From: Candidatus Taylorbacteria bacterium RIFCSPLOWO2_02_FULL_44_35 | GTDB taxonomy: Bacteria; Patescibacteriota; Minisyncoccia; Phycocordibacterales; DSPV01 | Length of the DNA stretch: 42,079 nt | Direction of reading: 5' to 3' | Assembly: GCA_001822695.1 (NCBI GenBank) | Contig: MHSF01000023.1 | Coordinates: forward strand, 1,257 to 43,335 | Shown here: positions 1 through 42,079 of the stretch, piece by piece | Numbering within the stretch: the first letter of the stretch is position 1 | Layout of the letters: every line of letters starts with the position of its first letter | The notes under the pieces: model-generated | Databases searched by the model: none | What the model was told of the DNA's origin: nothing | The model's input: only the letters and a program-made list of their open reading frames with translations | Position numbers and translations under genes: made by a program

Positions 1-623
1 CCAAAAAGCCGGTTATTATGTCCAAAGGTATGGCAACTACGGCGGAAATTCGTTTAGCAATGAGAACTTTGCGTCAAAATGGCTGTCTTGATATTACCAT
101 CTTACAATGTGTTAGCTCTTATCCGGCGAAACCGGAAGAAATGAATTTATTGACAATCCCCGACATTGCCCGGCGGTTTAAGGTGGAGGTTGGTTTATCC
201 GACCACACCCTCGGCAATCATGTGTCGGTGGCGGCGGTGGCTTTGGGCGCTAAGATTATTGAAAAACACTTAACGCTTAGGCGCGCCGATGGCGGACCAG
301 ACGCGGTGTTCTCATTAGAACCTGCAGAATTCAAAAATCTGGTCAGTGATATCAGAGATATTGAACAAGCGCTGGGCAAAGTTAAGTATGGGCCGGGCAA
401 AGGCGAACAGGAAAACATCATTTTTCGCAAATCGCTTTTTGTTGTAAAAGATATAAAAAAGGGCGAGCGGTTCACGGCGGAAAATGTTCGCTCTATCCGT
501 CCTGGTTACGGCTTGTTACCGAAGTTTTATAGGTCGGTCTTGGGTAAAAAGGCGAAGACCGACTTGGAAAAGGGAACACCACTGGTGTTGAAAGATATTG
601 TTAAAAAGGAAAAAAGATGTTAA
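1..623 (+). CDS. pseI: pseudaminic acid synthase (PseI/NeuB family), 5' end outside window
   Basis: Reading frame is open to the window edge. Translation shows GLSDHTLG, AVALGAKIIEKH and a C-terminal SAF-type block (SLFVVKDIKKGERFT..NVRSIRPGYGL), typical of PseI/NeuB sugar-phosphate synthases. Confidence 0.8.
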   Translation, partial: KKPVIMSKGMATTAEIRLAMRTLRQNGCLDITILQCVSSYPAKPEEMNLLTIPDIARRFKVEVGLSDHTLGNHVSVAAVALGAKIIEKHLTLRRADGGPDAVFSLEPAEFKNLVSDIRDIEQALGKVKYGPGKGEQENIIFRKSLFVVKDIKKGERFTAENVRSIRPGYGLLPKFYRSVLGKKAKTDLEKGTPLVLKDIVKKEKRC

Positions 624-1669
624 GAAAAGCAACAAAAGAAGACGGCCAGAGATTGTTTGAATGGCGAAATGACCCGAAGACGCGGCAACAGTCGCTGAAT
701 ACTGCTCCAGTAGAACAGGCAGAACACGAGCGGTGGCTGACTAAGTCACTAGCTAATCCTAACCGCACACTCTTCATCTTTGAGGAAAACGGCACACCGG
801 CTGGCACTTGCCGGATAGATCGAGAAGTAGAAAAAGACGGCCGTGAGGTTTTTGAACTATCGTGGACCATCGCGCCGGAACAACGCGGTAAAGGTCTTGG
901 CAAAAAAATGCTCGGGGAACTGCTGGCTCTTGAGACCTTGCGCGGCAAGCTTGTCAAAGCCGTCATCAAAAGCGACAATCTCGCCTCGGTTAAAATGGTT
1001 GAAAAATTCGGTTTTCACTTTGACCGAGACGAGAAAGAAACCGGCATTTGGCTCCTTCAGAAGAAAACCATTGTAATTTTAGGCGGTGGATTGTTTAAGG
1101 ATTCCGATGGTCGTTGGCGGACGACTTTGGGCGAGAATCAGTCCGGACACTTTGGGGTTTTGAATGATCGCTTGCGGGTGGTGGCCTGCGCGGAATTGTG
1201 GAAAGAAAATAAAAATTCGCAAATAATTTCTTCCGGCGGACAAGGCAAATTGAAAAATATTTTACCGGTAGGTCTGACCTCGTCAAAAGTAATTAAAGAC
1301 GAGCTCTTGGAACTGGGGGTCTCCGCAAAAAATATTACGGAAGAAAATAAATCGGGAACAACTTTTGAGCAGTTAAGGGCAATTAAGGAAATGATTGAAA
1401 ACGGCAAAATTTTCGGGAACATTCATATCATTTCCAATAATTATCATTTACCGAGAATTCAAGCAATGATAGAACATTCAGACATTAGTGCTGTGTTGTC
1501 AGGAAAAATAAATTTGGTAGGCGCGGAAGATGTTTTACTTCGTCTTTTGCCTGACCAATGGAAAGAATTTATTGAACAATCAAAAAAAAGCGAGGCGATG
1601 AAAAAGCGTGTGGAAAGCGAGAAAAAGGGCGTGGAGCAAATTAAGAATGGTCTCTATAAGTTTGCGTAG
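617..1669 (+). CDS. GNAT N-acetyltransferase (PseH-like) fused to a DUF218/YdcF-like domain
   Basis: N-terminus has LFEWRNDP..H..W and QRGKGLGKKM (GNAT acetyl-CoA motif). C-terminal half has VILGGG...SSGGQG...NYHLPR, resembling DUF218. Overlaps the pseI stop by 7 nt. Confidence 0.65.
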   Translation: MLRKATKEDGQRLFEWRNDPKTRQQSLNTAPVEQAEHERWLTKSLANPNRTLFIFEENGTPAGTCRIDREVEKDGREVFELSWTIAPEQRGKGLGKKMLGELLALETLRGKLVKAVIKSDNLASVKMVEKFGFHFDRDEKETGIWLLQKKTIVILGGGLFKDSDGRWRTTLGENQSGHFGVLNDRLRVVACAELWKENKNSQIISSGGQGKLKNILPVGLTSSKVIKDELLELGVSAKNITEENKSGTTFEQLRAIKEMIENGKIFGNIHIISNNYHLPRIQAMIEHSDISAVLSGKINLVGAEDVLLRLLPDQWKEFIEQSKKSEAMKKRVESEKKGVEQIKNGLYKFA

Positions 1670-1741
1670 AAAGCGTAGAAACAAGTGTAATGTTATTATT
1701 CCAAAACCTGTTTTTATTAATATAAGATAACAAAAATAATA

Positions 1742-2554
1742 ATGAAGAATTTTTGCGGACTTTGCGGTTTCAATAATCCTAAGGGAACGGCGACCGGTAT
1801 CATTATCAAAGAAGGAAAAGTTTTGGTTGTTAAGAGAAAAGAAGAGCCGTTCAAGGGCGATTGGGATTTTCCCGGCGGCTATATGGACGCTGGCGAAACA
1901 TCGGAGCAGACGATGAAGAGGGAAATCAAAGAAGAGTTGGGTGTAGATTGCGATACCACTTTTATTGGCTGGTTCCCGGGCAATGGTTTTTGGCAAGGCA
2001 AAAAGTTTGCGGTTCTGAATCACGCTTTTTTGGTGGAACCAAAAGGTGTGTTGAAATTAAACAAGAAAGAAAACAGCATGATGAAATTTGTACCTATCAA
2101 TAAATTGAAAGATATCGCTTTTGATTCCAACAAGAATATTGCCAAATTTGTCAGGAATAATTTTTCGGTGGACTTTCCTAGATTATTGGAGTTGGTGAGG
2201 CAATTGGACGCTTCGGCAAAAGTCAATGAAAATAACTTTTACAAAGCTGTTTTGGACGGCTATATTAGTAAAAAGTTTGTGAAGGGTAAGTTGGTTGGTA
2301 TCGGCTGGATTTTTTCTCGGCGCACGCTTTTGCGAAAACAGGCGGTAATTGAAGATGTGGTGGTGGACGAAAAAGAGCGGGGCAAGGGTTTTGGCAAGGA
2401 AATCACTTTGGACCTGATGCGTTGGGCGAAAGCCACCGGCGTGGAAGTGATTGAATTGACCAGCGGTTCCCATCGTATTGCCGCTAACGAACTCTACAAA
2501 AAAGTCGGTTTCAAACTCCACCCGACTAATCACTATTTGTATTCGGTCGTCTAA
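1742..2554 (+). CDS. Nudix hydrolase fused to a GNAT acetyltransferase domain
   Basis: Nudix box GGYMDAGETSEQTMKREIKEELG in the N-terminal half. The C-terminal half carries ERGKGFGKE...ELYKKVGF, a GNAT signature. Confidence 0.7.
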   Translation: MKNFCGLCGFNNPKGTATGIIIKEGKVLVVKRKEEPFKGDWDFPGGYMDAGETSEQTMKREIKEELGVDCDTTFIGWFPGNGFWQGKKFAVLNHAFLVEPKGVLKLNKKENSMMKFVPINKLKDIAFDSNKNIAKFVRNNFSVDFPRLLELVRQLDASAKVNENNFYKAVLDGYISKKFVKGKLVGIGWIFSRRTLLRKQAVIEDVVVDEKERGKGFGKEITLDLMRWAKATGVEVIELTSGSHRIAANELYKKVGFKLHPTNHYLYSVV

Positions 2555-2640
2555 CCCTTGACTTTTGATGTCTTGAGACAAGAAGAATTCAATTTGGTTT
2601 GGGGTTGAGCAGATTAAAAAAGGCACCTATAAAACTGAAT

Positions 2641-4026
2641 CTAACGATTGACCCTGTCAAAAACGAAAGTAACGGACATCCGCCACATTTTTTTTACAAA
2701 CTCTAGGTCATTCTTGTCAAAACGCGCCAAAGCATTCCAATTGACACGGACATCCTTTACTCGGTAATGCAATTGCCAATAAACTATGGCATTGAGAATG
2801 AGCGATAAAATCAAACTATTAATAGCTAAACCCCAAAGGCCAAAGACCGGTAAAAGTAATAAATAAAATGGAATGCTGATTAATGTCGAGGCGATTTTTT
2901 GGAAAAACAAAAATTTCTGCTGGCGGAAAGCAACCAGAAAAATTGAAGCGATTACACTGAAAGCGCTGATGGGTAAAGTGATAAGCAAAAAGTAAAAGTA
3001 AGGCAAAGATACGGCGTATTTGGAGAAAAACAAATTAATTAGCGGCGGCACAAACAATACCCCAGCTAGACAAAATAATAAAGAAATAACCAGAAGATAT
3101 TTTAAACCTTGATTAAAAATTTTTTGAAGGTGCTCTTTATCAGCCATTTCCAAAGGCACCAAGGTAGAAAGTGTTTTTGTTGGGAAAGAACCGGCAATGG
3201 TACCGACAATGGTTTTAGCTACCGAAAAAATCGCCACGGCTTCGGTTCCGAGGAAAAGCTTGGTAAACCAGACTTGGGCAAAGTTGCCAAATTTAGCCGT
3301 TGCCGGCCGGAAGATTTCCCATTTGCCGTAAGAACTAAGAGCCCGATAGAGAAAACTCTCGCCAACGGCGGTCAAATGACGCCAAGGCGAATAAGAACGA
3401 ATGAACGGCGGTAAAAGGAAAATCAGGGCGATAAAATAAGCGCTGACAAAAGCAATCAGCACTTCTTTGAGCCCGAGAGTGGAAAAAAAGAAGAAATAAG
3501 ACATTAACCCCAGTTGAATAAACTTGGAGATGGAAGACCGACTGGCGATTTCTTGGAAACGTTTCCTCGCGTCCAAAGCTAATCTCAAAGAAGAAAGCAG
3601 GGCGTCATGTAAAAATAAAAAAGAAATTATTTTGATGTGAAAAATAAATTCCGGACCGAAACGGAAAGAAAACAAATCGGCGTTAAAAAAAACAAATGCC
3701 CATAATATGATGCCGGCCGTCAGACGAAAAGCCGCATTTTCCAGAAAAATTTTTTTGGCGGCCGACTCTTTGCCTTCGCCGACCAACCGCAGCAGGTCGT
3801 TTCTGACGGTTTCACCACCTAAACCAATTAATACCGCCAGCAAAGCGTAAGAAGAAAGCAACAGCTGAAAAACGCCGTATTGATAAATAGTTAGAGCGGA
3901 AATGACCAAAAAAGTGTTTATTAAACCTCCGGCGGTCGTTATTCCGCCCCAAAAACCGTAGGAAATTTCACCGCGCAAAAAAGTGCGGATAAATGGACTA
4001 GAAACCTTTTTCGGCGTTTTAGTCAT
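2641..4026 (-). CDS. polysaccharide/oligosaccharide flippase (MOP/Wzx-like multi-pass membrane protein)
   Basis: 461 aa, hydrophobic throughout with many predicted TM segments. Sits in a glycan cluster and overlaps the upstream gene by 8 nt. Confidence 0.55.
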   Translation of the reverse strand: MTKTPKKVSSPFIRTFLRGEISYGFWGGITTAGGLINTFLVISALTIYQYGVFQLLLSSYALLAVLIGLGGETVRNDLLRLVGEGKESAAKKIFLENAAFRLTAGIILWAFVFFNADLFSFRFGPEFIFHIKIISFLFLHDALLSSLRLALDARKRFQEIASRSSISKFIQLGLMSYFFFFSTLGLKEVLIAFVSAYFIALIFLLPPFIRSYSPWRHLTAVGESFLYRALSSYGKWEIFRPATAKFGNFAQVWFTKLFLGTEAVAIFSVAKTIVGTIAGSFPTKTLSTLVPLEMADKEHLQKIFNQGLKYLLVISLLFCLAGVLFVPPLINLFFSKYAVSLPYFYFLLITLPISAFSVIASIFLVAFRQQKFLFFQKIASTLISIPFYLLLLPVFGLWGLAINSLILSLILNAIVYWQLHYRVKDVRVNWNALARFDKNDLEFVKKMWRMSVTFVFDRVNR

Positions 4027-5398
4027 AAAGTTTCTTTTTTATCTCACTTACAATCCGAGCGGAATTTTTGCCGTCGGTAAAACCGAAAACCTCATGCCGC
4101 AAAATGGCTCTTTCGGCCGCGTCGCATTCCGGATGAGCGAGATAATTTTTAATAGCCGGCAAAAATTCCGCGCGCTGCTCCACGATTTTAATGCCGCCGA
4201 TTTTTGAAATCAACTGATAGTGAGTAAAGTTTTTATGCCGCCGCACCGACTGATAAATCGGCCGTTGTTTATAACCGTCAAAACCGGCAACAATTACCGG
4301 CCGATCCATCAGCGCGCCATCGGGACCGACGGTGGAATAAGTGGTTACCAGTAGATCGGCGTGGCGTAAAACATTAATATAATGTTTGAACCCCGGCAAT
4401 AGCTGACAATCCTTAGCCGAATCAAAGTAAACTAACGGGTCGCCGCGAAACCGTTCGTATTTTTCTTTCTCCATAATACCGCTGGGATGCGGTCGGACAA
4501 TCAATCTGATTTTGGTGTTTAATTCTCCCGCTCTAATCCAATTCAAAATCATTTCTACCAAATCGGCGCCATCCAAAGAATAAGGGCCTTGGGAAGCGAA
4601 TAAAATCACGATTGAATCGAGCGGAAAATTTAATCGCTTCAAAAAATCCCCGCGTGATTCCCTACTGGCTTCGCCGACAAAATAATCAACGTGCGGTCCG
4701 CCCACCACTGTTACCGATTGCGGTTCGTAACTTTGGAATTTCACCGCTTCTTCTTTAACTGGCTGGGACCACACCAGCATTCGGTCGGTTTGGAAAGGAA
4801 TAAAATATTTGCTGAAATGGTCCCAATTGCCATGCATGCCGACCGTCTTAATTCCTTGTCTTTTCGCCTCCACTAAAAGTTGTAGGTCGTTAGGCCAAAT
4901 GCAAATGTTCGGCAAAAACGCCAAAGCCGGACGGTATTTCTCAAAAAGTCCTTTATAAAGCCGTTCGGGGAAAAGCCAAAGATAAATTCTTGGCGCGAAA
5001 ATTTTTTTAATCCATTTGGATTGACCGAAGGTTTTGGAAATAAAAATTTTCAACGGGTAATTCCAAAAACGCCAAAGCGGCCGGGGTTTATCGGCCCGCA
5101 CGCCATAGGAAGAAACCAATTTCGTGGTATCGGTAAAAATCAAAAAAGAAAAGAAAAAATAAAAAGCGTTTTGAATCAAATTGCGTTTGATATTTTCCTC
5201 TATTTCTTCAATTGCAATATTAGGGTGCCCGGCAAAGTCAAACGGTAATTTTGAGCCCCTTCTGACTAAAACAATTATCCTGATATTTTCATCGCGGGAA
5301 AGCAAATCCAAAACCGAGCCCCGAAAAGAGGTCAGATTACGAAAAATCGCCACATTGGACACGCTGAAAAAAACGGTCTTCACAATGCCGAATATCAT
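4019..5398 (-). CDS. putative GT-B-like sugar/glycerophosphate transferase (TagF/capsule-biosynthesis-like)
   Basis: 459 aa. C-terminal DLLVTTYSTVGPDGALMDRPVI resembles the CDP-glycerol glycerophosphotransferase / surface carbohydrate biosynthesis families. Assignment is weak. Confidence 0.4.
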   Translation of the reverse strand: MIFGIVKTVFFSVSNVAIFRNLTSFRGSVLDLLSRDENIRIIVLVRRGSKLPFDFAGHPNIAIEEIEENIKRNLIQNAFYFFFSFLIFTDTTKLVSSYGVRADKPRPLWRFWNYPLKIFISKTFGQSKWIKKIFAPRIYLWLFPERLYKGLFEKYRPALAFLPNICIWPNDLQLLVEAKRQGIKTVGMHGNWDHFSKYFIPFQTDRMLVWSQPVKEEAVKFQSYEPQSVTVVGGPHVDYFVGEASRESRGDFLKRLNFPLDSIVILFASQGPYSLDGADLVEMILNWIRAGELNTKIRLIVRPHPSGIMEKEKYERFRGDPLVYFDSAKDCQLLPGFKHYINVLRHADLLVTTYSTVGPDGALMDRPVIVAGFDGYKQRPIYQSVRRHKNFTHYQLISKIGGIKIVEQRAEFLPAIKNYLAHPECDAAERAILRHEVFGFTDGKNSARIVSEIKKKLYD

Positions 5399-5465
5399 AG
5401 CAGTTCAAGAAAAACTTCTCAATTGTTTTTTTAATTTGGTTTTTAGTGTTATAATATTTTTATGT

Positions 5466-6128
5466 ATGAATAAAAAATTAATAAAAAAAGTAAGAAGTAA
5501 ACTACGGCCGTTTAAATTGGCAGCGATTTCGTTTGTCGAAAAAATTAAAAATCGAGTGCAACGTTTTATCTGGCCACCCCAACTCCCCCAAACTCCCGAT
5601 GGTCGGGTCTTGGTTCATATTGGTTGTGGCAATCAAAACAGCCCGGGTTGGACTAATGTTGATACCATTCCTCTACCACACATTCATTTCGTGAGTCGCG
5701 CCGAACGTCTACCCATGTTCCCATCAAATACCGCCGACTTAATTTATGCTTGTCATATTTTGGAACACATTTCCTACCTAAAATATCACGGGGTTTTAAG
5801 TGAATGGTACCGCGTACTTAAACCCGGCGGCACCCTTAGAATTTCTTTACCCGATTTTGATAAACTGATTGCTATATATAAATCAGGTAAGGGTGACAAT
5901 CTGGAATTAACTATGCCGCCGCTGATGGGTGGTCAGGACTATGAGTACAATTTTCATTGCGGCATATTTAATGAACGTTACTTGACTGATTTGTTCCTAG
6001 CCGCCGGCTTTAAGAAAGTTCGCCGCTGGGACCCCAATACCGCGCCCGATTATCCCTTCAATGATTGGGCAAAAAAATTGGCGCACGGCAAATATCCAAT
6101 CAGTTTGAACTTAGAAGCTATCAAATGA
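5466..6128 (+). CDS. class I SAM-dependent methyltransferase
   Basis: VLVHIGCGNQ (motif I) and ACHILEHISY...VLKPGGTLRISLP. The ATG at 5466 was chosen because the longer ORF from 5181 overlaps the divergent gene 4019-5398. Confidence 0.65.
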   Translation: MNKKLIKKVRSKLRPFKLAAISFVEKIKNRVQRFIWPPQLPQTPDGRVLVHIGCGNQNSPGWTNVDTIPLPHIHFVSRAERLPMFPSNTADLIYACHILEHISYLKYHGVLSEWYRVLKPGGTLRISLPDFDKLIAIYKSGKGDNLELTMPPLMGGQDYEYNFHCGIFNERYLTDLFLAAGFKKVRRWDPNTAPDYPFNDWAKKLAHGKYPISLNLEAIK

Positions 6129-6137
6129 TGACACAAT

Positions 6138-7019
6138 ATGACCGTCAAAATAAACATTGTCACCCCGACTTACAATCAAGCCCAGTTTCTGGGACAAACT
6201 ATAGAAAGTGTTTTATCTCAGGAGGGAGATTTTTATATTGATTATGTCGTCATCAATGACGGTTCAACTGATAATGGCGCGACCGAAAAAGTCATTGAGA
6301 AATACGCTCAACTTTGGCAAAGCGGCGCTGTTCCAGTAAAATGCAGGGGTGTTTCTTTTCGTCACTGGACCAGGCCAAACAAAGGTCAAACACCAACTAT
6401 CAACGAGGGTTTTCGATCGGCCAAGGGTGAGATTTTGGCTTGGATGAATTCTGACGATTATTACTTTCCGGGTGTTTTTGAGGCAGTGACAAAAGCTTTT
6501 GATAGTAACCCCGATGTTGATTTTTTTTACGGTGATACTCTGAAAGTTTACGAGGACGGCAGTCGGCCGGCAACCATTGAACCGCGGCCGCGACCAGATG
6601 AAAATTTTGAGAGTTTGCGCGGCTATGGCAACTCTTTTATCTTTAATTTTTTCACTAGAAGAATTTTTGACAAAACCGGGCCGCTTGACGAAACCCTCAA
6701 ATATTGCGTAGATTTAGACCAGTGGTTCAGGATTTTTAAAATTGGTAAAACAAAATATCTGCCTTTCACTTTGGGTGCCTTCCGATTATGGAACGGTTCA
6801 CACACTATGACGAAACAATCGGAATTTGCTAGAGAAAGAACCGTTGTCGCTAAAAGATACGGTGCCAATATTATTCCACCAAAAAAAATTTACAAATGGC
6901 GAGGTAAAATAAAACTGCTGAATTTAATGCAAGGAAAAACCCCTCGATTATATGGTGGTCTAAAAACCCTCTTTTACAAAATGCTAAACTCCTTAAGGTA
7001 CCGAGTGATAGTAAAATAA
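6138..7019 (+). CDS. family 2 glycosyltransferase
   Basis: N-terminal IVTPTYNQAQFLGQTIESVLSQ ... VINDGSTD ... NSDD, the classic GT2 (GT-A) signature. Confidence 0.8.
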   Translation: MTVKINIVTPTYNQAQFLGQTIESVLSQEGDFYIDYVVINDGSTDNGATEKVIEKYAQLWQSGAVPVKCRGVSFRHWTRPNKGQTPTINEGFRSAKGEILAWMNSDDYYFPGVFEAVTKAFDSNPDVDFFYGDTLKVYEDGSRPATIEPRPRPDENFESLRGYGNSFIFNFFTRRIFDKTGPLDETLKYCVDLDQWFRIFKIGKTKYLPFTLGAFRLWNGSHTMTKQSEFARERTVVAKRYGANIIPPKKIYKWRGKIKLLNLMQGKTPRLYGGLKTLFYKMLNSLRYRVIVK

Positions 7020-7021
7020 AA

Positions 7022-7044
7022 GGGCGCTTCCTATGGAAGCGCCC
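7022..7044. terminator. hairpin between convergent genes (GGGCGCTTCC tat GGAAGCGCCC)
   Basis: Perfect 10-bp GC-rich stem. A T-run follows on the minus-strand reading (TTTTATTTT). Confidence 0.5.
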
Positions 7045-7063
7045 CGATGGAACGGCAAGGCAA

Positions 7064-9001
7064 CTAGCGCCAACTGACTGGTTTTAGAAGAGCTCGGCCA
7101 TCGTGCCGACCAAACCAGACGACTTGGCGAGCGAATTCTTTCTTGTCACCAAGATAATCCACTGTTTCTACGAACAAAGTCTGAGACTTCATTTCTATGG
7201 TCGCTGGAACATCACGGAGCAAACAATCGAAATACTCCGGCAGACTGCGGGAGAATTGAAACTCTCTTTGCTTCTGGGAATCCCAACTGGCCATTCGAAC
7301 AGACTGATAGAGAATTACCTCCGATACCTCAACGGCGTCAAAAGCTATTCCCCTTCTTTCCAAGAGTTCGGAAACGAGAATTTCAAACTCCTGATAGAAC
7401 TGCGCTAATCTACCGGAAATTCTCAAGAAGGTAGCTTCTTCAATTTGCCAGGAAATCTCACCGAATTCGTCCAGAAAGACGAATTGCGGTTTGCCGGACA
7501 AAATATCTCTAATGTGACTGGTAAAATGACTAAACTCTCCAGCAAATGTCGGGAAATGTTCAGCGTCCATTCCCTTTTCAATTAAATGTTCGAGTAACTC
7601 GGTGTATTTAATTCCGAATCGATTGAACAAATAAAGAGCGACAAGGAAACCGAGCTTAAGACCGTGAACGGTTCGCACTAGCCAGGCAAACACAACTGCT
7701 CGTTGCCAATCGGCTGGTGGCATTGATTTGGTTGCTACTACTATTTCTTCGTATTCAACCACTTCACCCAACCTCCTCCGAAGAGCGTGTTGCTCAACCA
7801 ATTCAAGCCGCTTCGTCTGGATACCATTCTCTAAGACATAATCTGGGTCAGCCATTCTGGTGTTCGGTAATACTTGACAAAGGTAAATCTCGACCTGGTC
7901 ATAAAGACCAGCTCTAAGAACTTCCTCGATGCCGCGTTTGAAACTTTCATAGGTTTCGCCGGGCAAACCAAGAATCAGTTCCGTGTAGACCGGCATTTTA
8001 TCACGCCGATAGCGTTTTAGCAGTTCCCGATAAGTGCTAATCTTTATGTTACTCCGACCAATATTAGCGAGAGTTGTGGGATCGGTACTTTGAAAAGAAA
8101 CCGTAACGCTTTTTAACAATCCATTTGCCTCAAGCACTTTCGCCGTTTCAAAAACTCTATCCGTAGCATTCTTTCCAAAACAGACACGAAAGGACTTAGG
8201 GAAATCCCATTGCTGTTTGGCAGCAACGAATAACTCTGCGATCTGGCGATCTCTCAGCAACATGCCGAAATTAGCATCGGCGCCAAAAACATACGATACT
8301 TTCTTTTCCGCCAGCCACTGGATTTCCCGCTCAAGCCGCGTCATTTCGAATGTCCTAACTTTGACAATGCCATTACCCCAGTAGCAAAAGGCGCAATGAA
8401 ACGGGCAACCACGGTTGGTTTCCAGAATCATTTGGTACTGAATCCCTTCCCGATGATTCAGAAAATCATCATAAAACCCCGCTAAATACGGCGAGGGCAA
8501 TTGATTGATATCCACCAGCTCCCGACCTCTGGTTCGAATGATTTCGCCGGTCACCGGGTGACGGTAGACCAAGCCATCCACTTTTGAAAAATCCCTTCCG
8601 TCAAGAAAAGCGGTAAGCACTTCGGCAAAAGTGACTTCGCCTTCGCTTAGAACCGCCACATCAACGAATGGATTTTGTTCCAAAAAGGTTTTCGTTTCAG
8701 CTGGAATATGCGGCCCGCCGAAAACAATCAACACTTTTGGATTAAGTTGGCGGGCTTGTTTCGCCAACGCCAGATTCAGTTCATGATTCCACATTGATGA
8801 AGAAAAAGCCAAGACAGCCGGGTTATCCCAAGCTGCTATGATTTTACTTGGCTGACTCCGCACAAAAAGAAAAGGCATGAACTCGTAGTTTCCTGCAATT
8901 TGTGGCAAGGTTTCCGCGTAAGCTCTCAACATACCGGAAACATTGGGCAAATAAACCCTATCGCCCATCAGAACGTTGAATTCGTGAAAGTAAACCTTCA
9001 T
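7064..9001 (-). CDS. B12-binding domain radical SAM protein
   Basis: CPFHCAFCYWG (CxxxCxxC) preceded by an N-terminal Rossmann-like B12-binding region (LIVFGGPH). The ATG at 9001 (MKVYF) or 9007 is preferred over the TTG at 9031, which lies in a terminator T-run. Confidence 0.8.
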   Translation of the reverse strand: MKVYFHEFNVLMGDRVYLPNVSGMLRAYAETLPQIAGNYEFMPFLFVRSQPSKIIAAWDNPAVLAFSSSMWNHELNLALAKQARQLNPKVLIVFGGPHIPAETKTFLEQNPFVDVAVLSEGEVTFAEVLTAFLDGRDFSKVDGLVYRHPVTGEIIRTRGRELVDINQLPSPYLAGFYDDFLNHREGIQYQMILETNRGCPFHCAFCYWGNGIVKVRTFEMTRLEREIQWLAEKKVSYVFGADANFGMLLRDRQIAELFVAAKQQWDFPKSFRVCFGKNATDRVFETAKVLEANGLLKSVTVSFQSTDPTTLANIGRSNIKISTYRELLKRYRRDKMPVYTELILGLPGETYESFKRGIEEVLRAGLYDQVEIYLCQVLPNTRMADPDYVLENGIQTKRLELVEQHALRRRLGEVVEYEEIVVATKSMPPADWQRAVVFAWLVRTVHGLKLGFLVALYLFNRFGIKYTELLEHLIEKGMDAEHFPTFAGEFSHFTSHIRDILSGKPQFVFLDEFGEISWQIEEATFLRISGRLAQFYQEFEILVSELLERRGIAFDAVEVSEVILYQSVRMASWDSQKQREFQFSRSLPEYFDCLLRDVPATIEMKSQTLFVETVDYLGDKKEFARQVVWFGRHDGRALLKPVSWR

Positions 9002-9031
9002 AATCATAATAATGTTAAAGTTCGGTCCCAA

Positions 9032-9052
9032 AAAACGGCGTTTTGCCGTTTT
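9032..9052 (-). terminator. intrinsic-terminator-like hairpin AAAACGGC/GCCGTTTT
   Basis: 8-bp stem followed by TTTTTT on the minus strand, downstream of the 9281-11473 gene. Confidence 0.5.
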
Positions 9053-9280
9053 GTCTACTCTCTAAGATAAACCTTGCCGGAATTAAAGTCAACCGAAAAA
9101 TTTTTTCGCAAACAGCGAGGTCGTCTCTTTCGGAAGAAACATAAAAGAAAATTGGCATCCAGCAAATCAAGATGATGATAAATGATATTTTCCGCACATC
9201 TCCCCGATAATATCATCCAAACCGTAAGTCAGACGCCATTCCGGATGCAGTGTACCCATTTTTTTAGATACCAATCCTGT

Positions 9281-11473
9281 TTAAACAAAAATTTTTTGAA
9301 ACGCCCTGAAAACATCTTTTACTGTTGTATTATCCAAAGCTTTTTTGGTGAGTTCCAGTGAACCAGCTTTTTTAAAAGCGAAAATGGTCGGCGGCACGGG
9401 TGGCTCGGGTAAAACAAGAATGTGGCGGCTTTGACGCGGTACCAATTCTTTCGTATCAACCGGGCCGTTAATCACCACTAATGGCACTTCGAGAGCATCG
9501 GCAATATGCATCGGGCCGGTATTGCCACAAATGAAAACCGAACATTTTTTTATAATCGTCGGCAATTCTTCCAATGAAAAATCGGTCGCTTCGGCAAAAA
9601 TAATTTTGGTTAATTTTCTTAAATCCGCAATCTTATTTTTATCGCTCTTCGCGCCCACCACGACAAACTTAACATTTTGGTAAGCGGTTGATATTTTTTC
9701 CATTAGCAAAGCGAAATTTTCAATCCCCCACTCTTTGGTTTTGTTATAACCGGCGGTAATACTTAGGCCTATGATTTTGTCACTCTCGGTAAAATCGGCG
9801 CCGCGAAAAAATTCGGCAACTTTAGTTTCGGCTTCCGGAAAAATAACAACTTTCTTTTTTCCATCATTTTTATCTACGCCGATATGCCTAAGCATTTTCA
9901 AATAAAAAGCCACCAAATCTGTTGAGTGAGGATAAAATTCCCTGATATTCGCCAGCCAATCCGTCAGCCATTCGGCCCAAGGCCGGTTTTTCCTAGCCAA
10001 CTTAATTCTTGTGGGAATTAAACCGAAAAACATCAAAAGCGAACTGCGGGCGGTACCGGACAAAGAAATACCAACATCAAATTTCCCTTTCCTGATTTTT
10101 TTCATCAAACTAAATCGGTTTACTGAATCATAAATAATTAATTCATCTATATCGGGATTTTGTCTGACAATACCCGCCGCTTGCGTTGCCGCCAAAACGG
10201 CGAGACGACAATCAGGAAAAGTTTTTTTAATGGCATCAAAAACCGCCGTGGCGGCGACCAAATCGCCAATTCTAGTTAGTTGCGGAATTACCAAAATCCT
10301 TTTTTTACTTGGGAGTTGAGCTCCCAAGTGATTGATGTGAGTTAAAATTTTAACTGCCCGATTGTCCCAAGTGTAAAATTTGCTTTTTTCCACCGCCCGC
10401 GCCGCTTTCTCTTTCGCCGCCTCGGCATCACTAAGCGCCAAATTTACTTTCTCGGCAAAAGACATGGGATTATCAGCTTCCGCCAGAAAAGCCGAACCAT
10501 CATCAACAATCTCGGCAATGGACGGGATATTGGAAACCACCAGAGGCGTGCCGGAAGAGATATATTCAAAAAGTTTCATCGGCGAAGTGTAATAAAGCGA
10601 AACTTTCTGTTTGCCGGTATTGGGTAAAACTAAAACATCAGCCGCTTGGCACCAAAATGGCATCAGTTCATGAGGCTGAAAAGGAACAAAAACAACTCTT
10701 TCATCATTGGCTTCCGGCAGGCGTTTCTTTAAATCTTCAACATCGGCAGTCGCGCCGCCCACGAGGTAAACTTTTGCCACTGGAGAAATTTTGTCAATCG
10801 CCAAAATCAAAGTTTCCACCCCCTTCCAATTAAACAAAGCGCCGGTATAAAGGACGATTTTCTCGTCAATTGGCAAGCCCAATTTTTTCCTGACCTCGTT
10901 TTTGGGAATTACTGCTGAAAACTTTTCCACATCAGTGCCGTTGGGCCAATAAACCACACGCTTCTCAGGAATTCCAAAATCTTTTCTCAATGCTTCTATT
11001 TTCCAACGGGTTTGCACGGCAAAACCGAAGGATTTATTCATTACCCGCCGATACATAAAATTTTTCCCGGGAAAATGATGGATGTCATAGAAAATCTTTG
11101 AGGCCACCAAAGAAACGAAAAACAATGGCATATAATCATGAGAGAAAAAAACCGCTTCGACCCGATCTCTTTTTTTGAACAAAAAATAAAGGATGGTAAA
11201 AAGAGAAAAAGAAATCATTTGCAGGAAAAAAGTTAACCATTCCAGCCAGCGCGGCAGAAAAGGCAGAAAATCAAAACAAAAAATTTTGTTGATTTTGAAA
11301 TTGGGCTTGACACCGTAAAACAAAAACGGGTCGCCCGAGCGACGCCAAAGTTTTGGCACCACAAGTTCCACTGATGCGCCAGTGCGAGCGAAAGCCTCGC
11401 AAATTTTCATTGTCGCTAGACCGTGGGCCTTTTCGGTCGGCAAACGCGTATTGGCAATATAAATAATTTTCAT
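9281..11473 (-). CDS. fusion glycosyltransferase: GT4-like (GT-B) N-terminal half and GT9 heptosyltransferase-like C-terminal half
   Basis: Starts MKIIYIANTRLPTEKAHG (GT4-like). The C-terminal half has RILVIPQLTRIGDLV...CSVFICGNTGPMHIADAL (GT9-like). The ATG at 11473 replaces the longer ORF start at 11584. Confidence 0.7.
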   Translation of the reverse strand: MKIIYIANTRLPTEKAHGLATMKICEAFARTGASVELVVPKLWRRSGDPFLFYGVKPNFKINKIFCFDFLPFLPRWLEWLTFFLQMISFSLFTILYFLFKKRDRVEAVFFSHDYMPLFFVSLVASKIFYDIHHFPGKNFMYRRVMNKSFGFAVQTRWKIEALRKDFGIPEKRVVYWPNGTDVEKFSAVIPKNEVRKKLGLPIDEKIVLYTGALFNWKGVETLILAIDKISPVAKVYLVGGATADVEDLKKRLPEANDERVVFVPFQPHELMPFWCQAADVLVLPNTGKQKVSLYYTSPMKLFEYISSGTPLVVSNIPSIAEIVDDGSAFLAEADNPMSFAEKVNLALSDAEAAKEKAARAVEKSKFYTWDNRAVKILTHINHLGAQLPSKKRILVIPQLTRIGDLVAATAVFDAIKKTFPDCRLAVLAATQAAGIVRQNPDIDELIIYDSVNRFSLMKKIRKGKFDVGISLSGTARSSLLMFFGLIPTRIKLARKNRPWAEWLTDWLANIREFYPHSTDLVAFYLKMLRHIGVDKNDGKKKVVIFPEAETKVAEFFRGADFTESDKIIGLSITAGYNKTKEWGIENFALLMEKISTAYQNVKFVVVGAKSDKNKIADLRKLTKIIFAEATDFSLEELPTIIKKCSVFICGNTGPMHIADALEVPLVVINGPVDTKELVPRQSRHILVLPEPPVPPTIFAFKKAGSLELTKKALDNTTVKDVFRAFQKIFV

Positions 11474-11480
11474 AAATGTA

Positions 11481-11613
11481 AAATTGCAAAAATCGTTGAA
11501 GGCGCAGGTTTGGTGGAGACTTGCGAGCACGGCTGGCGCGAGCACGAGGAATTTTTTAGTAAAAAAATATCCGTGCTCCGACAAACCTGTGCCAAGAAAG
11601 ATTTTTGCAATTT
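11481..11613. repeat. 133-nt long imperfect inverted repeat (three nested stems)
   Basis: AAATTGCAAAAATC (11481-11494) pairs with GATTTTTGCAATTT (11600-11613). GGCGCAGGTTTG (11501-11512) pairs with CAAACCTGTGCC (11582-11593). GAGCACGG (11525-11532) pairs with CCGTGCTC (11571-11578). Confidence 0.7.
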
Positions 11614-12229
11614 ATTTAACCGCATAAATATAATAACCGGCAGTGGTGTGTCTTTGTTTCGTCCTAAATAACTTATCCAAAAAAGTAGACAACGGGTCAA
11701 TAATAAAACGAATTTTATGCTGAAACGGCAGAAAGAAAAACAGCGCCTTGAAATAACCGCCGCGCTTGACGAATTCTACTTCCTTGAAACCTTGAAATAA
11801 AACCAGAATGGTGTCGTCAAAAATTCGCCACAAATCTTGGTAGGAGCCTTTTCTGGCGTGGTAAGGATAAATCGACGGCACATGAACAAAAGCCCGACCG
11901 TTTGGTTTCAAAATTCGTTCAATTTCCTTCATCGCTTGAAGCGGATTTTCCACGTGTTCCAAAACCGAGTGGCAAATTACCGAATCAACAGAATTATCAG
12001 TTAGCGGAATTTTGTGGATATCGCCGATTACATCAGCGCCCGTTTGTTTGTCATAATCCATTGTTTGAAATCGGCAACCGCGAAAAAGTGGCCGGTAAGG
12101 CGCCAGCCATTTCTGAAATCTCTCTCCGCCGCCGACATCCAAAACAAAACCACCGGTAGCGGCGATCGCTTTAATTTTTTGGTCAATAAAATCGGCAAAA
12201 TCCAAATCGGAAAGTTTTATCATAATCAT
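11612..12229 (-). CDS. class I SAM-dependent methyltransferase
   Basis: VLDVGGGE (motif I) and ICHSVLEHVENP...ILKPNGRAFVHVP. Confidence 0.7.
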   Translation of the reverse strand: MIMIKLSDLDFADFIDQKIKAIAATGGFVLDVGGGERFQKWLAPYRPLFRGCRFQTMDYDKQTGADVIGDIHKIPLTDNSVDSVICHSVLEHVENPLQAMKEIERILKPNGRAFVHVPSIYPYHARKGSYQDLWRIFDDTILVLFQGFKEVEFVKRGGYFKALFFFLPFQHKIRFIIDPLSTFLDKLFRTKQRHTTAGYYIYAVK

Positions 12230-12235
12230 AAGCTA

Positions 12236-13309
12236 TCACGATTTTTGCTCTTTGAAAACTGAAATTAAACGGCTGGCAAGCAAAACAAGATTATGATTTT
12301 GGACAATTTCTTGCCGGAATTGATTTCGATATTTTACCAATAAGGTTTCGGGTAGAGAGAGCGTGAATTTGATTTTCTTCACCAAATCGCGGTTATCATT
12401 TTCCTCGAAGCGAAATGCCGGCGGAATAAGATTATCAAAAGCTGGACTAGAAACCAAAGGCAAAGTGCCGCAAGCCATGCCTTCCAAAACCGTTTTGTCG
12501 TAATTGCCTTTAGGTGTCAGATTCACTGATACAAGATAGGCATTGAAAATCGCTGGCGTTTGTTCGTTCGGCACGGCGCCGCGGAAGAAAAGTTTGCCTT
12601 TCTTCTGAAGCACCACTGAAATTCCTTTAAGCCGCTCAAAATAGCCGCTATCTTTCGCGGCCGCGGCGCCGTAAATATCCAAAACAAAATCTACACCCTC
12701 CTCGTCCAAAATCCTTGCCGCCCCAATTAAAACATCAACTTTTTTTAACGGCGCGATTCGGCCGATGTACATTATGCTTTTCGGCTGACGATTTATTTTT
12801 TCATCCGGTTTAAAAAATTCCGTATCTATACCGGCCGGCATCCGCCGAGATTTTTTTGTGCCGGCAGTATAAGCGAATGGCGAAGTGTGACAAACGACAT
12901 CAGATATAAACATTGCCGTTTTAGTCAAAAAATTACCGCAAGTGTGGTTATACCAAAACACGATTCTCTTGCCTAAAATTTTCCAAACCAATCCGCCAAG
13001 CAAAACATATTCCTGATTCATATGGACAAAAACCGTGTCATAATTTTTTCGTTCGCGGCAAATATATTTGTAGAAATTAAAAAGGTATTTGAATCTTTGG
13101 ATAAACTTGTAACTTGTAACTTGTAACTTGTAACTTTCTTTGCCGAGAGAAAGAACTTTTATATTAGGTGGCAAAGAATACTCGCCGCGTTTCAAACAAA
13201 TCACGGTGATTTTTTCAAAATTTTTCGCGAACTCCAAAAGCCAGCGGTGAAAAAAACCGAGCACCGCGTCGTTCCTGTCCACTTTTTGAGTAATAATCAA
13301 AAGTTTCAT
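12236..13309 (-). CDS. GT4-family (GT-B) glycosyltransferase
   Basis: Starts MKLLIITQKVD. C-terminal E..GMACGTLPLVS-type EX7E region. The start at 13309 avoids overlap with the upstream gene. Confidence 0.7.
   Translation of the reverse strand: MKLLIITQKVDRNDAVLGFFHRWLLEFAKNFEKITVICLKRGEYSLPPNIKVLSLGKESYKLQVTSYKFIQRFKYLFNFYKYICRERKNYDTVFVHMNQEYVLLGGLVWKILGKRIVFWYNHTCGNFLTKTAMFISDVVCHTSPFAYTAGTKKSRRMPAGIDTEFFKPDEKINRQPKSIMYIGRIAPLKKVDVLIGAARILDEEGVDFVLDIYGAAAAKDSGYFERLKGISVVLQKKGKLFFRGAVPNEQTPAIFNAYLVSVNLTPKGNYDKTVLEGMACGTLPLVSSPAFDNLIPPAFRFEENDNRDLVKKIKFTLSLPETLLVKYRNQFRQEIVQNHNLVLLASRLISVFKEQKS
13104..13136. repeat. tandem heptanucleotide repeat (AACTTGT) x4.7 inside the GT4 CDS
   Basis: Read directly: aacttgt aacttgt aacttgt aacttgt aactt. 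Unit length is not a multiple of 3. Confidence 0.95.
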
Positions 13310-13313
13310 ATTT

Positions 13314-15428
13314 TCATTTTTTCGATTCAATTTTTTCAATAATTTTTTCGGCAAACTTTGCACTATCAAAGCCAATAATTTCGCAACCTAGTTCCCGGGC
13401 CGCGCCGACATCAGTGGAAATTACCGATAGACCGGCGGCTCGCGCTTCCGCCATTGTCAAACCATAACCCTCGTACAAAGAAGTGTTCAAAAAAACATCG
13501 GCGGTTTTGTAATAAGGTGCCAAATTATCCAACCATTTTTCAAAAATAATACTATCTTGTAACTTGTAACGTATAACTTGTAACTTTAAGACACCGAGGA
13601 GGGAGCCGGAACCGACGATGACGAGACCAACATGGGGAAATTTTTTAACCACTGCCCGCCAAGCGTCAAGCAATAAGCTAAAATTTTTCTCCGGCTCCAA
13701 ACGACCGGCGGCTAAAGCGATAAAATTAAACTGGGGATATTTTTTTCGCAAATCATTTTCCGGCGAAATGGTGGTATTTTTGATTTTTTCTCCATCAATT
13801 TTTATGGGTCTAATCTCAATTTTATCTTCGGCAATTTTTAGATGGGGCTGGAGAAAATTTTTAATTCTGTTTGAAACAACCCTGATTTTATCGGCCCTGG
13901 GCAGTAAAAACTTTGCCAACTGAAAACGCAAAAAATTTAAAAATGCCAAGCGCCAGCCAAGTTTCAAGCTGGTAAAAAAAGGACTGCCAAGGTCGGTGTG
14001 AATTTGCAATTTTAGTGGAATCTTAAATTTTTTCGCCAATCGCCAACCAACTAAACCGGTTTCAAACGGGTCCTGACAGGTAATCAGACAATTTCTAATT
14101 TCTAATCCCCAATTTCTAATGACTGATTTACCGAGGCGAATGGCGTCAAAAACATAGAAAAATTTTGAAAATGAACTGGTGGGATACACAAAAACATTTT
14201 TGGAGATCTGTCCCGATTTTGCTTTGCAAAATCGAGGATCCTCGATTTTTGTAAACAAAAATCGGGAGAATTGGGAATTTTTCTTGTTGAAAATTATTAT
14301 ATGTATTTCGCCAAAAAGCTTGCCATATTCAATCATCCGCGCCTGGACGGCACTGCCCTCTTCAAAAATCTTCCTATCGGTAGAAATCATCAGAAGTTTG
14401 TCCGTCTTGCCCGTTGCGCCATTATGCAATTCAGAATAAACAGCTAAAAATTCGTTGGCAATGTCGCGCCAAGTGTGAGTCCAATTGAAATTTTCAATCT
14501 TTTGCCGGCACTGTTCGTAATTTTTTTCTTCAGCTAAATATGAAATCTTTTCGGCAATGTCATTGGTATTTTCCGGGTCCACAAAAAGACCAACATTTCT
14601 CAAGCGTTCGTAAAGTCCGGTTTCTCTGGTTAAAATAAACGGCTTATTATGACGAATGGCGTCTAAAATCAAATTGGGGCTGACATCGCCGAGTGACGCC
14701 AAAATCACGGCATAACAATGAGCCACTTTCTCCATAAATTTATCAAACGGCTTAGTAGTGTCATCATAAACAATCGCCGCGTTTTTGATTTTGGTTTTCT
14801 CAAAAGCCGCCGCCAATCGTTTGGCGTTTTTCCATTTGAGCGGCCTCGCGCCAGCGATATAATTCTTTTCCGTTGGTGGAAAAGACGGCTCTTTTTGCCC
14901 ATAATAATTTTCTACGATCGTAGTTTTCGCTTCATCAAAACCATAAACCGGCAACCAAATTTTTCTTTGCCAATCGGTGCTAAAAATCAAGCGGCTGGCG
15001 TTTCGTACCGTCCAACACGAGAGTTTGAAAACAATTCTCTCTTTTAAATTCAACTTGTCCAACCGTGTTCGGTAGAAATTTTTGAGTAGAACCAAATCGC
15101 CGGTCCGCTCCACATACCATTCCCACAAAAAATCACCACCGGTGCGGATAATAATTTTTTTGCCCAAAAATCGCGCCGCCGCCACTGCCGGCATGGCCAC
15201 GCTAAAAGTGTCCAACGCCACTACTAAATCAGATCTAGGAAAAAACAGGAAGCAACGCAAGAAAAACCAAATATGGCGAACCACCATTGGCAAATTTTTC
15301 TCCAATTGATAAGTCAAAATTTTAACGTTGTGTCCTTGCGCCTCAAATTCCACCTTCAAATTTTTGGCGTATTGGGCCGGTCCTCCGATTTCCGGCGGGT
15401 ATATGCCCGTAGCGATAACGATTTTCAT
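13314..15428 (-). CDS. double GT-B glycosyltransferase (two GT4-like modules fused)
   Basis: 704 aa. N-terminus MKIVIATGIYPPEIGGPAQY. Second module begins KLLMISTDRKIFEEGS... and has a C-terminal YEGYGLTMAEARAAGLSVIST motif. Confidence 0.7.
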   Translation of the reverse strand: MKIVIATGIYPPEIGGPAQYAKNLKVEFEAQGHNVKILTYQLEKNLPMVVRHIWFFLRCFLFFPRSDLVVALDTFSVAMPAVAAARFLGKKIIIRTGGDFLWEWYVERTGDLVLLKNFYRTRLDKLNLKERIVFKLSCWTVRNASRLIFSTDWQRKIWLPVYGFDEAKTTIVENYYGQKEPSFPPTEKNYIAGARPLKWKNAKRLAAAFEKTKIKNAAIVYDDTTKPFDKFMEKVAHCYAVILASLGDVSPNLILDAIRHNKPFILTRETGLYERLRNVGLFVDPENTNDIAEKISYLAEEKNYEQCRQKIENFNWTHTWRDIANEFLAVYSELHNGATGKTDKLLMISTDRKIFEEGSAVQARMIEYGKLFGEIHIIIFNKKNSQFSRFLFTKIEDPRFCKAKSGQISKNVFVYPTSSFSKFFYVFDAIRLGKSVIRNWGLEIRNCLITCQDPFETGLVGWRLAKKFKIPLKLQIHTDLGSPFFTSLKLGWRLAFLNFLRFQLAKFLLPRADKIRVVSNRIKNFLQPHLKIAEDKIEIRPIKIDGEKIKNTTISPENDLRKKYPQFNFIALAAGRLEPEKNFSLLLDAWRAVVKKFPHVGLVIVGSGSLLGVLKLQVIRYKLQDSIIFEKWLDNLAPYYKTADVFLNTSLYEGYGLTMAEARAAGLSVISTDVGAARELGCEIIGFDSAKFAEKIIEKIESKK
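13556..13588. repeat. degenerate copy of the AACTTGT heptamer array
   Basis: cttgt aacttgt aacgtat aacttgt aacttta, located within CDS 13314-15428. Confidence 0.85.
14091..14118. repeat. heptanucleotide array ATTTCTA (x3 plus one divergent unit) inside a CDS
   Basis: atttcta atttcta atcccca atttcta. Confidence 0.85.
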
Positions 15429-15478
15429 TCAATCAATATGCTAGCACAAAAAACATCCGAGCAGAAAACCTGATATTT

Positions 15479-17224
15479 TTACATTTTTTCCGGTGCCTGA
15501 ATACCCAATAACCAAAGGCCGTTTTTTAAAACGATGGAAACGGCGCGGGTTAAGGCAAGACGATAATTCTCTTCTTTAGAATTAATAATTTGATTGTGGG
15601 CGTAAAAATTATTGAAAGCGCTGGCTAATTCAATAAGATAAGTGGCGACATAATGCGGTTCGTATTCCGCCGCCGCCCGCGCCGCCACTTCCGGAAAGCG
15701 ATAAAGTGACCGTTCTAAAATCTTCGGACTCAAAGGTTCAACCTTGGAGAATTTTTTTTGGGTCTTTAAAGGTTGAACCTTTATTTCTTCGGTTTTTGCT
15801 AACACCGACCTCGCCCGAGCGTAGGTGTATTGCAAATACGACCCCGAATCGCCTTTAAAAGAAATGGATTTTTCAAAATCGTAAATAATATCGGCACCGA
15901 TATTCTGCTTCAAAATGGAATACTTAATTGCGCCGACGCTAACTTGTTCGGCAATTTTTTGCTTCTCTATCGCCGGTAAATCTCGCTCCGCCACTTTTTC
16001 CGCCACTAAATTCTCCACCGTGCTAATCAGCGACTCACCGGTAACGACATTGCCTAACCGCGACGACATTTTGCCGGAAGCGAACCGCAGCAGACCGTGG
16101 GAAATATGCTTTGTCTTTTCTGCAATCACCGGCATCACCTCCTCCATCGCTTTGAGTACTACCTTGAAATAGTCGCTCTGCTCGTTGGCGGTAACAATAA
16201 CTGACTGGTTTATATCCGGCTCTTTTTCAAACTTCGCTCTGTTTAGCCCAAGCTCCTTGGCCTCGTAGGTTGGGAGTCCTTGTGAAGTGATAAAAACTCT
16301 GGTGTGCAGCCCAAATTTTTCTCCTCGGAAGATAACGGCGTTTTCGCTTTTCTCAAACACCCCCTTCTTCAAAAACTCGGCGACAATTTTCTCGCCCTCA
16401 CGCCCTTCTTGGCTCTCAAAAAAGTAGTAATCAAACTTCGTGCCAAGCTTTTTATAGATTTCCTCAAAGTGCGCCAAACTTATCTTCCGCCCTTCTTCGT
16501 AGAGTTTGTTCACTTCCGGGTCTGACTTTTCAAAAATTTTCTTATTCAAATCATCAATTTCTATCTTGGCTTCGGGGTCTTTTTCATAAGCGGCCGATCC
16601 CATAACATAAGCTTGCCCCAACAGAGCAACGGCATCATTTTGAAAATTGAAAATTGAAAATTGAAAATTGTTCTTCAAAACTCCCCAAATCGCCTTCGCC
16701 ACATGAAGTCCGACATCGCCTTGCCAACAGGCGCGGACTACTTTCGCGCCGGAAAATTCAATAAGCCGCGCGATTGATTCGCCGACGGCGTTGCTCATTA
16801 AGTGGCCAATATGAAATTCCTTGAACGGATTAGGGTTGGTGTATTCCACCATCACCTTTTTGCCAGCGAGCGTTTGGTTTTTGCTGAAATTTTCGCCTTG
16901 GGCGAAAATTTCAGCCAGCGAGTCGGCAAAAAATCTCGACGACAGGTAAAAATTTATGAACCCTGCACCCGCGATTTCTGTCCTTTCTAAAAAGGCGAAA
17001 CCCCGCCACGGCGGGGTTTCGCCTTTATTCTTAATCTCCGCAACAATCTTTTCCGCCACCTCTCTCGGCTTCATCTTGAGTTCTTTGGCATACACCAACG
17101 CCACATTTGTAGAATAATCCCCATGCGCCAAATCCGCCGGGTGTTCAAGCAAGATTCCCCTCGCTTCAATATCTAAATTCTTTAATGCCCCCTTAATTAA
17201 ATCTGTGAGCTTTTCCTGAATCAT
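15479..17224 (-). CDS. argS: arginine--tRNA ligase
   Basis: 581 aa. HIGH-type FHIGHLMSNAVGESIARL, an N-terminal Arg_tRNA_synt_N-like region, YLQYTYARARSVL, and a C-terminal ...GIQAPEKM typical of ArgRS. Confidence 0.95.
   Translation of the reverse strand: MIQEKLTDLIKGALKNLDIEARGILLEHPADLAHGDYSTNVALVYAKELKMKPREVAEKIVAEIKNKGETPPWRGFAFLERTEIAGAGFINFYLSSRFFADSLAEIFAQGENFSKNQTLAGKKVMVEYTNPNPFKEFHIGHLMSNAVGESIARLIEFSGAKVVRACWQGDVGLHVAKAIWGVLKNNFQFSIFNFQNDAVALLGQAYVMGSAAYEKDPEAKIEIDDLNKKIFEKSDPEVNKLYEEGRKISLAHFEEIYKKLGTKFDYYFFESQEGREGEKIVAEFLKKGVFEKSENAVIFRGEKFGLHTRVFITSQGLPTYEAKELGLNRAKFEKEPDINQSVIVTANEQSDYFKVVLKAMEEVMPVIAEKTKHISHGLLRFASGKMSSRLGNVVTGESLISTVENLVAEKVAERDLPAIEKQKIAEQVSVGAIKYSILKQNIGADIIYDFEKSISFKGDSGSYLQYTYARARSVLAKTEEIKVQPLKTQKKFSKVEPLSPKILERSLYRFPEVAARAAAEYEPHYVATYLIELASAFNNFYAHNQIINSKEENYRLALTRAVSIVLKNGLWLLGIQAPEKM
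16640..16670. repeat. tandem heptanucleotide repeat (TTGAAAA) x4.4 inside argS
   Basis: ttgaaaa x4 then ttg. Encodes NNFQFSIFNFQN on the minus strand. Confidence 0.95.
16991..17026. repeat. 36-nt perfect palindrome inside argS (terminator-like)
   Basis: AAAGGCGAAACCCCGCC ac GGCGGGGTTTCGCCTTT. In frame, encoding ..KGETPPWRGFAF.. Confidence 0.95.
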
Positions 17225-17233
17225 AAAACCATT

Positions 17234-18247
17234 TTAGCACACAATCTGTTTTGCTCCCCAGAAATCAAGGATGGTTTCCGTTAATTGATAACAATTTCCA
17301 CACTTCAAAAGCCCGAGGTAAGAAGTGATTGATTCCTGTTTCGGATTTTCTACCAAACGCTTAAACATTCTTCTTTTTGTTGTCATCCGCAAAACTCGGT
17401 GGTTGGGAAAATGAACCCAACCCAAAAAATCCGCGCCCGAAGCAACAGTTTTGATAAAGATTTTATCAATATTAATTTCCAGTTTTAGTGTGTCCCGCAA
17501 AAAGTTTTTCATTTGGAACAAAATTTCCTCAAGCCAAGTCCTACTTTCCGAAAAAACAACAAAATCATCGGCGTAGCGGATGTAAAATTTCGCTTTTATC
17601 TTATGCTTCATAAATTGGTCAAATTCGTTAAGGTAAATGTTGGCGAATAATTGCGAAGTTAAATTGCCGAGTGGCAAACCTCTTCCGTAAAAACCAGCGG
17701 TGTAAAAACTGTTGATGATTTCAGCGAGAAGTTGAATAATTTCTTCATCAAAAATTCGCTTGCGTAAAATTCGCAATAAGATTCCGTGGTCAATATTGGC
17801 AAAAAACTTCCTGATGTCGCATTTCAAAACCCAACAGGATTTTGTATTGTTTTTGCTAACTTTCCAGACAAATGTACGAAAACGATTGATAGCTTTGTGA
17901 GTTCCTTTTTCGTTTCGGCAGGAAAAAGAATCGGCAATGAAAGTTTGGTCAAAAAATGGATAAAGTTTTCGATATACGGCTCGATGAAGCAAGCGGTCGC
18001 GAACACTTGCCTTGTGAATATTTCTTGGCTTCGGGTCAGAAATTCTGAAAGCTCGGTAACTACCGTGGCGATAGGTTTTTGCTCGCAAATCATTATGAAG
18101 CGAAATGACATTATCCATCAGACGCAAACTAAATTCCTGCACATCCAGCTTTTTTCTTTTTCCTTTCACAAATTCTCTCCAAGCGCCGAGCAAGTCTTCC
18201 AAAGAAATGATATCCTCGTAGCTATGGTTGAATTGAATCCCACTCAT
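17234..18247 (-). CDS. DGR reverse transcriptase (intact)
   Basis: LPLGNLTSQLFANIYLNEFD (DGR-diagnostic [IL]G.LTSQ motif), YADDFVVF catalytic box, and an N-terminal LLGAWREFVKGKRKK..PKPRNIHKASVRDRLLHRAV. Collinear with Bordetella phage Brt as recalled. The ATG at 18247 (MSGIQF) is preferred over 18322, which would overlap avd. Confidence 0.93.
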   Translation of the reverse strand: MSGIQFNHSYEDIISLEDLLGAWREFVKGKRKKLDVQEFSLRLMDNVISLHNDLRAKTYRHGSYRAFRISDPKPRNIHKASVRDRLLHRAVYRKLYPFFDQTFIADSFSCRNEKGTHKAINRFRTFVWKVSKNNTKSCWVLKCDIRKFFANIDHGILLRILRKRIFDEEIIQLLAEIINSFYTAGFYGRGLPLGNLTSQLFANIYLNEFDQFMKHKIKAKFYIRYADDFVVFSESRTWLEEILFQMKNFLRDTLKLEINIDKIFIKTVASGADFLGWVHFPNHRVLRMTTKRRMFKRLVENPKQESITSYLGLLKCGNCYQLTETILDFWGAKQIVC

Positions 18248-18277
18248 TCTATAAAGGTTACCCCCCCCCAACGCTTT
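18248..18277. promoter_or_regulatory. 30-bp RT/avd divergent spacer containing a C9 homopolymer (18261-18269)
   Basis: tctataaaggttaCCCCCCCCCaacgcttt lies between the RT ATG and the avd TTG. The paralogous spacer at 20629-20657 carries C8. Confidence 0.4.
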
Positions 18278-18661
18278 TTGCCAGTGGTGGAGAAACTTAA
18301 ACAAGGATATTTTCTTTGGCACCAGTGCCTTGAACTTTTGCCAAAGACCCAGAAATATTCCATTGGTAATCGTATAGATAAACTTTTGATTGAAAGTATT
18401 GAAGCCGCGGTAACTGCCACCTTTTTGCCAAAAGAGGAAAAACTGCCGTGGCTGCGATTAGCTATAAGAAAATTGGATACAGCAAAAGTTCTCCTTATGA
18501 TTGTGTGGGAAACAAAATCTTTGGATGATAAAAAAATCGTCGGGCTTTCAGAAATTTTAAATGATGCCGGTAAAATGCTCGGCGGTTGGAATGGCCAACT
18601 ACAAAAATACTTAAGAGAAAACTCCCCCAGAATTGCCCGAGGGCAAACGGGGGAGAAATGA
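18278..18661 (+). CDS. avd: Avd-like accessory variability determinant (four-helix-bundle protein), copy 1, TTG start
   Basis: LPKTQKYSIGNRID...KLDTAKVLL..WETKSLDDKK...LGGW. The same pattern appears in copy 2 at roughly half identical residues by eye. Only the 3' 384 nt of ORF 17786-18661 is used. Confidence 0.85.
   Translation: MPVVEKLKQGYFLWHQCLELLPKTQKYSIGNRIDKLLIESIEAAVTATFLPKEEKLPWLRLAIRKLDTAKVLLMIVWETKSLDDKKIVGLSEILNDAGKMLGGWNGQLQKYLRENSPRIARGQTGEK
18622..18655 (-). terminator. hairpin plus U-run immediately 3' of TR1, embedded in the avd1 3' end
   Basis: CTCCCCC...GGGGGAG outer stem with inner TTGCCC/GGGCAA. The minus-strand reading is followed by a T-run. The structure, but not the sequence, is conserved in cassette 2. 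Confidence 0.5.
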
Positions 18662-18667
18662 AGAGAG

Positions 18668-18793
18668 TTGCGACACGGCAAACGCAAACCCATTCTCATG
18701 ATTCCACTTGTTGTCGGGGTTGTCGTAGTAAGCGTTAAGCCACTGACCATTGTCGTTACGATTCGCGCTGAGCAGATTCGGGTCGCCGTCAGA
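18668..18793 (-). repeat. DGR template repeat TR1
   Basis: 126 nt. Asn-codon-rich (AAT/AAC) in the minus-strand sense. Aligns to 19122-19250 with 13 mismatches at TR adenines. Confidence 0.85.
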
Positions 18794-18857
18794 AATGTGC
18801 AGAATGCCTCCCATTTCACCACCCCTTGAATACTCTCGGGGTTGTATCGCATTCGGC

Positions 18858-18885
18858 ATCACAATGCCTTAGTATCTTGCACCAA
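18858..18885 (-). promoter_or_regulatory. candidate TR1 promoter (TTGGTG-16 nt-TGTGAT)
   Basis: Both hexamers and the spacing are conserved with cassette 2 (TTGGTG-16-TATGAT at 21225-21252). Confidence 0.35.
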
Positions 18886-19021
18886 GTATCTTCATTTTTT
18901 TTATTTTACGCGTGTCACTCCGTTTGAATTCTTAAACACAAACGCTCTCAACGCGCGGATACTGGATTCGGCGGAAAGAAACCATAGTCCCTTTCGGATT
19001 GGCCTACTACCGTGGCTTAGT

Positions 19022-19058
19022 ATACAAAAACTCTCGCCTGCTTGACACGGGCGAGAGT
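19022..19058 (-). terminator. intrinsic terminator of target gene 1
   Basis: ACTCTCGCC / GGCGAGAGT 9-bp stem followed by TTTTTG on the minus strand. Confidence 0.65.
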
Positions 19059-19121
19059 GTGAAAAAACTTAAGTCAAGGGACAGAGGGCTAGCGCAAAGG
19101 GTCCTAGGACTTAGCTCTAAC

Positions 19122-19250
19122 TTGCGACACGGCAAACGCAAACCCACTCCCATGATTCCACTAGTTGTCGGGGCGGAAGTCGTCGTCCGCGTCAAGCCAC
19201 TGACCAGTGCCGCCACGACTCGCGCTGAGCAGACGCGGGTCGCCGTCAGA
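19122..19250 (-). repeat. DGR variable repeat VR1
   Basis: Adenine-poor counterpart of TR1, lying at the 3' end of the 19104-19730 reading frame. Confidence 0.85.
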
Positions 19251-19730
19251 GTCGTGCACGGGTTCGTGCATGGCAACGATCCAGATCAGCCCCATGGCTG
19301 CGATCTCCTTGTCCGTGAACTTCTCACGGATGAGGCAGACCAGTTCGGCGTTCGGCTTCGAGAGCTTGCGCTTGTCGGCCTCGGCGCGAATCTTCTTCGT
19401 GATCCGATCGTTGTCCTCGAAGAGCATGCCCTTGAGAACGGCGACTTCAGTCGTCATGCCATTGGTCGGCTTGAAGTCCGGCGAACGGAGCACCTGCTTG
19501 GCGTAGTTTCTGACGCGGAAACAGTTGCCTTCCAGACGCTTGATCCAGTCTTCGCCGGTCGTGCCGTCGGAGGTGACACTGAAGTAGATGACACCGTCTT
19601 CCTCGAGCCACGAACGGGTCGGTTCCGAAACCGAGAGTTCATTGCGGAGAAAACGGTCAACCCCTTCCTCCCCGCCGAGTTTGTTCCAGACCGCTTCCAC
19701 GCGGCCGAGGGTAATATCGGGATATTTCAT
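19161..19730 (-). CDS. DGR target protein 1 (C-terminal VR), currently truncated by an in-frame TAG inside VR1
   Basis: Protein-like 189-aa ORF. The frame continues for 18 more codons to 19104 after the TAG at 19161-19163. Full length would be 208 aa, identical to target 2. Confidence 0.8.
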   Translation of the reverse strand: MKYPDITLGRVEAVWNKLGGEEGVDRFLRNELSVSEPTRSWLEEDGVIYFSVTSDGTTGEDWIKRLEGNCFRVRNYAKQVLRSPDFKPTNGMTTEVAVLKGMLFEDNDRITKKIRAEADKRKLSKPNAELVCLIREKFTDKEIAAMGLIWIVAMHEPVHDSDGDPRLLSASRGGTGQWLDADDDFRPDN

Positions 19731-19918
19731 AATATAATTGCCTTTCGTTCAACTGCTAGTTGTGGTTTATTCACCTCTTCCAGAAGTGAATGCTAGGCCG
19801 TTGTGGTCATAGCCAGAAATCCCCAGAAAAGGTGAGGGACTTTTGGCTATGACCGCGGCAAGATTTCAAGGTTCATTGAATTATGGATTATTCTAACAAA
19901 CACCGCCCCAAATTTCTG
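19731..19918 (-). promoter_or_regulatory. structured 5' leader of target gene 1
   Basis: 11-bp stem GGTCATAGCCA/TGGCTATGACC (19805-19815 / 19844-19854), plus the TGAACCTTGAAA box shared with the other target leaders. Confidence 0.4.
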
Positions 19919-20029
19919 CCCGAAATACTACCATAATTGCGCCATAAAAGTCAAGCAAAAATACGAAATATGGCTTTAAATAAAGGTATCTTGGCAAGGG
20001 GAAAATACATAAATAAAAAGGAAGCCGCG
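19916..20029. repeat. 114-bp duplicated promoter module (copy 1)
   Basis: Near-identical to 22238-22351. The first ~68 nt are identical by eye. Confidence 0.85.
19925..19954 (-). promoter_or_regulatory. target-gene promoter (TTGACT-18 nt-TAGTAT)
   Basis: Lies within a 114-bp module near-identical to 22238-22351. A third target-like gene has TTGACA-17-TAGCAT at the equivalent place. Confidence 0.6.
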
Positions 20030-20117
20030 GGCCGCCTGATACGAGGGCTCGCAGCGGACTTCTGCTTCTAACGGGGTCAATAACCAGGTGGGTAACTATC
20101 ATCTTGAAAATTCACTC

Positions 20118-20628
20118 CTAACCATGTTCAAAAATTCGCTTGCGTAAAATTCGTAATAAGATTCCGTGGTCAATACTGGCAAAGAATTTTCTGATGTCGT
20201 ATTTCAAAATCCAGCAGGTCTTGGTGTTGTTTTTGCTGACTTTCCAAACAAATCTACGAAAACGGTTGATGGTTTTGTGAGTTCCCTTTTCGTTTCGGCA
20301 GGAAAAAGAATCGGCAATAAATGTCTGGTCAAAGAATGGGTAAAGTTTTCGGTAAACAGCACGATGAAGTAAGCGGTTGCGAGCACTTGCTTTGTGTATG
20401 TTTCTTGGCTTCGGGTCAGAAATTCTGAAAGCTCGGTAACCTACCGTGGCGATAGGTTTTTGCTCGCAAATCATTATGAAGCGAAATGACATTATCCATC
20501 AGACGCAAACTAAATTCCTGCACATCCAGCTTTTTTCTTTTTCCTTTCACGAATTCTTGCCAAGCGCCGAGCAAATTTTCTGAAGAAATGATATCCTCGT
20601 AACTATGGTTGAATTGAATCCCATTCAT
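20118..20628 (-). pseudogene. DGR reverse transcriptase stub (N-terminal ~170 codons, frameshifted, no catalytic motifs)
   Basis: About 90% nt identity to 17747-18247. One extra C near 20440 splits it into ORFs 20118-20492 and 20416-20724. Homology stops at 20128, so the LTSQ and YADD motifs are absent. Confidence 0.9.
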
Positions 20629-20657
20629 TCTATAAAGGTTACCCCCCCCAACGCTTT

Positions 20658-21020
20658 TTGCCAGTGGTGGAAAAAACTTTATCGGCATACAAACTCTGGC
20701 AGGAAATATTGAAACTTTTTCCAAAAACGACGCGCTATTCTCTAGGTATAAAGATTGATGTTCTTTTCATTGAAATTTTTGAGTCAATTTCGACCGCGGC
20801 ATTTGCCGCCAAAACTGAAAAATCACCTTGGGTTCGGCGGGCAATAATAAAACTAGATACTTTAAAAGGTCTGCTACGGATAGCGTGGGAAATCAAATCA
20901 CTGGATAACAAGAAATATATCACCTTATCAGAACAACTTTCTGAAATCGGCCGCCAGCTTGGCGGTTGGCATAATCAGATTATAAAACAAAACTCTCCCG
21001 CAAAAGCGGGAGAGAAATGA
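20658..21020 (+). CDS. avd: Avd-like accessory variability determinant, copy 2, TTG start
   Basis: 120 aa. FPKTTRYSLGIKID...KLDTLKGLL..WEIKSLDNKK...LGGW. Confidence 0.85.
   Translation: MPVVEKTLSAYKLWQEILKLFPKTTRYSLGIKIDVLFIEIFESISTAAFAAKTEKSPWVRRAIIKLDTLKGLLRIAWEIKSLDNKKYITLSEQLSEIGRQLGGWHNQIIKQNSPAKAGEK
20993..21014 (-). terminator. hairpin plus U-run immediately 3' of TR2, embedded in the avd2 3' end
   Basis: CTCTCCCGC aaaa GCGGGAGAG, a perfect 9-bp stem. The minus-strand reading is followed by TTTTGTTTTAT. Confidence 0.55.
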
Positions 21021-21024
21021 GGAT

Positions 21025-21158
21025 ACTGGCGGGCAGACCGCCGAAGGGTTGTAGTCGTTCCAATCGTTGTCAAGCCAGTTGTAATTCCAGTGCCACTTGC
21101 CATCATTCCAGTACAGATACAACACATAACGGTTACCGTTCGGATTACGAAGAATCGT
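21025..21158 (-). repeat. DGR template repeat TR2
   Basis: 134 nt, rich in AAC/AAT/TAT codons. Aligns without gaps to 21484-21617 (offset 459). Confidence 0.9.
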
Positions 21159-21224
21159 ATAAAGTGTCTTCTGTTCCACCACCCCTCGAAGCTTTCGCGA
21201 TCTTGGGATTGAATCGTATTCGGC

Positions 21225-21252
21225 ATCATAATGCCCTAACACTTTACACCAA
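21225..21252 (-). promoter_or_regulatory. candidate TR2 promoter (TTGGTG-16 nt-TATGAT)
   Basis: Conserved with 18858-18885. Confidence 0.35.
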
Positions 21253-21395
21253 GTAACTTCATTTTTTGAAGTGTCTTCATACACCACTCTATCCAAAACC
21301 TTAGTTGTGGATACTCACGATGTATGGATACTGGATTCGGTAGCGGAAAACCGTAATCTCCCGCGTATTCACCTACTGCCGCAGATAATTTTAGC

Positions 21396-21427
21396 ATAAA
21401 AAAGACCCCGCGTTCGAAAACACGGGG
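21396..21427 (-). terminator. intrinsic terminator of target gene 2
   Basis: CCCCGUG/CGCGGGG stem (one G-U pair) followed by UCUUUUUUAUG on the minus strand. Confidence 0.65.
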
Positions 21428-21467
21428 CCGAGAACTAAATTCAAAGGATTCAAAAGACCTAAACGAC

Positions 21468-22094
21468 CTAGTTCTGAGGACTAACTTGCGGGCAGACCGC
21501 CGAAGGGTAGTAGTCGTACCAAGCGCGGTCAAGCCAGCGGTAATACCAGTGCCACTCGCCACCAGACCAGTCCAGAGACAACACAGAACGGTTACCGTAC
21601 GGACTACGAAGAATTGTGCCGTCAAAGAAAATATAGGTCGTATTGTCATTCGTCTTTTTCTTCCAACTTTCTGGAATAAGAGTTTTATCATTCCAGAGAG
21701 TCTCGAAAACCTTGGCGTTCAGACAAATGTGGCCCGCTTTCTTGAGACGCTTCAGCTTCTCCTCCCCGTTGATACTGATCTCATCTTTTTTGAGCATCGT
21801 CTCAAGACGAATTTTGCTGAAATCCACCTCTGTGAGAGCGAGCGACCGCTTGTCTTCCTCGTCTATGGTCCAACCACTACCGATAAACTCGGCGGGGTTG
21901 AAAGGGGTGGTGCGGTCGACGATGACCAGAATTCCAGCTTTCTGACTAAAGTGTTTGACCAAGTCGGACCAGAGGGGGTGGTCGGATGACTCGATGATAG
22001 ACTGAATTTCCTCCCCGTCTGCCTTCATTGCGCCAAGCTTTTCAGCGACAAGTTTCCCCATCTCAAACTGCTGACCGATTGTAATTATGTTCAT
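21468..22094 (-). CDS. DGR target protein 2 (C-terminal VR)
   Basis: 208 aa from the ATG at 22094 (MNIITIG). VR2 ends 13 nt before the stop codon. The N-terminal SSDHPLWSDLVKHFSQK motif is shared with the 28547-29189 paralogue. Confidence 0.85.
   Translation of the reverse strand: MNIITIGQQFEMGKLVAEKLGAMKADGEEIQSIIESSDHPLWSDLVKHFSQKAGILVIVDRTTPFNPAEFIGSGWTIDEEDKRSLALTEVDFSKIRLETMLKKDEISINGEEKLKRLKKAGHICLNAKVFETLWNDKTLIPESWKKKTNDNTTYIFFDGTILRSPYGNRSVLSLDWSGGEWHWYYRWLDRAWYDYYPSAVCPQVSPQN
21484..21617 (-). repeat. DGR variable repeat VR2
   Basis: 16 of 17 internal mismatches to TR2 are at TR adenines (hand alignment). Confidence 0.9.
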
Positions 22095-22240
22095 TCGTTG
22101 AAACCGCAATAACGGCGGACCGTGTCATCTCGTAGCGAGAGCTTATCGGCTGATCGTTAGTTGCGGAAAACAAACCATTTCATCAAAAAAACGGGTTGTA
22201 TTCCGCAACCAATTAAGCACTTTCAAAGTTCATTTAACTG
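22095..22240 (-). promoter_or_regulatory. structured 5' leader of target gene 2
   Basis: GTTGCGGAA...TTCCGCAAC hairpin (22160-22209), a conserved TCAGCCGATAAG box, and a third TTGCGG segment (22104-22109) next to the start codon. The same layout is seen at 29190-29337. Confidence 0.45.
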
Positions 22241-22351
22241 CCCGAAATACTACCATAATTGCGCCATAAAAGTCAAGCAAAAATACGAAATATGGCTTTA
22301 AATAAGGATATTTAGCAATAGAGAAATGCGTAAATAAAAGAGGAAGCCGCG
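22238..22351. repeat. 114-bp duplicated promoter module (copy 2)
   Basis: See 19916-20029. Confidence 0.85.
22247..22276 (-). promoter_or_regulatory. target-gene promoter (TTGACT-18 nt-TAGTAT), copy 2
   Basis: Identical to 19925-19954. Confidence 0.6.
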
Positions 22352-22557
22352 TTCTCATTCCTTAAATCCCGAAGGAAGTGGAAGAGAATCGCGGCTTTGT
22401 CGCCCCAGGGCGTTCCCCGATAAGAATCGGGGTATAAGGAGAGTTTTACCTCTCCTGCGCTGGTGGGACCAGCACTACCTGGTCTGAGCCAGGCGTCTAC
22501 CAGTCCCCCTTTGCCTTATGTTTGTCATGGGGGAACAGTTTTAAATCCTACGCCGGT
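22352..22557. other. hairpin-dense, GC-enriched non-coding segment downstream of tmk
   Basis: At least six consecutive local stems: AAGCCGCG..CGCGGCTT, CCCCGAT/ATCGGGG, AGGAGAG/CTCTCCT, GCTGGT/ACCAGC, CCTGG/CCAGG and CCCCC/GGGGG. Confidence 0.3.
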
Positions 22558-23181
22558 CTAATTTCTTGTCAAATCGGAAATTATTTTCAGGAAGTCATTC
22601 CTAACTTTGTCAATATTTTGATTGGCGTCAATTATTTTATGCGGCACATTTTTGGAAAACTCAAGAAAACCAGAGTGAACCCGTTTGTGAAAAGCCAGTT
22701 TGCGCTCGTCAAAATGGGTTTTCTTTACTCTCCGCAAAGCAACGCGCGCCAAGCCGATTTCTGGTTTGACATCAAAGAAAATGTAAAAATCCGGAGCTGC
22801 CTCTCGCAAATAAATTTCCCGCGTTTGCCAAAACAAATCCTTTAAATTCCGCGCGCCTTGGGCGCAAATTTGGTAAGCGTAAGTAGAAGAATCAAAACGA
22901 TCACAAATAACATTTTTGCCTCTTGCCAAAGCCGGTAAAATTTTATGCTGCAAATGGTCAGCCCGGGCCGCCCACATAAGACCGAATTGCGTTTCCGCTC
23001 CGGATTCTTTCGCCTCTTTTGACAAAACCAGCGTCCGAATTTTGTCGGCAAATTCCGTCCCGCCTGGTTCGTAGGTAAGCAAAAACTTTTTTCCAAACGA
23101 CGTTTCAGCAAACCATTTCAAAATCGCGGTCTTCCCGCTCCCCTCACCGCCGTCAACAACTATAAATTTTCCCCGTTTCAT
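22558..23181 (-). CDS. tmk: dTMP (thymidylate) kinase
   Basis: [15 protein letters not shown]-loop, about 207 aa, DRF/ YAYQ-type motifs. Confidence 0.9.
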
Positions 23182-24425
23182 TTTCGCAAGACCTCATTAA
23201 TTTTCTTGGCAATCTCCGTAAAATCTTTTTCTTGCTTACCGCGAGTGGTTTCCGCCGGCGTGCCGAGGCGGATGCCGGAAGGGTCAACCGGTGAGCGGGT
23301 GTCAAAAGGAATGGTGTTTTTGTTGACGATGATACCCGCTTTCTCAAGCCGTTCGCTCGCTTCTTTGCCACCGATTCCTTTGCCGTTCATCCACACATCA
23401 ACCAAAAGTAAGTGAGTGTCGGTGCCGCCGGAAACAATGCGCCAGCCAAGCCGCGCGAGCTCTCCCGCGAGCGCGGCGGCGTTTTTCACAACCTGCTTGG
23501 TGTATTTTTTAAACTCCGGTCTGGCGGCTTCTGCCAAAGCCACGGCAACCGCGGCAATTTGATTTAAGTGCGGTCCGCCCTGAAGGCCGGGGAACACGGC
23601 TTTGTCTATCTTTTTCGGCAATTCCCTTGCGCCTGCCCGACCAATCATGTTGGGCGGGTCTCTGCGTGAAAATATCATTGCCGCACGCGGACCCCGTAAG
23701 GTTTTATGTGTAGTAGTCGTCACCACATCCGCATATTCAAATGGACTCGGATAAACTCCTCCCGCGACCAATCCCGCGAAATGCGACATATCTACCATCA
23801 GATACGCACCGCAAAAGTCAGCAATCTCTCTAAACTTTTTAAAATCAATAATCCGCGGATAAGCAGTGTAGCCGGCAACAATAATCGCCGGTTTTTCTCG
23901 CGTCGCAATCTCTTTTATCTTTTCGTAATCCAAGACCTCCGTTTTTTCATCCACACCATAAGGAACTTGTGTCCAAAACTTCCCCGTCGCCGACACTTTG
24001 TGTCCATGCGTAAGATGCCCGCCATGAGCAAGTGTCATTCCCATAACTCTGGCTGGCTGGAAACTGGAATCTGGATTTCTGGAAGGAGGGCATAAGGCAA
24101 GATAAACGGCAAGATTAGCCGGCGAACCGGAAAGCGGTTGGACATTCACCGCCCATTCATCGGGCGAGAGTTTAAAAAGTTCAAGCGCCCGCTCCTGCGC
24201 CAATCGTTCCACTTTATCCATAACCTCATTGCCGCCATAATACCGCGCGCCCGGATACCCTTCGGCGTATTTATTAGTGAGCTCGCTTCCAAGCGCCTCC
24301 AAAACATCCTTGGAAACATAATTCTCCGAGGCGATTAAATTTATCACTCTCTTCTGCCGCTTCCTCTCGGCCTCAATTAGTTTTTTTATTTGGGTGTCTT
24401 TCATTGAAAAGTTTATAACCGACAA
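23178..24425 (-). CDS. glyA: serine hydroxymethyltransferase
   Basis: [36 protein letters not shown] (PLP lysine). Confidence 0.96.
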
Positions 24426-24448
24426 CTTCTAGCTTATAGCTTTTCGCG

Positions 24449-24483
24449 CAAAAAGAAAAGCCGCCCTATGTTGGAGGGCGGCT
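24449..24483 (-). terminator. intrinsic terminator
   Basis: AGCCGCCCT/AGGGCGGCT 9-bp stem followed by TTTTCTTTTT on the minus strand. Confidence 0.7.
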
Positions 24484-24502
24484 CATTTAATGAAATTGCT
24501 AG

Positions 24503-24946
24503 TTACAAAACAAAATTGATGGAATAGACCCGAATGCCACGCTCTTCTTGCTCTTGAGCAAAGAGCTTAAGGAAAAGGGTTATTCGTTTGCGAGAGCAGT
24601 TAATGGTGTGCGCCAAGGGAGAACCCACTAAACTGCTACAAACTTTTGGAACAGCAACCCATTTTTGCCTAGGCCGGTTCTTTTTTCTTCTTGCCGAAAC
24701 AAATCCATCCCCACAGGCCCATACAAAATCCCCTCTTGGCAAAATCGTTGTAAAATCGTCTTTGTATTTCGGAAAGAGTTCTGCGTCCAGGGACAGATTT
24801 TCTAGTACCCCAAAGTGATATGACCAAACCAAACCAGGACATGACTTTCGCAGTAGCGACAATGCTTTCGCAAACCCAAATACATAATTCACTTCTAAGA
24901 ACAACTGGATTTGAGCAAAAATCTCCCTGAGCGTTCTTAATCCCAA
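24503..24946 (-). CDS. hypothetical protein (TTG start; possibly the 3' part of a frameshifted gene)
   Basis: 147-aa ORF with no recognisable motif. A 40-codon ATG ORF (24937-25059) overlaps its start in another frame. Confidence 0.35.
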   Translation of the reverse strand: MGLRTLREIFAQIQLFLEVNYVFGFAKALSLLRKSCPGLVWSYHFGVLENLSLDAELFPKYKDDFTTILPRGDFVWACGDGFVSARRKKNRPRQKWVAVPKVCSSLVGSPLAHTINCSRKRITLFLKLFAQEQEERGIRVYSINFVL

Positions 24947-25201
24947 TCCTCCAATATCAGTGGGATTATCCTCTCCCCGCAGGAATCGGTCAAAACGTAG
25001 CGGATAATTCCAAAAGCTCTTAAACCTACGGTTTTTGATTGTTTTGTTATTTTTTTCATACAGTCTTTTTGAGGTTTCGCAAACTTTTTCACCACTCTAC
25101 GGCAGGTGACGCCTTTTTTCTATCCACAACATTATCACAATCACACATCTCTTGTCAACCCCATCAACCCCATTAGAAAACAATTCTCTAACAGGGTCAA
25201 T

Positions 25202-25239
25202 ATACACGCAAAAACAGCGATAGCATAAGATGTGTGTAT
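25202..25239. repeat. ATACAC-N26-GTGTAT palindromic element, copy E0
   Basis: atacacgcaaaaacagcgatagc...gtgtat. Overlaps the start of the PaaX-like gene. Confidence 0.7.
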
Positions 25240-25810
25240 GGGGATTTTGGAAGGAAAAGTCGCGAGAACTGCAAAACGCGACAAAATCCAAAAAGCAATT
25301 CTGCAAAGCATTGCCGTAGCTGGTCTGCTTAGTGTTGCTCTGCTCGCACCCAATGCTTTGCAAGCGCTCAAGCTCTTGGGCTGGAAACCGCATCGCCGTC
25401 AGCGCGAAGTTATTGCCCGTTCCCGCAATCGATTAATTGAATGTGGTCTACTCGTCCGCGATGAAAAAGGTTTTCTAAAATTGACCTCCAAAGGAGAAAC
25501 AAAACTTCGTGAATTAGAAAAGCGCGAATACCGACTTCCTCGCCCCAAACGCTGGGACAAAAAGTGGCGCGTGCTCATTTTTGATATTCCAGAAAAAAGA
25601 AAATATCTGCGGGAAAAAATCCGTAATACCCTGCGAGCCATCGGCTTTAACCAGCTCCAAAAAAGCGTCTGGGTTTATCCCTACGATTGTGAAGATTTGA
25701 TCGCTTTGCTCAAGGCGGATTTCAAAGTCGGCAAGGACCTGCTTTATCTTGTTGTTGATGAAATTGAAAACGACAAAAAATTACTCGAGTTATTCAAATT
25801 ATCCGAATGA
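25232..25810 (+). CDS. PaaX-like regulator (N-terminal wHTH-like region, C-terminal Cas2-fold-like domain)
   Basis: WDKKWRVLIFDIPEKRKYLREKIRNTLRAIGFNQLQKSVWVYP matches the PaaX C-terminal / Cas2-like pattern as recalled. The start may be the ATG at 25238. Confidence 0.55.
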   Translation: MCMGILEGKVARTAKRDKIQKAILQSIAVAGLLSVALLAPNALQALKLLGWKPHRRQREVIARSRNRLIECGLLVRDEKGFLKLTSKGETKLRELEKREYRLPRPKRWDKKWRVLIFDIPEKRKYLREKIRNTLRAIGFNQLQKSVWVYPYDCEDLIALLKADFKVGKDLLYLVVDEIENDKKLLELFKLSE

Positions 25811-25815
25811 ACTAC

Positions 25816-25855
25816 CATACACACGAAAACAACGACCGCTGTTTATTGGTGTATG
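25816..25855. repeat. ATACAC-N25-GTGTAT palindromic element, copy E1
   Basis: ccatacacacgaaaacaacgaccgctgtttattggtgtatg. Confidence 0.8.
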
Positions 25856-25947
25856 TAAAAAAATTTAAATTTGAAGCAAATACATCAACAAACACAACTA
25901 TATGCGAGATTGTGTTTTGATAAACAAAGTGTATGATTTCTTTAGTT

Positions 25948-26787
25948 ATGAAAATATACAATGATGTTCTTAAAAAAATAATGGAGGGAGGAGCAGACCG
26001 CAAGGGCCGCAACGGCTGGACGCGCGGTTTGTTCGCCATTCAAATGCGTTTCAATCTGGAAAAGGGATTCCCGGCTGTCACTACTAAGCAATTAGCTTTC
26101 AGTTTGGTAAAAAGCGAATTGCTTTGGTTTTTGGAGGGCGGCAAAAACGGCCGTTTAAACGATAATCGCTTAAAGGAAATCGCCGGCAAGGAAAAAACAA
26201 TTTGGACCGATAACGCTGAAGCGCCGTATTGGAAACCCAAAGCAAAATTTTCCGGCGACCTCGGCCGCATCTATGGCGTTCAATGGCGAAATTGGAAAAA
26301 ACCAAAAGGCGGCGCCGTTGATCAAATCGCCGACTTAATCAAAAAGCTCCGCGCCGACCCCTACAACCGCCGCTTGGTAGTAACCGCTTGGAATCCGGGC
26401 GAATTAGATGAAATGGCATTACCGCCCTGTCATATGATTTTTCAATTTTTCGCCGCCAAGGGCAAATTATCGCTTCATATGCTCCAACGCAGTTGTGATA
26501 TGTTTCTGGGTGTGCCGTTCAATATCGCTTCTTATGCCCTTTTGCTTTCAATGGTGGCGCAAGTAGTTGATATGAAACCTTACGAATGCGTGCTAACCTT
26601 GAATGATGCCCATATTTATCGCGCCCATTTCAAGGCAGTAAAGGAACAGCTCAAACGCAAACCATTGCGCTTGCCGAAACTTTGGCTCAATCCGAAAATC
26701 AAAGAGTTGGCTCAGTTCACGATGGAGGATATCAAGCTGGAAAATTATCAGCATCATCCGCCCATCAAGGCGAAAATGATTGTGTGA
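25948..26787 (+). CDS. thyA: thymidylate synthase (ThyA type)
   Basis: PPCHMIFQFF, LQRSCDMFLGVPFNIASYALL. The start MKIYNDVLKKI at 25948 was chosen. Confidence 0.93.
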   Translation: MKIYNDVLKKIMEGGADRKGRNGWTRGLFAIQMRFNLEKGFPAVTTKQLAFSLVKSELLWFLEGGKNGRLNDNRLKEIAGKEKTIWTDNAEAPYWKPKAKFSGDLGRIYGVQWRNWKKPKGGAVDQIADLIKKLRADPYNRRLVVTAWNPGELDEMALPPCHMIFQFFAAKGKLSLHMLQRSCDMFLGVPFNIASYALLLSMVAQVVDMKPYECVLTLNDAHIYRAHFKAVKEQLKRKPLRLPKLWLNPKIKELAQFTMEDIKLENYQHHPPIKAKMIV

Positions 26788-26793
26788 AAACCA

Positions 26794-26830
26794 AAGCTCG
26801 ACGGGCAAACCCGCTAGAGCTTTTTATTTT
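26794..26830 (+). terminator. terminator-like compound hairpin plus T-run between thyA and folA
   Basis: AAGCTC..CGGG caaa CCCG..GAGCTT followed by TTTATTTT, which abuts the folA ATG. Confidence 0.45.
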
Positions 26831-27337
26831 ATGAACAAACCGGCAATCAATATCATCGCCGCTGTCGGCAAAAATAATGTCATCGGCCTGAAAAATTCTT
26901 TGCCTTGGAATTTACCAGCAGATTTGAAATACTTCGCCCAAACCACCAAAGGCAAAACGGTTTTAATGGGTGAAAACACTTTTATCTCCATCTTAGAAAA
27001 AATCGGCAAGCCCTTGCCCGGCCGAAAAAATATTGTTTTGACAGACAAAAAGAATAAAAAATTTTCCGGCGTGGAAACGGTAAATAGCATAGGGGAAGCG
27101 ATGAAAATAATTGGTGATGAAGAAATTTTTGTCATCGGTGGTGCCAGTGTCTACCGACAAATGCTACCGCTAGCGGAAAAATTATATATTACCGAGGTAA
27201 ATTACAATGGACCCGGCGACGCTTTTTTCCCAACTATTGTCCAAAATAAATGGACTTTGGAAAAAGAAGAACCTCACATGAAAAACGATAAAAACAATTA
27301 TAATTACAATTTCAAAATTTACTGCCGCTTTATCTAA
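26831..27337 (+). CDS. folA: dihydrofolate reductase
   Basis: NIIAAVGKNNVIGLKNSLPWNLPADLKYF...VLMGENTF...IFVIGGASVY. Confidence 0.9.
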   Translation: MNKPAINIIAAVGKNNVIGLKNSLPWNLPADLKYFAQTTKGKTVLMGENTFISILEKIGKPLPGRKNIVLTDKKNKKFSGVETVNSIGEAMKIIGDEEIFVIGGASVYRQMLPLAEKLYITEVNYNGPGDAFFPTIVQNKWTLEKEEPHMKNDKNNYNYNFKIYCRFI

Positions 27338-27345
27338 ATAAACCC

Positions 27346-27386
27346 CCATACACCTGAAAACAGCGATCGCTGTTGGTTAGTGTATC
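27346..27386. repeat. ATACAC-N26-GTGTAT palindromic element, copy E2
   Basis: ccatacacctgaaaacagcgatcgctgttggttagtgtatc. The core aacagcgatcgctgtt is a perfect 16-nt palindrome. Confidence 0.8.
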
Positions 27387-27402
27387 TCGATATTTTAGAA
27401 TA

Positions 27403-27951
27403 TTAGAACTGGGCAATCAATTTATCAATTTGTTTGTGCAAATCGGTCAACGGGCCGTTGTTGTTTAATTTGTATTTGGCTTTTTTCATTAGCACTGGAA
27501 CAGCCAACTCGGTTTCGTATTGATGGTCTTTGAGAAATTGGTTGTAAGTTTTCTTAGCGTCGCCGGCATTTTCACCCCGCTTAACTAATCGTTCAAAACG
27601 AATTTCTGGGTTGGCATTAACCGCCACCAAGACGAAACCTTGGACCTTTTTCAAAAATCTTATGTCTGCCATTCGTCGGACGCCATCCACCACTACGATA
27701 TTACTTTTTAATTTAATAGTATCAGCGGCAATGGCTTTGGCCAAAATATCTTCACCAAATCTTTGCCGCAAAATCGTGGAAAGCCCTTGCATATTTTCGC
27801 GACTATTGGGTAAATTAATCCGTTCTAAAACATCACGCAAAATTGAGGAAAAGCGGCAACCGAGCGCGCTGTATTTTTTCTCCAAATATTTTTTGACCGT
27901 GTCTTTGCCGCTGGCAATCGGCCCCACCAGCCCTAAAATTGTTTTTGCCAT
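27403..27951 (-). CDS. P-loop nucleotide kinase (dephospho-CoA kinase-like / dNMP kinase-like)
   Basis: GLVGPIASGKDT Walker A, 182 aa. Context is nucleotide metabolism. The specific substrate is not assignable. Confidence 0.55.
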   Translation of the reverse strand: MAKTILGLVGPIASGKDTVKKYLEKKYSALGCRFSSILRDVLERINLPNSRENMQGLSTILRQRFGEDILAKAIAADTIKLKSNIVVVDGVRRMADIRFLKKVQGFVLVAVNANPEIRFERLVKRGENAGDAKKTYNQFLKDHQYETELAVPVLMKKAKYKLNNNGPLTDLHKQIDKLIAQF

Positions 27952-27952
27952 A

Positions 27953-28444
27953 TTACATATCCGAATAGGTCTGCATTTTGTTGTTAAGTTGTTTAAATTT
28001 TACGCCAGCTTCCTTGAAAATTTCCTTGCTTCTTTTGCCAGCATGATAATCATTTTCGGCCACCACTCGTTTAATGCCAGCGTTGATAATTATTTTGGCG
28101 CAAGTATAACAAGGACACATCTGGCAATACAAAACTGCTTCGGCGGTGCTGACACCAGATCGGGCCGCTTGGGCAATGGCATTTTGTTCGGCATGAGTAG
28201 TCCGAATACAATGGCGAGATTGCGTTCCGTCATCATTAATAACTGTATGCATTTCGTGCCCAACCTTATCGCAATGGCCACAACCAGCGGGAGCGCCAAC
28301 ATAGCCGGTAGAAATAATTCTTTTATCTTTAACGATAACGCAACCGGTCCGGCCTCGAGCGCAAGTTGCTCGAGCGCCAACCGAACGCATAATGCCGATA
28401 AAATATTTATCCCATGACAACCGTTTTTGCTGTGGTTTTTTCAC
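27953..28444 (-). CDS. dCMP deaminase (ComEB family)
   Basis: HAEQNAI ... CQMCPCYTCAKIIINAGI zinc motifs and an N-terminal SWDKYFIGI. The GTG at 28444 is preferred because the longer start (28507) lies in the loop of terminator hairpin 28490-28521. Confidence 0.85.
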   Translation of the reverse strand: MKKPQQKRLSWDKYFIGIMRSVGARATCARGRTGCVIVKDKRIISTGYVGAPAGCGHCDKVGHEMHTVINDDGTQSRHCIRTTHAEQNAIAQAARSGVSTAEAVLYCQMCPCYTCAKIIINAGIKRVVAENDYHAGKRSKEIFKEAGVKFKQLNNKMQTYSDM

Positions 28445-28451
28445 AAACGAA

Positions 28452-28480
28452 AGTATAAGCGTAAAAATAATTTTTGTAAA
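28452..28480 (-). promoter_or_regulatory. candidate promoter TTTACA-17 nt-TATACT, 7 nt before the GTG
   Basis: Hexamers read directly. Implies a near-leaderless mRNA. Confidence 0.35.
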
Positions 28481-28521
28481 TAAAGAAAAGACCCCGTTCC
28501 GATACACATCGGAACGGGGTC
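28478..28521 (-). terminator. strong intrinsic terminator
   Basis: GACCCCGTTCCGAT gtgt ATCGGAACGGGGTC, a perfect 14-bp stem, followed by TTTTCTTTATTT on the minus strand. Confidence 0.8.
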
Positions 28522-28546
28522 AAGAAGTGTCCAGGAGACCAAAGGG

Positions 28547-29189
28547 TCAAAGGATCCCAAGAAAGTTGCGGAGGAAAAACCGGTCAACAACACCCCACCC
28601 GCCGGCGCCAAACGAGGCCAGGCCGACAGGCCACCTCCTACCAACCCGGCGCACATCGACAACCGAGACGCTTCCGTTTTTGTTTTCCACAAAGAAGGAG
28701 TTGTTCCAACCATCGGTCCGAAGACCAACATCCTCTCCGCTTTCTTGGCGCTCAATGAGCGCCTCAATGGCAGGAAGTGAGGTGTAGCTGCGTTCCTTTG
28801 GGAGTTTTGGAAAAGGTAAGGATACTCTCGGCCACTTGCTTGAAGGTCGCGATCCCCGTCAGCTCGTAGATCTCGAACTGACTCGCATCCTGGGCGGACT
28901 GGTTTGTGGGCAGAAACTTGTCCAAGTCAGCGTCGCGGTAGTAATACCGCGTTTGGTTCGTGAAGCAGTCGGCGGTGGGTTTGGCTTCCGTCGCCGGAAC
29001 CGCCACCACTTTGCCGATAGAACGGAGGACGGATTTGATTTTCTGGCCGAAGTGTTTGACCAGATCGGACCAGAAGGGATGTTCAGATGATCGAAGCGCT
29101 CCTTTCAGGGCTTCCGCGTCATCATTCCGAGGAAACCGACGGGCAATCTGCGCCACAAGTTCGGCAAACATTTCGGGGGTAGTATTCAT
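28547..29189 (-). pseudogene. third DGR-target-like paralogue, split by a +1 frameshift
   Basis: N-terminal frame 28764-29189 shares SSEHPFWSDLVKHFGQK with target 2. A second open frame (28547-28858) encodes ..DGWNNSFFVENKNGSVSVVDVRRVGRRWPVGLASFGAGGWGVVDRFF... Combined length of ~213 aa matches the 208-aa targets. Confidence 0.6.
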
Positions 29190-29337
29190 TTTTTGTTAGC
29201 CGCAACAAAACGCGTATACCGTGTGCCTCGATGTGAGACCTTATCGGCTGACATTTAGTTGCGGAACACGAACTATTTCATTAAGAAACAGGCCATATTC
29301 CGCAACCAATAACTCAATTTCAAGGTTCAAAATTACT
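29190..29337 (-). promoter_or_regulatory. structured 5' leader homologous to the target-2 leader
   Basis: GTTGCGGAA/TTCCGCAAC hairpin (29258-29306), a TCAGCCGATAAG box, and a TTGCGG segment at 29200-29205. Confidence 0.45.
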
Positions 29338-29343
29338 GCCAAT

Positions 29344-29372
29344 ATGCTAGCAAATATTTGGTAGGTTGTCAA
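29344..29372 (-). promoter_or_regulatory. promoter TTGACA-17 nt-TAGCAT
   Basis: Consensus -35 hexamer. Same position relative to the leader as in the two DGR target genes. Confidence 0.55.
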
Positions 29373-29431
29373 TAGGGTAAAATGTGGCTCTGTTAAACGA
29401 TATTGTGGAAGCAAATACCCAAGTTAAAAGT

Positions 29432-30160
29432 TTAATACTTCGGTACGCCGAGATTTTCCGTTTCCATTTCAATATCGCCGAAATTTTTATCTTGAGTTAC
29501 GGCAATCGCGCCTCGCTTGACTAATTCCAACATCGCCAAAAAACCGATGATGATATTAACTTTTTCTTCGCTACCGACTTTGGTAAATTCGCGAAAACTC
29601 ATTTTCAGACAAGTGTTTACCCGTTTGGTCAAATTTTCAATCATCTCTTCCAAACTAATCATCTTTTCCACTACCGCCCGCGCCAATACTTCCGGCTTGG
29701 GCAAATTTTTCAAAATTTCTCTGATGAGTTTGACGGCAAAAACAACTGTTAGGCGACTATCCGGCGAAAAAATCGGTGCTCGTTCCAGCGGCTTCGGTAA
29801 AAAAATCCGATGTTTGCCGAACAAAACATCAACCTTACGACTCAACTCGCGCGTTCGCTGGTAAATTTTAAGCCGTTGTTCCAATTCAGCCACATTACTT
29901 TCTTCTTCATCGGTTAAATCAAGCGTCGGTAAAAGTGATTTTGATTTAATCAAGACCAAAGTGGAAGCGACTAAAATAAAATTGGCGCTTTCCGCTATTG
30001 GAAATTTTTCCAAGCCTTTGACATAAGCGATAAAATCGTCCGCCACTTCGGCCAGCGAGATTTCGTTGATTAAAAGTTTTCGCTTTTCAATCAAATTAAG
30101 CAAAAGTTCTAACGAACCTTCGAATGCCAGTGTTTTTACTTTATACATTTCCGTCTCCAT
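29432..30160 (-). CDS. scpA: segregation and condensation protein A
   Basis: FEGSLELLLNLIEKRKLLINEISLAEVADDF, about 240 aa. Confidence 0.85.
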   Translation of the reverse strand: METEMYKVKTLAFEGSLELLLNLIEKRKLLINEISLAEVADDFIAYVKGLEKFPIAESANFILVASTLVLIKSKSLLPTLDLTDEEESNVAELEQRLKIYQRTRELSRKVDVLFGKHRIFLPKPLERAPIFSPDSRLTVVFAVKLIREILKNLPKPEVLARAVVEKMISLEEMIENLTKRVNTCLKMSFREFTKVGSEEKVNIIIGFLAMLELVKRGAIAVTQDKNFGDIEMETENLGVPKY

Positions 30161-30289
30161 AGATAAATTCTATCCTTTTACCCAACAAAACACCTGTGGA
30201 TAAATCGTAAAAAACTAAATAATAAAAGGTATAATATCATAGTCAAATTCTCGCTTAAAATAGCGGCTTGTTTTTTTAGTTTTGCCTTA

Positions 30290-32152
30290 ATGACACGCGA
30301 TATTTCTCCAAAAAAATCTTCACTCAAAAAACGGCCGCTGGCCGTCGCGGCTTGCGACGGCCAACCATTTATTTTTTACCAACTGCTGACCGAGCAAGAA
30401 TCGTTGCTTTGTTTCGCCGGCAGTCGCGACGGCGTCGATTTCGGTAATGTCTGCGAAAAAGTGGTTTTAACGAATTTCAAAAAATCGCCGTTGGAAGCGA
30501 AAAATTGTCACGATTTCAAAATTTCCAAAAAGCGCGGCGGCTGGTTTTTAACTTATGTCGAGAAAACCAATAAAGGTTTGGTTGCTCGCGCTGCCGAATC
30601 CACCGATTTAAAGAGGTGGAAAGAAATTGAAACCGATAAAATTCCCGAGTCCGGTTATTTGGTACCAAACTTCAAATGGCAAGGCAAAAATGTTTTTTAC
30701 TACGGCAGCCAAGCTATTCGTGTCGCCTACTCCAGGGATTTAAAAACTTGGGAAACCAGCAGGGCGGTCGCTTTGTCGCCGCGCAGTGGTTTCTTTGACA
30801 ATGGCCCGCTAACCGTCTTGGCGGTGGAGAAAGAAGCTGGCGGTATTTATGTCATCTACGACGCCTCTTTCGCCAAAAACGAAAGCTACCAGCTCCAAAT
30901 CGGCGCCGCGGTTTTTTCCTTGAACGATCCCGAGCAAATGATTTGGCGCAGTGAATGGCCGCTATTTGAGCAAAATTTCGTAGCTGGCGCCAAGAAAAAA
31001 TCGGCGGCGCTCGGTGGTGTTTTCCTTAAAGACCGGATTGATCTCTATTGGTGGTTTGGCGACCAAGGTTTGTTGACTATTACTTTGCCCCGTTTTCCTA
31101 TCATTGGAAAAATAACCGGGACCAAGGGCGGTTTGGTCAGAAAAGCCGAAAATCCGATCATTGCTCCGGACGATAAAAATCATTGGGAAAGCGAAGCGAC
31201 TTTTAATCCGGCGGCACTTTATGAAGGTGGCAGGGTTCATCTGCTCTACCGCGCGGTGGGTCATAACAGCGTTTCTTCAATTGGCCATGTCGCTTCCACC
31301 AATGGCGTAAATTTTTTGGAGCGCGAGCCCGAGCCGGCTTATCGGCCAAGAGAAAAATTTGAAGGCGTTCGCGCCGGTAGCCGACCAATTACCAACCGGC
31401 CTTTCTTCGCTTACGCGTCCGGTGGAGGCGGCAACGGCGGTTGCGAGGACCCGCGACTTACTTTAATCGACAATACGGTTTATATGATTTACACCGCCTT
31501 TGACGGTTGGGGCTCAGTGCGACTGGCATTATCCTCAATTAGATTGGCGGACTTCAAAAATCAGCGCTGGCATTGGAAAAAGCCGATTCTAATCTCGCCG
31601 CCCGGACAAATTCACAAGAACTGGGTGTTGTTTCCGGAAAAAATTAACGGCAAATTTGTTTTGCTCAACAGTGTTTCACCCGTGATTTCTATCAGTTATC
31701 TTGATGATTTGAATTTCAAAAGCGGCGAATTTATTGAAAGTCGATTCGGCGGGACCGGCCGGACATACACTTGGGACAATTTAATACGTGGCGCCGGACC
31801 ACCGCCGATTAAAACGCCTTACGGCTGGCTTTTACTTTATCACGCCATGGATTATCGTGATTGCAACCGCTACAAAATCGGCGCGATGATTTTGGACGAA
31901 AAAGACCCGACCCAAGTTTTATATCGTTCCCGCCGGCCGATTTTAGAACCGGACATGCCCTACGAAAATGAAGGTTTCAAAACCGGCGTGGTTTATTCCT
32001 GCGGCGCGGCGGTTAAGGACGGCGAATTGTTTGTTTATTACGGCGGCGCCGACAAGGTCTCCTGCGTCGCCTCGGCGCCATTTGATAAATTCTTGAATGA
32101 TTTAAGGAAGGATGCGGAAATTAAAATGGTAATGCGTAATGTAAAAATTTAA
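30290..32152 (+). CDS. GH130-like (DUF377) beta-propeller glycosidase/phosphorylase family protein
   Basis: C-terminal module has NPIIAPDD..WES.ATFNPAA...LLYRAVG...GCEDPRLTLIDNTVYMIYTAFDG. Confidence 0.6.
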   Translation: MTRDISPKKSSLKKRPLAVAACDGQPFIFYQLLTEQESLLCFAGSRDGVDFGNVCEKVVLTNFKKSPLEAKNCHDFKISKKRGGWFLTYVEKTNKGLVARAAESTDLKRWKEIETDKIPESGYLVPNFKWQGKNVFYYGSQAIRVAYSRDLKTWETSRAVALSPRSGFFDNGPLTVLAVEKEAGGIYVIYDASFAKNESYQLQIGAAVFSLNDPEQMIWRSEWPLFEQNFVAGAKKKSAALGGVFLKDRIDLYWWFGDQGLLTITLPRFPIIGKITGTKGGLVRKAENPIIAPDDKNHWESEATFNPAALYEGGRVHLLYRAVGHNSVSSIGHVASTNGVNFLEREPEPAYRPREKFEGVRAGSRPITNRPFFAYASGGGGNGGCEDPRLTLIDNTVYMIYTAFDGWGSVRLALSSIRLADFKNQRWHWKKPILISPPGQIHKNWVLFPEKINGKFVLLNSVSPVISISYLDDLNFKSGEFIESRFGGTGRTYTWDNLIRGAGPPPIKTPYGWLLLYHAMDYRDCNRYKIGAMILDEKDPTQVLYRSRRPILEPDMPYENEGFKTGVVYSCGAAVKDGELFVYYGGADKVSCVASAPFDKFLNDLRKDAEIKMVMRNVKI

Positions 32153-32165
32153 ATTAAAAATAAAA

Positions 32166-34061
32166 ATGTTCACCGTTCGCCGTTCCAAACACAATCCGAT
32201 AATCGCGCCGATTAGCGAACGCCCGTGGGAAGCGTCGGGCACTTTCAATTGCTCGGCAGTTAAAGAAGGCAAAAAGACCCTGGCGGTTTATCGCGCCCTT
32301 TCCGCCAACCACCAGGTTCCCAACTTTCCGGAAAAGCTTTCGGTCATTGGCCTTGCCGAAAGCGTCGACGATTCTCATTTTGAAAACCGTCGGCCCTTAA
32401 TCACGCCCGAAGCGCCCTGGGAACGATTCGGTTGTGAAGACCCGAGGATTACCAAACTGGGCGATACTTACTATATTTTCTACACCGCCTTGTCTGAATT
32501 CCCTTTTCGTTCAGAAGGTATCAAGACCGCGGTGGTAAAAACTAAGGACTTCAAGATTCTGGAAAGGCATCTTGTTACTCCCTTCAACGCCAAGGGCATG
32601 GCGTTATTTCCTGAAAAAATTGGCGGCAAATTGGCGGCGGTTTTTTCCGTCAATACCGACCGACCGCCGGCAAAAATCGCTTTCGCTTTCTTTGATAAAG
32701 AAACGGATATTTGGTCAACGGAGTTTTGGAATGACTGGGTAAAAAATTTAGACGAACACGCCATTGACCCGCGCCGTTCGCCGGCCGACCATGTGGAAGT
32801 CGGCGCACCGCCGATTAAAACCAAGGACGGCTGGCTGTTGCTCTACTCTCACATCCAGAATTATTTCGGCGGCGAAGCGCTATTTGGTGTTGAGGCCCTG
32901 CTTTTGGACTTGGAAAATCCGCGCCGGATTATCGGCCGAACAAAAGGCCCGTTTCTGGTGCCACAGGAAAAATACGAGACCGACGGTTATGTCAATAATA
33001 TCGTTTTCCCGTCAGGCGCGATTTTGGAAGGAGAAACGCTTAAGATTTTTTACGGCGCCGCCGACACGGTCTCAGCCACAGCCGAAGTCAAACTGGAAAA
33101 TTTATTAGCGGCGCTGAAACCAGACAATGATTTGGTCGTTCGGGTCGGCGGCGCCCCAATTCTGGAACCGCGCAAAAATTTTCCTTGGGAAGCCAAAGCC
33201 GTCTTTAATCCCGGCGCCATTGAACTTGAAGGTAAAATCCATTTGCTTTACCGCGCCCAAGCGGAAGATAATACTTCGGTCTTTGGCTACACTTCGAGTA
33301 AAGATGGTGAAAAAATTGATGAGCGTTCTGCCGAACCAGTTTATACTCCGCGACAGCCGTTTGAAATAAAAAAACAGCCGGGCAATTCCGGTTGCGAGGA
33401 CCCGCGGCTGACTTTAATTGACAACACCATTTATATGCTCTACACCGCTTTTGACGGGGTAAATTTGCCGCGTGTTGCCGCCACTTCAATTTCTGTTAAA
33501 AATTTCCTTGCGAAAGATTGGCGTTGGTGGGCCAAACCGGTGATAATCAGTCCTTTCGGCGTCGACGATAAAGACGCTTTCCTTTTTCCTAAGAAAGTTG
33601 GTAAAAATTATTTGGTTTTTCATCGTGTTGGCTTGGATATTTGTATTGACCCGATTCCTTCTTTAGATTTTACAACTGAATGTGTTAAGACCATCACCCC
33701 CATTATCTCGCCGCGCAAATTTATGTGGGATAGCGAACGAATTGGCATCAACGCGCCGGCGATCGAAAGTAAAATCGGCTGGATTGTGTTATATCACGGT
33801 ATTTCCAAAAATCATCACACTTATCGCGTCGGCGCGATTCTTTTGGACAAAAAAGACCCCACCAAAGTTTTGGCGCGAACGACCGCGCCAATTTTTGAAC
33901 CCGAAATGACTTATGAAAAAGAAGGTCTGGTGCCCAATGTTGTTTTTCCTTGCGGAGTTGTCGTCCGCAACGGCGTGATTTTTATCTACTACGGCGCCGC
34001 CGACAAAGTTATCGGCCTCGCCAAAACTAAACTCGCTGATTTGGAAAAAGTGTTTGAGTGA
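32166..34061 (+). CDS. tandem GH130-like (DUF377) two-module protein
   Basis: Two repeats of the NPII/ILEP..W.A...FN......YRA...GCEDPR[IL]T..GDTYY/DNTIYMLYTA pattern. Confidence 0.65.
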   Translation: MFTVRRSKHNPIIAPISERPWEASGTFNCSAVKEGKKTLAVYRALSANHQVPNFPEKLSVIGLAESVDDSHFENRRPLITPEAPWERFGCEDPRITKLGDTYYIFYTALSEFPFRSEGIKTAVVKTKDFKILERHLVTPFNAKGMALFPEKIGGKLAAVFSVNTDRPPAKIAFAFFDKETDIWSTEFWNDWVKNLDEHAIDPRRSPADHVEVGAPPIKTKDGWLLLYSHIQNYFGGEALFGVEALLLDLENPRRIIGRTKGPFLVPQEKYETDGYVNNIVFPSGAILEGETLKIFYGAADTVSATAEVKLENLLAALKPDNDLVVRVGGAPILEPRKNFPWEAKAVFNPGAIELEGKIHLLYRAQAEDNTSVFGYTSSKDGEKIDERSAEPVYTPRQPFEIKKQPGNSGCEDPRLTLIDNTIYMLYTAFDGVNLPRVAATSISVKNFLAKDWRWWAKPVIISPFGVDDKDAFLFPKKVGKNYLVFHRVGLDICIDPIPSLDFTTECVKTITPIISPRKFMWDSERIGINAPAIESKIGWIVLYHGISKNHHTYRVGAILLDKKDPTKVLARTTAPIFEPEMTYEKEGLVPNVVFPCGVVVRNGVIFIYYGAADKVIGLAKTKLADLEKVFE

Positions 34062-34068
34062 TTGACCA

Positions 34069-34188
34069 ATGAAAAATAAAAACGAAAAAAGTAATAGTGA
34101 TCCAGTAGAACTGGTAGAAAAAATAACTACCGCCAACAAACATCCTGTAATTGATTGGGGTTCCCCTGAAGGCAAAGAGGCATGGTAA
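34069..34188 (+). CDS. possible 39-aa small ORF
   Basis: ATG..TAA ORF (MKNKNEKSNSDPVELVEKITTANKHPVIDWGSPEGKEAW) followed by a hairpin. No further support. Confidence 0.2.
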   Translation: MKNKNEKSNSDPVELVEKITTANKHPVIDWGSPEGKEAW

Positions 34189-34193
34189 CAAAA

Positions 34194-34219
34194 AAGCAGC
34201 CCCCGACGGGAAGCTGCTT
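34194..34219. terminator. bidirectional terminator hairpin AAGCAGC/GCTGCTT
   Basis: 7-bp stem with A-run and T-run flanks, between convergent units. Confidence 0.55.
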
Positions 34220-34224
34220 TAGCT

Positions 34225-34419
34225 TCAGACCGAAAGAAAAACTTTATCCCTTGCTTTTGCCATTGATTTCGCCATTGCCAAGTTAAGGGCGTCAATCTCT
34301 CGATTCACTTCTTCTTGAACTTCCCTCCAGTATTCGTCCCAGTTTGTCCCTTTCAGAATTCGCTCAACTTCTTCGGGAGAAGGAGGGAGTTTCTTGGTGG
34401 CACTTTTCCTTTTTTTCAT
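34225..34419 (-). CDS. small charged hypothetical protein (64 aa)
   Basis: ATG overlaps the stop of the upstream small ORF (ATGA). Followed by a terminator. Confidence 0.4.
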   Translation of the reverse strand: MKKRKSATKKLPPSPEEVERILKGTNWDEYWREVQEEVNREIDALNLAMAKSMAKARDKVFLSV

Positions 34420-34541
34420 ACAATCCTTTCCGGATTCAAAGAACCCAAACCATTATTGCCGATTTGATAAATAAAAGCAACTGCACTAATTTCTGCGATC
34501 GCAAAAGTTAGTGCAGAAAGAAATTTCTTCGATTTCTCCAT
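34416..34541 (-). CDS. possible 41-aa single-TM peptide
   Basis: MEKSKKFLSALTFAIAEISAVAFIYQIG... starts 5 nt after the murJ stop and is translationally coupled to the next ORF. Confidence 0.3.
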   Translation of the reverse strand: MEKSKKFLSALTFAIAEISAVAFIYQIGNNGLGSLNPERIV

Positions 34542-34546
34542 AAAAA

Positions 34547-36220
34547 TTACAAACTCTCCGGTTCGGGGGCGATGATTTTGGCTTTCCAAATTTTGTGATG
34601 AAGGGTGAGCCAAACCTCTTTGATTTCCCGATTTTTGAGCAGAATTAAAATGATTATGCCGACAGCAATGCCGATGAAACCAGAAAGCAAACCTTGCAGG
34701 AAAACTCCGGGCAAGGTATTGAGATTAAAGATTTTGTCAAAAACATTAAGCGAGCGATAGACGATGAAGCCCATAATGACCGAGGTGGAAAACACTTCAA
34801 AAAAAGTTCTGGTAACGATTGGTGAGAAAGTCGGAAAACGGCGGGCAAAGTAAAACCAGAAAATTGCCGCGTTGATGATTTGCGCCACTGAAAAACCTAG
34901 CGGCAACATCAAAACCTCGGCGCCGGCAACATTGTCTACTCTTAGCAAGCTTTCCACGAAATACCGAAAAAATTCCCAGCGTTTGAACAGCCAGAGAAAA
35001 CCGAAAGCAAAAATTACAATCAGCGCCGCCGAGAATAAATTTATAATCAGCGGTTTTTTGGTATTACCCCCGGCGTAATAACCGCGGACGAAAAGCAAAA
35101 TCAACGATTGGGCAAGGATGGAAATGGAGAAAAACGCCAAAGCGGCGGCCGTCAATCGGGTATCGGACCAATCAAAGTTGCCCGAGCCCAAAACAGTTCT
35201 GACAATTTGGGCGCGTAAAACTATAAAAAGAACGACGATCGGCAATGACCAAAAAGTGATGTGGCGGGCAGCCGTGGTCATTTCTTTGAGAAATTTTTCC
35301 TTTTCGCCGGCGCCGAACAGCCGGCTGATGGTTGGGAAAAGCGCCACGGTATAACTCGCCCCGACGATAGCTAATGGCACCGATTGTAAATTCCAGGAAA
35401 AGTTGAAAACTGAAACCGAACCGACCGCCAAATAAGCGGCGAAGGCAATGAGCGCCAGCGAAGCAATTTGACTCGCCGAGAGCGCTAAGGTTCGGGAAAA
35501 AGACAAACCCACCACTCGCTTAATAATTTTAAAATTGAATAACGGACGGAAACGCGGAAAAAGCCGGCCCACCGAAATTATTTGGACAACCAAGTGACAT
35601 AAAGCGCCAAGCACCACGCCCAACGCCAAGCCGCTCAAACCAAACAGTGGATAGAAAACCAGCAAACCGAAAATTATGCCGGCATTGTAAAGAATCGGGC
35701 TAATGGCATAAGAAAAGAAACGATGTTTAGCTTGCGTGACCGAAGCCAAAAGATTGGAGAAACCAAGCAGAATCGGTGAAAGCAACAACCAGTGGGTCAT
35801 AACAACGAGCTCGGCGCCGTAAGCGCCGCCGATTATTTTTGGAAAAATCAGGGCGAGCAAGGTGGGCGCCAAGAAAAAAGCCACGATGCTCACCGCCACC
35901 ATTAAAACCGCGAAAAAAGAAAAAATCGCGTCCAGAAATTCCCGCGCTTCGGTCTCACTTTTTTGCAATCGCTCAATAATAAACGGCACCAAAATGGAAA
36001 CCGAAACGATGGAAGCAACCGCGACAAAGATCAAATCGGGAATTCGGAAAGCGGCGTAGTAAGCGTCCAGCGCCGCCGAAGCGCCAAAAGTGCCAGCCAG
36101 CATGCGATCGCGAATCAAACCGAGCAATTGGGAAAGAAAAGTAAAAAACGCCAAAAGATAAGCGGCTTCGTGGAGTCCGACAAATTCTTTGCCGAGCAAA
36201 TTAAAAAATTTTTTAACCAT
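34547..36220 (-). CDS. murJ: lipid II flippase MurJ
   Basis: GLIRDRMLAGTFGASAALDAYYAAFRIPDLIF, 557 aa, multi-pass membrane protein. Confidence 0.9.
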   Translation of the reverse strand: MVKKFFNLLGKEFVGLHEAAYLLAFFTFLSQLLGLIRDRMLAGTFGASAALDAYYAAFRIPDLIFVAVASIVSVSILVPFIIERLQKSETEAREFLDAIFSFFAVLMVAVSIVAFFLAPTLLALIFPKIIGGAYGAELVVMTHWLLLSPILLGFSNLLASVTQAKHRFFSYAISPILYNAGIIFGLLVFYPLFGLSGLALGVVLGALCHLVVQIISVGRLFPRFRPLFNFKIIKRVVGLSFSRTLALSASQIASLALIAFAAYLAVGSVSVFNFSWNLQSVPLAIVGASYTVALFPTISRLFGAGEKEKFLKEMTTAARHITFWSLPIVVLFIVLRAQIVRTVLGSGNFDWSDTRLTAAALAFFSISILAQSLILLFVRGYYAGGNTKKPLIINLFSAALIVIFAFGFLWLFKRWEFFRYFVESLLRVDNVAGAEVLMLPLGFSVAQIINAAIFWFYFARRFPTFSPIVTRTFFEVFSTSVIMGFIVYRSLNVFDKIFNLNTLPGVFLQGLLSGFIGIAVGIIILILLKNREIKEVWLTLHHKIWKAKIIAPEPESL

Positions 36221-36226
36221 CGGTCT

Positions 36227-38677
36227 TTATTCCTTCGGCGTTGGTTCCTCAATCGGCGGTTTAGCGCGGCTTTCCGGTTTATTATCCACCGGCGCCTTGG
36301 CATTGGTGAACGGCGCCCGGCCGGCTTTCAGATTTTTCAAAATCAAATCAATTTCTTGATTTCCCGGATTGGTTTTCTGAATTTCTGCGAATTGTTTGAC
36401 AGCTTCATTGTTCTTGCCAATCTGGTAATAGCTCAAACCGAGGAAGTAGCGGGCGTTGGCATAGTTGGATAAAAGAGTCACCGCCCTTTCCAACCCTTCG
36501 ACGGCTTTTTTGTAATTCTTATCATTGTAATTGAGCAAGCCAAGCTGAAAAAAAACTGTTGGGTCGTTGGGCGCGAGTTCGGCGATCTTTTCCACCGACT
36601 TGATGGCCTCGTTCAAATTGCCTTCGTCGACGTCAATTTGGGCCAGCAGAAAAATTGCGTCAGTGTAATCTGATTTAAGTTCAAGGACTTGGTTAATAAG
36701 CGTTCTGGCTTTTTTGCTGTCATTATTCGCCAAGGCAAGCCGCGCTAGCGTCAAGTAAAGCAACGGGCTTCGAGGATTTAATTCCAGCGCTTTGTTGTAA
36801 TTGCTCAAAGCGCTTTCGTAAGCACCGGCAATCTTTATCGGCACCACTATGGCATAAACCCGGCCGGCCTCCACCCAATTTTGGTAATCGCTATCATTAA
36901 GTTCAATCGCCCGCTTGGCATATTTTATCGCTTCGCCGAAAGATGCCTGAAACTCCGCCTTAGCGGCTTCGGTATTCAAATCGGCGACATTGCGAGAAAA
37001 CAAATTGCTGATTTTCACTAAATACAATTCAGCGAGAAAACGATTGTAGATATCAATTTCATTCAAGTTGATTGCTCTTTTCAGACCGGCCTCGGTGGCG
37101 ACAATATCGCCCTTGGTGTTAAACACCAATAAGGCCTTTTGAAAATTGACGAGGGCGGCAAATTTCCGCGCAACAACAGCGCCAGTGGTAACGATCACAA
37201 CCAAAAGAATCACCAAAACCAGCGTGGCAAGGAAACTTTTCTTGGGATGGCTGGAGAAGACAAAACCAAACGCCCGGTTCTTGAAATTTTTGTCTTGATG
37301 AAGCGAGGCCAAAAACAAGCCGGTAAAGAAAAAAGTCAAAGCGAAAATCACGACGCTGGGAATATAAAAGACGCTGAACACCCAGAGGTAAGCTGCTGTC
37401 GCGAAAGAAGAAACGGTAAGATAACGATTAAACGGGTCGCCGTCGATAAAGAAAATCGCCCGGAAGCCGGAGTAAAGGAACAGGGCCAGAAAGATTATCC
37501 AAGCGAGAAAACCGAGAACGCCGGTAGTGACCACTGTTGACGGAATCAAACCAATGCCAAAATTAAAATCGGTGTTCCAGAAAATCGTATTATTAATGGC
37601 TGGCGGTTTATGTCTTAACCATTCATAAGCAAACCTATTTTGACCAACACCGAAAACCGGGTCGGCGGTCAAGCTTCTTAGAGAAACATCAAAGGTTGCC
37701 TGCCAAGACGGCCGTACTTCAAATTGTGCGATGTTTAGGGTGCCAGCGATTCTGGAACCGAGCGGTTTGCTTTGAGTAAAATTGTCGGCGATAAAAATCG
37801 AAGCGACTACCAGTACCGCCAGCGCGGCGTAAGAAATTTTGCGTTTGTTAACCGACTCTGGAGCAACACTTGCAACCGGCTGGGCGCCATTTTGGTTAAT
37901 AGCAGTCCGCCTGATCGCCAGCAGATAGACGAACAAAATGAGCGCGAACGAAGCGACCGCTAACCAAATGGTAGAGAAATTCACCACGGCCAACGCCAGC
38001 AAAGCAATGACTAGAACGATATAGAGACAAAACCGGAAAAATTTGCTCAGCGCTAAAAGCTCCGTCGTCACCAACGACAGTAATGTCACTGCGCCGAAAA
38101 CGATGCCTAAGTCGTTAAAGCGACCGATTAAACTGGAGGTGTTACCGGAAAAAATTCCGCCGAAAGTCAGCCAAGCGGGAAAGATCAAACGAATTGTCTG
38201 AAAAACAAAGATTATCAGCGCGGCGACCAGAAAAGCGGCATAGCTCAAAAAAATCCGGTCGCGCGATTGGAATAATGCGGCGGCAACAATTAAAAGCATT
38301 ACCATTACAAAAATAGAAACGAAAGTCGCTACTTCAAAACCTTGCCCCACCATAGACCAAGCGACATTGCCGGAAAAAATTGCCGCTAAGAAATTCGCCA
38401 AAACCAGAAAAACCGCGCTGGCCATAAAAATTTTTTCCGGCAACTGAATCGCCCCTTCTTTAAGCCGAGCCAGAATAAAACAAACGGAAGCCAACAATGT
38501 CGCCAAAACAATCAGCAAAGCCTTGCTGAATTGAAAAGGGAAATTGATAGAGGGAATAAAAAAAATCGGCGCTAAAAATATACCGACCGAGACCACGGTA
38601 AAACCGATTTTCTCAAAGAACGGGGCGTTACCAAACGGCACCACCGATTTCACCTTAATTTTTTCTGCTTTTTCCAT
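36227..38677 (-). CDS. polytopic membrane protein (O-antigen-ligase-like) with C-terminal TPR repeats
   Basis: About 500 aa of TM segments followed by several TPR-like repeats (..YNKALELNP.., ..AVEGLERAV.., ..AVKQFAEIQKTNP..). Confidence 0.65.
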   Translation of the reverse strand: MEKAEKIKVKSVVPFGNAPFFEKIGFTVVSVGIFLAPIFFIPSINFPFQFSKALLIVLATLLASVCFILARLKEGAIQLPEKIFMASAVFLVLANFLAAIFSGNVAWSMVGQGFEVATFVSIFVMVMLLIVAAALFQSRDRIFLSYAAFLVAALIIFVFQTIRLIFPAWLTFGGIFSGNTSSLIGRFNDLGIVFGAVTLLSLVTTELLALSKFFRFCLYIVLVIALLALAVVNFSTIWLAVASFALILFVYLLAIRRTAINQNGAQPVASVAPESVNKRKISYAALAVLVVASIFIADNFTQSKPLGSRIAGTLNIAQFEVRPSWQATFDVSLRSLTADPVFGVGQNRFAYEWLRHKPPAINNTIFWNTDFNFGIGLIPSTVVTTGVLGFLAWIIFLALFLYSGFRAIFFIDGDPFNRYLTVSSFATAAYLWVFSVFYIPSVVIFALTFFFTGLFLASLHQDKNFKNRAFGFVFSSHPKKSFLATLVLVILLVVIVTTGAVVARKFAALVNFQKALLVFNTKGDIVATEAGLKRAINLNEIDIYNRFLAELYLVKISNLFSRNVADLNTEAAKAEFQASFGEAIKYAKRAIELNDSDYQNWVEAGRVYAIVVPIKIAGAYESALSNYNKALELNPRSPLLYLTLARLALANNDSKKARTLINQVLELKSDYTDAIFLLAQIDVDEGNLNEAIKSVEKIAELAPNDPTVFFQLGLLNYNDKNYKKAVEGLERAVTLLSNYANARYFLGLSYYQIGKNNEAVKQFAEIQKTNPGNQEIDLILKNLKAGRAPFTNAKAPVDNKPESRAKPPIEEPTPKE

Positions 38678-38823
38678 AACTTTAATGAGTATTTAACCAG
38701 TTAGAAATCTTTAGAAAAGATTTCTAACGGGGTTTACCTTATCAACTACCTCGTAGCAAGCTACGGGGAAATCTTTTTTATTATACATCATAATTATACA
38801 CCACATTTGTGATTTCCAAAAAG

Positions 38824-41286
38824 TTACAAACATACCAGCGAAGCTATACTATCGCCCTCGCGCAATTTCATAATCCGCACGCCTTGGGTTTGCCGACTAA
38901 GCGATGGAATTTCTTTAATATCAACCCGAATTACCTGGCTCTTTTTGGAAATCGCCACCAACTCTTCTTCGGCGTCAGAAACGACTTTCGCCGCCATTAG
39001 AGCGCCGGTCTTGCCCGTGATTTTCGCCGTCTTAATGCCGGAACCACCGCGCTTTTGAACTTTGTATTCTTTCAAGGCGGTCGTTTTGCCGTAGCCATTT
39101 TCCATCACCACCAAAAACCGCGGGTTGGCAACATCTTTTCTAATGGCGTCGGCGCCGACAATCATATCGCCTTTTTTAAGACGCATCGCCCGCACCCCGC
39201 CGGCCGCCCGGCCCATTAGCCGAATATCCGATTCTTTGAAACGAATTGATTGACCTTTGGCGCTAGCGGCAATCACTTGGTCGCTTTTGTCAATGAAAAA
39301 GACCGATTGCAGGGCGTCGCCGGCATCTAGTCGGATAGCAATAATACCGGAACGGCGAACATCATGGAAACTGGCAGCATCCACCTTTTTGGCAATGCCA
39401 TTCTTAGTCACCAAGAGCGTTGCCAACGCCGACTTTTTCAATTCTTTGGGCATGGGCAAAATGGAAGTGACTCTTTCATCAGCTGCTAATGACAGGAAAT
39501 TCATAATGGATTTGCCTTTGGTGGCGCGTCTGCCCTCCGGAATCTCATACATTTTTATTTGGTAAACTTTGCCTTTGTCGGTAAAAAACAACAAATCATT
39601 GTGGGTAGAAGCGGTCAGGAAAATAGAAACGAAATCCTCTTCTTTGGTATCTAAATCCATCACTCCGATACCGCCGCGTTTTTGTCTGCGATATTCACCT
39701 GGGTCAGTGCGCTTGACATACCCCCCCATCGTCAAAACCAAAACACTTTCTTCATCGGGAATAGTGTCTTCCAACGAAAAGGTTTTGGCTTCATGCTTGA
39801 CAATTTTGGTCAACCGCTCGTCTCCGTATTTTTCCGAAATTTCTTTAAGCTCGCCCCTGATGACACCCAAAATTTTCTTGGGGCTAGCCAATAACTCTTT
39901 GAGAGTTTTAATCAATTCTATCACTGCTTTAAGTTCATCTTCAATTTTCTGACGTTCTAAGCCGGCCAATTTTTGAAGTTTCATTTCCAAAATCGCCGTG
40001 GCCTGCAAGTCGGAGAATTTAAATTCTTTTTCCAAATCAGCGTGGGCGGTGGGCACGTCTTTAGCGGCGCGAATCAATTTAATAATCCGGTCAATGTGAT
40101 CAAGAGCTTTTTTAAGACCGAGCAAAATATGCTCCCGTTCTTCAGCTTTGCGCAAATCAAACTCGGTTCGGCGACGCACCACCACTTGGCGATGCTTGAT
40201 AAAATCCTCCAACAAAGATTTGAGTGATAAAGTTTGAGGCACGCCATCTTGCAACGCCACCATGTTGAAATGAAAGGCCTCTTCCAGCTGGGTATGTTTG
40301 TAAAGATAATTTAAGACCGCTTGCGGTTGACTGCCTTGTTTCAAATCAATGGCAATCCGCAAGTCCTTGGCCGATTCGTCCCGCAAGGCCTTGATGCCTT
40401 CCAGTTTTTTCTCCCGCACCAAGTTGGCGATTGATTCAATCAAGTCGGCTTTGTTGACGCGGTAAGGAATGGAAGTGATGATAATTTGAAAACTGCCGGC
40501 TTTGTTTTCGGTAATTTCCGCTTCGCCACGCACCACTACCCCGCCTTTGCCGTTGCCGTAAGCGTGATGGATGTCTTTTTCCCCAAAAACCACGCCGCCG
40601 GTGGGAAAATCCGGTCCTTTGATGAATTGAAGTAAATCTTCGGTTGTCGCCCCTTTGTTGTCAATCAAATGAATCACCGCCCCGCAAACTTCACGCAAAT
40701 TGTGCGGCGGAATGTTGGAGGCCATACCGACGGCAATGCCAAGCGTGCCGTTCAAAATTAAATTGGGAAAAGCCGCCGGCAAAACCATCGGCTCTTTCTT
40801 GGTGTTGTCGTAATTAGCCCGCCAATCTACCGTCTCTTTTTCCAAATCACGCAACATTTCACCGGAAAGACGGGACATTTTTGTCTCGGTATATCTCATT
40901 GCGGCGGCTGAATCGCCATCAATCGAGCCCCAGTTTCCCTGGCCCATAGCCAGCGGGTAGCGCAAAGAAAACGGCTGGGTCATTTTCACCAACGATTCAT
41001 AGACGGCCGCGTCGCCGTGCGGATGATATTTGCCCAACACATCGCCTACCACCGCCGCTGATTTCCGAAATCTGGCCGAGCTGGTCAAGCCTAGTTCTTG
41101 CATCGCGAACAGAATCCGCCGGTGCACCGGTTTCAAACCATCGCGCGTGTCGGGTAAAGCGCGCATAGTTATCACCGACATAGCATAGTCCAAATAGGAC
41201 TCCTTCATCTCGGTGCTGATATTCCTTAAAACGACACCGCGCTCGCTTTTAACGGGCGCCGTTGATTCATCTTTTTCCTTTGCCAT
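38824..41286 (-). CDS. gyrA: DNA gyrase subunit A
   Basis: [29 protein letters not shown] and [16 protein letters not shown] (QRDR region), 820 aa. Confidence 0.97.
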
Positions 41287-41327
41287 ACCACATTATTTTA
41301 GCATATTTCTAGGTTAAAAGGAAACCA

Positions 41328-41372
41328 GAAAAAATTAAAACTTGGCAGATATCCGCTATCGCCAGTATCTGC
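41328..41372 (-). terminator. terminator-like hairpin GCAGATA/TATCTGC plus T-rich tail
   Basis: 7-bp stem followed by a TTTTAATTTTTT tail on the minus strand, downstream of the small membrane protein gene. Confidence 0.45.
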
Positions 41373-41394
41373 TGAAAATTACTTTTTGTAATTT

Positions 41395-41667
41395 TTACAA
41401 TCCCTGCACTGTCGCGGCAATCAAATTGATGATGCCAAAAACCGAGAACATTATGAACATTCCAATGACGCCGTAAATCATTCCTTTGCCGCCTTCGCTT
41501 CTTTTGGTTGAATCGTCGGCGTGGACGATATAGGTAAAAGCGCCCCAGATAAAAACCAGCAGGGCAACGGCAAAAAGCAAAAGTAAAATTGGATTGACAA
41601 CGTTGTCTTCAATCTTGTTTATGATATCCGTCACTGATTGCGGCACCGCCGCCAAAAGATTTTTCAT
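41395..41667 (-). CDS. small two-TM membrane protein (possibly TrbC/VirB2-like pilin)
   Basis: 90 aa with two hydrophobic helices. The family assignment is tentative. Confidence 0.45.
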   Translation of the reverse strand: MKNLLAAVPQSVTDIINKIEDNVVNPILLLLFAVALLVFIWGAFTYIVHADDSTKRSEGGKGMIYGVIGMFIMFSVFGIINLIAATVQGL

Positions 41668-41688
41668 AATATTTTAATTATATCATAA

Positions 41689-42079
41689 TCAATTTGTCAT
41701 TGTCGCCTCGCCCAAAAGTGCCGCCGGTGTGTAATGATTAGCCGCATCCCAAAGCATCCAAGAATTAAAACCTGCATCATAGGTCGCTTGGATTTGCTTC
41801 CTCACCATCTCGGCCGTATAAACCGCGCCTAAATTAAAATCTTGCAACCATGGCCGGATTTTTTGCGGGGTAGAAGAAGAACGCTCATAAGCCGCGTTTA
41901 GTGAATAACGAACCACTTCATAAGGATGCGCCGCCGGATTGCCAAGCCCGATAAAAGTCGGCGGATAATGCGACGGATAAACCATCGGGGCAATATAATC
42001 AAAATACGGCAAAGCCACTTCCAAAACCTGGCCAATGTTTAAGTCATCAGTATTGGTCGTCGTCATACCAAATAAATCA
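41689..42079 (-). CDS. putative glycoside hydrolase-like protein (DUF4015-like), N-terminus outside window
   Basis: Frame is open to the window edge. MVYPSHYPP...IRPWLQDFNLG...GFNSWMLWDAANHY. Confidence 0.5.
   Translation of the reverse strand, partial: DLFGMTTTNTDDLNIGQVLEVALPYFDYIAPMVYPSHYPPTFIGLGNPAAHPYEVVRYSLNAAYERSSSTPQKIRPWLQDFNLGAVYTAEMVRKQIQATYDAGFNSWMLWDAANHYTPAALLGEATMTN

Follow-up and report, generated by a model that had tools for sequence, protein, structure and literature searches.

Two tandem DGR cassettes with a single intact reverse transcriptase on a Candidatus Taylorbacteria-type chromosome

The window, i.e. the whole stretch of 42,079 nucleotides that was analysed, belongs to a Candidatus Taylorbacteria-type chromosome of the CPR/Patescibacteria and carries two DGR cassettes in tandem on its minus strand, at 17234-22351 (Table 1). 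In each of them a promoter and leader are followed by a target gene of about 208 codons with a C-terminal VR, a terminator, the TR, a divergent avd gene and the RT, so that the common order proposed in the initial annotation is found in both cassettes. All the components announced there for a chromosomal double-cassette DGR are present, namely an intact RT and the stub of a second one, a pair of avd genes, and two TR/VR pairs that are unrelated to each other. The locus is flanked by argS on one side and by tmk/glyA on the other, and examination of the ORFs of the window revealed no gene of a phage, of an integrase or of a transposase, in agreement with the earlier proposal of a cellular rather than a phage locus.

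Table 1. Position of the features of the two cassettes, numbered from the first nucleotide of the window.
Feature	Position	Strand	Remarks
RT1, intact DGR reverse transcriptase	17234..18247	(-)	Pfam RVT_1 7e-28; best PDB 8ub7
poly-G tract (G9)	18261..18269	(-)	within the 30 nt separating the RT1 ATG from the avd1 TTG start
avd1	18278..18661	(+)	divergent from RT1; TTG start read from sequence
terminator-like hairpin and U-tract directly 3' of TR1	18610..18667	(-)	stem 18643->18624; z=-4.6
TR1	18668..18800	(-)	invariant in all assemblies
conserved RNA structure immediately 5' of TR1	18795..18895	(-)	three helices; CM R1 96.1 bits
hairpin and U-run, likely target 1 terminator	19030..19056	(-)	fold of 19030-19135
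VR1	19122..19257	(-)	pairs with TR1; in-frame TAG at 19161-19163 in the window allele
target 1 ORF	19161..19730	(-)	189 aa in the window allele
target 1 leader/promoter	19916..20029	(-)	promoter-like TTGACT-18-TAGTAT at 19954->19925
3' remnant of a foreign tmk allele, EFLNMVRSEFSR	20095..20133	(-)	fused to the RT2 stub
RT2 stub	~20128..20628	(-)	N-terminal ~167 codons only; 1-nt frameshift
poly-G tract (G8)	20642..20649	(-)	separates the avd2 start from the ATG of the stub
avd2, intact 120-aa Avd	20658..21020	(+)	DivGenRetAVD and bAvd matches
terminator-like hairpin directly 3' of TR2	20993..21014	(-)	CTCTCCCGC-TTTT-GCGGGAGAG + TTTTGTTTT
TR2	21025..21160	(-)	repeat partner of VR2
conserved RNA structure immediately 5' of TR2	21155..21262	(-)	CM R1 94.6 bits
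predicted strong intrinsic terminator after target 2	21404..21429	(-)	
target 2 ORF	21468..22094	(-)	208 aa; unrelated to target 1
VR2	21484..21619	(-)	identical in every assembly of the window allele
target 2 leader/promoter	22238..22351	(-)	promoter-like TTGACT-18-TAGTAT at 22276->22247

The RT1 protein comprises 337 aa counted from the ATG, its reading frame extending upstream without a stop as far as a GTG at 18322, and an identical protein is found on 12 public contigs. The hallmarks read earlier in this ORF (LGNLTSQLFANIY and YADDFVV) were confirmed; they include LGNLTSQ, of the I/LGxxxSQ type, and YADD. The DGR type is borne out by the best PDB match, the Bordetella phage DGR RT 8ub7 (E=1.4e-42, residues 34-336). 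Both avd products, which are 50% identical to each other, match the Avd models as claimed. For avd1, the DivGenRetAVD (E=1.5e-12) and bAvd (E=1.5e-7, 32.3 bits) matches lie under the cut-offs of 80 bits (NCBIfam) and 40 bits (Pfam), respectively; for avd2, the first lies under its cut-off (5.7e-18, 65 bits) and the second above (1.9e-12, 48 bits). When compared with the PDB by sequence, neither avd product gave a match.

The recomputed TR/VR alignments show a significant adenine bias in both pairs. In pair 1, 14 of the 19 substitutions hit an adenine of TR1, which has 35 A among its 133 nt (P=3.5e-6, hypergeometric test), VR1 further differing from TR1 by three T>G changes and by an insertion of 3 nt, and in pair 2 the proportion is 17 of 21 (P=4e-9), the core mismatches being 17 at A versus a single T>G. 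The first description of mismatches falling almost only at adenines is adequate for pair 2 but slightly overstates the case for pair 1. Both VRs form the last ~45 codons of the target ORFs and lie on the same strand as the TR sense. TR and VR have identical GC-rich 3' ends and then diverge at a fixed point (after GCAA, with CTCT in TR and GTTAG in VR), which is kept across the clade, and structures are predicted downstream of the VRs. The TR2 of the window and the TR2 of the type found in a sister strain, S2, show four non-A differences, each mirrored in the cognate VR2; the VR2 alleles therefore track the non-A changes of their own TR2, which indicates a directional transfer from TR to VR. 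A DGR-clade RT, adenine-biased TR/VR pairs, VRs inside the targets, adjacent avd genes and TR-to-VR transfer are all seen, and the locus is a genuine chromosomal DGR, a targeted protein hypermutation system of a known kind in an unusual composite arrangement.

The two leaders are 90% identical, and from the promoter-like and terminator-like sequences each target gene appears to be served by a promoter and a terminator of its own. The TR itself seems to constitute an independent gene for a small RNA, made of a structured 5' element of ~100 nt, the TR and a 3' hairpin. TRs throughout this clade are flanked by both the covarying 5' element and the 3' hairpin. The 5' element has 19 pairs with 322 compensatory cells; the paired fraction is 92.9%, against 39-47% after sliding, nine loci outside the training set score 81-100 bits with its CM, and in the copy preceding TR2 ten of the ten P1 pairs are intact. 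The 3' hairpin with its T-tract occurs at 63 of the 65 TRs of the clade; in both cassettes it overlaps the end of the avd gene on the other strand, and that of TR1 covers the avd1 stop codon in antisense. Neither the 5' element nor the 3' hairpin matches Rfam.

Concerning the target proteins, the length of 208 aa given at first for both cassettes holds for target 2. Target 1 is shorter in the window, because a TR codon AAG became TAG inside VR1: full-length alleles have 207 aa and would end near 19104, and the window allele has knocked out its own target 1 by mutating the sole stop-prone TR codon. Neither target matches Pfam, and the target 1 family counts at least 1657 clusters in Patescibacteria, devoid of a Pfam domain. 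The AF2 model of target 2 has a pLDDT of 85 with a weak best Foldseek PDB match (E=0.2), several of its weak matches being C-type-lectin-like domains (TM <=0.49), and the model of target 1 (pLDDT 56) is too poor for use.

Taken one by one, the cassettes are of a usual form. Architecture B3, in which TR, a reverse-strand avd and RT follow an upstream target, accounts for 90% of CPR DGRs (Wu et al. 2018, PMC5758913). The same gene order was observed in 80 of 80 related loci with enough upstream flank, so the opposite-strand avd is not special; in 64 of these 80 loci a TR/VR with A bias sits at the corresponding position. The CPR/Patescibacteria DGRs correspond to 'DGR clade 2' of Roux et al. 2021 (PMC8144416). 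RT relatives of ~60% identity occur in Parcubacteria-group MAGs, and IMG/VR holds only two moderately close RTs. Gene order, avd orientation, TR position, targets of ~200 aa with no recognisable domain and a cellular context free of phage genes are shared with the CPR DGRs, the first survey of which is reportedly that of Paul et al. 2017 (Nat Microbiol 2:17045). What differs here is the tandem of two cassettes, in which one RT is intact and the other is a stub joined to a remnant of tmk: among the 80 related loci none contains another avd or a truncated RT of this kind, and a second TR/VR pair is present in only one, L002, where that pair has no RNA elements.

The biochemical steps of DGR mutagenesis are known from the Bordetella phage BPP-1 (mtd-avd-TR-brt; RT-Avd-RNA structures 8ub7-8ube), with which the present locus shares a homologous RT with the IGxxxSQ-type motif, an Avd accessory protein, adenine-specific mutagenesis, a VR at the C-terminus of the target, and identical GC-rich TR/VR 3' ends that then diverge. 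By analogy with this phage, RT and Avd would copy the TR RNA into a cDNA with misincorporation opposite adenines, and this cDNA would then take the place of the VR in the 3' part of the target gene. In contrast to BPP-1, the present locus is cellular, its avd genes lie on the opposite strand and the target fold is not demonstrably a C-type lectin. The priming RNA of BPP-1 is said to lie 3' of TR, in the TR-brt spacer (Handa et al. 2018), whereas here a large structured element lies 5' of TR and a short terminator-like hairpin 3'. DGRs with several or remote targets, e.g. in Treponema or Legionella, make up about 15% of DGRs (Wu et al. 2018, PMC5758913); they likewise associate more than one protein with one RT, but use one TR for several homologous VRs, whereas here each of two unrelated TRs has a VR, an avd and an RNA scaffold of its own.

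The doubling arose by chance through recombination. The RT2 stub, 89-96% identical to nucleotides 17748-18268 of RT1, stops before motifs 4-7 and lacks the catalytic YADD half; it joins the terminal ~12 codons of tmk from a foreign allele at an 8-nt microhomology, ATTTTTGA. In this reading, cassette 2 (target 2, TR2 and avd2) is the older occupant of the site, and a microhomology-mediated recombination joined the middle of RT2 to the tmk 3' end of another allele of the same locus, which carried cassette 1, the catalytic half of RT2 being lost in this exchange. The event is recent, and the double locus is its product rather than a designed 'double' system. The branch of the stub shows 15 synonymous and 7 non-synonymous changes, which indicates purifying selection until recently.

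The variation in public assemblies distinguishes the two cassettes. In the same strain, VR1 has at least five protein alleles on an invariant background of 163 residues; for instance, the VR1 of L097, which is 99.7% identical to the window over 6.8 kb, departs from the window allele at 19150-19188, and its mismatches to TR1 are all at A. Since these alleles stand on an invariant protein background, cassette 1 is active: with target 1, TR1, avd1 and RT1 it is complete and demonstrably diversifying in the natural population. In the window strain no variation was seen in VR2, which is identical in ~22 contigs, these being consensus assemblies in which minor variants are rarely assembled and which are not independent, since many come from the same aquifer samples re-assembled; the protein database likewise contains no variant cluster. 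The population test suggested at the outset, approximated here from public assemblies, thus gave the expected adenine-site polymorphism with an invariant TR for VR1, and a monomorphic VR2. As this uniformity exists despite intact cis elements, cassette 2 is probably a recently orphaned, frozen copy, with no or rare service by RT1. The whole reading, a composite of two B3 cassettes between tmk and argS, with cassette 1 diversifying and cassette 2 orphaned by recent recombination and most likely frozen, is the one that we favour with moderate confidence.

A second possibility, to which we give distinctly less credit, is that both cassettes are functional, RT1 with Avd1 or Avd2 binding both TR RNAs through the common 5' element and 3' hairpin, in a one-enzyme, two-template DGR with unrelated targets. 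Such a service in trans is biochemically plausible, since the cis elements and the avd2 ORF are intact (full-scoring 5' elements, 96.1 and 94.6 bits, and 3' hairpins at both TRs), RT1 is ~90% identical to the lost RT2 lineage and the RNA elements are kept across RTs only 60% identical. It would also agree with the retained promoter and terminator of target 2, with the clean adenine-only TR2/VR2 core and with the ability of Bordetella DGR components to act in trans (PMC5758913). However, the recent truncation of RT2 explains this clean pattern equally well, and the monomorphic VR2 contrasts both with the VR1 alleles of the same strain and with the sister strain S2, in which a single cassette of the target 2 type with its own full 357-aa RT shows at least four VR2 alleles. 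Two hybrid contigs (L093 and L094) may be either genuine recombinants or assembly chimeras and therefore cannot date the last homing of VR2.

The existence of these hybrids, the co-occurrence of related strains with different cassettes in the same samples and a VR/TR chimeric ORF (P0247), assembled from one run, could also suggest that the tandem is an assembly artefact, two single-cassette strains having been collapsed or joined at their shared RT sequence. This is very improbable, as the double structure is contiguous in at least ten independent assemblies, its 5.6 kb are 100% identical across samples, assemblers and submitters (the NCBI MAGs GCA_001822705.1 and GCA_001820965.1, one contig from JGI, and both megahit and scaffold assemblies from ENA), and the junction between RT and tmk remnant is a unique join outside the repeats.

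Finally, that RT1 belongs to another class of retroelement (group II intron, retron or defence RT), the repeats being ordinary duplications, is hardly conceivable: its top NCBIfam model is indeed the group II intron RT/maturase TIGR04416, NCBIfam having no DGR-RT model, but at 152 bits it stays far under the cut-off of 300, and among solved structures the DGR RT leads by 20 orders of magnitude, the closest group II intron RT reaching 2e-22. The adenine-specific mismatches, the adjacent avd and the co-variation of TR and VR also speak against it. RT1 thus groups with the DGR RT rather than in the group II intron or retron clades, where a placement would have spoken against the first interpretation. 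A group II intron identity was rejected on the TIGR04416 score together with the lack of any Rfam intron RNA, and a retron or defence RT (Drt, AbiA) identity on NCBIfam retron and Drt/defence RT scores that were all far under their cut-offs together with the lack of any Rfam retron RNA, the Rfam search of 17100-22700 having given no match of any kind at E<=1. The poly-G tract between RT1 and avd1 varies in length with the assembly, G8, G9 and G10 being observed.

The system is of a known kind, a CPR-type diversity-generating retroelement (DGR), and the locus is an unusual composite of two cassettes, the product of recombination. From its motifs (LGNLTSQLFANIY and YADDFVV), the ORF at 17234-18247 had been annotated as a DGR reverse transcriptase (RT1), an assignment borne out by the database comparisons: RT1 contains RVT_1 (Pfam), among solved structures it best matches the Bordetella phage DGR RT 8ub7 (E=1.4e-42, against 2e-22 for group II intron RTs), and all its scores against the NCBIfam group II, retron, Drt and AbiA models are far under the cut-offs. 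Both products of the accessory variability determinant genes (avd) match DGR Avd models and share 50% identity. The RT fragment matches the first half of RT1 at 89-96% identity, carries a 1-nt insertion and ends before the catalytic half; the one intact RT, the RT stub and the two avd genes initially described are therefore all present. The two units run in the same order on the minus strand from 22351 to 17234 (see table), with promoter-like sites in both leaders and terminators downstream of both targets. An imperfect 24-nt inverted repeat (22157-22212) lies within the 5' leader, immediately before the start codon of target 2. In both cassettes, a poly-G tract (18261-18269 and 20642-20649) lies in the approximately 30 nt separating the divergent RT and avd start codons; the former is G9 in the window and G8 or G10 in assemblies otherwise identical, differences that may reflect either noise in sequencing or phase variation of RT/avd expression by strand slippage.

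Features of the two DGR units in their order on the minus strand (TR, template repeat; VR, variable repeat)
Unit	Feature	Position	Strand	Remark
2	Whole unit			Adjoins tmk
2	Leader	22351-22238	minus	
2	Target 2	22094-21468	minus	208 aa
2	VR2	21619-21484	minus	
2	Strong terminator after target 2	21429-21404	minus	Spacer then precedes TR2
2	TR2	21160-21025	minus	
2	avd2	20658-21020	plus	
2	RT fragment (RT2 stub)	20628-20128	minus	
1	Whole unit			Adjoins argS
1	Leader	20029-19916	minus	
1	Target 1	19730-19161	minus	
1	VR1	19257-19122	minus	Spacer between VR1 and TR1
1	TR1	18800-18668	minus	
1	avd1	18278-18661	plus	
1	RT1	18247-17234	minus	

When the repeat pairs were recomputed on the minus strand, 14 of the 19 substitutions of pair 1 (TR1/VR1) fell at TR adenines (P=3.5e-6), as did 17 of the 21 of pair 2 (TR2/VR2; P=4e-9), which confirms the adenine bias first noticed for both; VR1 shows in addition three T>G changes and a 3-nt insertion. 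Each TR contains 31-33 adenines in 21-22 codons, mostly AAY, and a single stop-prone codon, AAG. VR1 of the window carries TAG at exactly this codon, so that target 1 is 189 aa long in the window and 207 aa in other alleles; of the two 208-aa targets announced by the initial annotation, only target 2 has that length. The locus shows in this way a DGR inactivating its own target via the sole stop-prone template codon. The two targets are unrelated to each other and neither has a Pfam or NCBIfam domain; a fold search with target 2 gave no significant match, and the structure model of target 1 (pLDDT 56) was too poor for fold searching. Both families recur as DGR targets at other loci of the clade and are large and restricted to Patescibacteria, the family of target 1 comprising at least 1657 clusters and that of target 2 at least 290. 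A 141-aa ORF (28764-29189, minus strand) has the N-terminal motif SS(E/D)HP(F/L)WSDLVKHF in common with target 2, and the 100 nt upstream of it (29227-29329) have 79% identity to 22129-22232; the ORF seems to be a paralog of the N-terminal part of target 2, not diversified and with a related leader.

Comparison of public assemblies indicates that cassette 1 is diversifying in nature, since VR1 varies between alleles, TR1 is identical everywhere, and the VR1 of contig L097 mismatches TR1 only at adenines. Over 6.8 kb this contig and the window share 99.7% identity, and within VR1 they differ only at 19150-19188. At least five protein alleles, identical over residues 1-163 with differences confined to the VR, fall in the 90% cluster of target 1, the dominant allele being the truncated one of the window (16 contigs). 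A further candidate VR1 allele, on contig L096, was rejected as divergent from residue ~90 on and placed in another genomic context; downstream of its target-1-like gene, a hammerhead-ribozyme-like core (CTGATGAGTCCGAAAGGACGAAAC) is present at L096:12076-12200. In the SRR3989344 assembly, the ORF of protein P0247 begins as VR1 and runs into TR1 and the sequence downstream of TR1, probably an assembly join across the repeat.

For cassette 2, the VR2 of the window allele is identical in ~22 contigs, and the protein clusters searched contain no variant cluster of target 2 between 100% and 81% identity. If VR2 varied like VR1 (4 of 20 contigs), the probability of 0 variants in 22 would be ~0.007 by our own arithmetic, which treats contigs that are non-independent. 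Two metagenome tag scans gave no extra VR2 allele of the window strain: a 30-nt tag just upstream of VR2 had no match, and a second tag recovered only a third, single-cassette strain. In the sister strain S2, which has its own RT, VR2 occurs as at least four alleles on an invariant background. Four non-A positions distinguish the TR2 of the window from that of the S2 type, and at these each VR2 agrees with its own TR, so TR-to-VR copying in this cassette type is directly evidenced. We propose with moderate confidence, from these allele comparisons, that cassette 2 has been frozen since the loss of its RT; it is probably orphaned, its service in trans by RT1 being a possible alternative. The locus brings no new principle and serves as a natural experiment: within a single population, one and the same type of cassette has a polymorphic VR where it has its own RT and a monomorphic VR where only the RT of the neighbouring cassette is present, a contrast which bears on the use of foreign template RNAs by DGR RTs.

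The double locus is not an assembly artefact, since many independent public assemblies contain its 5.6-kb structure with 100% identity. Sister strains S2 (contigs L098, L099, L103, L106 and L108) and S3 (L110 and L111) have, at the same site between tmk and argS, a single cassette of the target-2 type with a complete RT of 357 aa. The sequence immediately following the stub reads EFLNMVRSEFSR and two stops, the last codons of an S2/S3-type tmk and not of the window's own tmk. This foreign-type remnant (20095-20133, minus strand, last ~12 codons) is fused to the stub, and at their join the two have the microhomology ATTTTTGA in common; window positions 20143-19866 align with the intergenic region of S3. 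When RT1, the stub and the S2 RT are compared three ways, 15 synonymous and 7 non-synonymous changes fall on the stub branch, similar to the two functional RT branches (16/6 and 24/13), against ~1:3.8 expected of a pseudogene; nearly all of the 8.5% by which the stub diverges from RT1 therefore accumulated while it was still a working RT. The two units have leaders that are 90% alike and are not conserved in other loci. A simple old tandem duplication is ruled out by the purifying selection on the stub, the foreign tmk remnant at the junction and a leader that is not clade-conserved. Taken together, the tmk remnant, the microhomology, the selection on the stub and the leaders indicate, at the level of sequence, a recent microhomology-mediated join between the middle of RT2 in the resident cassette and the tmk 3' end of the other allele; the joined-in DNA would be another allele of the same locus, bearing cassette 1. 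Contigs L093 and L094 are, over the whole locus, hybrids of the window strain and the single-cassette sister strain that switch from one to the other in or near TR2/avd2, and they represent either genuine recombination between strains at the DGR or chimeric assembly; as hybrids of two co-occurring strains, they were set aside as evidence on service in trans. Within a glycosyltransferase gene, the window differs from the near-identical L097 by eight substitutions in 64 nt (13454-13517), likely a short recombination tract.

The 100 nt upstream of every TR are 75-88% conserved across loci whose RTs are only 60% identical. This 5' element comprises three helices (19 pairs) with strong covariation: 92.9% of cells are paired and 322 are compensatory, against 39-47% and 42-79, respectively, when the partners are slid. 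None of 500 shuffles matched the observed pairing, compensatory cells, pair types or covariation score, and 19 of 500 matched the number of pairs changed on both sides. A covariance model built from the alignment finds exactly two copies in the window (18795-18895 and 21155-21262) and detects nine loci outside the training set (81-100 bits). Immediately 3' of the TR, a direct count shows a hairpin with a T-tract after it, overlapping the end of avd in antisense, in 63 of 65 loci; the count was made since RNAalifold gave no structure on these flanks, the variable-length loops having broken the alignment. Each TR would be transcribed as a separate small RNA made of scaffold, TR and hairpin, to be recognised by RT and Avd, and, by analogy with the mechanism of the Bordetella phage DGR, adenine-mutagenised cDNA would replace the VR up to the point where the TR and VR flanks diverge (after GCAA). 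The 5' scaffold and the element known in the Bordetella phage lie on opposite sides of the TR. A wider reading, which we hold to be rather unlikely, is that the TR is an autonomous, swappable small-RNA gene (conserved three-helix 5' scaffold, TR and 3' terminator hairpin, antisense within the end of avd). Strains would then swap target/TR/avd modules by recombining at the conserved flanks formed by the RT and the leader, and a single RT could be loaded with two unrelated template RNAs, RT1 diversifying both targets; the scaffold would be an undescribed class of structured RNA, defining template recognition by CPR DGR RTs. Rfam has no match in the DGR region, and within our limited coverage of the literature, Wu et al. 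2018 (PMC5758913) mention neither two-TR DGR loci nor RNA structure flanking the TR, which may be new. A covarying RNA element beside every TR, clade-wide, offers a concrete handle on template choice by these RTs.

To our knowledge, no prokaryotic system other than DGRs hypermutates proteins in a targeted way, and DGRs are particularly frequent in CPR bacteria. The initial description and interpretation of the locus as a two-cassette cellular DGR was correct: all ORFs tested across the 42-kb window are cellular (argS, tmk, glyA, thyA, DHFR, dCMP deaminase, ScpA, MurJ, GH130 paralogs, many glycosyltransferases, NeuB and a radical SAM protein), with no integrase, transposase or phage gene among them. 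RT relatives (~60% identity) come almost only from Patescibacteria/Parcubacteria MAGs, IMG/VR holding only two moderately close ones, and MAGs of Candidatus Taylorbacteria from the Rifle aquifer include an annotated allele of target 2. DGR clade 2 is cellular and Patescibacteria-restricted, with targets lacking recognisable domains (Roux et al. 2021, PMC8144416). The layout has the same order as architecture B3, TR-(avd)-RT, found in 90% of CPR DGRs (Wu et al. 2018, PMC5758913), and is the clade norm. Of 80 related loci, 64 have an A-biased TR/VR pair, with a few bases between the end of the TR and the avd stop codon and with the VR 360-570 nt upstream; in all related loci with enough upstream DNA, avd is divergent against the RT start, with the target upstream on the RT strand. 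Against these 80 loci the doubling is the unusual feature, as none has a second avd or RT stub and only L002 has a second TR/VR pair. This A-biased pair (L002:3774-6630; TR 5049-5169, VR 4690-4810, 22/29 at A) is devoid of avd, RT stub, 5' RNA element and 3' hairpin and adjoins a duplicated 3' end of ligA; it seems to have arisen by the same kind of accident and to be more decayed. Elsewhere in the window, two tandem GH130 (mannoside phosphorylase-like) paralogs (30290-32152 and 32166-34061) keep residual nucleotide similarity (31878-32071 versus 33829-34022).

Follow-up and report, generated by a model that had tools for sequence, protein, structure and literature searches.

The window analysed here, a 42,079-nt stretch of a Candidatus Taylorbacteria contig, contains the gene order target, variable repeat (VR1), template repeat (TR1), opposite-strand avd and reverse transcriptase (RT1), a complete set for a diversity-generating retroelement (DGR) of the Patescibacteria type, followed upstream by a second cassette with a truncated RT (Table 1). 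DGR reverse transcriptases carry a signature of [I/L]GxxxSQ in motif 4 and a catalytic YxDD. The RT1 translation contains LGNLTSQ and YADD, and its homologues align from the RT1 ATG; its best NCBIfam match is a group II intron RT, below the cut-off of that model. The avd1 product matches NCBIfam DivGenRetAVD (E = 1.4e-13) and Pfam bAvd (E = 1e-7), both below their curated cut-offs. The antisense position of avd and the gene order as a whole recur in about 30 related loci, nearly all of them in MAGs labelled Patescibacteria and a few in MAGs with other labels.

TR1 is non-coding: it lies between a conserved leader and a conserved hairpin, and no homologous ORF was found around it. We rejected the minus-strand ORF at 18244-18852 as a gene, as it holds TR1 in a frame other than that of the target, has no Pfam match, is closed in cassette 2 and runs antisense to an avd gene that homology supports.

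Table 1. Features of the two cassettes, in window coordinates.
Feature	Position	Strand	Remarks
RT1, intact DGR reverse transcriptase	17234-18247	minus	337 aa from ATG; Pfam RVT_1 E = 7e-28
Poly-G/C tract	18261-18269		G9 on minus strand; between the divergent avd1 and RT1 starts
avd1, accessory four-helix-bundle protein	18278-18661	plus	antisense between TR1 and RT1
Hairpin, then GTTTT(C/G)T	18613-18657	minus	directly after TR1; overlaps avd1 stop codon on other strand
TR1, template repeat	18668-18793	minus	126-nt core; weak homology on to 18801
Structured leader of TR1 RNA	18794-19011	minus	helices P1, P2, P3 and two inner hairpins
-10-like box TATACT	19019-19024	minus	ahead of TR1 RNA leader; also found in scan
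Terminator-like hairpin and T run	19026-19057	minus	after target gene 1; read from sequence
Target gene 1	19104-19730	minus	to natural stop at 19104-19106; ~207-aa Patescibacteria family
VR1, variable repeat	19122-19250	minus	3′ end of target gene 1; 129 nt; aligned to TR1
In-frame TAG in VR1	19161-19163	minus	from TR codon AAG
Promoter-like site, target gene 1	19925-19954	minus	TTGACT, 18 nt, TG-TAGTAT; consensus match only
RT2 remnant	20118-20628	minus	N-terminal ~170 codons only; frameshift; no YxDD region
avd2	20658-21020	plus	DivGenRetAVD E = 5.7e-18; bAvd E = 1.9e-12, above Pfam cut-off
TR2	21025-21158	minus	own leader 21152-21380, hairpin 20984-21016
VR2	21484-21617	minus	in target gene 2 (21468-22109)

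Read in the minus-strand sense, TR1 gives SDGDPNLLSANRNDNGQWLNAYYDNPDNKWNHENGFAFAVSQ and VR1 gives SDGDPRLLSASRGGTGQWLDADDDFRPDN*WNHGSGFAFAVSQ, exactly the peptide strings of an earlier sequence-only reading of this DNA. Our computed alignment of the 126 nt of TR1 with the 129 nt of VR1 shows 16 substituted positions and, in VR1, a single insertion of 3 nt. An even spread over A, C, G and T of the template, which would have refuted the earlier reading, is not what we see: 13 of the 16 substitutions fall on TR1 adenines (binomial p = 6.6e-6, with 33 A in the 126 nt). All ten codon changes listed in the earlier reading are present and add up to these 13 substitutions. Its list was incomplete, omitting both the insertion and a cluster of three T>G changes spanning 5 nt (GCT TAC TAC > GCG GAC GAC), which are visible in its own strings. 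The inserted codon adjoins the TR codon AAC. The premature stop, the insertion and the T>G cluster make the VR1 allele of the window atypical.

DGRs have a GC-rich inverted repeat downstream of the VR, an IMH at the 3′ end of the VR and a non-identical IMH* in the TR. Here the last 24 nt (GGGTTTGCGTTTGCCGTGTCGCAA) are the same in TR1 and VR1, in agreement with the earlier reading, which took the identity as the mark of an IMH-like anchor. As this segment holds only two adenines, identity is expected with or without an IMH role. The homology ends exactly after CAA, past which the VR continues GTTAGAGC and the TR continues CTCTCTTC. Downstream of target gene 1 there is a hairpin (19026-19057), though it has the form of a terminator.

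An ordinary direct repeat, left by partial gene duplication and drifting with no link to the RT, would be compatible with the tandem duplication of the whole 2.37-kb unit in this region. The mismatch spectrum refutes it, and its probability is close to nil, given the adenine bias of the window pair, of its intact sister alleles (39/39) and of 35 related loci (561 of 581 TR/VR mismatches), together with a TR that never varies facing a VR that always does, and an RT and Avd that are adjacent in every relative.

VR1 makes up codons 161-203 of the 208-codon target 1 reading frame. The target has more than 1,657 homologues, mostly of 203-211 aa, and no sequence match in Pfam, NCBIfam or PDB. Of the codons of TR1, AAG alone can become a stop through changes at adenines, and the resulting TAG shortens the product to 189 aa from about 207. 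Stop-codon recoding was considered and discarded: TAG closes 8 of the 34 longest non-overlapping ORFs of the window, including target gene 2, so the TAG in VR1 is counted as a true stop. The AAG>TAG allele of target 1 is truncated and probably null. The promoter-like site of the gene recurs upstream of target gene 2 (repeat 19916-20029 / 22238-22351), and a scan placed a matching terminator-like site after target gene 2.

Textbook DGRs have an Avd accessory protein, a VR inside the target, usually in its 3′ end, and variable residues displayed on a C-type-lectin or Ig fold. The AlphaFold model of target 1 is poor (pLDDT 51), so its membership of the C-type-lectin class is not established. For target 2 the model is good (pLDDT 86), and searches of PDB and BFVD returned no significant fold match, the C-type-lectin matches being weak only (E = 0.2-3, TM 0.4-0.5). 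Profile comparison found no homology between targets 1 and 2.

To describe variation within the strain, we surveyed 16 contigs, the window and 15 others; the samples behind the contigs are from the Rifle aquifer (for example SAMN03842430, -31, -35, -36 and -37, besides the ERZ27254xxx and ERZ4903xxx assemblies). TR1 is identical (126/126) in all 15 other contigs, and RT1, avd1 and the RNA structure flanking TR1 are likewise intact and identical in all contigs of the strain, whereas VR1 occurs as five alleles and is the sole segment that differs among otherwise near-identical contigs. Outside VR1, two contigs of 4.4 kb (L083) and 4.9 kb (L084) match the window except for poly-G length and one SNP; a contig of 6.8 kb (L001) has a further SNP and one small cluster of differences in a glycosyltransferase gene. 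The near-identity of these flanks places VR1 diversification later than nearly all other mutations there. Relative to TR1, the intact alleles B, C and D have changes at 15, 15 and 9 sites, and every such site is a template adenine; 22 template-adenine positions in all are seen to vary. The alleles form a mosaic, in which B shares its 5′ half with A and its 3′ half with C. The nonsense allele of the window (A) is carried by 12 of the 16 contigs, so most cells have not undergone recent rewriting of VR1.

Taken by themselves, the non-A changes, the indel and the stop of the window allele could suggest decay: the DGR would be dead and VR1 a pseudogene gathering ordinary mutations. Such a relic would be in keeping with the predominance of allele A and with the neighbouring RT2, a truncated pseudogene. 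It is very improbable, as a decaying element would not be expected to keep RT1, avd1, TR1 and the flanking RNA structure intact and identical in every contig, nor to yield three sister alleles that depart from TR1 at adenines only within flanks that are identical or nearly so; even the window allele has 13 of its 16 substitutions at A.

Even less plausible is an assembly artefact, in which the odd 3′ half of allele A (three T>G, the extra codon and the TAG) would have been put together from mixed VR variants, or from reads of both VR and TR. VRs are a known cause of broken or confused assemblies, L001 stops just upstream of target gene 1, and a database protein (P0247) is chimeric between VR1 and TR1 and reads into TR1-flanking sequence. 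The same 129 nt are present, however, in 11 other contigs, which come from different samples and bear two styles of name (ANAN16 scaffolds and k141 contigs), including two NCBI genome assemblies, and a chimera of intact alleles cannot make G at three sites where TR1, B, C and D all have T.

Together with the intact RT1, the Avd gene, the position of VR1 at the 3′ end of an ORF and the non-coding TR1, an invariant TR1 facing a variable VR1 bears out the earlier assignment of the pair as TR and VR. We conclude, with a probability of roughly 93%, that TR1 serves as the template repeat and VR1 as the variable repeat of a chromosomal DGR of groundwater Patescibacteria (CPR) that works or did so until very recently. 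From the paradigm of Bordetella phage BPP-1 we infer how it would operate, including the cDNA mechanism, the role of Avd, the RNA boundaries and repair of the stop. A promoter of its own would drive transcription of TR1 as the central part of a non-coding RNA of ~400 nt, from about 19011 to about 18615 on the minus strand, in which a structured leader of 218 nt precedes the 126-nt template and a terminator-like hairpin follows it; RT1 transcripts would begin at 18247 or shortly before. RT1 and Avd1 would copy the template to cDNA, placing random bases opposite template adenines, and the cDNA would replace VR1 in the 3′ end of the ~207-aa target, leaving TR1 untouched. The window allele, with three T>G changes and an extra codon by AAC on top of its 13 adenine changes, probably stems from a non-canonical event, and a later round of retrohoming could repair its AAG>TAG change.

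We also weighed whether the non-A changes and the insertion arose after retrohoming, by point mutation, slippage or recombination with the VR of another strain; if by recombination, the donor VR would carry GCGGACGACGACTTCCGC. Exchange of cassette segments between strains does occur, as three contigs have a diverged N-terminus of target 1 (L002), a diverged target 2 and TR2 (L091) and a swapped hairpin (L085), and the mosaic VR1 alleles point the same way. We nevertheless regard a later origin as unlikely. A stretch of 16 nt, at the edge of the tract in which alleles A and B diverge, holds the insertion and all three T>G changes, and one event accounts for them better than four; none of the VRs of the 35 related loci has the extra codon, and their TR/VR alignments contain no indels. 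Wu et al. (PMC5758913), moreover, attribute indels beside AAC and non-A changes to retrohoming itself. Two other sources of the odd bases were discarded: an antisense TR RNA as the origin of T>G, because non-A changes in the 35 relatives have no T bias, and TR2 as a donor, because TR2 and VR2 belong to a different sequence family.

Wu et al. 2018 (PMC5758913) assign 90% of CPR DGRs to architecture B3, TR-(avd)-RT, and report that 74% of TR/VR indels adjoin an AAC of the template and that several non-A changes are common in CPR DGRs; Roux et al. 2021 (PMC8144416) describe a DGR clade 2 limited to Patescibacteria. The present locus resembles these CPR DGRs in its cellular host and groundwater source, its single small target without a recognisable domain, its reverse-strand avd between TR and RT, and its TR/VR differences, which are specific to adenines apart from occasional non-A changes and 3-nt indels by AAC. 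The kind of DGR, the gene order, the non-A changes and the indels by AAC are already published. The present locus differs from the published CPR DGRs in having two tandem cassettes, the upstream one with a truncated RT, and in that its prevailing VR1 is a nonsense allele.

Like the BPP-1 DGR (mtd, avd, TR, brt), the locus combines a TR/VR pair, adenine mutagenesis and an invariant template with a VR at the 3′ end of the target, an Avd partner and an RT with [I/L]GxxxSQ and YxDD. Unlike in BPP-1, avd is antisense and downstream of the TR, the host is a cell and not a phage, the target is unrelated to Mtd by sequence, and the repeat itself offers no distinction between IMH and IMH*. In addition, the TR of BPP-1 lies inside an avd-TR-brt transcript, whereas TR1 has a promoter-like box, a covarying 218-nt leader and a terminator-like hairpin of its own.

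The TR/VR pair alone is that of a textbook DGR and adds little. The value of the locus is as a natural snapshot, in which one strain recurs across many assemblies, its template constant and its VR present as five alleles, and in which a nonsense VR1 allele, apparently made by the mutator, dominates the population. Existing reads should allow direct measurement of what adenine mutagenesis costs (here, a stop arising from a single AAG codon), of incomplete or patchy conversion, and of non-canonical events.

To characterise the RNA around TR1, we aligned 34 sequences of the leader and hairpin (alignment A5), folded them with RNAalifold and compared pair counts with 500 shuffles. Over leader and hairpin, 96.5% of cells are paired and 44 of 59 pairs have compensatory changes, a level reached by none of the shuffles (0/500). 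In most of the 34 aligned loci, a TATAAT-like box lies 5-8 nt before a conserved GGyAGTAGG start. The hairpin after TR1 is kept across the 34 loci, with compensatory changes in 5 of 6 pairs, and was scored as terminator-like in the scan. Support for base pairing inside the TR is marginal.

The leader has no Rfam match at gathering scores, and nothing relevant was returned up to E 1. A TR embedded in a covarying structured RNA without an Rfam entry may be new; neither the structured TR leader nor the simple-sequence repeat between avd and RT (below) was found in the searched passages of PMC5758913 and PMC8144416. If confirmed, the covarying leader and hairpin would provide a concrete RNA model of how RTs of the CPR type find their template. 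There is a likeness to the msr-msd RNA of retrons: in both, the templated segment is flanked by a structured non-coding RNA of its own, presumably the part that the RT recognises. The likeness does not extend to sequence or structure, as the absence of an Rfam match shows, and retron msDNA accumulates, whereas here the product would overwrite a gene.

The poly-G/C tract between the divergent avd1 and RT1 starts ends 13 nt before the RT1 ATG, and its length is G8, G9 or G10 among the 16 contigs of the strain. A simple-sequence repeat occupies the same position in all 29 related loci (29/29), as poly-G of 8-13 nt, (GGTT)n, (GATT)n or (GGCT)n, and this site holds 26 of the 28 G/C runs of at least 8 in 577 kb. 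Such a hypervariable repeat between avd and RT in every relative may be new. We found no link between tract length and VR1 allele among the 16 contigs; a G9 tract frozen in an OFF state and tied to the stop allele was rejected, since allele A occurs with G8, G9 and G10.

In phase-variable contingency loci, a simple-sequence repeat in or beside a promoter varies in length within a population and thereby switches expression. The arrangement here resembles that of such loci, for instance the (TA)n divergent promoter of Haemophilus hifA/hifB and the poly-G/C tracts of Neisseria, in that a short tract lies in a 20-60-nt gap between divergent genes. Consistent with this likeness, the type of repeat differs between relatives and its length varies within one population. 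The genes controlled here would be those of the mutator itself, RT and Avd, in contrast to the surface antigens of contingency loci. On these sequence patterns we tentatively propose, as a joint possibility that we hold to be somewhat doubtful, that the tract sets the DGR stochastically on or off, or sets its volume, and that the TR is supplied as a separate structured RNA of ~400 nt. If so, the mutator would run in only a subpopulation at any time, and control by the tract could explain why a nonsense VR1 persists in most cells while a few lineages diversify. If confirmed, the tract would suggest slippage as a possible means by which cells turn a targeted mutator on and off.

The second tandem cassette, with its truncated RT, may also be new. 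The homology of RT2 to RT1 ends at about 20128, with one extra G; its ORFs are fragmented, and the RVT_1 match is confined to profile positions 8-96. VR2 shows no variation between the window and 12 further contigs, nor among three members of a protein cluster, which counts against a DGR at work. A G8 tract (20642-20649) precedes the RT2 remnant, the twin of the tract in cassette 1, and is G8 in 13 of 13 contigs. In an alignment read by eye, VR2 differs from TR2 by 16 mismatches at TR2 adenines and one T>G (TAC>GAC).

A computed local alignment of TR1 and VR1, the template and variable repeats of cassette 1 (both read in the minus-strand sense), joins 126 to 129 nt, and its core contains 16 substitutions and, in VR1, an insertion of 3 nt. 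The peptide strings that the sequence-only reading gave for the two repeats are exact, and its codon changes correspond precisely to 13 substitutions at TR1 adenines. The mismatches are not spread evenly over the four bases: 13 of 16 fall on A, which makes up 33 of the 126 nt of TR1 (binomial p = 6.6e-6). The identical 3′ 24 nt proposed as an anchor are recovered in the alignment, and homology stops directly after CAA. The observation stands, and reading the two repeats as the TR/VR pair of a diversity-generating retroelement (DGR) is correct. The list of changes was incomplete, as the remaining three substitutions, all T>G within 5 nt (GCT TAC TAC > GCG GAC GAC), and the extra VR1 codon, which adjoins the TR codon AAC, were omitted although visible in the peptide strings.

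Across 35 cleanly aligned TR/VR pairs from related loci, adenines account for 561 of 581 mismatches (A>G 348, A>T 150, A>C 63), T>G is rare (3/581), and none of these relatives has an indel between TR and VR. The TAC>GAC change found twice in the window VR1 has counterparts in one relative, at the same codon (L071, template position 63), and once in VR2 of cassette 2 (about 21575). In the figures available from Wu et al. (PMC5758913), non-A changes are found in 23% of DGRs and indels in 7%, 74% of these indels adjoin AAC, and several non-A changes are frequent in CPR DGRs; by those figures, the non-A changes and AAC-adjacent indel of the window allele are known features.

The DGR locus is flanked on one side by argS and glycosyltransferase genes and on the other by tmk, glyA, thyA and folA; the DNA is cellular, and homologues of the target come nearly all from Patescibacteria metagenome-assembled genomes. 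Both avd1 and avd2 match DGR Avd models. The target 1 family has more than 1,657 members, most of them 203-211 aa long; it has no Pfam or NCBIfam domain, and its profile has no sequence relative in the PDB. Relatives of target 1 are encoded at 250 loci (one genome per species), and about half of the best 80 of these have a TR within 2.5 kb. For about half of the 80 best homologues (L003-L082), the flanks examined contain no TR, avd or RT (reverse transcriptase) gene. Identity of the target 1 protein across many Patescibacteria lineages is 61-80%, an unusually high conservation for such genomes. [quoted passage not shown] The available text of Roux et al. (PMC8144416) likewise describes a DGR clade restricted to Patescibacteria with targets lacking recognisable domains. 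This kind of DGR has been published, as have its gene order and non-canonical features. Three things lift the locus above the routine: a natural series of alleles in which a nonsense allele that the mutator made is dominant, a covarying RNA around the TR, and a hypervariable repeat that is conserved in the avd-RT interval. The RNA and the repeat may be new.

Features of the two DGR cassettes and of segments that vary between same-strain contigs (window coordinates)
Feature	Position	Strand	Remarks
Glycosyltransferase substitution cluster	13454-13517		window vs L001
RT1	18247-17234	minus	intact; RVT_1 E = 7e-28; LGNLTSQ and YADD motifs
Poly-G tract, cassette 1	18261-18269		G9, between avd1 and RT1
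avd1	18278-18661	plus	opposite strand
Hairpin, then T-rich run	18657-18613	minus
TR1	18793-18668	minus
Leader	19011-18794	minus	218 nt
-10-like box	19019-19024	minus	TATACT
Terminator-like hairpin	19026-19057	minus	after target gene 1
VR1	19250-19122	minus
Premature stop	19161-19163	minus	TAG, allele A
Target gene 1	19730-19104	minus	VR1 at 3′ end
Segment diverged in L002	19407-19643
Promoter-like site	19925-19954	minus	first element of cassette 1
Conserved TR RNA (putative), cassette 1	18613-19011	minus	about 400 nt; alignment A5
Cassette 2	20118-22351		tandem with cassette 1
Poly-G tract, cassette 2	20642-20649		avd-RT intergenic region
Segment diverged in L085	20978-21034
Conserved TR RNA (putative), cassette 2	20984-21380	minus	about 400 nt; alignment A5
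TR2	21025-21158
Segment diverged in L091	21242-21982
VR2	21484-21617		in target gene 2

We recovered 15 same-strain contigs besides the window, one of which may be the same record as the window, from Rifle aquifer samples, including NCBI assemblies GCA_001822705.1 and GCA_001820965.1. TR1 is identical in all 15 (126/126), and VR1 occurs as five alleles. Allele A, shared by the window and 11 other contigs, differs from TR1 by 13 A-site changes, three T>G, 3 additional nt and a TAG codon. Allele A2 (L085) is like A without the second change of the first codon in the sequence-only list (AAT>CGT in A), and reads CAT. Alleles B (L001), C (L083) and D (L084) carry 15, 15 and 9 changes, respectively, all at adenines (39/39), with no indel and no stop. 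Outside VR1, L083 and L084 match the window except for poly-G length and one SNP (4.4-4.9 kb), and L001 matches it except for poly-G length, one SNP and a substitution cluster in a glycosyltransferase gene (6.8 kb). VR1 therefore stands out as a hypervariable island against an otherwise clonal background and, judged by these alleles, the DGR element is active in this population. The glycosyltransferase cluster, eight substitutions within 64 nt with no adenine bias, looks like a small recombination tract. In one database protein (P0247, source SRR3989344), the 5′ part of VR1 continues into the 3′ end and flank of TR1, with the C-terminus ...VSQLSSFLPRLPSGNSGGVFS; either the two repeats were collapsed in assembly or a VR/TR deletion really occurred.

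Allele A, with its premature TAG, is the one carried by 12 of the 16 same-strain contigs (L002 and L086-L095 among them), which come from several samples and from two NCBI genome assemblies. In the window TAG serves as an ordinary stop, so allele A encodes 189 aa, compared with about 207, and its protein lacks the family-invariant GFAFAVSQ segment. Despite the prevalence of this allele, RT1, avd1 and TR1 look intact. AAG is the only TR1 codon that adenine changes can convert to a stop. Across the family, 54% of A sites are changed and 27% of those changes are to T, from which we roughly estimate that about 7% of full conversions would yield TAG at this codon. Alleles A and B have all eight 5′-half substitutions in common and diverge only from template position 62 on, and the three T>G changes and the insertion of allele A lie at the start of the diverging tract. 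A partial conversion with its anchor at the 3′ end, one stretch of which was imprecise or error-prone, would fit this pattern. Alleles B and C agree in the 3′ half but differ in the 5′ half, and D shares scattered sites, so that simple 3′-anchored conversion cannot account for all alleles; the remaining patterns may reflect patchy repair or inter-allele recombination.

The spacer-TR regions of 34 loci align well (alignment A5), including both window cassettes, whose targets are unrelated by profile comparison. A promoter-like box resembling TATAAT lies 5-8 nt ahead of a conserved GGyAGTAGGTGAATA start, followed by a leader of ~220 nt, the TR, and a terminator-like hairpin and GTTTTGTTTT overlapping the avd stop codon. 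In the RNAalifold prediction the leader folds into three helical domains, and the hairpin is predicted as well. For the 59 pairs outside the TR, 96.5% of cells are paired and 44 pairs show compensatory changes, values matched by 0/500 shuffles; when the structures are shifted by 1-3 columns, only 38-50% of cells pair. The long leader helix P3 ends a few nucleotides ahead of the 5′ limit of TR/VR homology, and in L085 a different hairpin after TR2 retains base-pairing. The RNA has no match in Rfam 15. We infer that a separate structured RNA of about 400 nt probably carries the TR. The template of the Bordetella phage RNA is flanked by avd and spacer segments; by analogy, leader and hairpin would fill the role of these segments here.

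G/C runs of at least 8 occur only twice in the 42-kb window, both between the divergent start codons of avd and RT, one per cassette. All 29 related loci with both genes (L006-L076) have a simple-sequence repeat in this 20-60-nt intergenic region: poly-G of 8-13 nt in 22, (GGTT)2-11 in four, (GGCT)6-8 in two and (GATT)6 in one. In 577 kb of related loci, 26 of 28 G/C runs of at least 8 sit at this position. The poly-G tract usually ends 13 nt (range 13-16) ahead of the RT ATG and is followed by a -10-like hexamer. Within the strain, six contigs have G8 at the cassette 1 tract, seven have G9 and three have G10. The cassette 2 tract, with identical flanks, is G8 in 13/13 contigs, making a simple sequencing artefact unlikely for the cassette 1 variation. 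Tract length shows no link to VR1 allele across the 16 contigs. The pattern is that of a putative contingency locus; we hypothesize that tract length affects RT or Avd expression, which makes the tract a candidate phase-variable switch of the mutator.

Cassette 2, immediately upstream of cassette 1, has its own target family, VR2/TR2, avd2 and an RT fragment. As read from their alignment, TR2 and VR2 differ at 16 adenines and by one T>G. The VR2 sequence of the window recurs unchanged in 12 other contigs and in three database cluster members, and thus shows no sign of current diversification with this TR2. The RT2 fragment is N-terminal, ends after about 170 codons and is frameshifted; it cannot be functional, so rewriting of VR2 would need RT1 in trans. 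In L091, target 2 and TR2 are diverged (87% identity) and accompanied by an adenine-specific VR2 of that contig's own; in L002 it is the 5′ half of target gene 1 that has diverged, and in L085 the TR2 end and hairpin. These replaced segments suggest recombinational exchange of cassette parts between strains. Because RT2 is 89-96% identical to RT1 and avd1 and avd2 have no extended DNA repeat in common, the tandem arrangement may have arisen through recombination within the RT gene.

Follow-up and report, generated by a model that had tools for sequence, protein, structure and literature searches.

A premature stop codon in the VR of a DGR target gene from a groundwater population of Patescibacteria

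Two tandem DGR cassettes

The DNA analysed here, which we refer to as the window, is a stretch of 42,079 nt of contig MHSF01000023.1 (GCA_001822695.1) from Candidatus Taylorbacteria bacterium RIFCSPLOWO2_02_FULL_44_35. Its minus strand carries, at 17.2-22.1 kb, two DGR cassettes in tandem with a spacing of about 2,370 nt. They are flanked by housekeeping genes (ArgRS, glycosyltransferases, thymidylate kinase and SHMT), so the element is chromosomal. The host chromosome is that of a member of the Patescibacteria, of Parcubacteria type, and the named relatives are likewise Patescibacteria (Wolfebacteria, Vogelbacteria, Nomurabacteria and Parcubacteria MAGs). The features of the two cassettes, in window coordinates, are:

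17234-18247, minus strand: DGR reverse transcriptase gene RT1, 337 aa from the ATG at 18247 (Pfam RVT_1, 7e-28)
18261-18269, no strand assigned: G/C homopolymer, 13 nt upstream of the RT1 ATG, with a length of 8, 9 or 10 across related contigs
18278-18661, plus strand: avd1, between TR1 and the RT gene (Pfam bAvd, 1.5e-7; NCBIfam DivGenRetAVD, 1.4e-13)
18668-18793, minus strand: TR1, 126 nt with 33 adenines; sole stop-capable codon AAG at 18709-18707
near 19056-19030: likely terminator hairpin of cassette 1, read from the sequence
19730-19104, minus strand: target gene 1 of cassette 1, full frame
19161-19730, minus strand: truncated target-1 ORF, 189 aa (protein P0121)
19122-19250, minus strand: VR1, 129 nt, one codon longer than TR1
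19174-19190, minus strand: non-canonical patch in VR1, GCT TAC TAC to GCG GAC GAC plus one extra codon beside a TR1 AAC
19161-19163, minus strand: premature stop TAG in VR1, opposite the TR1 AAG
19104-19160, minus strand: 18 orphaned codons, WNHGSGFAFAVSQVRAKS, and the original stop TAG (19106-19104)
19916-20029, minus strand: upstream region common to both targets, with its second copy at 22238-22351
19954-19925, minus strand: promoter-like site in the shared upstream region, a consensus match only
20118-20724, minus strand: RT2 remnant, a frameshifted 5' fragment with about 510 nt missing at its 3' end
20658-21020, plus strand: avd2 (Pfam bAvd, 1.9e-12; NF033474, 5.7e-18)
21025-21158, minus strand: TR2; sole stop-capable codon AAG at 21098-21096
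21468-22109, minus strand: target 2, with an ATG at 22094 and VR2 at 21484-21617; the codon opposite the TR2 AAG is GAG (21557-21555)

The element qualifies as a genuine, standard DGR of the CPR type, and its layout is unusual: avd is inverted, the cassette is duplicated and one RT is a remnant. The YADD and LGNLTSQ motifs can be read directly in the translation of RT1, and RT length is 337-362 aa; searches of RT1 against NCBIfam gave only sub-threshold matches, to other RT families. The Pfam model bAvd recognizes avd2 above and avd1 below its gathering score, and NF033474 (DivGenRetAVD) covers its full model length in both genes, yet under the curated cutoff.

With canonical DGRs (mtd/TR/avd/brt of Bordetella phage BPP-1, and those of Legionella and Treponema) the element shares an RT and Avd, a TR/VR pair with adenine-specific substitutions, a VR that is 3'-terminal in the target ORF and has an invariant 3' segment, and a TR dominated by AAC and AAT. 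It departs from them in carrying avd on the opposite strand between TR and RT, and in its duplicated cassette with a second RT remnant. In BPP-1, the variable TR adenines lie in AAY-type codons, which are unable to become stops, whereas each TR here has one stop-capable AAG. Because both avd genes face the other way between TR and RT, read-through of the avd mRNA would yield antisense TR RNA.

The duplication is visible in segment 20118-20724, which mirrors 17748-18268, and TR2, avd2 and target 2 are intact. As RT2 is a frameshifted 5' fragment, RT1 must serve the second cassette in trans. Four derived non-A changes common to the TR2 and VR2 of strain L011 show that TR-to-VR transfer has taken place in cassette 2, presumably through RT1 acting in trans.

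Target gene 1 (19050-19650) has a G+C content of 58-61%, compared to about 37-47% in RT, avd and the flanking genes, and members of its family from several lineages of Patescibacteria share 70-96% identity. The compositional contrast and the cross-lineage identity suggest a horizontal spread of target 1 or of the cassette.

The stop codon in VR1 and the lost C-terminus

According to the original prediction, an AAG in TR1 had become an in-frame TAG in VR1 at 19161-19163. The alignment bears this out: on the minus strand, the TR1 AAG (18709-18707) stands opposite the VR1 TAG (19163-19161), with a mismatch from A at 18709 to T at 19163. The reading frame does continue for the predicted 18 codons to the TAG at 19104-19106, giving a read-through length of 189+1+18 = 208 aa, although an open run of 18 codons is in itself not significant ((61/64)^18 ~0.42). 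It was also correct that both TRs retain an AAG, at 18709-18707 in TR1 and at 21098-21096 in TR2; in each case it is the only stop-capable codon of the TR and directly precedes a TGG. The equality in length between the intact target 1 and target 2, both 208 aa, holds numerically if target 2 is read from its ATG, but its ORF from TTG has 213 aa. Since the two proteins are unrelated in sequence, this match is a coincidence, and we rejected it as evidence for the intact length of target 1. The proper comparison is with the orthologs, which have 205-211 aa, and with the 207 aa found in the same strain.

VR1, which sits at the C-terminal end of target 1, carries the signature of adenine mutagenesis. 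In the window allele, 13 of the 33 TR1 adenines are altered but only 3 of the 93 other bases (Fisher p = 1e-6). The bias is stronger in intact sister alleles from related contigs, with 15/33 adenines against 0/93 other bases in L001 and L017 (p = 1e-10) and 9/33 against 0/93 in L018, and it recurs between VR2 and TR2, where 16 of 19 mismatches are at A. Not covered by the original prediction are one extra codon and three T-to-G differences to TR1, which are confined to 19190-19174 in the window allele. This patch is absent in L001, L017 and L018, and a donor for it was not found elsewhere in the window. A TAC-to-GAC difference of the same kind (T-to-G) exists between VR2 (21572) and TR2 (21113), where the VR2 of L011 keeps TAC.

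At the 3' end of VR1, a GC-rich segment of 24 nt is identical to TR1 and homology stops right after it; we found no distinct IMH/IMH* pair at this boundary and no significant hairpin or cruciform downstream of VR1 (z = -0.04). An Rfam scan gave no relevant match, and ORFs overlapping the stop site on the other strand or in other frames had no family match. TAG is a normal terminator in this genome segment: the long ORFs of the window end in TAA (14), TGA (9) or TAG (6), and its long conserved genes run uninterrupted.

The stop removes a conserved part of the protein. The read-through product has 1,762 homologs, mostly of 205-211 aa, and 118 of the 120 homologs listed extend through a W-x4-G-F-A-F motif, the remaining two (P0009 and P0010) being the same TAG allele, which identifies the 18 codons cut off by the stop as the regular C-terminus of this protein family. 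The sister allele P0001 has the identical end, ...GFAFAVSQVRAKS. In an alignment of 127 diverse homologs, with 41-86% identity to P0001, residues W190, G195, F196, A197 and F198 are 91-99% conserved, and W190 and G195-F198 rank among the 37 best-conserved positions of the target-1 family. An AlphaFold2 model computed from the diverse alignment (A3) reached a pLDDT of 96.5 and a pTM of 0.86 and predicts a final β-strand of 11 residues (194-204); a shallow alignment (A2), in which all sequences are >70% identical, had given a useless model (pLDDT 53), and we therefore used A3 instead. By shortening the product from 207/208 to 189 aa, the stop takes away W190, the G-F-A-F motif and the last β-strand. 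Judging from conservation and predicted structure, the 189-aa product is probably defective.

Target 1 has no sequence match in Pfam, NCBIfam or PDB, and a profile search with A2 against PDB sequences returned nothing meaningful. In Foldseek searches of PDB and BFVD, C-type-lectin-like domains dominate the top lists with matches that are not significant (best E-values 0.04 and 0.1, TM ~0.2), which is suggestive of a C-type-lectin-like fold and no more. Within the family, four representatives of 50%-identity clusters (P0163, P0169, P0171 and P0278) are truncated or frameshifted within the VR region, thus defective VRs recur.

Alleles in the groundwater population

We compared the VR1 locus at the DNA level in 15 related contigs (L001, L002 and L007-L019). 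The TAG allele is present in 12 of these, in addition to the window, and L001, L017 and L018 have AAG at this position. VR1 is identical to that of the window in 11 contigs (L002 and L007-L016), and VR1 together with the 57 nt after the stop in ten (L007-L016); L019 has the same TAG allele with a single G-to-A substitution at 19234. The exact 189-aa product occurs on at least 23 contigs, including the two NCBI genomes GCA_001822705.1 and GCA_001820965.1, ENA assemblies and SPIRE re-assemblies (biosamples SAMN03842435 and 37 among them), a count that overstates independence, as many of the assemblies are re-assemblies of one study's samples; at least five distinct biosamples are represented. 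In L002 (SAMN03842430) and L019 (SAMN03842431), the TAG allele of VR1 is part of proteins that deviate slightly from this product (P0010 and P0122). In this groundwater population, TAG is the majority haplotype and the intact sense alleles are minor variants. The suggestion in the original prediction that the allele might be a dead end caught in the assembly is therefore half right: an accident of assembly it is not, nor is the TAG allele a transient variant.

The three contigs with AAG span 4.4-6.8 kb of the locus and differ from the window almost only inside VR1. They encode intact alleles of 207 aa, without the indel, whose differences to TR1 are at adenines alone. Flanking DNA differs by 0-2 substitutions per 6.5 kb between most contigs, and TR1 is identical across all related contigs. 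The coding sequence of RT1 shows no difference between L007-L010, L012, L013, L015, L016 and L019 on the one hand and the intact L001 and L017 on the other; L011 and L014 have eight substitutions each and L018 one. The eight in L014 are clustered, and we considered gene conversion from the RT2 remnant, which was rejected since only two of the eight match. Downstream of the TAG, the 57 nt deviate from the intact alleles at only three positions, all of them TR-adenine sites (19157, 19156 and 19150), and there is no decay, so that the further disabling changes expected of a pseudogene are absent. The variable alleles anticipated in the original prediction are thus found, with TAG and AAG coexisting in a near-identical background, and the outcome that would have spoken against it, TAG everywhere combined with downstream decay, is not what the contigs contain.

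In total, five VR1 alleles occur in this near-identical background. Those known at the DNA level differ at TR adenines, the patch aside; the fifth, P0125 (SRR3989344), is known as a protein only. Its 221 aa consist of the target-1 body, the patch (YADDDFRPDN), a K-WNHEN-GFAFAVSQ segment in the TR state and the 3' flank of TR1, corresponding to about 19730-19164 of the window joined to 18709-18611. Possible explanations for P0125 are recombination between VR and TR, a chimeric assembly, or the trace of a patch-bearing AAG allele. Two further sequences are mosaic: in L002 (positions 1-470, about 19867-19407 of the window), the TAG-bearing 3' half is fused to the 5' half of another family lineage, and P0009 has a third N-terminus before the same TAG-bearing part. 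Their composition indicates recombination between family members or chimeric assembly.

A more distant locus, L005 (2545-3800, about 88% nucleotide identity), has the target directly followed by ArgRS and lacks TR, avd, RT and the second cassette; its VR contains a non-A change (GFALAV), as expected of a frozen orphan VR. A scan of genome contigs with the VR 3' end found nothing, and a metagenome scan detected more distant relatives only, all with sense codons at the stop site. L004 (6902-7147) contains an unrelated 97-nt tandem repeat in about 2.5 copies.

The homopolymer at 18261-18269, which also lies about 8 nt upstream of the TTG of avd1 on the other strand, is polymorphic: it is G8 in L001, L007, L009, L010, L017 and L018, G9 in the window, L002, L011-L014 and L019, and G10 in L008, L015 and L016. 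All three intact VR1 alleles occur with G8. The paralogous tract of cassette 2 (20642-20649) is G8 in 13 of the 13 contigs covering it. The tract may be a site of slipped-strand control of RT/avd expression, or its variation may be technical noise.

Origin of the stop and its meaning

The explanation we favour, and regard as probable, is that the TAG is a by-product: a nonsense allele written by homing, which has become dominant in an otherwise intact DGR. In this process, TR1 RNA would be copied into cDNA by the RT-Avd complex, with near-random bases inserted opposite template adenines, and the cDNA would overwrite VR1 at the 3' end of target gene 1. Copying the first adenine of the TR1 AAG as T would yield TAG; with adenine substitution rates of 0.27-0.45, as in these alleles, this outcome is expected in about 6-8% of homing events. 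The VR tract around the stop is a copy of TR1 altered specifically at adenines, so the stop is almost certainly the work of retrohoming; we infer that the T at 19163 came from homing and not from spontaneous mutation. The event would be an expected failure mode of adenine mutagenesis in a known kind of element, and it calls for no new mechanism.

Comparison of the alleles suggests that this homing event was recent, partial and anchored at the 3' end. The window allele equals L001 in the 5' part of VR1 (19250-19189) and differs from it in the 3' part (19188-19150), where, relative to the sister alleles, it is back in the TR state at 19168, 19165, 19157 and 19156. This return fits a new TR-templated copy and not random mutation. 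The intact sister alleles have CTC, GGC and GAC states in common with the outgroup L005 and thus look older. The latest homing on the window allele would accordingly have rewritten roughly 19188 to 19122, leaving most adenines in the TR state and writing the TAG in the same event. Two observations run counter to so simple a history. All four alleles have AGT at the last variable codon, for which a new 3' tract would need a coincidence of 10-15% or selection, and L001 is a mosaic of the 5' part of the TAG allele and the 3' part of L017, possibly a recombinant or an assembly chimera, so that the genealogy of the alleles is not clean.

The patch sits at the 5' border of the tract that would have been rewritten, where a non-canonical slip could have produced the three T-to-G changes and the extra codon beside AAC. 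As adenine mutagenesis does not explain these changes, either a process other than the DGR touched VR1 or the RT slipped. Wu et al. 2018 described non-A substitutions in 23% of DGRs, with multiple such changes being frequent in CPR DGRs, and TR/VR length differences in 7%, mostly beside AAC and ascribed to template slippage (PMC5758913). The DGRs of CPR/Patescibacteria in that survey come from the same host group, have small target proteins and likewise show multiple non-A substitutions and 3-nt indels beside a TR AAC (PMC5758913). By this analogy the patch would be in line with the non-canonical mutagenesis described for DGRs.

After its origin, the nonsense allele would have escaped purging as an accidental by-product and become the majority haplotype, with the intact alleles minor. 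A later homing could overwrite the stop, and its reversion appears possible in principle, since TR1, avd, RT and the invariant 24-nt 3' end of VR1 are intact.

That the TAG instead arose by a spontaneous A-to-T point mutation after the last homing, unrelated to the DGR, and marks plain pseudogenisation, is in our view distinctly unlikely. VR1 has undergone changes at bases other than adenine, namely the three T-to-G substitutions and the 3-nt insertion, with the G-to-A at 19234 in the L019 sub-variant, and the TAG allele is stable over many samples. However, with flanks that are near-invariant at 0-2 substitutions per 6.5 kb, a spontaneous hit on this one codon is very unlikely compared to 6-8% per homing, and the stop falls inside the very tract that appears freshly returned to the TR state. 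At the border of this tract, the non-A changes crowd into about 15 nt and resemble a single event, and the 57 nt downstream of the stop are undecayed.

The undecayed downstream frame would also be expected if the TAG were read through or recoded and full-length protein were still made, but the youth of the TAG allele explains it equally well. Against read-through, six of the window's 29 long ORFs terminate in TAG, among them target 1 at its normal stop and target 2; the window contains no tRNA gene, hence no suppressor candidate, and a hairpin search and Rfam found no recoding signal or structured RNA. We consider this very improbable. Scarcely credible at all is an artefact of assembly or consensus, in which collapsed reads from VR variants created a TAG absent from every actual molecule. 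Short-read assembly is known to struggle with VRs, and L001, L002 and P0125 resemble mosaics; yet the same 129-nt haplotype of VR1 was obtained through different pipelines (NCBI genomes, k141 MEGAHIT-style ENA assemblies and SPIRE re-assemblies), from several biosamples and on contigs of 12-72 kb.

The original prediction went further and proposed that the element switches its target OFF stochastically and ON again at a later homing. In this reading, the stop-capable AAG is kept by selection so that the DGR can turn its targets OFF (TAG) and ON, and the dominant TAG is an adaptive OFF state. Both TRs hold exactly one AAG, placed before TGG, and in the target-2 family this codon is conserved family-wide in the TR, the corresponding protein column containing R41, E36, Q16, G12 and K8. 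TAG and AAG alleles exist side by side in one clonal background, the homing machinery and the 3' end of VR are intact, and the OFF allele is the majority form. The coexistence of the alleles supports the ON-to-OFF half of the proposal, which is the only direction supported. We found no OFF-to-ON event, and the sole sequence combining the patch with a sense codon, P0125, was assembled at the protein level and continues into the flank of TR1. In the wider target-1 family, moreover, AGG, a codon from which no stop can arise, predominates at this TR position (column R72, G34, W4, K2, E5), and the TR of the relative L021 has AGG at the stop site, so the AAG of the window is a recent lineage-specific change of the TR and not a conserved design feature. 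In the target-2 family, none of 120 homologs ends at the AAG site, against an expectation of 6-8% per homing (binomial p ~5e-5 to 6e-4), and nonsense alleles are therefore normally purged there. Little switching is visible, given that VR1 is identical over 11 contigs (L002 and L007-L016) and differs by one substitution in L019; on the timescale sampled, VR1 was rewritten rarely. Under the switch reading, the G8-10 tract upstream of RT might have stabilised the OFF state of the TAG allele by lowering homing. We regard a selected, reversible switch as unlikely overall.

Classical phase variation by slipped-strand homopolymers or invertible promoters likewise produces a heritable ON/OFF difference at one locus in a clonal population, and the polymorphic G8-10 tract adjoining the RT gene adds a likeness to the homopolymer systems. 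Here, in contrast, OFF is a random outcome at one codon (about 6-8% per event), without a dedicated two-state mechanism. DGR targets that are degraded or orphaned, such as L005 and the frameshifted P0171 and P0278, share a defective or frozen VR and belong to the same protein family; in the window, by contrast, TR, avd and RT are all intact and no decay is seen past the stop.

In DGRs, AAC and AAT codons dominate TRs (PMC5758913), and Wu et al. 2018 left out loci with premature stops as probably inactive (PMC5758913). The locus described here bears on this curation practice, as its stop lies in an otherwise intact and, by the comparison of alleles, recently active element, with intact alleles in the population. 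If the switch reading were true, improbable as we hold it to be, a DGR could act as a stochastic ON/OFF switch besides its role as diversifier, with homing silencing the target and later homing restoring it, and the dominant TAG allele would represent an adaptive OFF state of the aquifer population. Public read data exist from several samples, and the target-1 locus offers a testable case for the frequency of homing in situ in CPR bacteria and for the rewriting of nonsense alleles. As the probable by-product of homing, the TAG allele provides a clean natural example of the cost of DGR hypermutation, in which a stop-capable TR codon did become a stop and the resulting nonsense allele came to dominate a wild population in which the machinery that could repair it is still intact.

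What the first reader, a model, noticed from the sequence alone, without database searches (positions are those of the whole stretch)
20118..21617. RT-less second cassette with its own Avd and a freshly diversified VR implies trans-acting RT
Cassette 2 keeps only a frameshifted N-terminal RT stub (20118-20628). It has an extra C near 20440, its homology ends at 20128, and it lacks the LTSQ and YADD motifs.

Even so, TR2 and VR2 differ at 16 TR adenines and at only one internal non-adenine position, over a gap-free 134-nt alignment. avd2 is intact.

The simplest reading is that RT1 services two different TR RNAs, each paired with a different Avd (about half of residues identical by eye). How one RT would cooperate with two diverged Avd/TR sets is not something I know to have been characterised.
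Basis: partly seen in the sequence, partly recalled or inferred. Interest (0 to 1): 0.8.

Follow-up and report, generated by a model that had tools for sequence, protein, structure and literature searches.

The report
Second retroelement cassette with broken RT
A groundwater Patescibacteria (Candidatus Taylorbacteria) genome carries two tandem diversity-generating retroelement cassettes, and the upstream one lost most of its reverse transcriptase in a recombination accident, but public data show no sign that the surviving enzyme still rewrites its target.

Summary
Cassette 2 has target2/VR2, TR2, an intact avd2 and only a frameshifted 5' RT fragment. TR2 and VR2 differ at 16 adenines and one internal non-adenine.

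The inference of a trans-acting RT is not required, and the one available test does not support it.

- **Origin of the stub.** It is fused through an 8-nt microhomology to the last 12 codons of a second thymidylate kinase (tmk) gene. Two allelic tmk-DGR-argS loci were joined in tandem.
- **History of the stub.** It differs from RT1 mainly at synonymous sites, so it was a working RT until recently. That RT could have written VR2 in cis.
- **Population data.** VR2 is nucleotide-identical in every contig that holds it (29 by protein count, at least 13 assemblies). VR1 shows five variants; the three intact ones differ from TR1 only at adenines, so RT1 is or recently was active on TR1.

Trans service stays plausible. 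Every non-RT part of cassette 2 is intact. Both TRs carry the same covarying 5' RNA element. An RT about 90% identical to RT1 natively partners an avd2/TR2-type cassette.

RT-disrupted DGR loci that keep their own TR, and possible RT use in trans, were already discussed by Doré et al. (Thiohalocapsa).

Interest is moderate.

The parts
22558..23181 (-). Thymidylate kinase (tmk), full length. This is the upstream anchor of the conserved tmk-DGR-argS locus.
   Evidence: Pfam Thymidylate_kin E=1e-35. Relatives L001 and L097 have the same synteny.
22247..22276 (-). Promoter-like site P2 upstream of target2 (TTGACT-18-TAGTAT with an upstream TG). It lies inside a 114-nt block (22351-22238) repeated upstream of target1.
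   Evidence: About 85 nt are identical between the two copies.
21468..22094 (-). target2, 208 aa, with VR2 at its C-terminal end. It belongs to a family of 291 Patescibacteria proteins.
   Evidence: The AlphaFold model has pLDDT 87.5 but no significant PDB fold match.
21484..21617 (-). VR2
   Evidence: Differs from TR2 at 16 adenines, one internal T>G and two fixed boundary positions. Identical in all 23 fetched loci that hold it.
21140..21273 (-). Structured RNA element directly 5' of TR2 (outer stem P1 enclosing hairpins P2 and P3). The TR/VR homology starts at the 3' end of P1.
   Evidence: Covariance model R1 scores 125.6 bits. Covariation is shown.
21025..21158 (-). TR2
   Evidence: It is 98.5% identical to the TR of lineage L001. 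Position 68 (window 21091) is a derived A that is also present in VR2.
20993..21014 (-). Terminator-like hairpin just after TR2. It overlaps the codons for the Avd2 C-terminal tail on the other strand.
20664..21020 (+). avd2, 118 aa, intact, transcribed divergently from the RT stub.
   Evidence: Pfam bAvd E=1.9e-12. NCBIfam DivGenRetAVD E=5e-17. The exact protein is in the public collection as P0001. All alleles seen are intact.
20128..20628 (-). RT stub: codons 1 to about 166 of a DGR RT, with a +1 frameshift at 20439/20440. LGNLTSQ and YADD are missing.
20128..20135 (-). Junction microhomology ATTTTTGA, shared by the RT reading frame and the tmk 3' end.
   Evidence: Three-way alignment with the tmk end of L001.
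20098..20133 (-). Remnant of the 3' end of a second tmk allele (FLNMVRSEFSR plus stop). It is followed, down to 19863, by that allele's native intergenic region.
   Evidence: 86.5% identical to the tmk end and intergenic region of L001.
19925..19954 (-). Promoter-like site P1 upstream of target1.
19161..19730 (-). target1, 189 aa as it stands. It is cut short by a TAG (19163-19161) that corresponds to an AAG codon in TR1. The natural stop is at 19106-19104.
   Evidence: Intact 207-aa variants are P0026, P0028 and P0029.
19122..19250 (-). VR1
   Evidence: Differs from TR1 at 13 adenines, 3 T>G and a 3-nt insertion. Five population variants are seen.
18780..18906 (-). Structured RNA element directly 5' of TR1.
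   Evidence: Model R1 scores 122.9 bits.
18668..18793 (-). TR1
   Evidence: Invariant in all 16 loci that hold it.
18284..18661 (+). avd1, 125 aa.
   Evidence: Pfam bAvd E=1.5e-7, below the cut-off. NCBIfam DivGenRetAVD E=8e-13. 51% identical to Avd2.
17234..18247 (-). RT1, 337 aa, intact, with LGNLTSQ and YADD.
   Evidence: Pfam RVT_1 E=7e-28. Sequence.
15479..17224 (-). Arginyl-tRNA synthetase (argS), the downstream anchor of the locus.

Best explanation
The window comes from a Candidatus Taylorbacteria (Patescibacteria) groundwater population. Close relatives carry one DGR between tmk and argS, in the order target/VR, TR RNA, avd (opposite strand), RT.

Here two diverged alleles of that locus lie in tandem. 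An illegitimate recombination at an 8-nt microhomology joined codon ~166 of one allele's RT to the last 12 codons of the other allele's tmk. Cassette 2 (target2, TR2, avd2) therefore kept only an RT stub, which later or at the same time gained a +1 frameshift. Cassette 1 kept the complete RT1.

- **Shown:** the scar, the intact parts of cassette 2, and VR1 variation confined to TR1 adenines in the population, which indicates RT1 activity on TR1.
- **Inferred:** the A-specific TR2/VR2 differences were written by cassette 2's own RT before the truncation and have simply been retained. Too little time has passed for decay.

Cassette 2 is at present a static, still expressible target gene with an idle TR/avd set. 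RT1 could probably use TR2 RNA, but no data show that it does.
For: **The scar.** Stub homology to RT1 ends at 20128. The next 36 nt encode FLNMVRSEFSR plus a stop. Together with the following ~230 nt they match the tmk 3' end and intergenic region of lineage L001 at 86.5%. The join lies at the shared ATTTTTGA.

**A recently working RT.**
- Stub versus RT1: 27 synonymous and 13 non-synonymous codon differences, with 31 of 44 changes at third positions.
- Changes unique to the stub: 10 synonymous, 7 non-synonymous.

**Relatives.** L001 and L097 have one cassette-2-type DGR with a full RT at the same locus. None of 80 related Patescibacteria loci has a second avd or an RT fragment.

**Population data.**
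- VR2 occurs as one sequence only: 3 cluster members that differ only in start codon, on 6, 15 and 1 contigs in the cluster listing and 29 once all 22 contigs carrying P0008 are counted. It is identical in all 23 fetched loci that hold it.
- VR1 has five variants in the same background, with TR1 invariant. In the three intact variants every difference from TR1 is at an adenine, and nearly all differences from the window over about 7 kb lie inside VR1.
- Non-majority VR forms: 0 of 29 contigs for VR2 against 4 of 20 for VR1, P=0.023. Against the orthologous VR of the sister species with an intact RT, entered as 18 of 55 (17 if P0169 is pooled with the majority form), P=0.0002.
Against: - Every non-RT part of cassette 2 is intact: promoter, target ORF, TR, RNA leader (125.6 bits) and avd2.
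- TR2 position 68 is a lineage-specific derived A that VR2 also carries. At least one homing event is therefore recent on the scale of the 1.7% avd2 divergence from L001.
- Invariance in consensus assemblies is weak evidence. The L001-type VR, which has an intact cis RT, is also invariant in its 11 contigs. Contigs from re-assembled samples are not independent.
- The order of the last homing event and the truncation cannot be established from these data.
Confidence: 0.6

Rival explanations
1. RT1 services both template RNAs in trans. The TR2 RNA carries the clade's 5' element and is bound by RT1 together with Avd2 (or Avd1). VR2 is still rewritten, but rarely or only under certain conditions.
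For: - Cassette 2 is intact apart from its RT.
- The TR RNA appears to be its own transcription unit in this clade, so the RT would always meet it in trans.
- Both TRs carry the same covarying RNA element, with compensatory differences between the two cassettes in stem P1.
- Both VRs end in the same 10-nt CGCAAGTTAG.
- The L001 RT is about 90% identical to RT1 in protein, with DNA up to 99% identical in the core. It natively partners an avd2/TR2-type set whose VR shows 22 A-only changes.
- The derived A68 of TR2 was copied into VR2.
Against: No VR2 variant exists in any public assembly, while VR1 varies in the same genomes. Nothing dates any homing event to after the truncation. Avd1 and Avd2 are only 51% identical, and their specificity is untested.
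Confidence: 0.27
2. A different intact RT serves TR2. It lies either elsewhere in the genome or in a coexisting structural variant that still has a full RT next to avd2.
For: Contig L005/L103 shows window-type target2, VR2 and TR2 followed by a full 357-aa RT. Doré et al. found such coexisting intact variants at degraded DGR loci.
Against: - L005 is 100% identical to the window up to about 20961. It then switches to the sister species' avd, RT and argS.
- Contig L014 from the same sample begins at 20958, which is the pattern of an assembly-graph branch.
- That RT's native context, as seen in L097, carries a different 204-aa target. L005 is therefore probably a chimeric contig.
- All fetched contigs carrying target1 P0025 with enough upstream sequence have the stub arrangement.
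- The rest of the genome could not be searched, because the organism is not in the genome collection.
Confidence: 0.08
3. The two-cassette arrangement or the frameshift is an assembly artefact.
For: Several contigs of this population are mosaics with a sister species (L102, L005, L006, L003). One NCBI scaffold has a run of N inside the stub.
Against: The junction shares only 8 nt between its two sides, so k-mer overlap cannot create it. The junction and the frameshift recur identically in MEGAHIT and ANAN16-scaffold (ENA) and NCBI assemblies.
Confidence: 0.02

Closest known systems
Canonical diversity-generating retroelement (Bordetella phage BPP-1 type: target/VR, avd, TR, RT)
   Same: - Adenine-specific TR-to-VR differences, with the VR at the 3' end of the target ORF.
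- An Avd accessory protein.
- An RT with the ...SQ and YADD motifs.
- Fixed TR/VR differences at the 3' boundary, like IMH versus IMH*.
- Components that work when supplied in trans from a plasmid (Wu et al. 2018, PMC5758913).
   Different: - avd is on the opposite strand, divergent from the RT. This holds in 77 of the 80 related loci; the other three lack enough upstream sequence.
- The TR RNA ends at its own terminator-like hairpin right after the TR.
- The conserved structured RNA lies 5' of the TR. In BPP-1, from my memory, the required spacer lies 3' of the TR.
- Here there are two TR/avd/target sets for one intact RT.
Degraded DGR loci of Thiohalocapsa PB-PSB1 (Doré et al., bioRxiv 10.1101/2023.09.22.558884)
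   Same: Loci that lack a complete RT but keep their own TR. The authors raise use of another RT in trans, pre-disruption diversification, and coexisting intact variants as explanations.
   Different: There the disruption is caused by transposons and the VRs are diverse in reads. Here the cause is an illegitimate recombination that fused two alleles of one locus, the second cassette has its own diverged Avd, and VR2 shows no diversity.
Patescibacteria (CPR) DGRs (Paul et al. 2017, cited from memory and via PMC6602519 and PMC8632793)
   Same: Small chromosomal DGRs with short target proteins. The RT family is very large (7629 proteins at E<=1e-100).
   Different: None of 80 species-level relatives has a second avd or an RT stub. 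I could not read Paul et al. to check whether they describe multi-TR loci.

Membership tests
Diversity-generating retroelement (cassette 1) | Intact DGR-type RT with the (I/L/V)GxxxSQ and YxDD motifs | tested here: met
   RT1 is 337 aa, matches RVT_1 at E=7e-28, and contains LGNLTSQ and YADD.
Diversity-generating retroelement (cassette 1) | TR/VR pair with adenine-specific differences at the 3' end of a target ORF | tested here: met
   13 A mismatches, but also 3 T>G and a 3-nt insertion in the window's VR1. Variants L014-L016 differ from TR1 only at adenines.
Diversity-generating retroelement (cassette 1) | VR varies among genomes while TR stays constant | tested here: met
   5 VR1 variants and 1 TR1 sequence.
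Diversity-generating retroelement (cassette 2) | TR/VR pair with adenine-specific differences at the 3' end of a target ORF | tested here: met
   16 of 17 internal mismatches are at A, P=2e-9.
Diversity-generating retroelement (cassette 2) | Avd accessory gene | tested here: met
   Pfam bAvd 48 bits against a cut-off of 40. NCBIfam DivGenRetAVD E=5e-17.
Diversity-generating retroelement (cassette 2) | Own intact RT | tested here: not met
   Only codons 1 to about 166 remain, and they are frameshifted.
Diversity-generating retroelement (cassette 2) | VR varies among genomes while TR stays constant | tested here: not met
   One VR2 sequence in 23 fetched loci and 29 contigs. Only consensus assemblies were available, not reads.
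Diversity-generating retroelement (both cassettes) | Variable residues displayed on a C-type lectin or Ig-like fold | tested here: inconclusive
   The target2 model has pLDDT 87.5, but the best PDB match is E=0.56, with weak C-type lectin hits at TM about 0.3. There are no Pfam or PDB sequence hits.
RT-less DGR cassette complemented in trans | VR rewriting after loss of the cis RT | tested here: not met
   No VR2 variant is seen among stub-bearing contigs. Timing relative to the truncation cannot be resolved.
RT-less DGR cassette complemented in trans | The resident RT can use the orphan TR RNA and Avd | not testable with these tools
   Indirect support only: the shared RNA element, and a ~90% identical RT that natively partners an avd2/TR2-type set.

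The most novel reading that the evidence does not exclude
RT1 does rewrite VR2 from TR2 RNA, at a low or conditional rate, using Avd2 or Avd1. This would be a natural system with one RT, two Avds and two templates.

In addition, the conserved promoter block and the shared avd-5'/RT-5' segment may act as recombination handles. These would let whole target-TR-avd modules be swapped between Taylorbacteria lineages. That would explain why the RT is 92% identical between the two cassettes while Avd is only 51% identical, and why mosaic contigs such as L102 exist.
Probability: 0.25. Interest if true: 0.65.

Novelty: new variant of a known kind. Interest (0 to 1): 0.4.

Why it matters
If RT1 does serve both sets, the locus would be a natural test of how specific a DGR RT is for its Avd and template RNA. 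That is useful for engineering DGR mutagenesis.

As it stands, the locus shows three things:
- how a DGR cassette can lose its RT through recombination between alleles;
- that an A-specific TR/VR pattern alone does not prove current activity;
- that this Patescibacteria DGR clade has a strongly covarying RNA element 5' of the TR that has no Rfam family.

Tried and rejected
- **Metagenome scan.** Scanning with the VR2 3' end found only two contigs, both of the L001 lineage.
- **Genome-collection scan.** Scanning with RT1 did not find the window's own genome (best match 78%), so the rest of the genome could not be searched for other RTs.
- **L005/L103.** It looked like VR2 next to a full RT. I rejected it as a probable chimera with the sister species.
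- **L003.** Its TR2 G125A looked like a TR mutation that had not been copied into VR2. It is a sister-species patch instead.
- **Remote VRs.** No remote VR for TR1 or TR2 exists in the window, and there is no further RT or avd.
- **Rfam.** No family matches the locus. A hammerhead-like motif in L006 was not confirmed.
- **Structure.** The first target2 model, built from 11 sequences, was unusable (pLDDT 40.6). The second model (pLDDT 87.5) gave no significant PDB match.
- **Relaxed constraint in the stub.** The comparison (10 synonymous to 7 non-synonymous, against 9 to 2 in RT1) is not significant, P=0.25.
- **Literature.** Full-text searches failed repeatedly, as did several paper look-ups. 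Paul et al. 2017 is not held. The novelty judgement therefore rests on few papers.
Full report
**Anatomy.**
All DGR parts lie on the minus strand except the two avd genes. Reading the minus strand, the order is:
- tmk (23181-22558)
- promoter-like site P2 (22276-22247)
- target2 (22094-21468), with VR2 at 21617-21484
- a terminator-like hairpin
- a structured RNA element (21273-21140)
- TR2 (21158-21025)
- a terminator-like hairpin (21014-20993)
- avd2 on the opposite strand (20664-21020)
- the RT stub (20628-20128)
- a remnant of a tmk 3' end (20133-20098) with its intergenic region
- promoter-like site P1 (19954-19925)
- target1 (19730-19161), with VR1 at 19250-19122
- the second RNA element (18906-18780)
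- TR1 (18793-18668)
- avd1 (18284-18661, plus strand)
- RT1 (18247-17234)
- argS (17224-15479)

This layout rests.

- The stub is 91% identical to the first 500 nt of RT1.
- It carries one extra base at 20439/20440, and its homology to RT1 ends at 20128.
- It stops before LGNLTSQ and YADD.
- TR2 and VR2 align over 134 nt without gaps. They have 16 mismatches at adenines, one internal T>G, and two mismatches 3-4 nt from the ends.
- Those two end mismatches recur in lineages L001 and L097, so they are fixed TR/VR boundary differences.
- The adenine bias has a binomial P of 2e-9.
- avd2 is intact and a clear Avd. It is 51% identical to Avd1.
- The stub, frameshift and junction recur in eleven independent assemblies, nine ENA and two NCBI.

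**What the stub is.**
Beyond 20128 the sequence is not random. It encodes FLNMVRSEFSR plus a stop. Together with the next ~230 nt it matches the 3' end of tmk and the tmk-DGR intergenic region of a related lineage (L001) at 86.5%. The RT reading frame and the tmk end share ATTTTTGA exactly at the join.

Relatives L001 and L097 each carry a single DGR between tmk and argS. The window therefore holds two alleles of one locus fused in tandem by an illegitimate crossover. The fusion removed the 3' two-thirds of the upstream RT.

None of 80 related Patescibacteria loci shows a second avd or an RT fragment. The event is specific to this lineage.

**The stub was a working gene until recently.**
- Against RT1 it differs at 27 synonymous and 13 non-synonymous codons, and 31 of 44 changed bases are at third positions.
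- Changes unique to the stub are 10 synonymous and 7 non-synonymous.

An RT that could write VR2 in cis therefore existed shortly before the rearrangement. No trans-acting enzyme is needed to explain the TR2/VR2 pattern.

**Population test.**
- The exact target2 protein occurs on 29 contigs. The only variants differ in the called start codon. The next cluster is 81% identical and belongs to lineage L001.
- VR2 is nucleotide-identical in all 23 fetched loci that hold it. These include loci chosen through tmk or target1 rather than through target2.
- In the same genomic background, VR1 has five variants while TR1 is invariant.
- In contigs L014-L016 nearly all differences from the window over about 7 kb fall inside VR1, and all their differences from TR1 are at adenines.

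RT1 is therefore active, or was very recently, on TR1, but no rewriting of VR2 is seen.
- The contrast of 0/29 against 4/20 gives P=0.023.
- Against the orthologous VR of the sister species, which has an intact RT, the count entered as 18/55 gives P=0.0002. It is 17/55 if P0169 is pooled with the majority form.

Caveats:
- Contigs are consensus sequences and are not independent.
- The L001-type VR, which has an intact RT, is also invariant in 11 contigs.

**Why trans service remains plausible.**
- Cassette 2 is intact in every part but the RT.
- A TR RNA in this clade seems to be a separate unit with its own terminator-like hairpin.
- Both TRs are preceded by the same RNA element. It has an outer stem P1 that encloses two hairpins. 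Model R1 finds it once in 70 of the 80 related genome-collection loci, once each in L001 and L097, and exactly twice in the window.
- Across 74 sequences, 95% of cells pair and 21 of 24 pairs show compensatory change. This far exceeds the shuffled and slid controls.
- The two cassettes differ by compensatory changes in P1.
- The TR/VR homology begins at the 3' end of P1.
- Both VRs end in CGCAAGTTAG.
- The RT of L001 is about 90% identical to RT1 in protein, and its DNA is up to 99% identical in the core. It sits beside an avd 98% identical to avd2 and a TR 98.5% identical to TR2, and its VR carries 22 A-only changes.
- TR2 position 68 is a derived A that VR2 also carries. Homing therefore happened after this lineage split from L001. 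Whether that was before or after the truncation cannot be told.

**Misleading contigs.**
- L005/L103 appears to place VR2 next to a full RT. It is identical to the window up to about 20961 and then becomes the sister species (L097 type).
- L014 from the same sample starts at 20958.
- L102, L006 and L003 are similar mosaics, with switch points in the conserved promoter block or in the avd-5'/RT-5' segment.

These may be assembly chimeras, or real module swaps between lineages.

**Comparison with what is known.**
- This is a DGR of the large Patescibacteria clade.
- DGR components acting in trans from a plasmid are reported in Wu et al. 2018 and in a 2021 review.
- RT-disrupted loci that keep a TR, and the possibility of borrowing another RT, are discussed by Doré et al..
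- Wu 2018, the Roux 2020 preprint and the MyDGR paper describe no locus with two TR/Avd sets and one RT. The literature tool mostly failed, so this check is thin.

**Verdict.**
- The trans-RT inference is possible but not implied, and the available test is negative.
- Best explanation: a recombination scar with an inherited VR2 state, confidence 0.6.
- Trans service by RT1: 0.27.
- Interest: 0.4.

Noticed in passing
window 21273-21140 and 18906-18780 (minus strand); L017-L097, about 520-650 nt upstream of each RT start: A conserved structured RNA lies directly 5' of every TR in this Patescibacteria DGR clade. Stem P1 encloses two hairpins, 95% of cells pair, and 21 of 24 pairs show compensatory change. 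It has no Rfam family. The TR/VR homology starts at the 3' end of P1.
   Followed up: yes
window 19163-19161 and 19174-19193: The window's VR1 is the majority form in the population. It carries a TAG where TR1 has AAG, which truncates target1 by 18 residues. It also has three T>G changes and a 3-nt insertion that adenine mutagenesis of the present TR1 cannot explain. The minority variants are intact and differ from TR1 only at adenines.
   Followed up: partly
window 18261-18269 and 20642-20649 (minus strand): A run of 9 or 8 G sits in the 36-nt gap between the divergent avd and RT start codons. Its length differs among contigs, which in some fuses upstream ORFs to the RT. This could be slipped-strand variation in expression, or a sequencing artefact.
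   Followed up: no
L102/L110, L005/L103, L006, L003/L100: These contigs are mosaics of the window type and a sister species (L097 type). The switch points lie in the conserved promoter block or the avd-5'/RT-5' segment. They are either assembly chimeras or real swaps of target-TR-avd modules.
   Followed up: partly
window 17234-18247 versus 20128-20628, and avd1 versus avd2: The two cassettes are strongly discordant: the RT is 92% identical in protein, with a 108-nt stretch that is identical, while Avd is 51% identical and the targets are unrelated. High similarity begins at the first codons of avd.
   Followed up: partly
window 28764-29189 (minus strand) and 29040-29329: A 141-aa ORF shares a 27-residue motif (SSxHPxWSDLVKHF) and about 290 nt, spanning its 5' coding end and upstream DNA, with the 5' region of target2. 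It has no VR.
   Followed up: no
window 19124-19115 and 21490-21481: Both VRs end in the same 10 nt, CGCAAGTTAG, while the two TRs differ from it and from each other at that point. This may be a shared homing boundary.
   Followed up: no

Follow-up and report, generated by a model that had tools for sequence, protein, structure and literature searches.

The antitermination leaders of rRNA (rrn) operons combine a boxB hairpin, boxA and boxC and work with NusA, NusB, NusE and NusG and, in E. coli, also with SuhB and S4; at intrinsic terminators, the E. coli rrn complexes have little effect. In the lambda nut sites and N leader, the order is boxA, a short spacer and a hairpin, and RNase III cleavage of the intervening hairpin in the N leader relieves N-mediated translational repression. 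Leaders that depend on the NusG paralogue LoaP reportedly need an RNA hairpin so that the polymerase reads through intrinsic terminators, a processive antitermination that serves a specialised gene cluster. Moreover, a boxA occurs in the 5' untranslated region of non-rRNA transcripts, namely suhB of E. coli and Salmonella (PMC5725501) and CRISPR arrays. For suhB, translational control by a polymerase-tethered Nus complex was shown, and distances above 50 nt upstream do not preclude boxA activity (PMC5725501).

In this study, we analysed a window of 42,079 nt, the whole stretch of DNA considered here, from the 584-kb, 92%-complete genome (G000) of an ultra-small CPR/Patescibacteria bacterium. 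All relevant genes in the window, as well as the leaders, lie on the minus strand. The original prediction had described structured leaders upstream of paralogous DGR target genes and proposed that mutually exclusive pairings give them the topology of an attenuator or riboswitch. All of its listed features were recovered on the minus strand, where sigma-70-like promoters precede them, and the leaders are conserved, structured and cis-acting. However, the conserved leader RNA, which is uncatalogued, appears to be of a boxA/nut-like kind and not a riboswitch.

Cassettes, promoters and boxes

The three leaders belong to two DGR cassettes and one orphan target gene.

Minus strand: cassette 1, with promoter, leader 1, target 1 (19730-19161), TR1, inverted bAvd gene and RT (18322-17234)
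Minus strand: cassette 2, with promoter, leader 2, target 2 (22094-21468), TR2, inverted bAvd gene and RT remnants
21158-21025, minus strand: TR2
29189-28441, minus strand: target 3, a frameshifted orphan paralogue with leader 3 and no TR or RT after it

Cassettes 1 and 2 are tandem DGR duplicates whose segments are 79-96% identical (repeat finder). Pfam confirms the RT and the bAvd gene (PF22296, 48 bits), the latter on the opposite strand, and the cassettes have the B3 layout found in 90% of CPR DGRs (survey PMC5758913). The target-2 protein family occurs in 84 of 401 genomes of the order at E <= 1e-5, with 291 database proteins. Another contig of the genome carries one more short sequence paralogous to the middle of target 3 (G000:C17, ~7050-7170; KPTADCFTNRTRY...).

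Additionally, the two cassettes, which are otherwise unrelated, have in common a conserved segment at 21198-21385 (also 18834-19012), located after the target terminator and before the TR (repeats D7 and D10). In metagenome contigs, it reaches ~10 times the summed depth of its surroundings and is thus present in many organisms. The segment may act as a TR promoter (TTGGTG, 16 nt, TATGAT, ~21250-21220) or belong to the DGR RNA as a conserved non-coding part. DNA contigs from four runs (groundwater and soil) contained strain variants, one of which links the two cassettes at the box; no RNA-seq run was found to contain the sequence. In a high-depth contig of run X3, the leader-2 box is joined to the base after the leader-1 box (22219 to 19863), which looks like a single-cassette haplotype generated via recombination at the shared promoter and box. 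A low-depth form of the joint, from 22190 to 19863 with 28 other letters between, was observed in X1-X3.

All three leaders have a sigma-70-like promoter with an extended -10 upstream, and each carries one copy of a common box.

22247..22276, minus strand: promoter of leader 2 (TTGACT, 18 nt, TAGTAT, with TG before the -10 hexamer; consensus scan)
29344..29372, minus strand: promoter of leader 3 (TTGACA, 17 nt, TAGCAT, with TG before the -10), kept in six related leaders
19925..19954, minus strand: promoter of leader 1 (TTGACT, 18 nt, TAGTAT; consensus scan)
22221..22232, minus strand: boxA-like box of leader 2, TGAACTTTGAAA, its last 11 bases equal to the rrn-leader boxA of genome G070
29318..29329, minus strand: boxA-like box of leader 3, TGAACCTTGAAA, its last 11 bases equal to the rrn-leader boxA of genome G168
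19864..19875, minus strand: boxA-like box of leader 1, TGAACCTTGAAA

The promoters of leaders 1 and 2 are near-identical (repeat D4). From the end of the promoter to the box, the distance is 14-49 nt, where the promoters are those of the consensus scan and the transcription start is predicted. TTGAAA with GAATAT was considered as an alternative promoter and rejected because a 12-nt insertion in two related leaders, L034 and L036, breaks the spacing.

The common box, TGAACYTTGAAA, has exactly three copies in the window (19875-19864, 22232-22221 and 29329-29318), one per leader; elsewhere in the 584-kb genome, the exact sequence recurs only twice. Since three matches were reached in 13 of 100 shuffles, with one-mismatch matches counted too, the box count alone proves little. 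It is the placement of the box, and not its count, that carries weight: each copy lies 8-9 nt before a long hairpin and downstream of a sigma-70-like promoter. Pairing of the box with the start region was also considered and rejected, as the candidate complements, judged by eye, were inconsistent between leaders.

Folds and relatives of the leaders

Leaders 2 and 3 have in common GGTTGCGGAA...TTCCGCAAC, TCAGCCGATAAG, ACACGGT and a third TTGCGG beside the ATG, and they are 79-81% identical (repeat finder, D8 and D12). The two leaders align, whereas the DNA upstream of the promoters and much of the coding sequence do not. Their predicted folds consist of the following elements.

22157..22212, minus strand: P1 of leader 2, a 24-bp hairpin (17 + 7 bp) of the local variant type, from the MFE and centroid folds and covariation in 8 leaders
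22119..22150, minus strand: P2 of leader 2 (GCCG/CGGU) around hairpin P2a, with GATAAG on the 5' side and ACACGGT on the 3' side
22104..22118, minus strand: P3 of leader 2, a small hairpin CCGC...GCGG that holds the third TTGCGG, with the start codon (22094-22092) adjoining
29255..29309, minus strand: P1 of leader 3, 24 bp, from fold and alignment
29248-29218, minus strand: P2/P2a of leader 3, from fold and alignment
29206-29200, minus strand: third GTTGCGG segment of leader 3, with the ATG at 29189-29187

All three leaders are more stable than shuffled sequence, with z = -3.45, -4.12 and -4.60, and none of 200 shuffles was as good. The long hairpin of leaders 2 and 3 had been described as a kept 9-bp stem with a differing loop; the stem is indeed kept, but the supposed loop is itself paired, and P1 is a 24-bp hairpin with compensatory changes.

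To collect relatives of leaders 2 and 3, we searched the 401 genomes of the order with BLAST, which returned one real relative, in the same-genus genome G007, and pattern scans of genomes and metagenomes added five more distinct leaders, all before target-2/3 paralogues. Of the stretches matched by a two-anchor pattern (box ... AGCYGATAAG), 28 in metagenomes and 11 in genomes, only 9 were real leaders (6 distinct), and the others were chance matches. In the resulting alignment of 8 leaders (A4), 95% of the cells in P1, P2, P2a and P3 are paired, compared with ~40% in slid controls, and 8 pairs are changed on both sides. Covariation across the 8 leaders supports P1, P2 and P2a, as the original prediction had asked to be examined. 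The P2 helix GCCG/CGGU becomes GCUG/CAGU in 3 of the 8 leaders; this change shows that the predicted TCAGCCGATAAG and ACACGGT boxes of leaders 2 and 3 pair with each other to form a single helix, P2, which encloses P2a. Similarly, 3 of the 4 pairs of P2a covary, and in L036 P2a is swapped for a different sequence with the pairing retained. The third TTGCGG predicted near the start codon is present in leaders 2 and 3, where it can close the local hairpin P3; for P3, 75% of the cells are paired, and the register varies between subtypes.

In L034:1187-1341 (metagenome contig Ga0209542_10124132), the interior of P1 is inverted relative to leader 2: against leader 2, 26 of 32 bases agree in reverse complement vs 18 of 32 in the direct orientation, and the antisense fold is better. 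The hairpin has thus flipped between its inverted arms, and the apical sequence of P1 may not be important. An extra small hairpin lies between the box and P1 in both L034 and L036. Reading alignment A4 revealed no conserved leader peptide, and a mini-ORF in the P1 loop (ATG AAA stop) was rejected because it is unconserved and absent from L036 and L034. A U-tract terminator after P1 or P3 was not found in both leaders 2 and 3.

Leader 1 keeps the box and has a different hairpin, as the original prediction had stated.

19805..19854, minus strand: canonical hairpin of leader 1, GGTCATAGCCAAAAG ... GGCTATGACC (11 + 7 bp; fold)

Upstream of target-2-family genes in ~20 other genomes, we found a common design of promoter, box, spacer, long hairpin and ribosome site. 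The box is (A)GTTCTTTGA(W), followed by ~8 nt, often AACTTGCG; the base of the long hairpin is GTCATAGCCAAAAG or TTTGCCACAGCAGAAAG; and a small variable hairpin, and after it often TCCTCTAGCA, precede the ribosome site. The long hairpins of the leaders have 20-25 bp and loops of 5-7 nt without fixed sequence, and the leader-1 hairpin is exactly the family hairpin. In a ten-sequence family alignment, compensatory changes occur in 17 of the 21 predicted pairs, and 8 of the 10 sequences retain one particular G-U pair.

A covariance model of the family (R1) scores leader 1 (19769-19890) at 73.7 bits in the sense direction vs 21.6 bits in antisense. It recovers leaders on which it was not trained at 25-56 bits, with the sense score always far above the antisense score, and the sense folds of the leaders are 5-13 kcal/mol better than the antisense folds. 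Among genomes sampled across the class, R1 matches occur in 20 of 151. The genes behind 16 further matches almost all encode proteins of ~200 aa with DGR-type variable C-termini and one of several N-terminal domains; the leader thus goes with DGR variable-protein genes as a class. One false positive was a terminator before rpsO.

In the window's own genome, leader 1 is the sole R1 match; leader 3 scores 15.7 bits (E ~1), and leader 2 is unlisted at E <= 1. Leader 1 has the promoter, the boxA, the ~8 nt, the long hairpin with a GYCAYAGC...GCURUGRC base and the DGR variable-protein gene. Leaders 2 and 3 are a local variant and not canonical members: box, spacing and gene class are kept, and the hairpin is replaced.

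Several further arrangements were observed within the family. In L070:1265-1467, the arms of the canonical hairpin lie ~100 nt apart, with a terminator-like hairpin and a new promoter between them, and the predicted transcript starts with a GAACCTTG box directly before the 3' arm alone. In L082:1486-3021 (G019), two different DGR-type targets lie in tandem, each with a promoter, a boxA-plus-hairpin leader and a terminator; the second leader has a GAAC-type box (GAACGTTGAAAA), like that of the window. In L060 and L061 (G168 and G070), the target-gene leader has no long hairpin, and a boxA-like TGTTCTTTAAAAT or TGTTCTTTTAAAA abuts the Shine-Dalgarno sequence, an arrangement that recalls suhB.

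Mimicry of 5S rRNA helix II by the GYCAUAGC stem was considered and rejected: the genome's 5S reads CTTATCGCAGGGG, and RF00001 gave no match to the leaders. Pairing of the leader with the 3' region of the target gene, as between rRNA leader and trailer, was not found over 28 loci (mean z -0.08).

Identity of the box and proposed function

To compare the box with rrn leaders, we took the 16S leaders from 15 genomes of the order, masked the processing-stem motif next to 16S and ran a de novo motif search. The motif obtained, G[TAG][TAC]C[T]TTGA[AC]A[AT], lies just 3' of a promoter-proximal hairpin, which is the position expected of boxA. The rrn boxes GAACCTTGAAAT (G168) and GAACTTTGAAAT (G070) are identical over 11 bases to the two box variants of the window; the genome's own rRNA operon is unassembled, and this comparison is made with other genomes of the order. 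The rrn box of the same-genus genome G007, GTACATTGAAAA, is not identical to that of the window, which differs from the canonical GTTCTTTGA at positions 2-3. Compared genome by genome, leader and rrn boxes are unmatched: the leaders mostly keep GTTCTTTGA, and the rrn boxes vary.

With a matrix derived from the rrn boxes, the mean maximum was 8.6 for the sense strand of 29 target-gene leaders vs 4.7 for controls and 5.05 for antisense (Mann-Whitney p = 2e-8, with kin that are not independent). GYTCTTT[AG]A lies <=60 nt 5' of the hairpin in 13 of 32 hairpin-model matches vs 1 of 582 control windows. Five of the 32 matches have exactly GYTCTTTAANA, the boxA consensus published for gamma-proteobacteria (PMC5725501). 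A boxA mutant with positions 4 and 6 changed lost SuhB association (PMC5725501), and the window's box retains C at position 4 and T at position 6. Judged by its sequence, the window's box is a boxA.

The original prediction recognised no known riboswitch class, and Rfam 15 yielded no match at gathering scores (whole window) or at E <= 5 (17000-30000); however, a known element, which the original prediction had named among its refuting outcomes, explains the one box common to all three leaders, namely boxA. Upstream of the 16S genes, TTTGTTCCGTTC is nearly invariant at 25-80 nt in 13 of the 15 genomes (for example, L090 of G007 and L089 of G034) and presumably makes up the 5' side of the processing stem. 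In G007, insertions split the 16S gene.

The genome encodes NusB (G000:C1:9100-9489, 121.9 bits) and a single NusG (99.6 bits), and S10 is universal. A specialised NusG paralogue was considered and rejected, given the single NusG gene found. The RNase III gene (rnc, C1:10048-10437) lies beside nusB, ~560 nt away on the same strand (G000:C1:9100-10437). The Rho RNA-binding domain was not found in G000 or in five near-complete relatives (G007, G124, G093, G171 and G034), and a SuhB-type inositol monophosphatase was not found in G000; the best-studied role of boxA, protection from Rho, therefore cannot apply. Despite Rho not being found, the rrn leaders of the relatives of G000 have a clear boxA.

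Terminator-like hairpins flank the template repeats of both cassettes.

21404..21429, minus strand: intrinsic-terminator-like hairpin and U-run between the target-2 stop (21468) and TR2 (-17.9 kcal/mol)
20993..21014, minus strand: terminator-like hairpin and U-run directly after TR2
19026..19057, minus strand: terminator-like hairpin CTCTCGCC ... GGCGAGAG and TTTTT between target 1 and TR1, read from the sequence
18624..18643, minus strand: terminator-like hairpin after TR1

A strong terminator-like hairpin lies within ~80 nt of the target gene end at 26 of 30 loci, and where a DGR follows, the order is target, terminator, TR, inverted avd and RT. A polymerase travelling from the target promoter to the TR and RT must pass these terminators and ~360 nt of antisense avd, which would be a natural job for a processive antitermination signal.

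We favour, with a probability of approximately 0.55, the reading that the leaders are boxA-plus-hairpin 5' untranslated leaders of the three DGR variable-protein mRNAs that load elongation factors. What we obtained directly are the sequences and their folds, the covariation, the finding that the box is identical to rrn boxA, the distribution of the family, the nusB and rnc genes and the terminators; the transcription start, the binding of NusB/S10 and every functional consequence are what we infer. The transcript would begin a few bases before boxA, at the predicted sigma-70-type start site, and boxA would be where NusB-S10 (NusE) joins the RNA as it is being made, as in rRNA-operon leaders and phage lambda nut sites. 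Most likely, NusB/S10 together with NusG and NusA would bind the box, stay tethered to RNA polymerase and alter elongation. The outcome might be (a) read-through of the intrinsic terminators between the target gene and its TR and RT and/or (b) control of the translation start by the tethered complex, as in the E. coli suhB or lambda N leader. The 20-25-bp hairpin might serve as a boxB-like partner element or as an RNase III cut site that releases the message.

Several observations weigh against the boxA reading: the poor action of E. coli rrn complexes on intrinsic terminators, the reversed element order (boxA then hairpin, compared with hairpin then boxA in rrn leaders), the departure of the window's box from the canonical sequence at positions 2-3, its difference from the rrn box of G007, the searches in which Rho and SuhB were not found and the inverted P1 interior of L034. 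Read-through in particular is opposed by orphan target 3 and many remote targets, which keep the leader with no TR or RT downstream, and a TR with its own promoter may count against it as well. A stronger form of the reading, in which bacteria without Rho use the leader as a nut-like switch for processive antitermination that is dedicated to DGRs, is doubtful. In such a switch, only Nus-loaded polymerases, perhaps with a hairpin-binding partner, would pass the terminator into the TR and the RT gene, and transcription of the target gene itself would license the production of the mutagenic template RNA and RT and keep the two processes coupled.

Alternatively, the hairpin might mainly be an RNase III processing or mRNA-stability element, with the box incidental or a mark of the 5' end; stem cleavage would then determine both the mature 5' end and how long the target mRNA lasts. 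With 20-25 bp of nearly perfect pairing, P1 and the canonical hairpin have the usual size of an RNase III substrate. The rnc gene is present and adjoins nusB; a duplex of at least ~20 bp and the gene are thus both in place for a putative cleavage. In silico, making the 5' arm of P1 unavailable leads the 3' arm to pair instead with the third TTGCGG, close to the start codon. However, processing leaves unexplained why a box identical to rrn boxA lies 8-9 nt upstream in three otherwise different leaders, and class-wide. The conserved GYCAYAGC stem and the conserved G-U pair also suggest a recognition more specific than RNase III needs. As the main explanation, processing is thus unlikely; as a part of the boxA reading it would be compatible, as in the lambda N leader.

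An element acting as DNA would make the inverted repeat the operator of a dimeric regulator or a recombination or cruciform site and the box a second protein site on DNA. The better conservation of the stem arms than the interior, the flipped P1 interior of L034 and the recombination of strain variants at the box between cassettes (22219 to 19863) are consistent with such an element. In contrast, the pairs change by compensation and the half-sites are not fixed, the conserved G-U pairs work only in sense-strand RNA, and both the covariance model and the folding energies are strongly strand-asymmetric. Moreover, the arms of leader 1 and of leaders 2 and 3 are unrelated in sequence and occupy the same place. 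We consider this explanation quite improbable.

The originally proposed attenuator or riboswitch, in which the CCGCAA strand pairs with either the upstream or the downstream GTTGCGG copy and thereby gates translation, fares worse still and is highly improbable. The three segments do occur in both leaders 2 and 3, an alternative helix is feasible (-8.8 and -11.9 kcal/mol), folding in silico with the P1 5' arm blocked produces it, and at least 3 alternative pairs can form in 8 of 8 leaders. However, this helix of the P1 3' arm and the third TTGCGG has 3 invariant and 0 covarying pairs, and its departures are unpaired cells. P1 itself is worth -26 to -30 kcal/mol; the alternative is absent from the MFE and centroid folds and appears only with the 5' arm barred, at a cost of ~18 kcal/mol. 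Leader conservation sits in the 5' box and stem bases, and the structure is a row of hairpins with no conserved multi-helix junction holding conserved unpaired bases. Furthermore, the leaders have no Rfam match and no terminator or Shine-Dalgarno element for a switch to control, the third segment is absent from leader 1 and the canonical family, and the downstream genes encode DGR variable proteins, not metabolic ones.

Finally, we give hardly any credence to leaders with no function that resemble each other through recent duplication of the targets and their upstream DNA: the cassettes are tandem duplicates with 79-96% identical segments and target 3 is a broken paralogue, but leaders 2 and 3 align where their surroundings do not, and the same design with compensatory changes recurs in other families and orders of the class.

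This work adds that the window's unusual box matches boxA variants carried by real rrn leaders of the order, that a local hairpin with covariation of its own has replaced the canonical one in leaders 2 and 3, that the test of the alternative pairing was negative and that terminators flank the TRs; the search for Rho and SuhB, which found neither, is also new. The text of the DGR survey (PMC5758913) contains neither 'hairpin' nor 'promoter', and our literature search found no paper linking boxA and DGRs. A boxA before these genes would connect the Nus elongation machinery with targeted hypermutation for the first time, and its use where Rho and SuhB were not found would bear on roles of Nus complexes besides opposing Rho. 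The leader motif, which is missing from Rfam, could mark DGR variable-protein genes, orphans included. Additionally, a short element with clear predicted partners (NusB, S10 and RNase III) makes in vitro work possible without culture.

Comparison with known systems

Known DGR cis elements, the IMH and the GC-rich hairpin or cruciform downstream of VR (PMC5758913), are also associated with DGR targets and include hairpins. They lie 3' of VR and act in cDNA homing, whereas the boxA-hairpin leader lies 5' of the gene, ~600 nt from VR. LoaP leaders, like the DGR leaders, have a conserved leader hairpin; in contrast, LoaP leaders have no boxA, and G000 has one NusG-family gene.

The boxA of suhB and CRISPR arrays lies, as here, in the 5' untranslated region of a non-rRNA transcript. 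Those cases act through Rho, which was not found in G000, and have no conserved long hairpin partner.

The lambda nut sites and N leader have the same order of boxA, short spacer and hairpin as the DGR leaders, in which the spacer is 8-9 nt. The spacer between boxA and boxB in lambda is similar in length. A long duplex between the box and the start codon is likewise common to the lambda N leader and the DGR leaders. In contrast, the lambda boxB is a 15-nt hairpin, far shorter than that of the DGR leaders, and the DGR element is chromosomal and belongs to CPR bacteria. A 15-nt boxB with a GNRA-like pentaloop, as in a lambda-type nut site, was not found in the leaders, whose hairpins have 20-25 bp and 5-7-nt loops, and we know of no N-like protein or gene in the window's organism.

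The rrn antitermination leaders differ in having the hairpin before boxA; in the DGR leaders, boxA comes before a hairpin 45-55 nt long, and a protein gene lies downstream. The leader/trailer pairing of rrn operons was not found in the DGR leaders, nor were SuhB and Rho found in G000. The rrn and DGR leaders are alike in their promoter-proximal box beside a hairpin and in the presence of nusB in the genome, and within the order they have the same boxA sequence.

Follow-up and report, generated by a model that had tools for sequence, protein, structure and literature searches.

What is encoded between the dCMP deaminase gene (27953-28507) and scpA (29432-30160) of Candidatus Taylorbacteria bacterium RIFCSPLOWO2_02_FULL_44_35, where two overlapping reading frames offset by +1 lie in the 42,079-nucleotide stretch of DNA that we analyzed (hereafter, the window)? 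The first-pass annotation had called this locus a remote, frameshifted paralogue of the window's DGR targets, sharing their promoter and leader design, and had left three readings side by side: a decaying target, an assembly indel, or a gene that needs recoding. We propose that the locus is an orphaned, frozen and recently pseudogenised DGR target of a ~220-aa CPR variable-protein family, and we put the probability of this reading, which favors the first of the three, at roughly 0.85. The location described by the annotation, including the distance of 6.4 kb, was borne out, the distance being measured to target 2 of the window. The parts of the locus, all on the minus strand, are as follows.

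28482-29432, minus strand: the whole cassette (951 bp), consisting of promoter, leader, broken gene and terminator, from the scpA stop codon to the dCMP-deaminase upstream region.
29372-29344, minus strand: sigma-70-type promoter, TTGACA-17-TAGCAT with a TG extension, found by promoter scan exactly as the annotation had claimed and conserved in the syntenic orthologues L009-L011.
29190-29343, minus strand: structured 5' leader, from folding against shuffles, consensus pairs and a covariance model.
28764-29189, minus strand: frame A, 141 aa, authentic from residue 1 to about residue 128 and out of frame in its last 13 residues.
28547-28807, minus strand: frame B, 86 codons, encoding the genuine C-terminal half of the protein with its variable region (VR3).
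28565-28675, minus strand: VR3, the TR-homologous stretch, with an adenine-site variable core at 28583-28657.
28805-28818, minus strand: the break, located by DNA alignments to L009, L010, L011, L027 and the paralogue on contig C17.
28481-28521, minus strand: intrinsic terminator with a 14-bp stem (28521-28490) and a T-rich tail, found by terminator scan; the same sequence lies 3' of the intact C17 paralogue.

Because intact relatives cover both frames, frames A and B are one broken gene and not two genes. Ten proteins were recovered with frame A as the query, eight of them 210-223 aa long and continuing into sequence that frame B encodes in the window, and intact homologues of 216-223 aa span the two frames end to end; homologues thus show both frames in one gene, where the annotation had named separate genes as the finding that would speak against it. 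The authentic part of frame A comprises the N-terminal three-helix module and the first half of the fold. Frame B is open from 28858 to a stop at 28547, offset by +1 from frame A, and ends at the normal stop of the family; this second frame (28547-28858) and the strong terminator behind it had both been recognized in the first pass, and the combined length of ~213 aa given there agrees with the 213 aa of the read-through product. That product is 76% identical to P0007, 73% to P0006, 69% to P0008, 60% to P0009 and 53% to the G002 target, with end-to-end alignments to P0007, P0006, P0009 and the G002 target. A tRNA scan of the window returned none.

The kinship with the window's own DGR targets is more limited than had been claimed. 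Frame A (28764-29189) does share N-terminal sequence with target 2, in a stretch of 27 residues (59% identical, E = 4e-10, BLASTP) centred on HP(F/L)WSDLVKHF, and BLASTP of frame B against target 2 found no similarity. The locus is therefore a paralogue of target 2 in its 5' module only (promoter, leader and N-terminal helices), whereas its variable domain is of another family and target 1 has no significant similarity to it. Alignment of the conceptual fusion protein gave a matching picture, with the 27-residue N-terminal match to target 2 and end-to-end database homologues but no significant match to target 1.

The intact relatives also locate the break, narrowing it from the interval 28764-28858 proposed in the first pass to 28805-28818. 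In comparison with the orthologues and the C17 paralogue, the window gene is without seven codons (GVSGDIQ) at a deletion junction at 28818|28817 and has one extra base in a CCAAAA run at 28805-28810, a net loss of 20 nt that amounts to a +1 frameshift; alternatively, the break can be described as a single 20-nt deletion together with several substitutions. One Thr codon further downstream is also absent from the window gene. The annotation's second reading, that an assembly or sequencing artefact conceals an intact gene, draws at most on the position of the indel beside short homopolymers (T4, C2, A4) that are miscallable in principle, and we found no support for it. A net loss of 20 nt is unlike a single-base homopolymer miscall, and seven contigs from three JGI and four ENA assemblies, representing different samples and different assemblers, are 100% identical to window positions 28470-29440 over all covered positions. 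Logan contigs in runs X6, X8 and X9, from three studies, matched 28730-28847 and 28524-28759 with zero differences, and P0003, a 99%-identical variant for which an exact look-up returned no record, has the same 141-aa end. Since independent contigs carry the identical allele, the break is not an assembly error, and we give the artefact practically no credence: the break is genuine and has reached fixation, as shown on consensus contigs, below which minority alleles, like minority variants of VR3, are possible.

Three observations were counted against a pseudogene or bear on how long ago the gene was lost. The promoter and leader are free of decay, and the extra base creates an AAA-A context in which a +1 slip would re-pair perfectly and restore the frame; both are points against pseudogenisation. 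In addition, dN/dS is 0.47 after the break (8 substitutions) and 0.45 before it, a comparison that rests on few substitutions and leaves out the C17 rows. As dN/dS is not raised after the break, it gives no positive sign of relaxed selection, and this fits a very recent break without proving loss of function.

These same observations speak for a recoded gene, in which the 213-aa protein would arise either when tRNA-Lys slips by +1 on AAA-A (28808-28805) or when the polymerase slips on the A4 run during transcription: the extra base sits in the CCAAAA run and permits perfect re-pairing, frame B has no stop before the one normal for the family, beyond the variable region, neither promoter nor leader is damaged, and there is no nonsynonymous excess after the break. 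The shift, however, occurs in this lineage alone, in the window allele and its 99% variant, with all other relatives unshifted, and for this reason we consider recoding, the third reading of the annotation, very improbable. Moreover, the break adjoins a deletion of seven residues kept in all aligned intact close relatives, inspection by eye revealed neither an in-frame stop or rare A-site codon nor an upstream Shine-Dalgarno-like element at the site, and sibling populations do without the whole cassette. An A4 run is also short for transcriptional slippage, which is known to be efficient on runs far longer than this.

The recently pseudogenised target belongs to a protein family that an exhaustive search (E up to 0.001) recovered as 421 clusters at 50% identity, with most members 200-250 aa long and the conserved part corresponding to residues 45-213 of P0007. 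Pfam searches of both frames, targets 1 and 2 and 91 family members found no family, a profile search of PDB sequences found nothing meaningful, Foldseek against the PDB gave no match at E up to 0.001, and the ESM Atlas returned unnamed hypothetical-protein clusters only; as far as these searches show, this sizeable CPR family of variable proteins, which lacks both a Pfam model and a solved structure, is new. An AlphaFold model of the intact relative P0007, built from a 91-sequence alignment (pLDDT 91.5), has an N-terminal unit of three helices (residues 1-45) ahead of an alpha/beta domain (residues 50-213), from which the truncation removes helix 140-151 and all four C-terminal strands. When residues 51-213 of the model were compared with VIA-align, scores were weak and none reached 5, the best (Z = 4.0) being tied among TvpA, SenA (8k5i) and CarF (5aoh); the top 50 matches, all with weak Z, were mostly lectin-like or FGE-like domains and included dozens of C-type-lectin domains. 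From these weak yet consistent matches, the variable domain of ~165 aa probably has a C-type-lectin fold.

Gene neighborhoods show that this is a DGR target family and that it occurs in CPR (Patescibacteria). The family member is the gene beside the TR in G002, L053, L002 and L051, and in the first three of these an RT is beside it as well. G002, a genome of the same genus, has in the same chromosomal slot a 228-aa family member followed by a TR, an inverted avd and a 333-aa RT; its TR is situated 369 nt downstream of the VR, and the core TR and VR differ by 22 adenine-site mismatches and 1 other. In another species, L053 contains rluD and then target P0008, TR, avd and RT, while L002 contains target P0009, TR and RT, its mismatches over the initial ~65 nt being A-specific, and L051 contains scpA, target P0005 and TR.

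Several further loci add to the picture of the family. At L051 the VR is at 2416 and the TR at 2812 (reverse strand of the stored locus). The VR of P0005 and P0006 is one codon shorter than the adjacent TR and is identical where a TR is present (L051) and where there is none (L009); such length-mismatched VRs may mark family targets that are no longer rewritten. P0059, a protein of 926 aa, gave five separate domain matches, a pattern which suggests a tandem-repeat form of the variable domain. The C17 paralogue (L001:7065-7580) is intact and consists of the variable domain only, with its own TTGACA promoter and without the leader or the N-terminal helices; it has the same 3' flank and terminator as the window locus, and no cognate TR for it was found in the genome's contigs. 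On contig C29 (L018:1510-1773), an 87-aa open frame adjoining the ribosomal protein S16 gene corresponds to the C-terminal half of the family at ~49% identity and is probably another decayed family fragment.

Judged by its pattern of substitutions, VR3 is a genuine product of mutagenic retrohoming, because it has A-site mismatches to related TRs and is depleted in adenine. Compared with the nearest TR found, that of L050/L053 in another species, it has 22 A-site mismatches, 2 others and one 3-nt gap, and compared with the G002 TR it has ~24 mismatches at A sites and 9 elsewhere; adenine makes up 5.7% of VR3 versus 24.9% of the remainder of the gene. VR3 is one codon shorter than related TRs. 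Homologues are hypervariable, at fixed positions, in the residues that separate SVSVV from RFF(F/L)RNF. The locus thus shows two marks of a DGR target, homology to TR/RT-adjacent genes and VR differences at TR adenines.

The claim that it is a remote target of the window's DGR did not survive: neither the window's TRs nor any other sequence in the assembled genome matches VR3. The genome (584 kb in 32 contigs, 91.6% complete) has three RT loci and contains intact RTs. Two of these loci are the window's own cassettes, in which each TR pairs cleanly with its own VR only. An adenine-tolerant scan of the 32 contigs with VR3 and the VRs of two paralogues found no TR cognate to VR3, and BLAST with the TR regions of G002 and L002 likewise found none in the genome's contigs; at 91.6% completeness, a cognate TR may be hidden in the part of the genome that was not assembled. 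The G002 RT and avd have ~80% DNA identity to the window's cassette-A RT, and thus the enzyme lineage is present here with other templates. Since TR, avd and RT are missing from the slot and the contigs contain no matching TR, VR3 is frozen. There were no differences in VR3 among the seven assemblies, and a single variant-free contig crosses it in each of X6, X8 and X9. Three properties of an active target are therefore lacking: the 20-nt net loss moves the VR out of frame, no cognate TR and RT occur together in the 91.6% complete genome, and no VR variation within or between populations was seen at the level of consensus contigs.

The third DGR-type RT of the genome, on contig C21 (L013:1300-3381), is 331 aa long and is accompanied by an avd-like gene and an adjacent 278-aa protein. 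A direct-repeat search found no TR/VR pair near this RT or near the C29 fragment.

The slot that holds the orphaned target was found in four states in one genus. A complete DGR occupies it in G002, where the DGR ends at the same right boundary and homology to the window resumes at 28481, and the L051 slot probably holds a whole DGR as well. A target alone is present at L009 (P0006 between scpA and dCMP deaminase), at L010 and L011 (P0006 and then dCMP deaminase, with upstream genes beyond the contig end) and at L027 (P0007 and then dCMP deaminase), and a frameshifted target alone in the window. The slot is empty in G003, where the scpA stop codon meets the dCMP-deaminase upstream sequence at exactly 28481|29433 but for two other letters, in G001, where 38 nt separate the flanks, and in a co-occurring population, whose contigs in X6, X8 and X9 make this junction (28481 to 29433) with 3 intervening letters. 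Contig depths of the empty-slot and window-type populations are similar (47, 40 and 6.9 versus 55-71, 48-63 and 5.7-7.7 in X6, X8 and X9, respectively). The cassette is dispensable, as the slot is empty in G001, G003 and the co-occurring population. No target-site duplication is visible at the slot boundaries (28481|28482 and 29432|29433; slot loci L037 in G002, L038 in G001 and L039 in G003).

We considered and rejected an RT remnant at 28444-28479, a stretch whose encoded residues match the end of the G002 RT: it is also present at the empty G003 site and is local dCMP-deaminase upstream sequence, into which the G002 RT frame reads. In G002 that frame (L037:1392-1432) extends ~13 codons into the conserved dCMP-deaminase upstream sequence, and the C-terminal tail of the RT is therefore supplied by the insertion site.

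From the four states we infer a direction of change. The intact protein consists of the N-terminal three-helix module and the ~165-aa domain, the last strands of which carry the variable region, and in the relatives the TR, avd and RT located 3' of the target rewrite this region at adenine-templated positions. With TR, avd and RT absent from the slot in this genome, the variable region is frozen. Loss of the RT and TR probably preceded the frameshift. Owing to the 20-nt net loss at 28805-28818, translation stops after 141 aa, before the ligand-binding half, and the truncated product would presumably be without function. Pseudogene decay is ordinary in itself, and what the locus adds is the evolutionary context of its slot.

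The 5' end of the cassette has a history of its own. The leader (29190-29343) folds with z = -5.06 against shuffles and, as the annotation had claimed, is homologous to that of target 2 (22129-22232), at ~80% identity. RNAalifold of five distinct leaders predicted 34 pairs, seven of them with compensatory changes, in a structure in which GUUGCGGAA/UUCCGCAAC closes a long hairpin, accompanied by a small second helix and, ahead of the start codon, a third UUGCGG segment. The UUGCGG/CCGCAA segment is present in three copies in the leader (29190-29343 and 22110-22250), and close to the start codon these copies could pair into helices that exclude one another. With a covariance model of the leader, matches were obtained in 4 of 41 genomes, namely this genome (target 2 and the present locus, target 3), G002 (its DGR target), G003 (contig C12) and, weakly, G013, and the matches are confined to the upstream regions of DGR-target genes in this genus. 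Rfam gave no match at gathering score for the whole window and no credible family at E up to 5 for the leader; as far as these searches show, a genus-restricted structured leader tied to DGR targets is new. The shared promoter and leader design that the annotation ascribed to the targets holds for targets 2 and 3, whereas target 1 has the promoter region and the TGAACCTTGAAA box in common with target 2 but not the remaining leader.

The leader is 96% identical to that of L009. In a sliding 60-nt comparison with L009, a tract of ~540 bp (28943-29480), which runs from the final 50 nt of scpA through promoter and leader and takes in the first ~80 codons, is 92-100% identical except for 85% over 29303-29361, and its flanks are 67-85% identical. 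Synonymous divergence follows the same contrast, the flanking genes being saturated at such sites, with a dS of 1.2 for scpA between the window and L009, ~2 for dCMP deaminase between the window and L027 (dCMP deaminase versus L009 is left out of this comparison) and 0.16-0.17 for the target gene before the break. A near-identical 5' tract inside diverged flanks indicates that the 5' module was exchanged between species recently. In window target 2 the same module precedes another kind of variable domain, and in G002 a target-2-type module heads the variable domain of the present family; such sharing across domains fits inter-species exchange. That recombination shuffles 5' modules, variable domains and TRs independently is, within the reach of our searches, also new.

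The near-perfect 5' module could also be explained by a function that survives in the truncated 141-aa product or in the leader transcript itself. The identity of 28943-29480 to L009 despite the dS values of scpA and dCMP deaminase, the covariation in the leader, the modelling of the three-helix N-terminal module as a separate unit and the presence of this module before different variable domains all agree with retained function, but recent inter-species recombination of the 5' module explains the high identity equally well. In addition, searches recovered no free-standing homologue of the N-terminal module, the family matches of comparable length including the C-terminal domain, and the truncated product carries half a domain that, according to the model, would not fold alone. 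We therefore regard retained function as improbable. We allow a somewhat better, though still small, chance that the 5' module is a portable control unit, swapped between species before different DGR variable domains and maintained here as a regulatory RNA or small protein; if so, the DGR variable proteins of Patescibacteria would have a dedicated regulator, perhaps one that resembles a riboswitch.

Set beside known systems, the pseudogenised target differs from programmed +1 frameshift genes of the prfB type, with which it shares two overlapping frames offset by +1 and a re-pairing site. The window shift is not conserved in orthologues, being absent from all intact orthologues and from the 421 family clusters, no stop-codon or Shine-Dalgarno stimulator is apparent by eye at the site, and the site arose by a lineage-specific deletion or indel.

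With the lectin-fold variable proteins of DGRs, such as Treponema denticola TvpA (PDB 2Y3C) and Mtd of the Bordetella phage, the family has in common a variable region at the extreme C-terminus, adenine-specific substitutions relative to the TR and an invariant 3' end of the VR, and TvpA is a joint best whole-domain structural match (Z = 4.0, a weak score, with 137 residues aligned). Unlike the TvpA/Mtd type, the window family matches neither a solved structure nor a Pfam family by sequence, is small (~220 aa) with a three-helix N-terminal module, and has an N-terminus that, by eye, is unlike a signal peptide; the window copy, in addition, is frameshifted and without a TR that we could find.

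Non-adjacent or remote targets, as in Treponema and Legionella, resemble the locus in that a VR-bearing gene lies kilobases from an RT on the same chromosome. Under the criterion of Wu et al. 2018 (PMC5758913), a remote target must show A-to-N differences from a TR in its own genome, whereas the window locus has no such TR in the assembled contigs and its VR3 is invariant between assemblies. The window gene is an orphan, not a remote target.

There is also a parallel with the DGRs of CPR bacteria (the CPR set in Wu et al. 2018, PMC5758913; DGR clade 2 in Roux et al. 2021, PMC8144416): the cassettes of G002 and L053, with target, TR, inverted avd and RT, are groundwater CPR DGRs. No domain can be recognised in most targets of CPR bacteria, and their VRs are not assigned to classes (PMC5758913). 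In contrast to such cassettes, the window locus has lost TR, avd and RT. Both surveys catalogued RT-anchored cassettes (PMC5758913, PMC8144416), and a locus like the one described here would therefore escape them; more generally, DGR surveys anchored on the RT-TR-VR triplet miss frozen or decaying targets. The four states of one slot within one genus offer a natural series for the dismantling of a DGR cassette.
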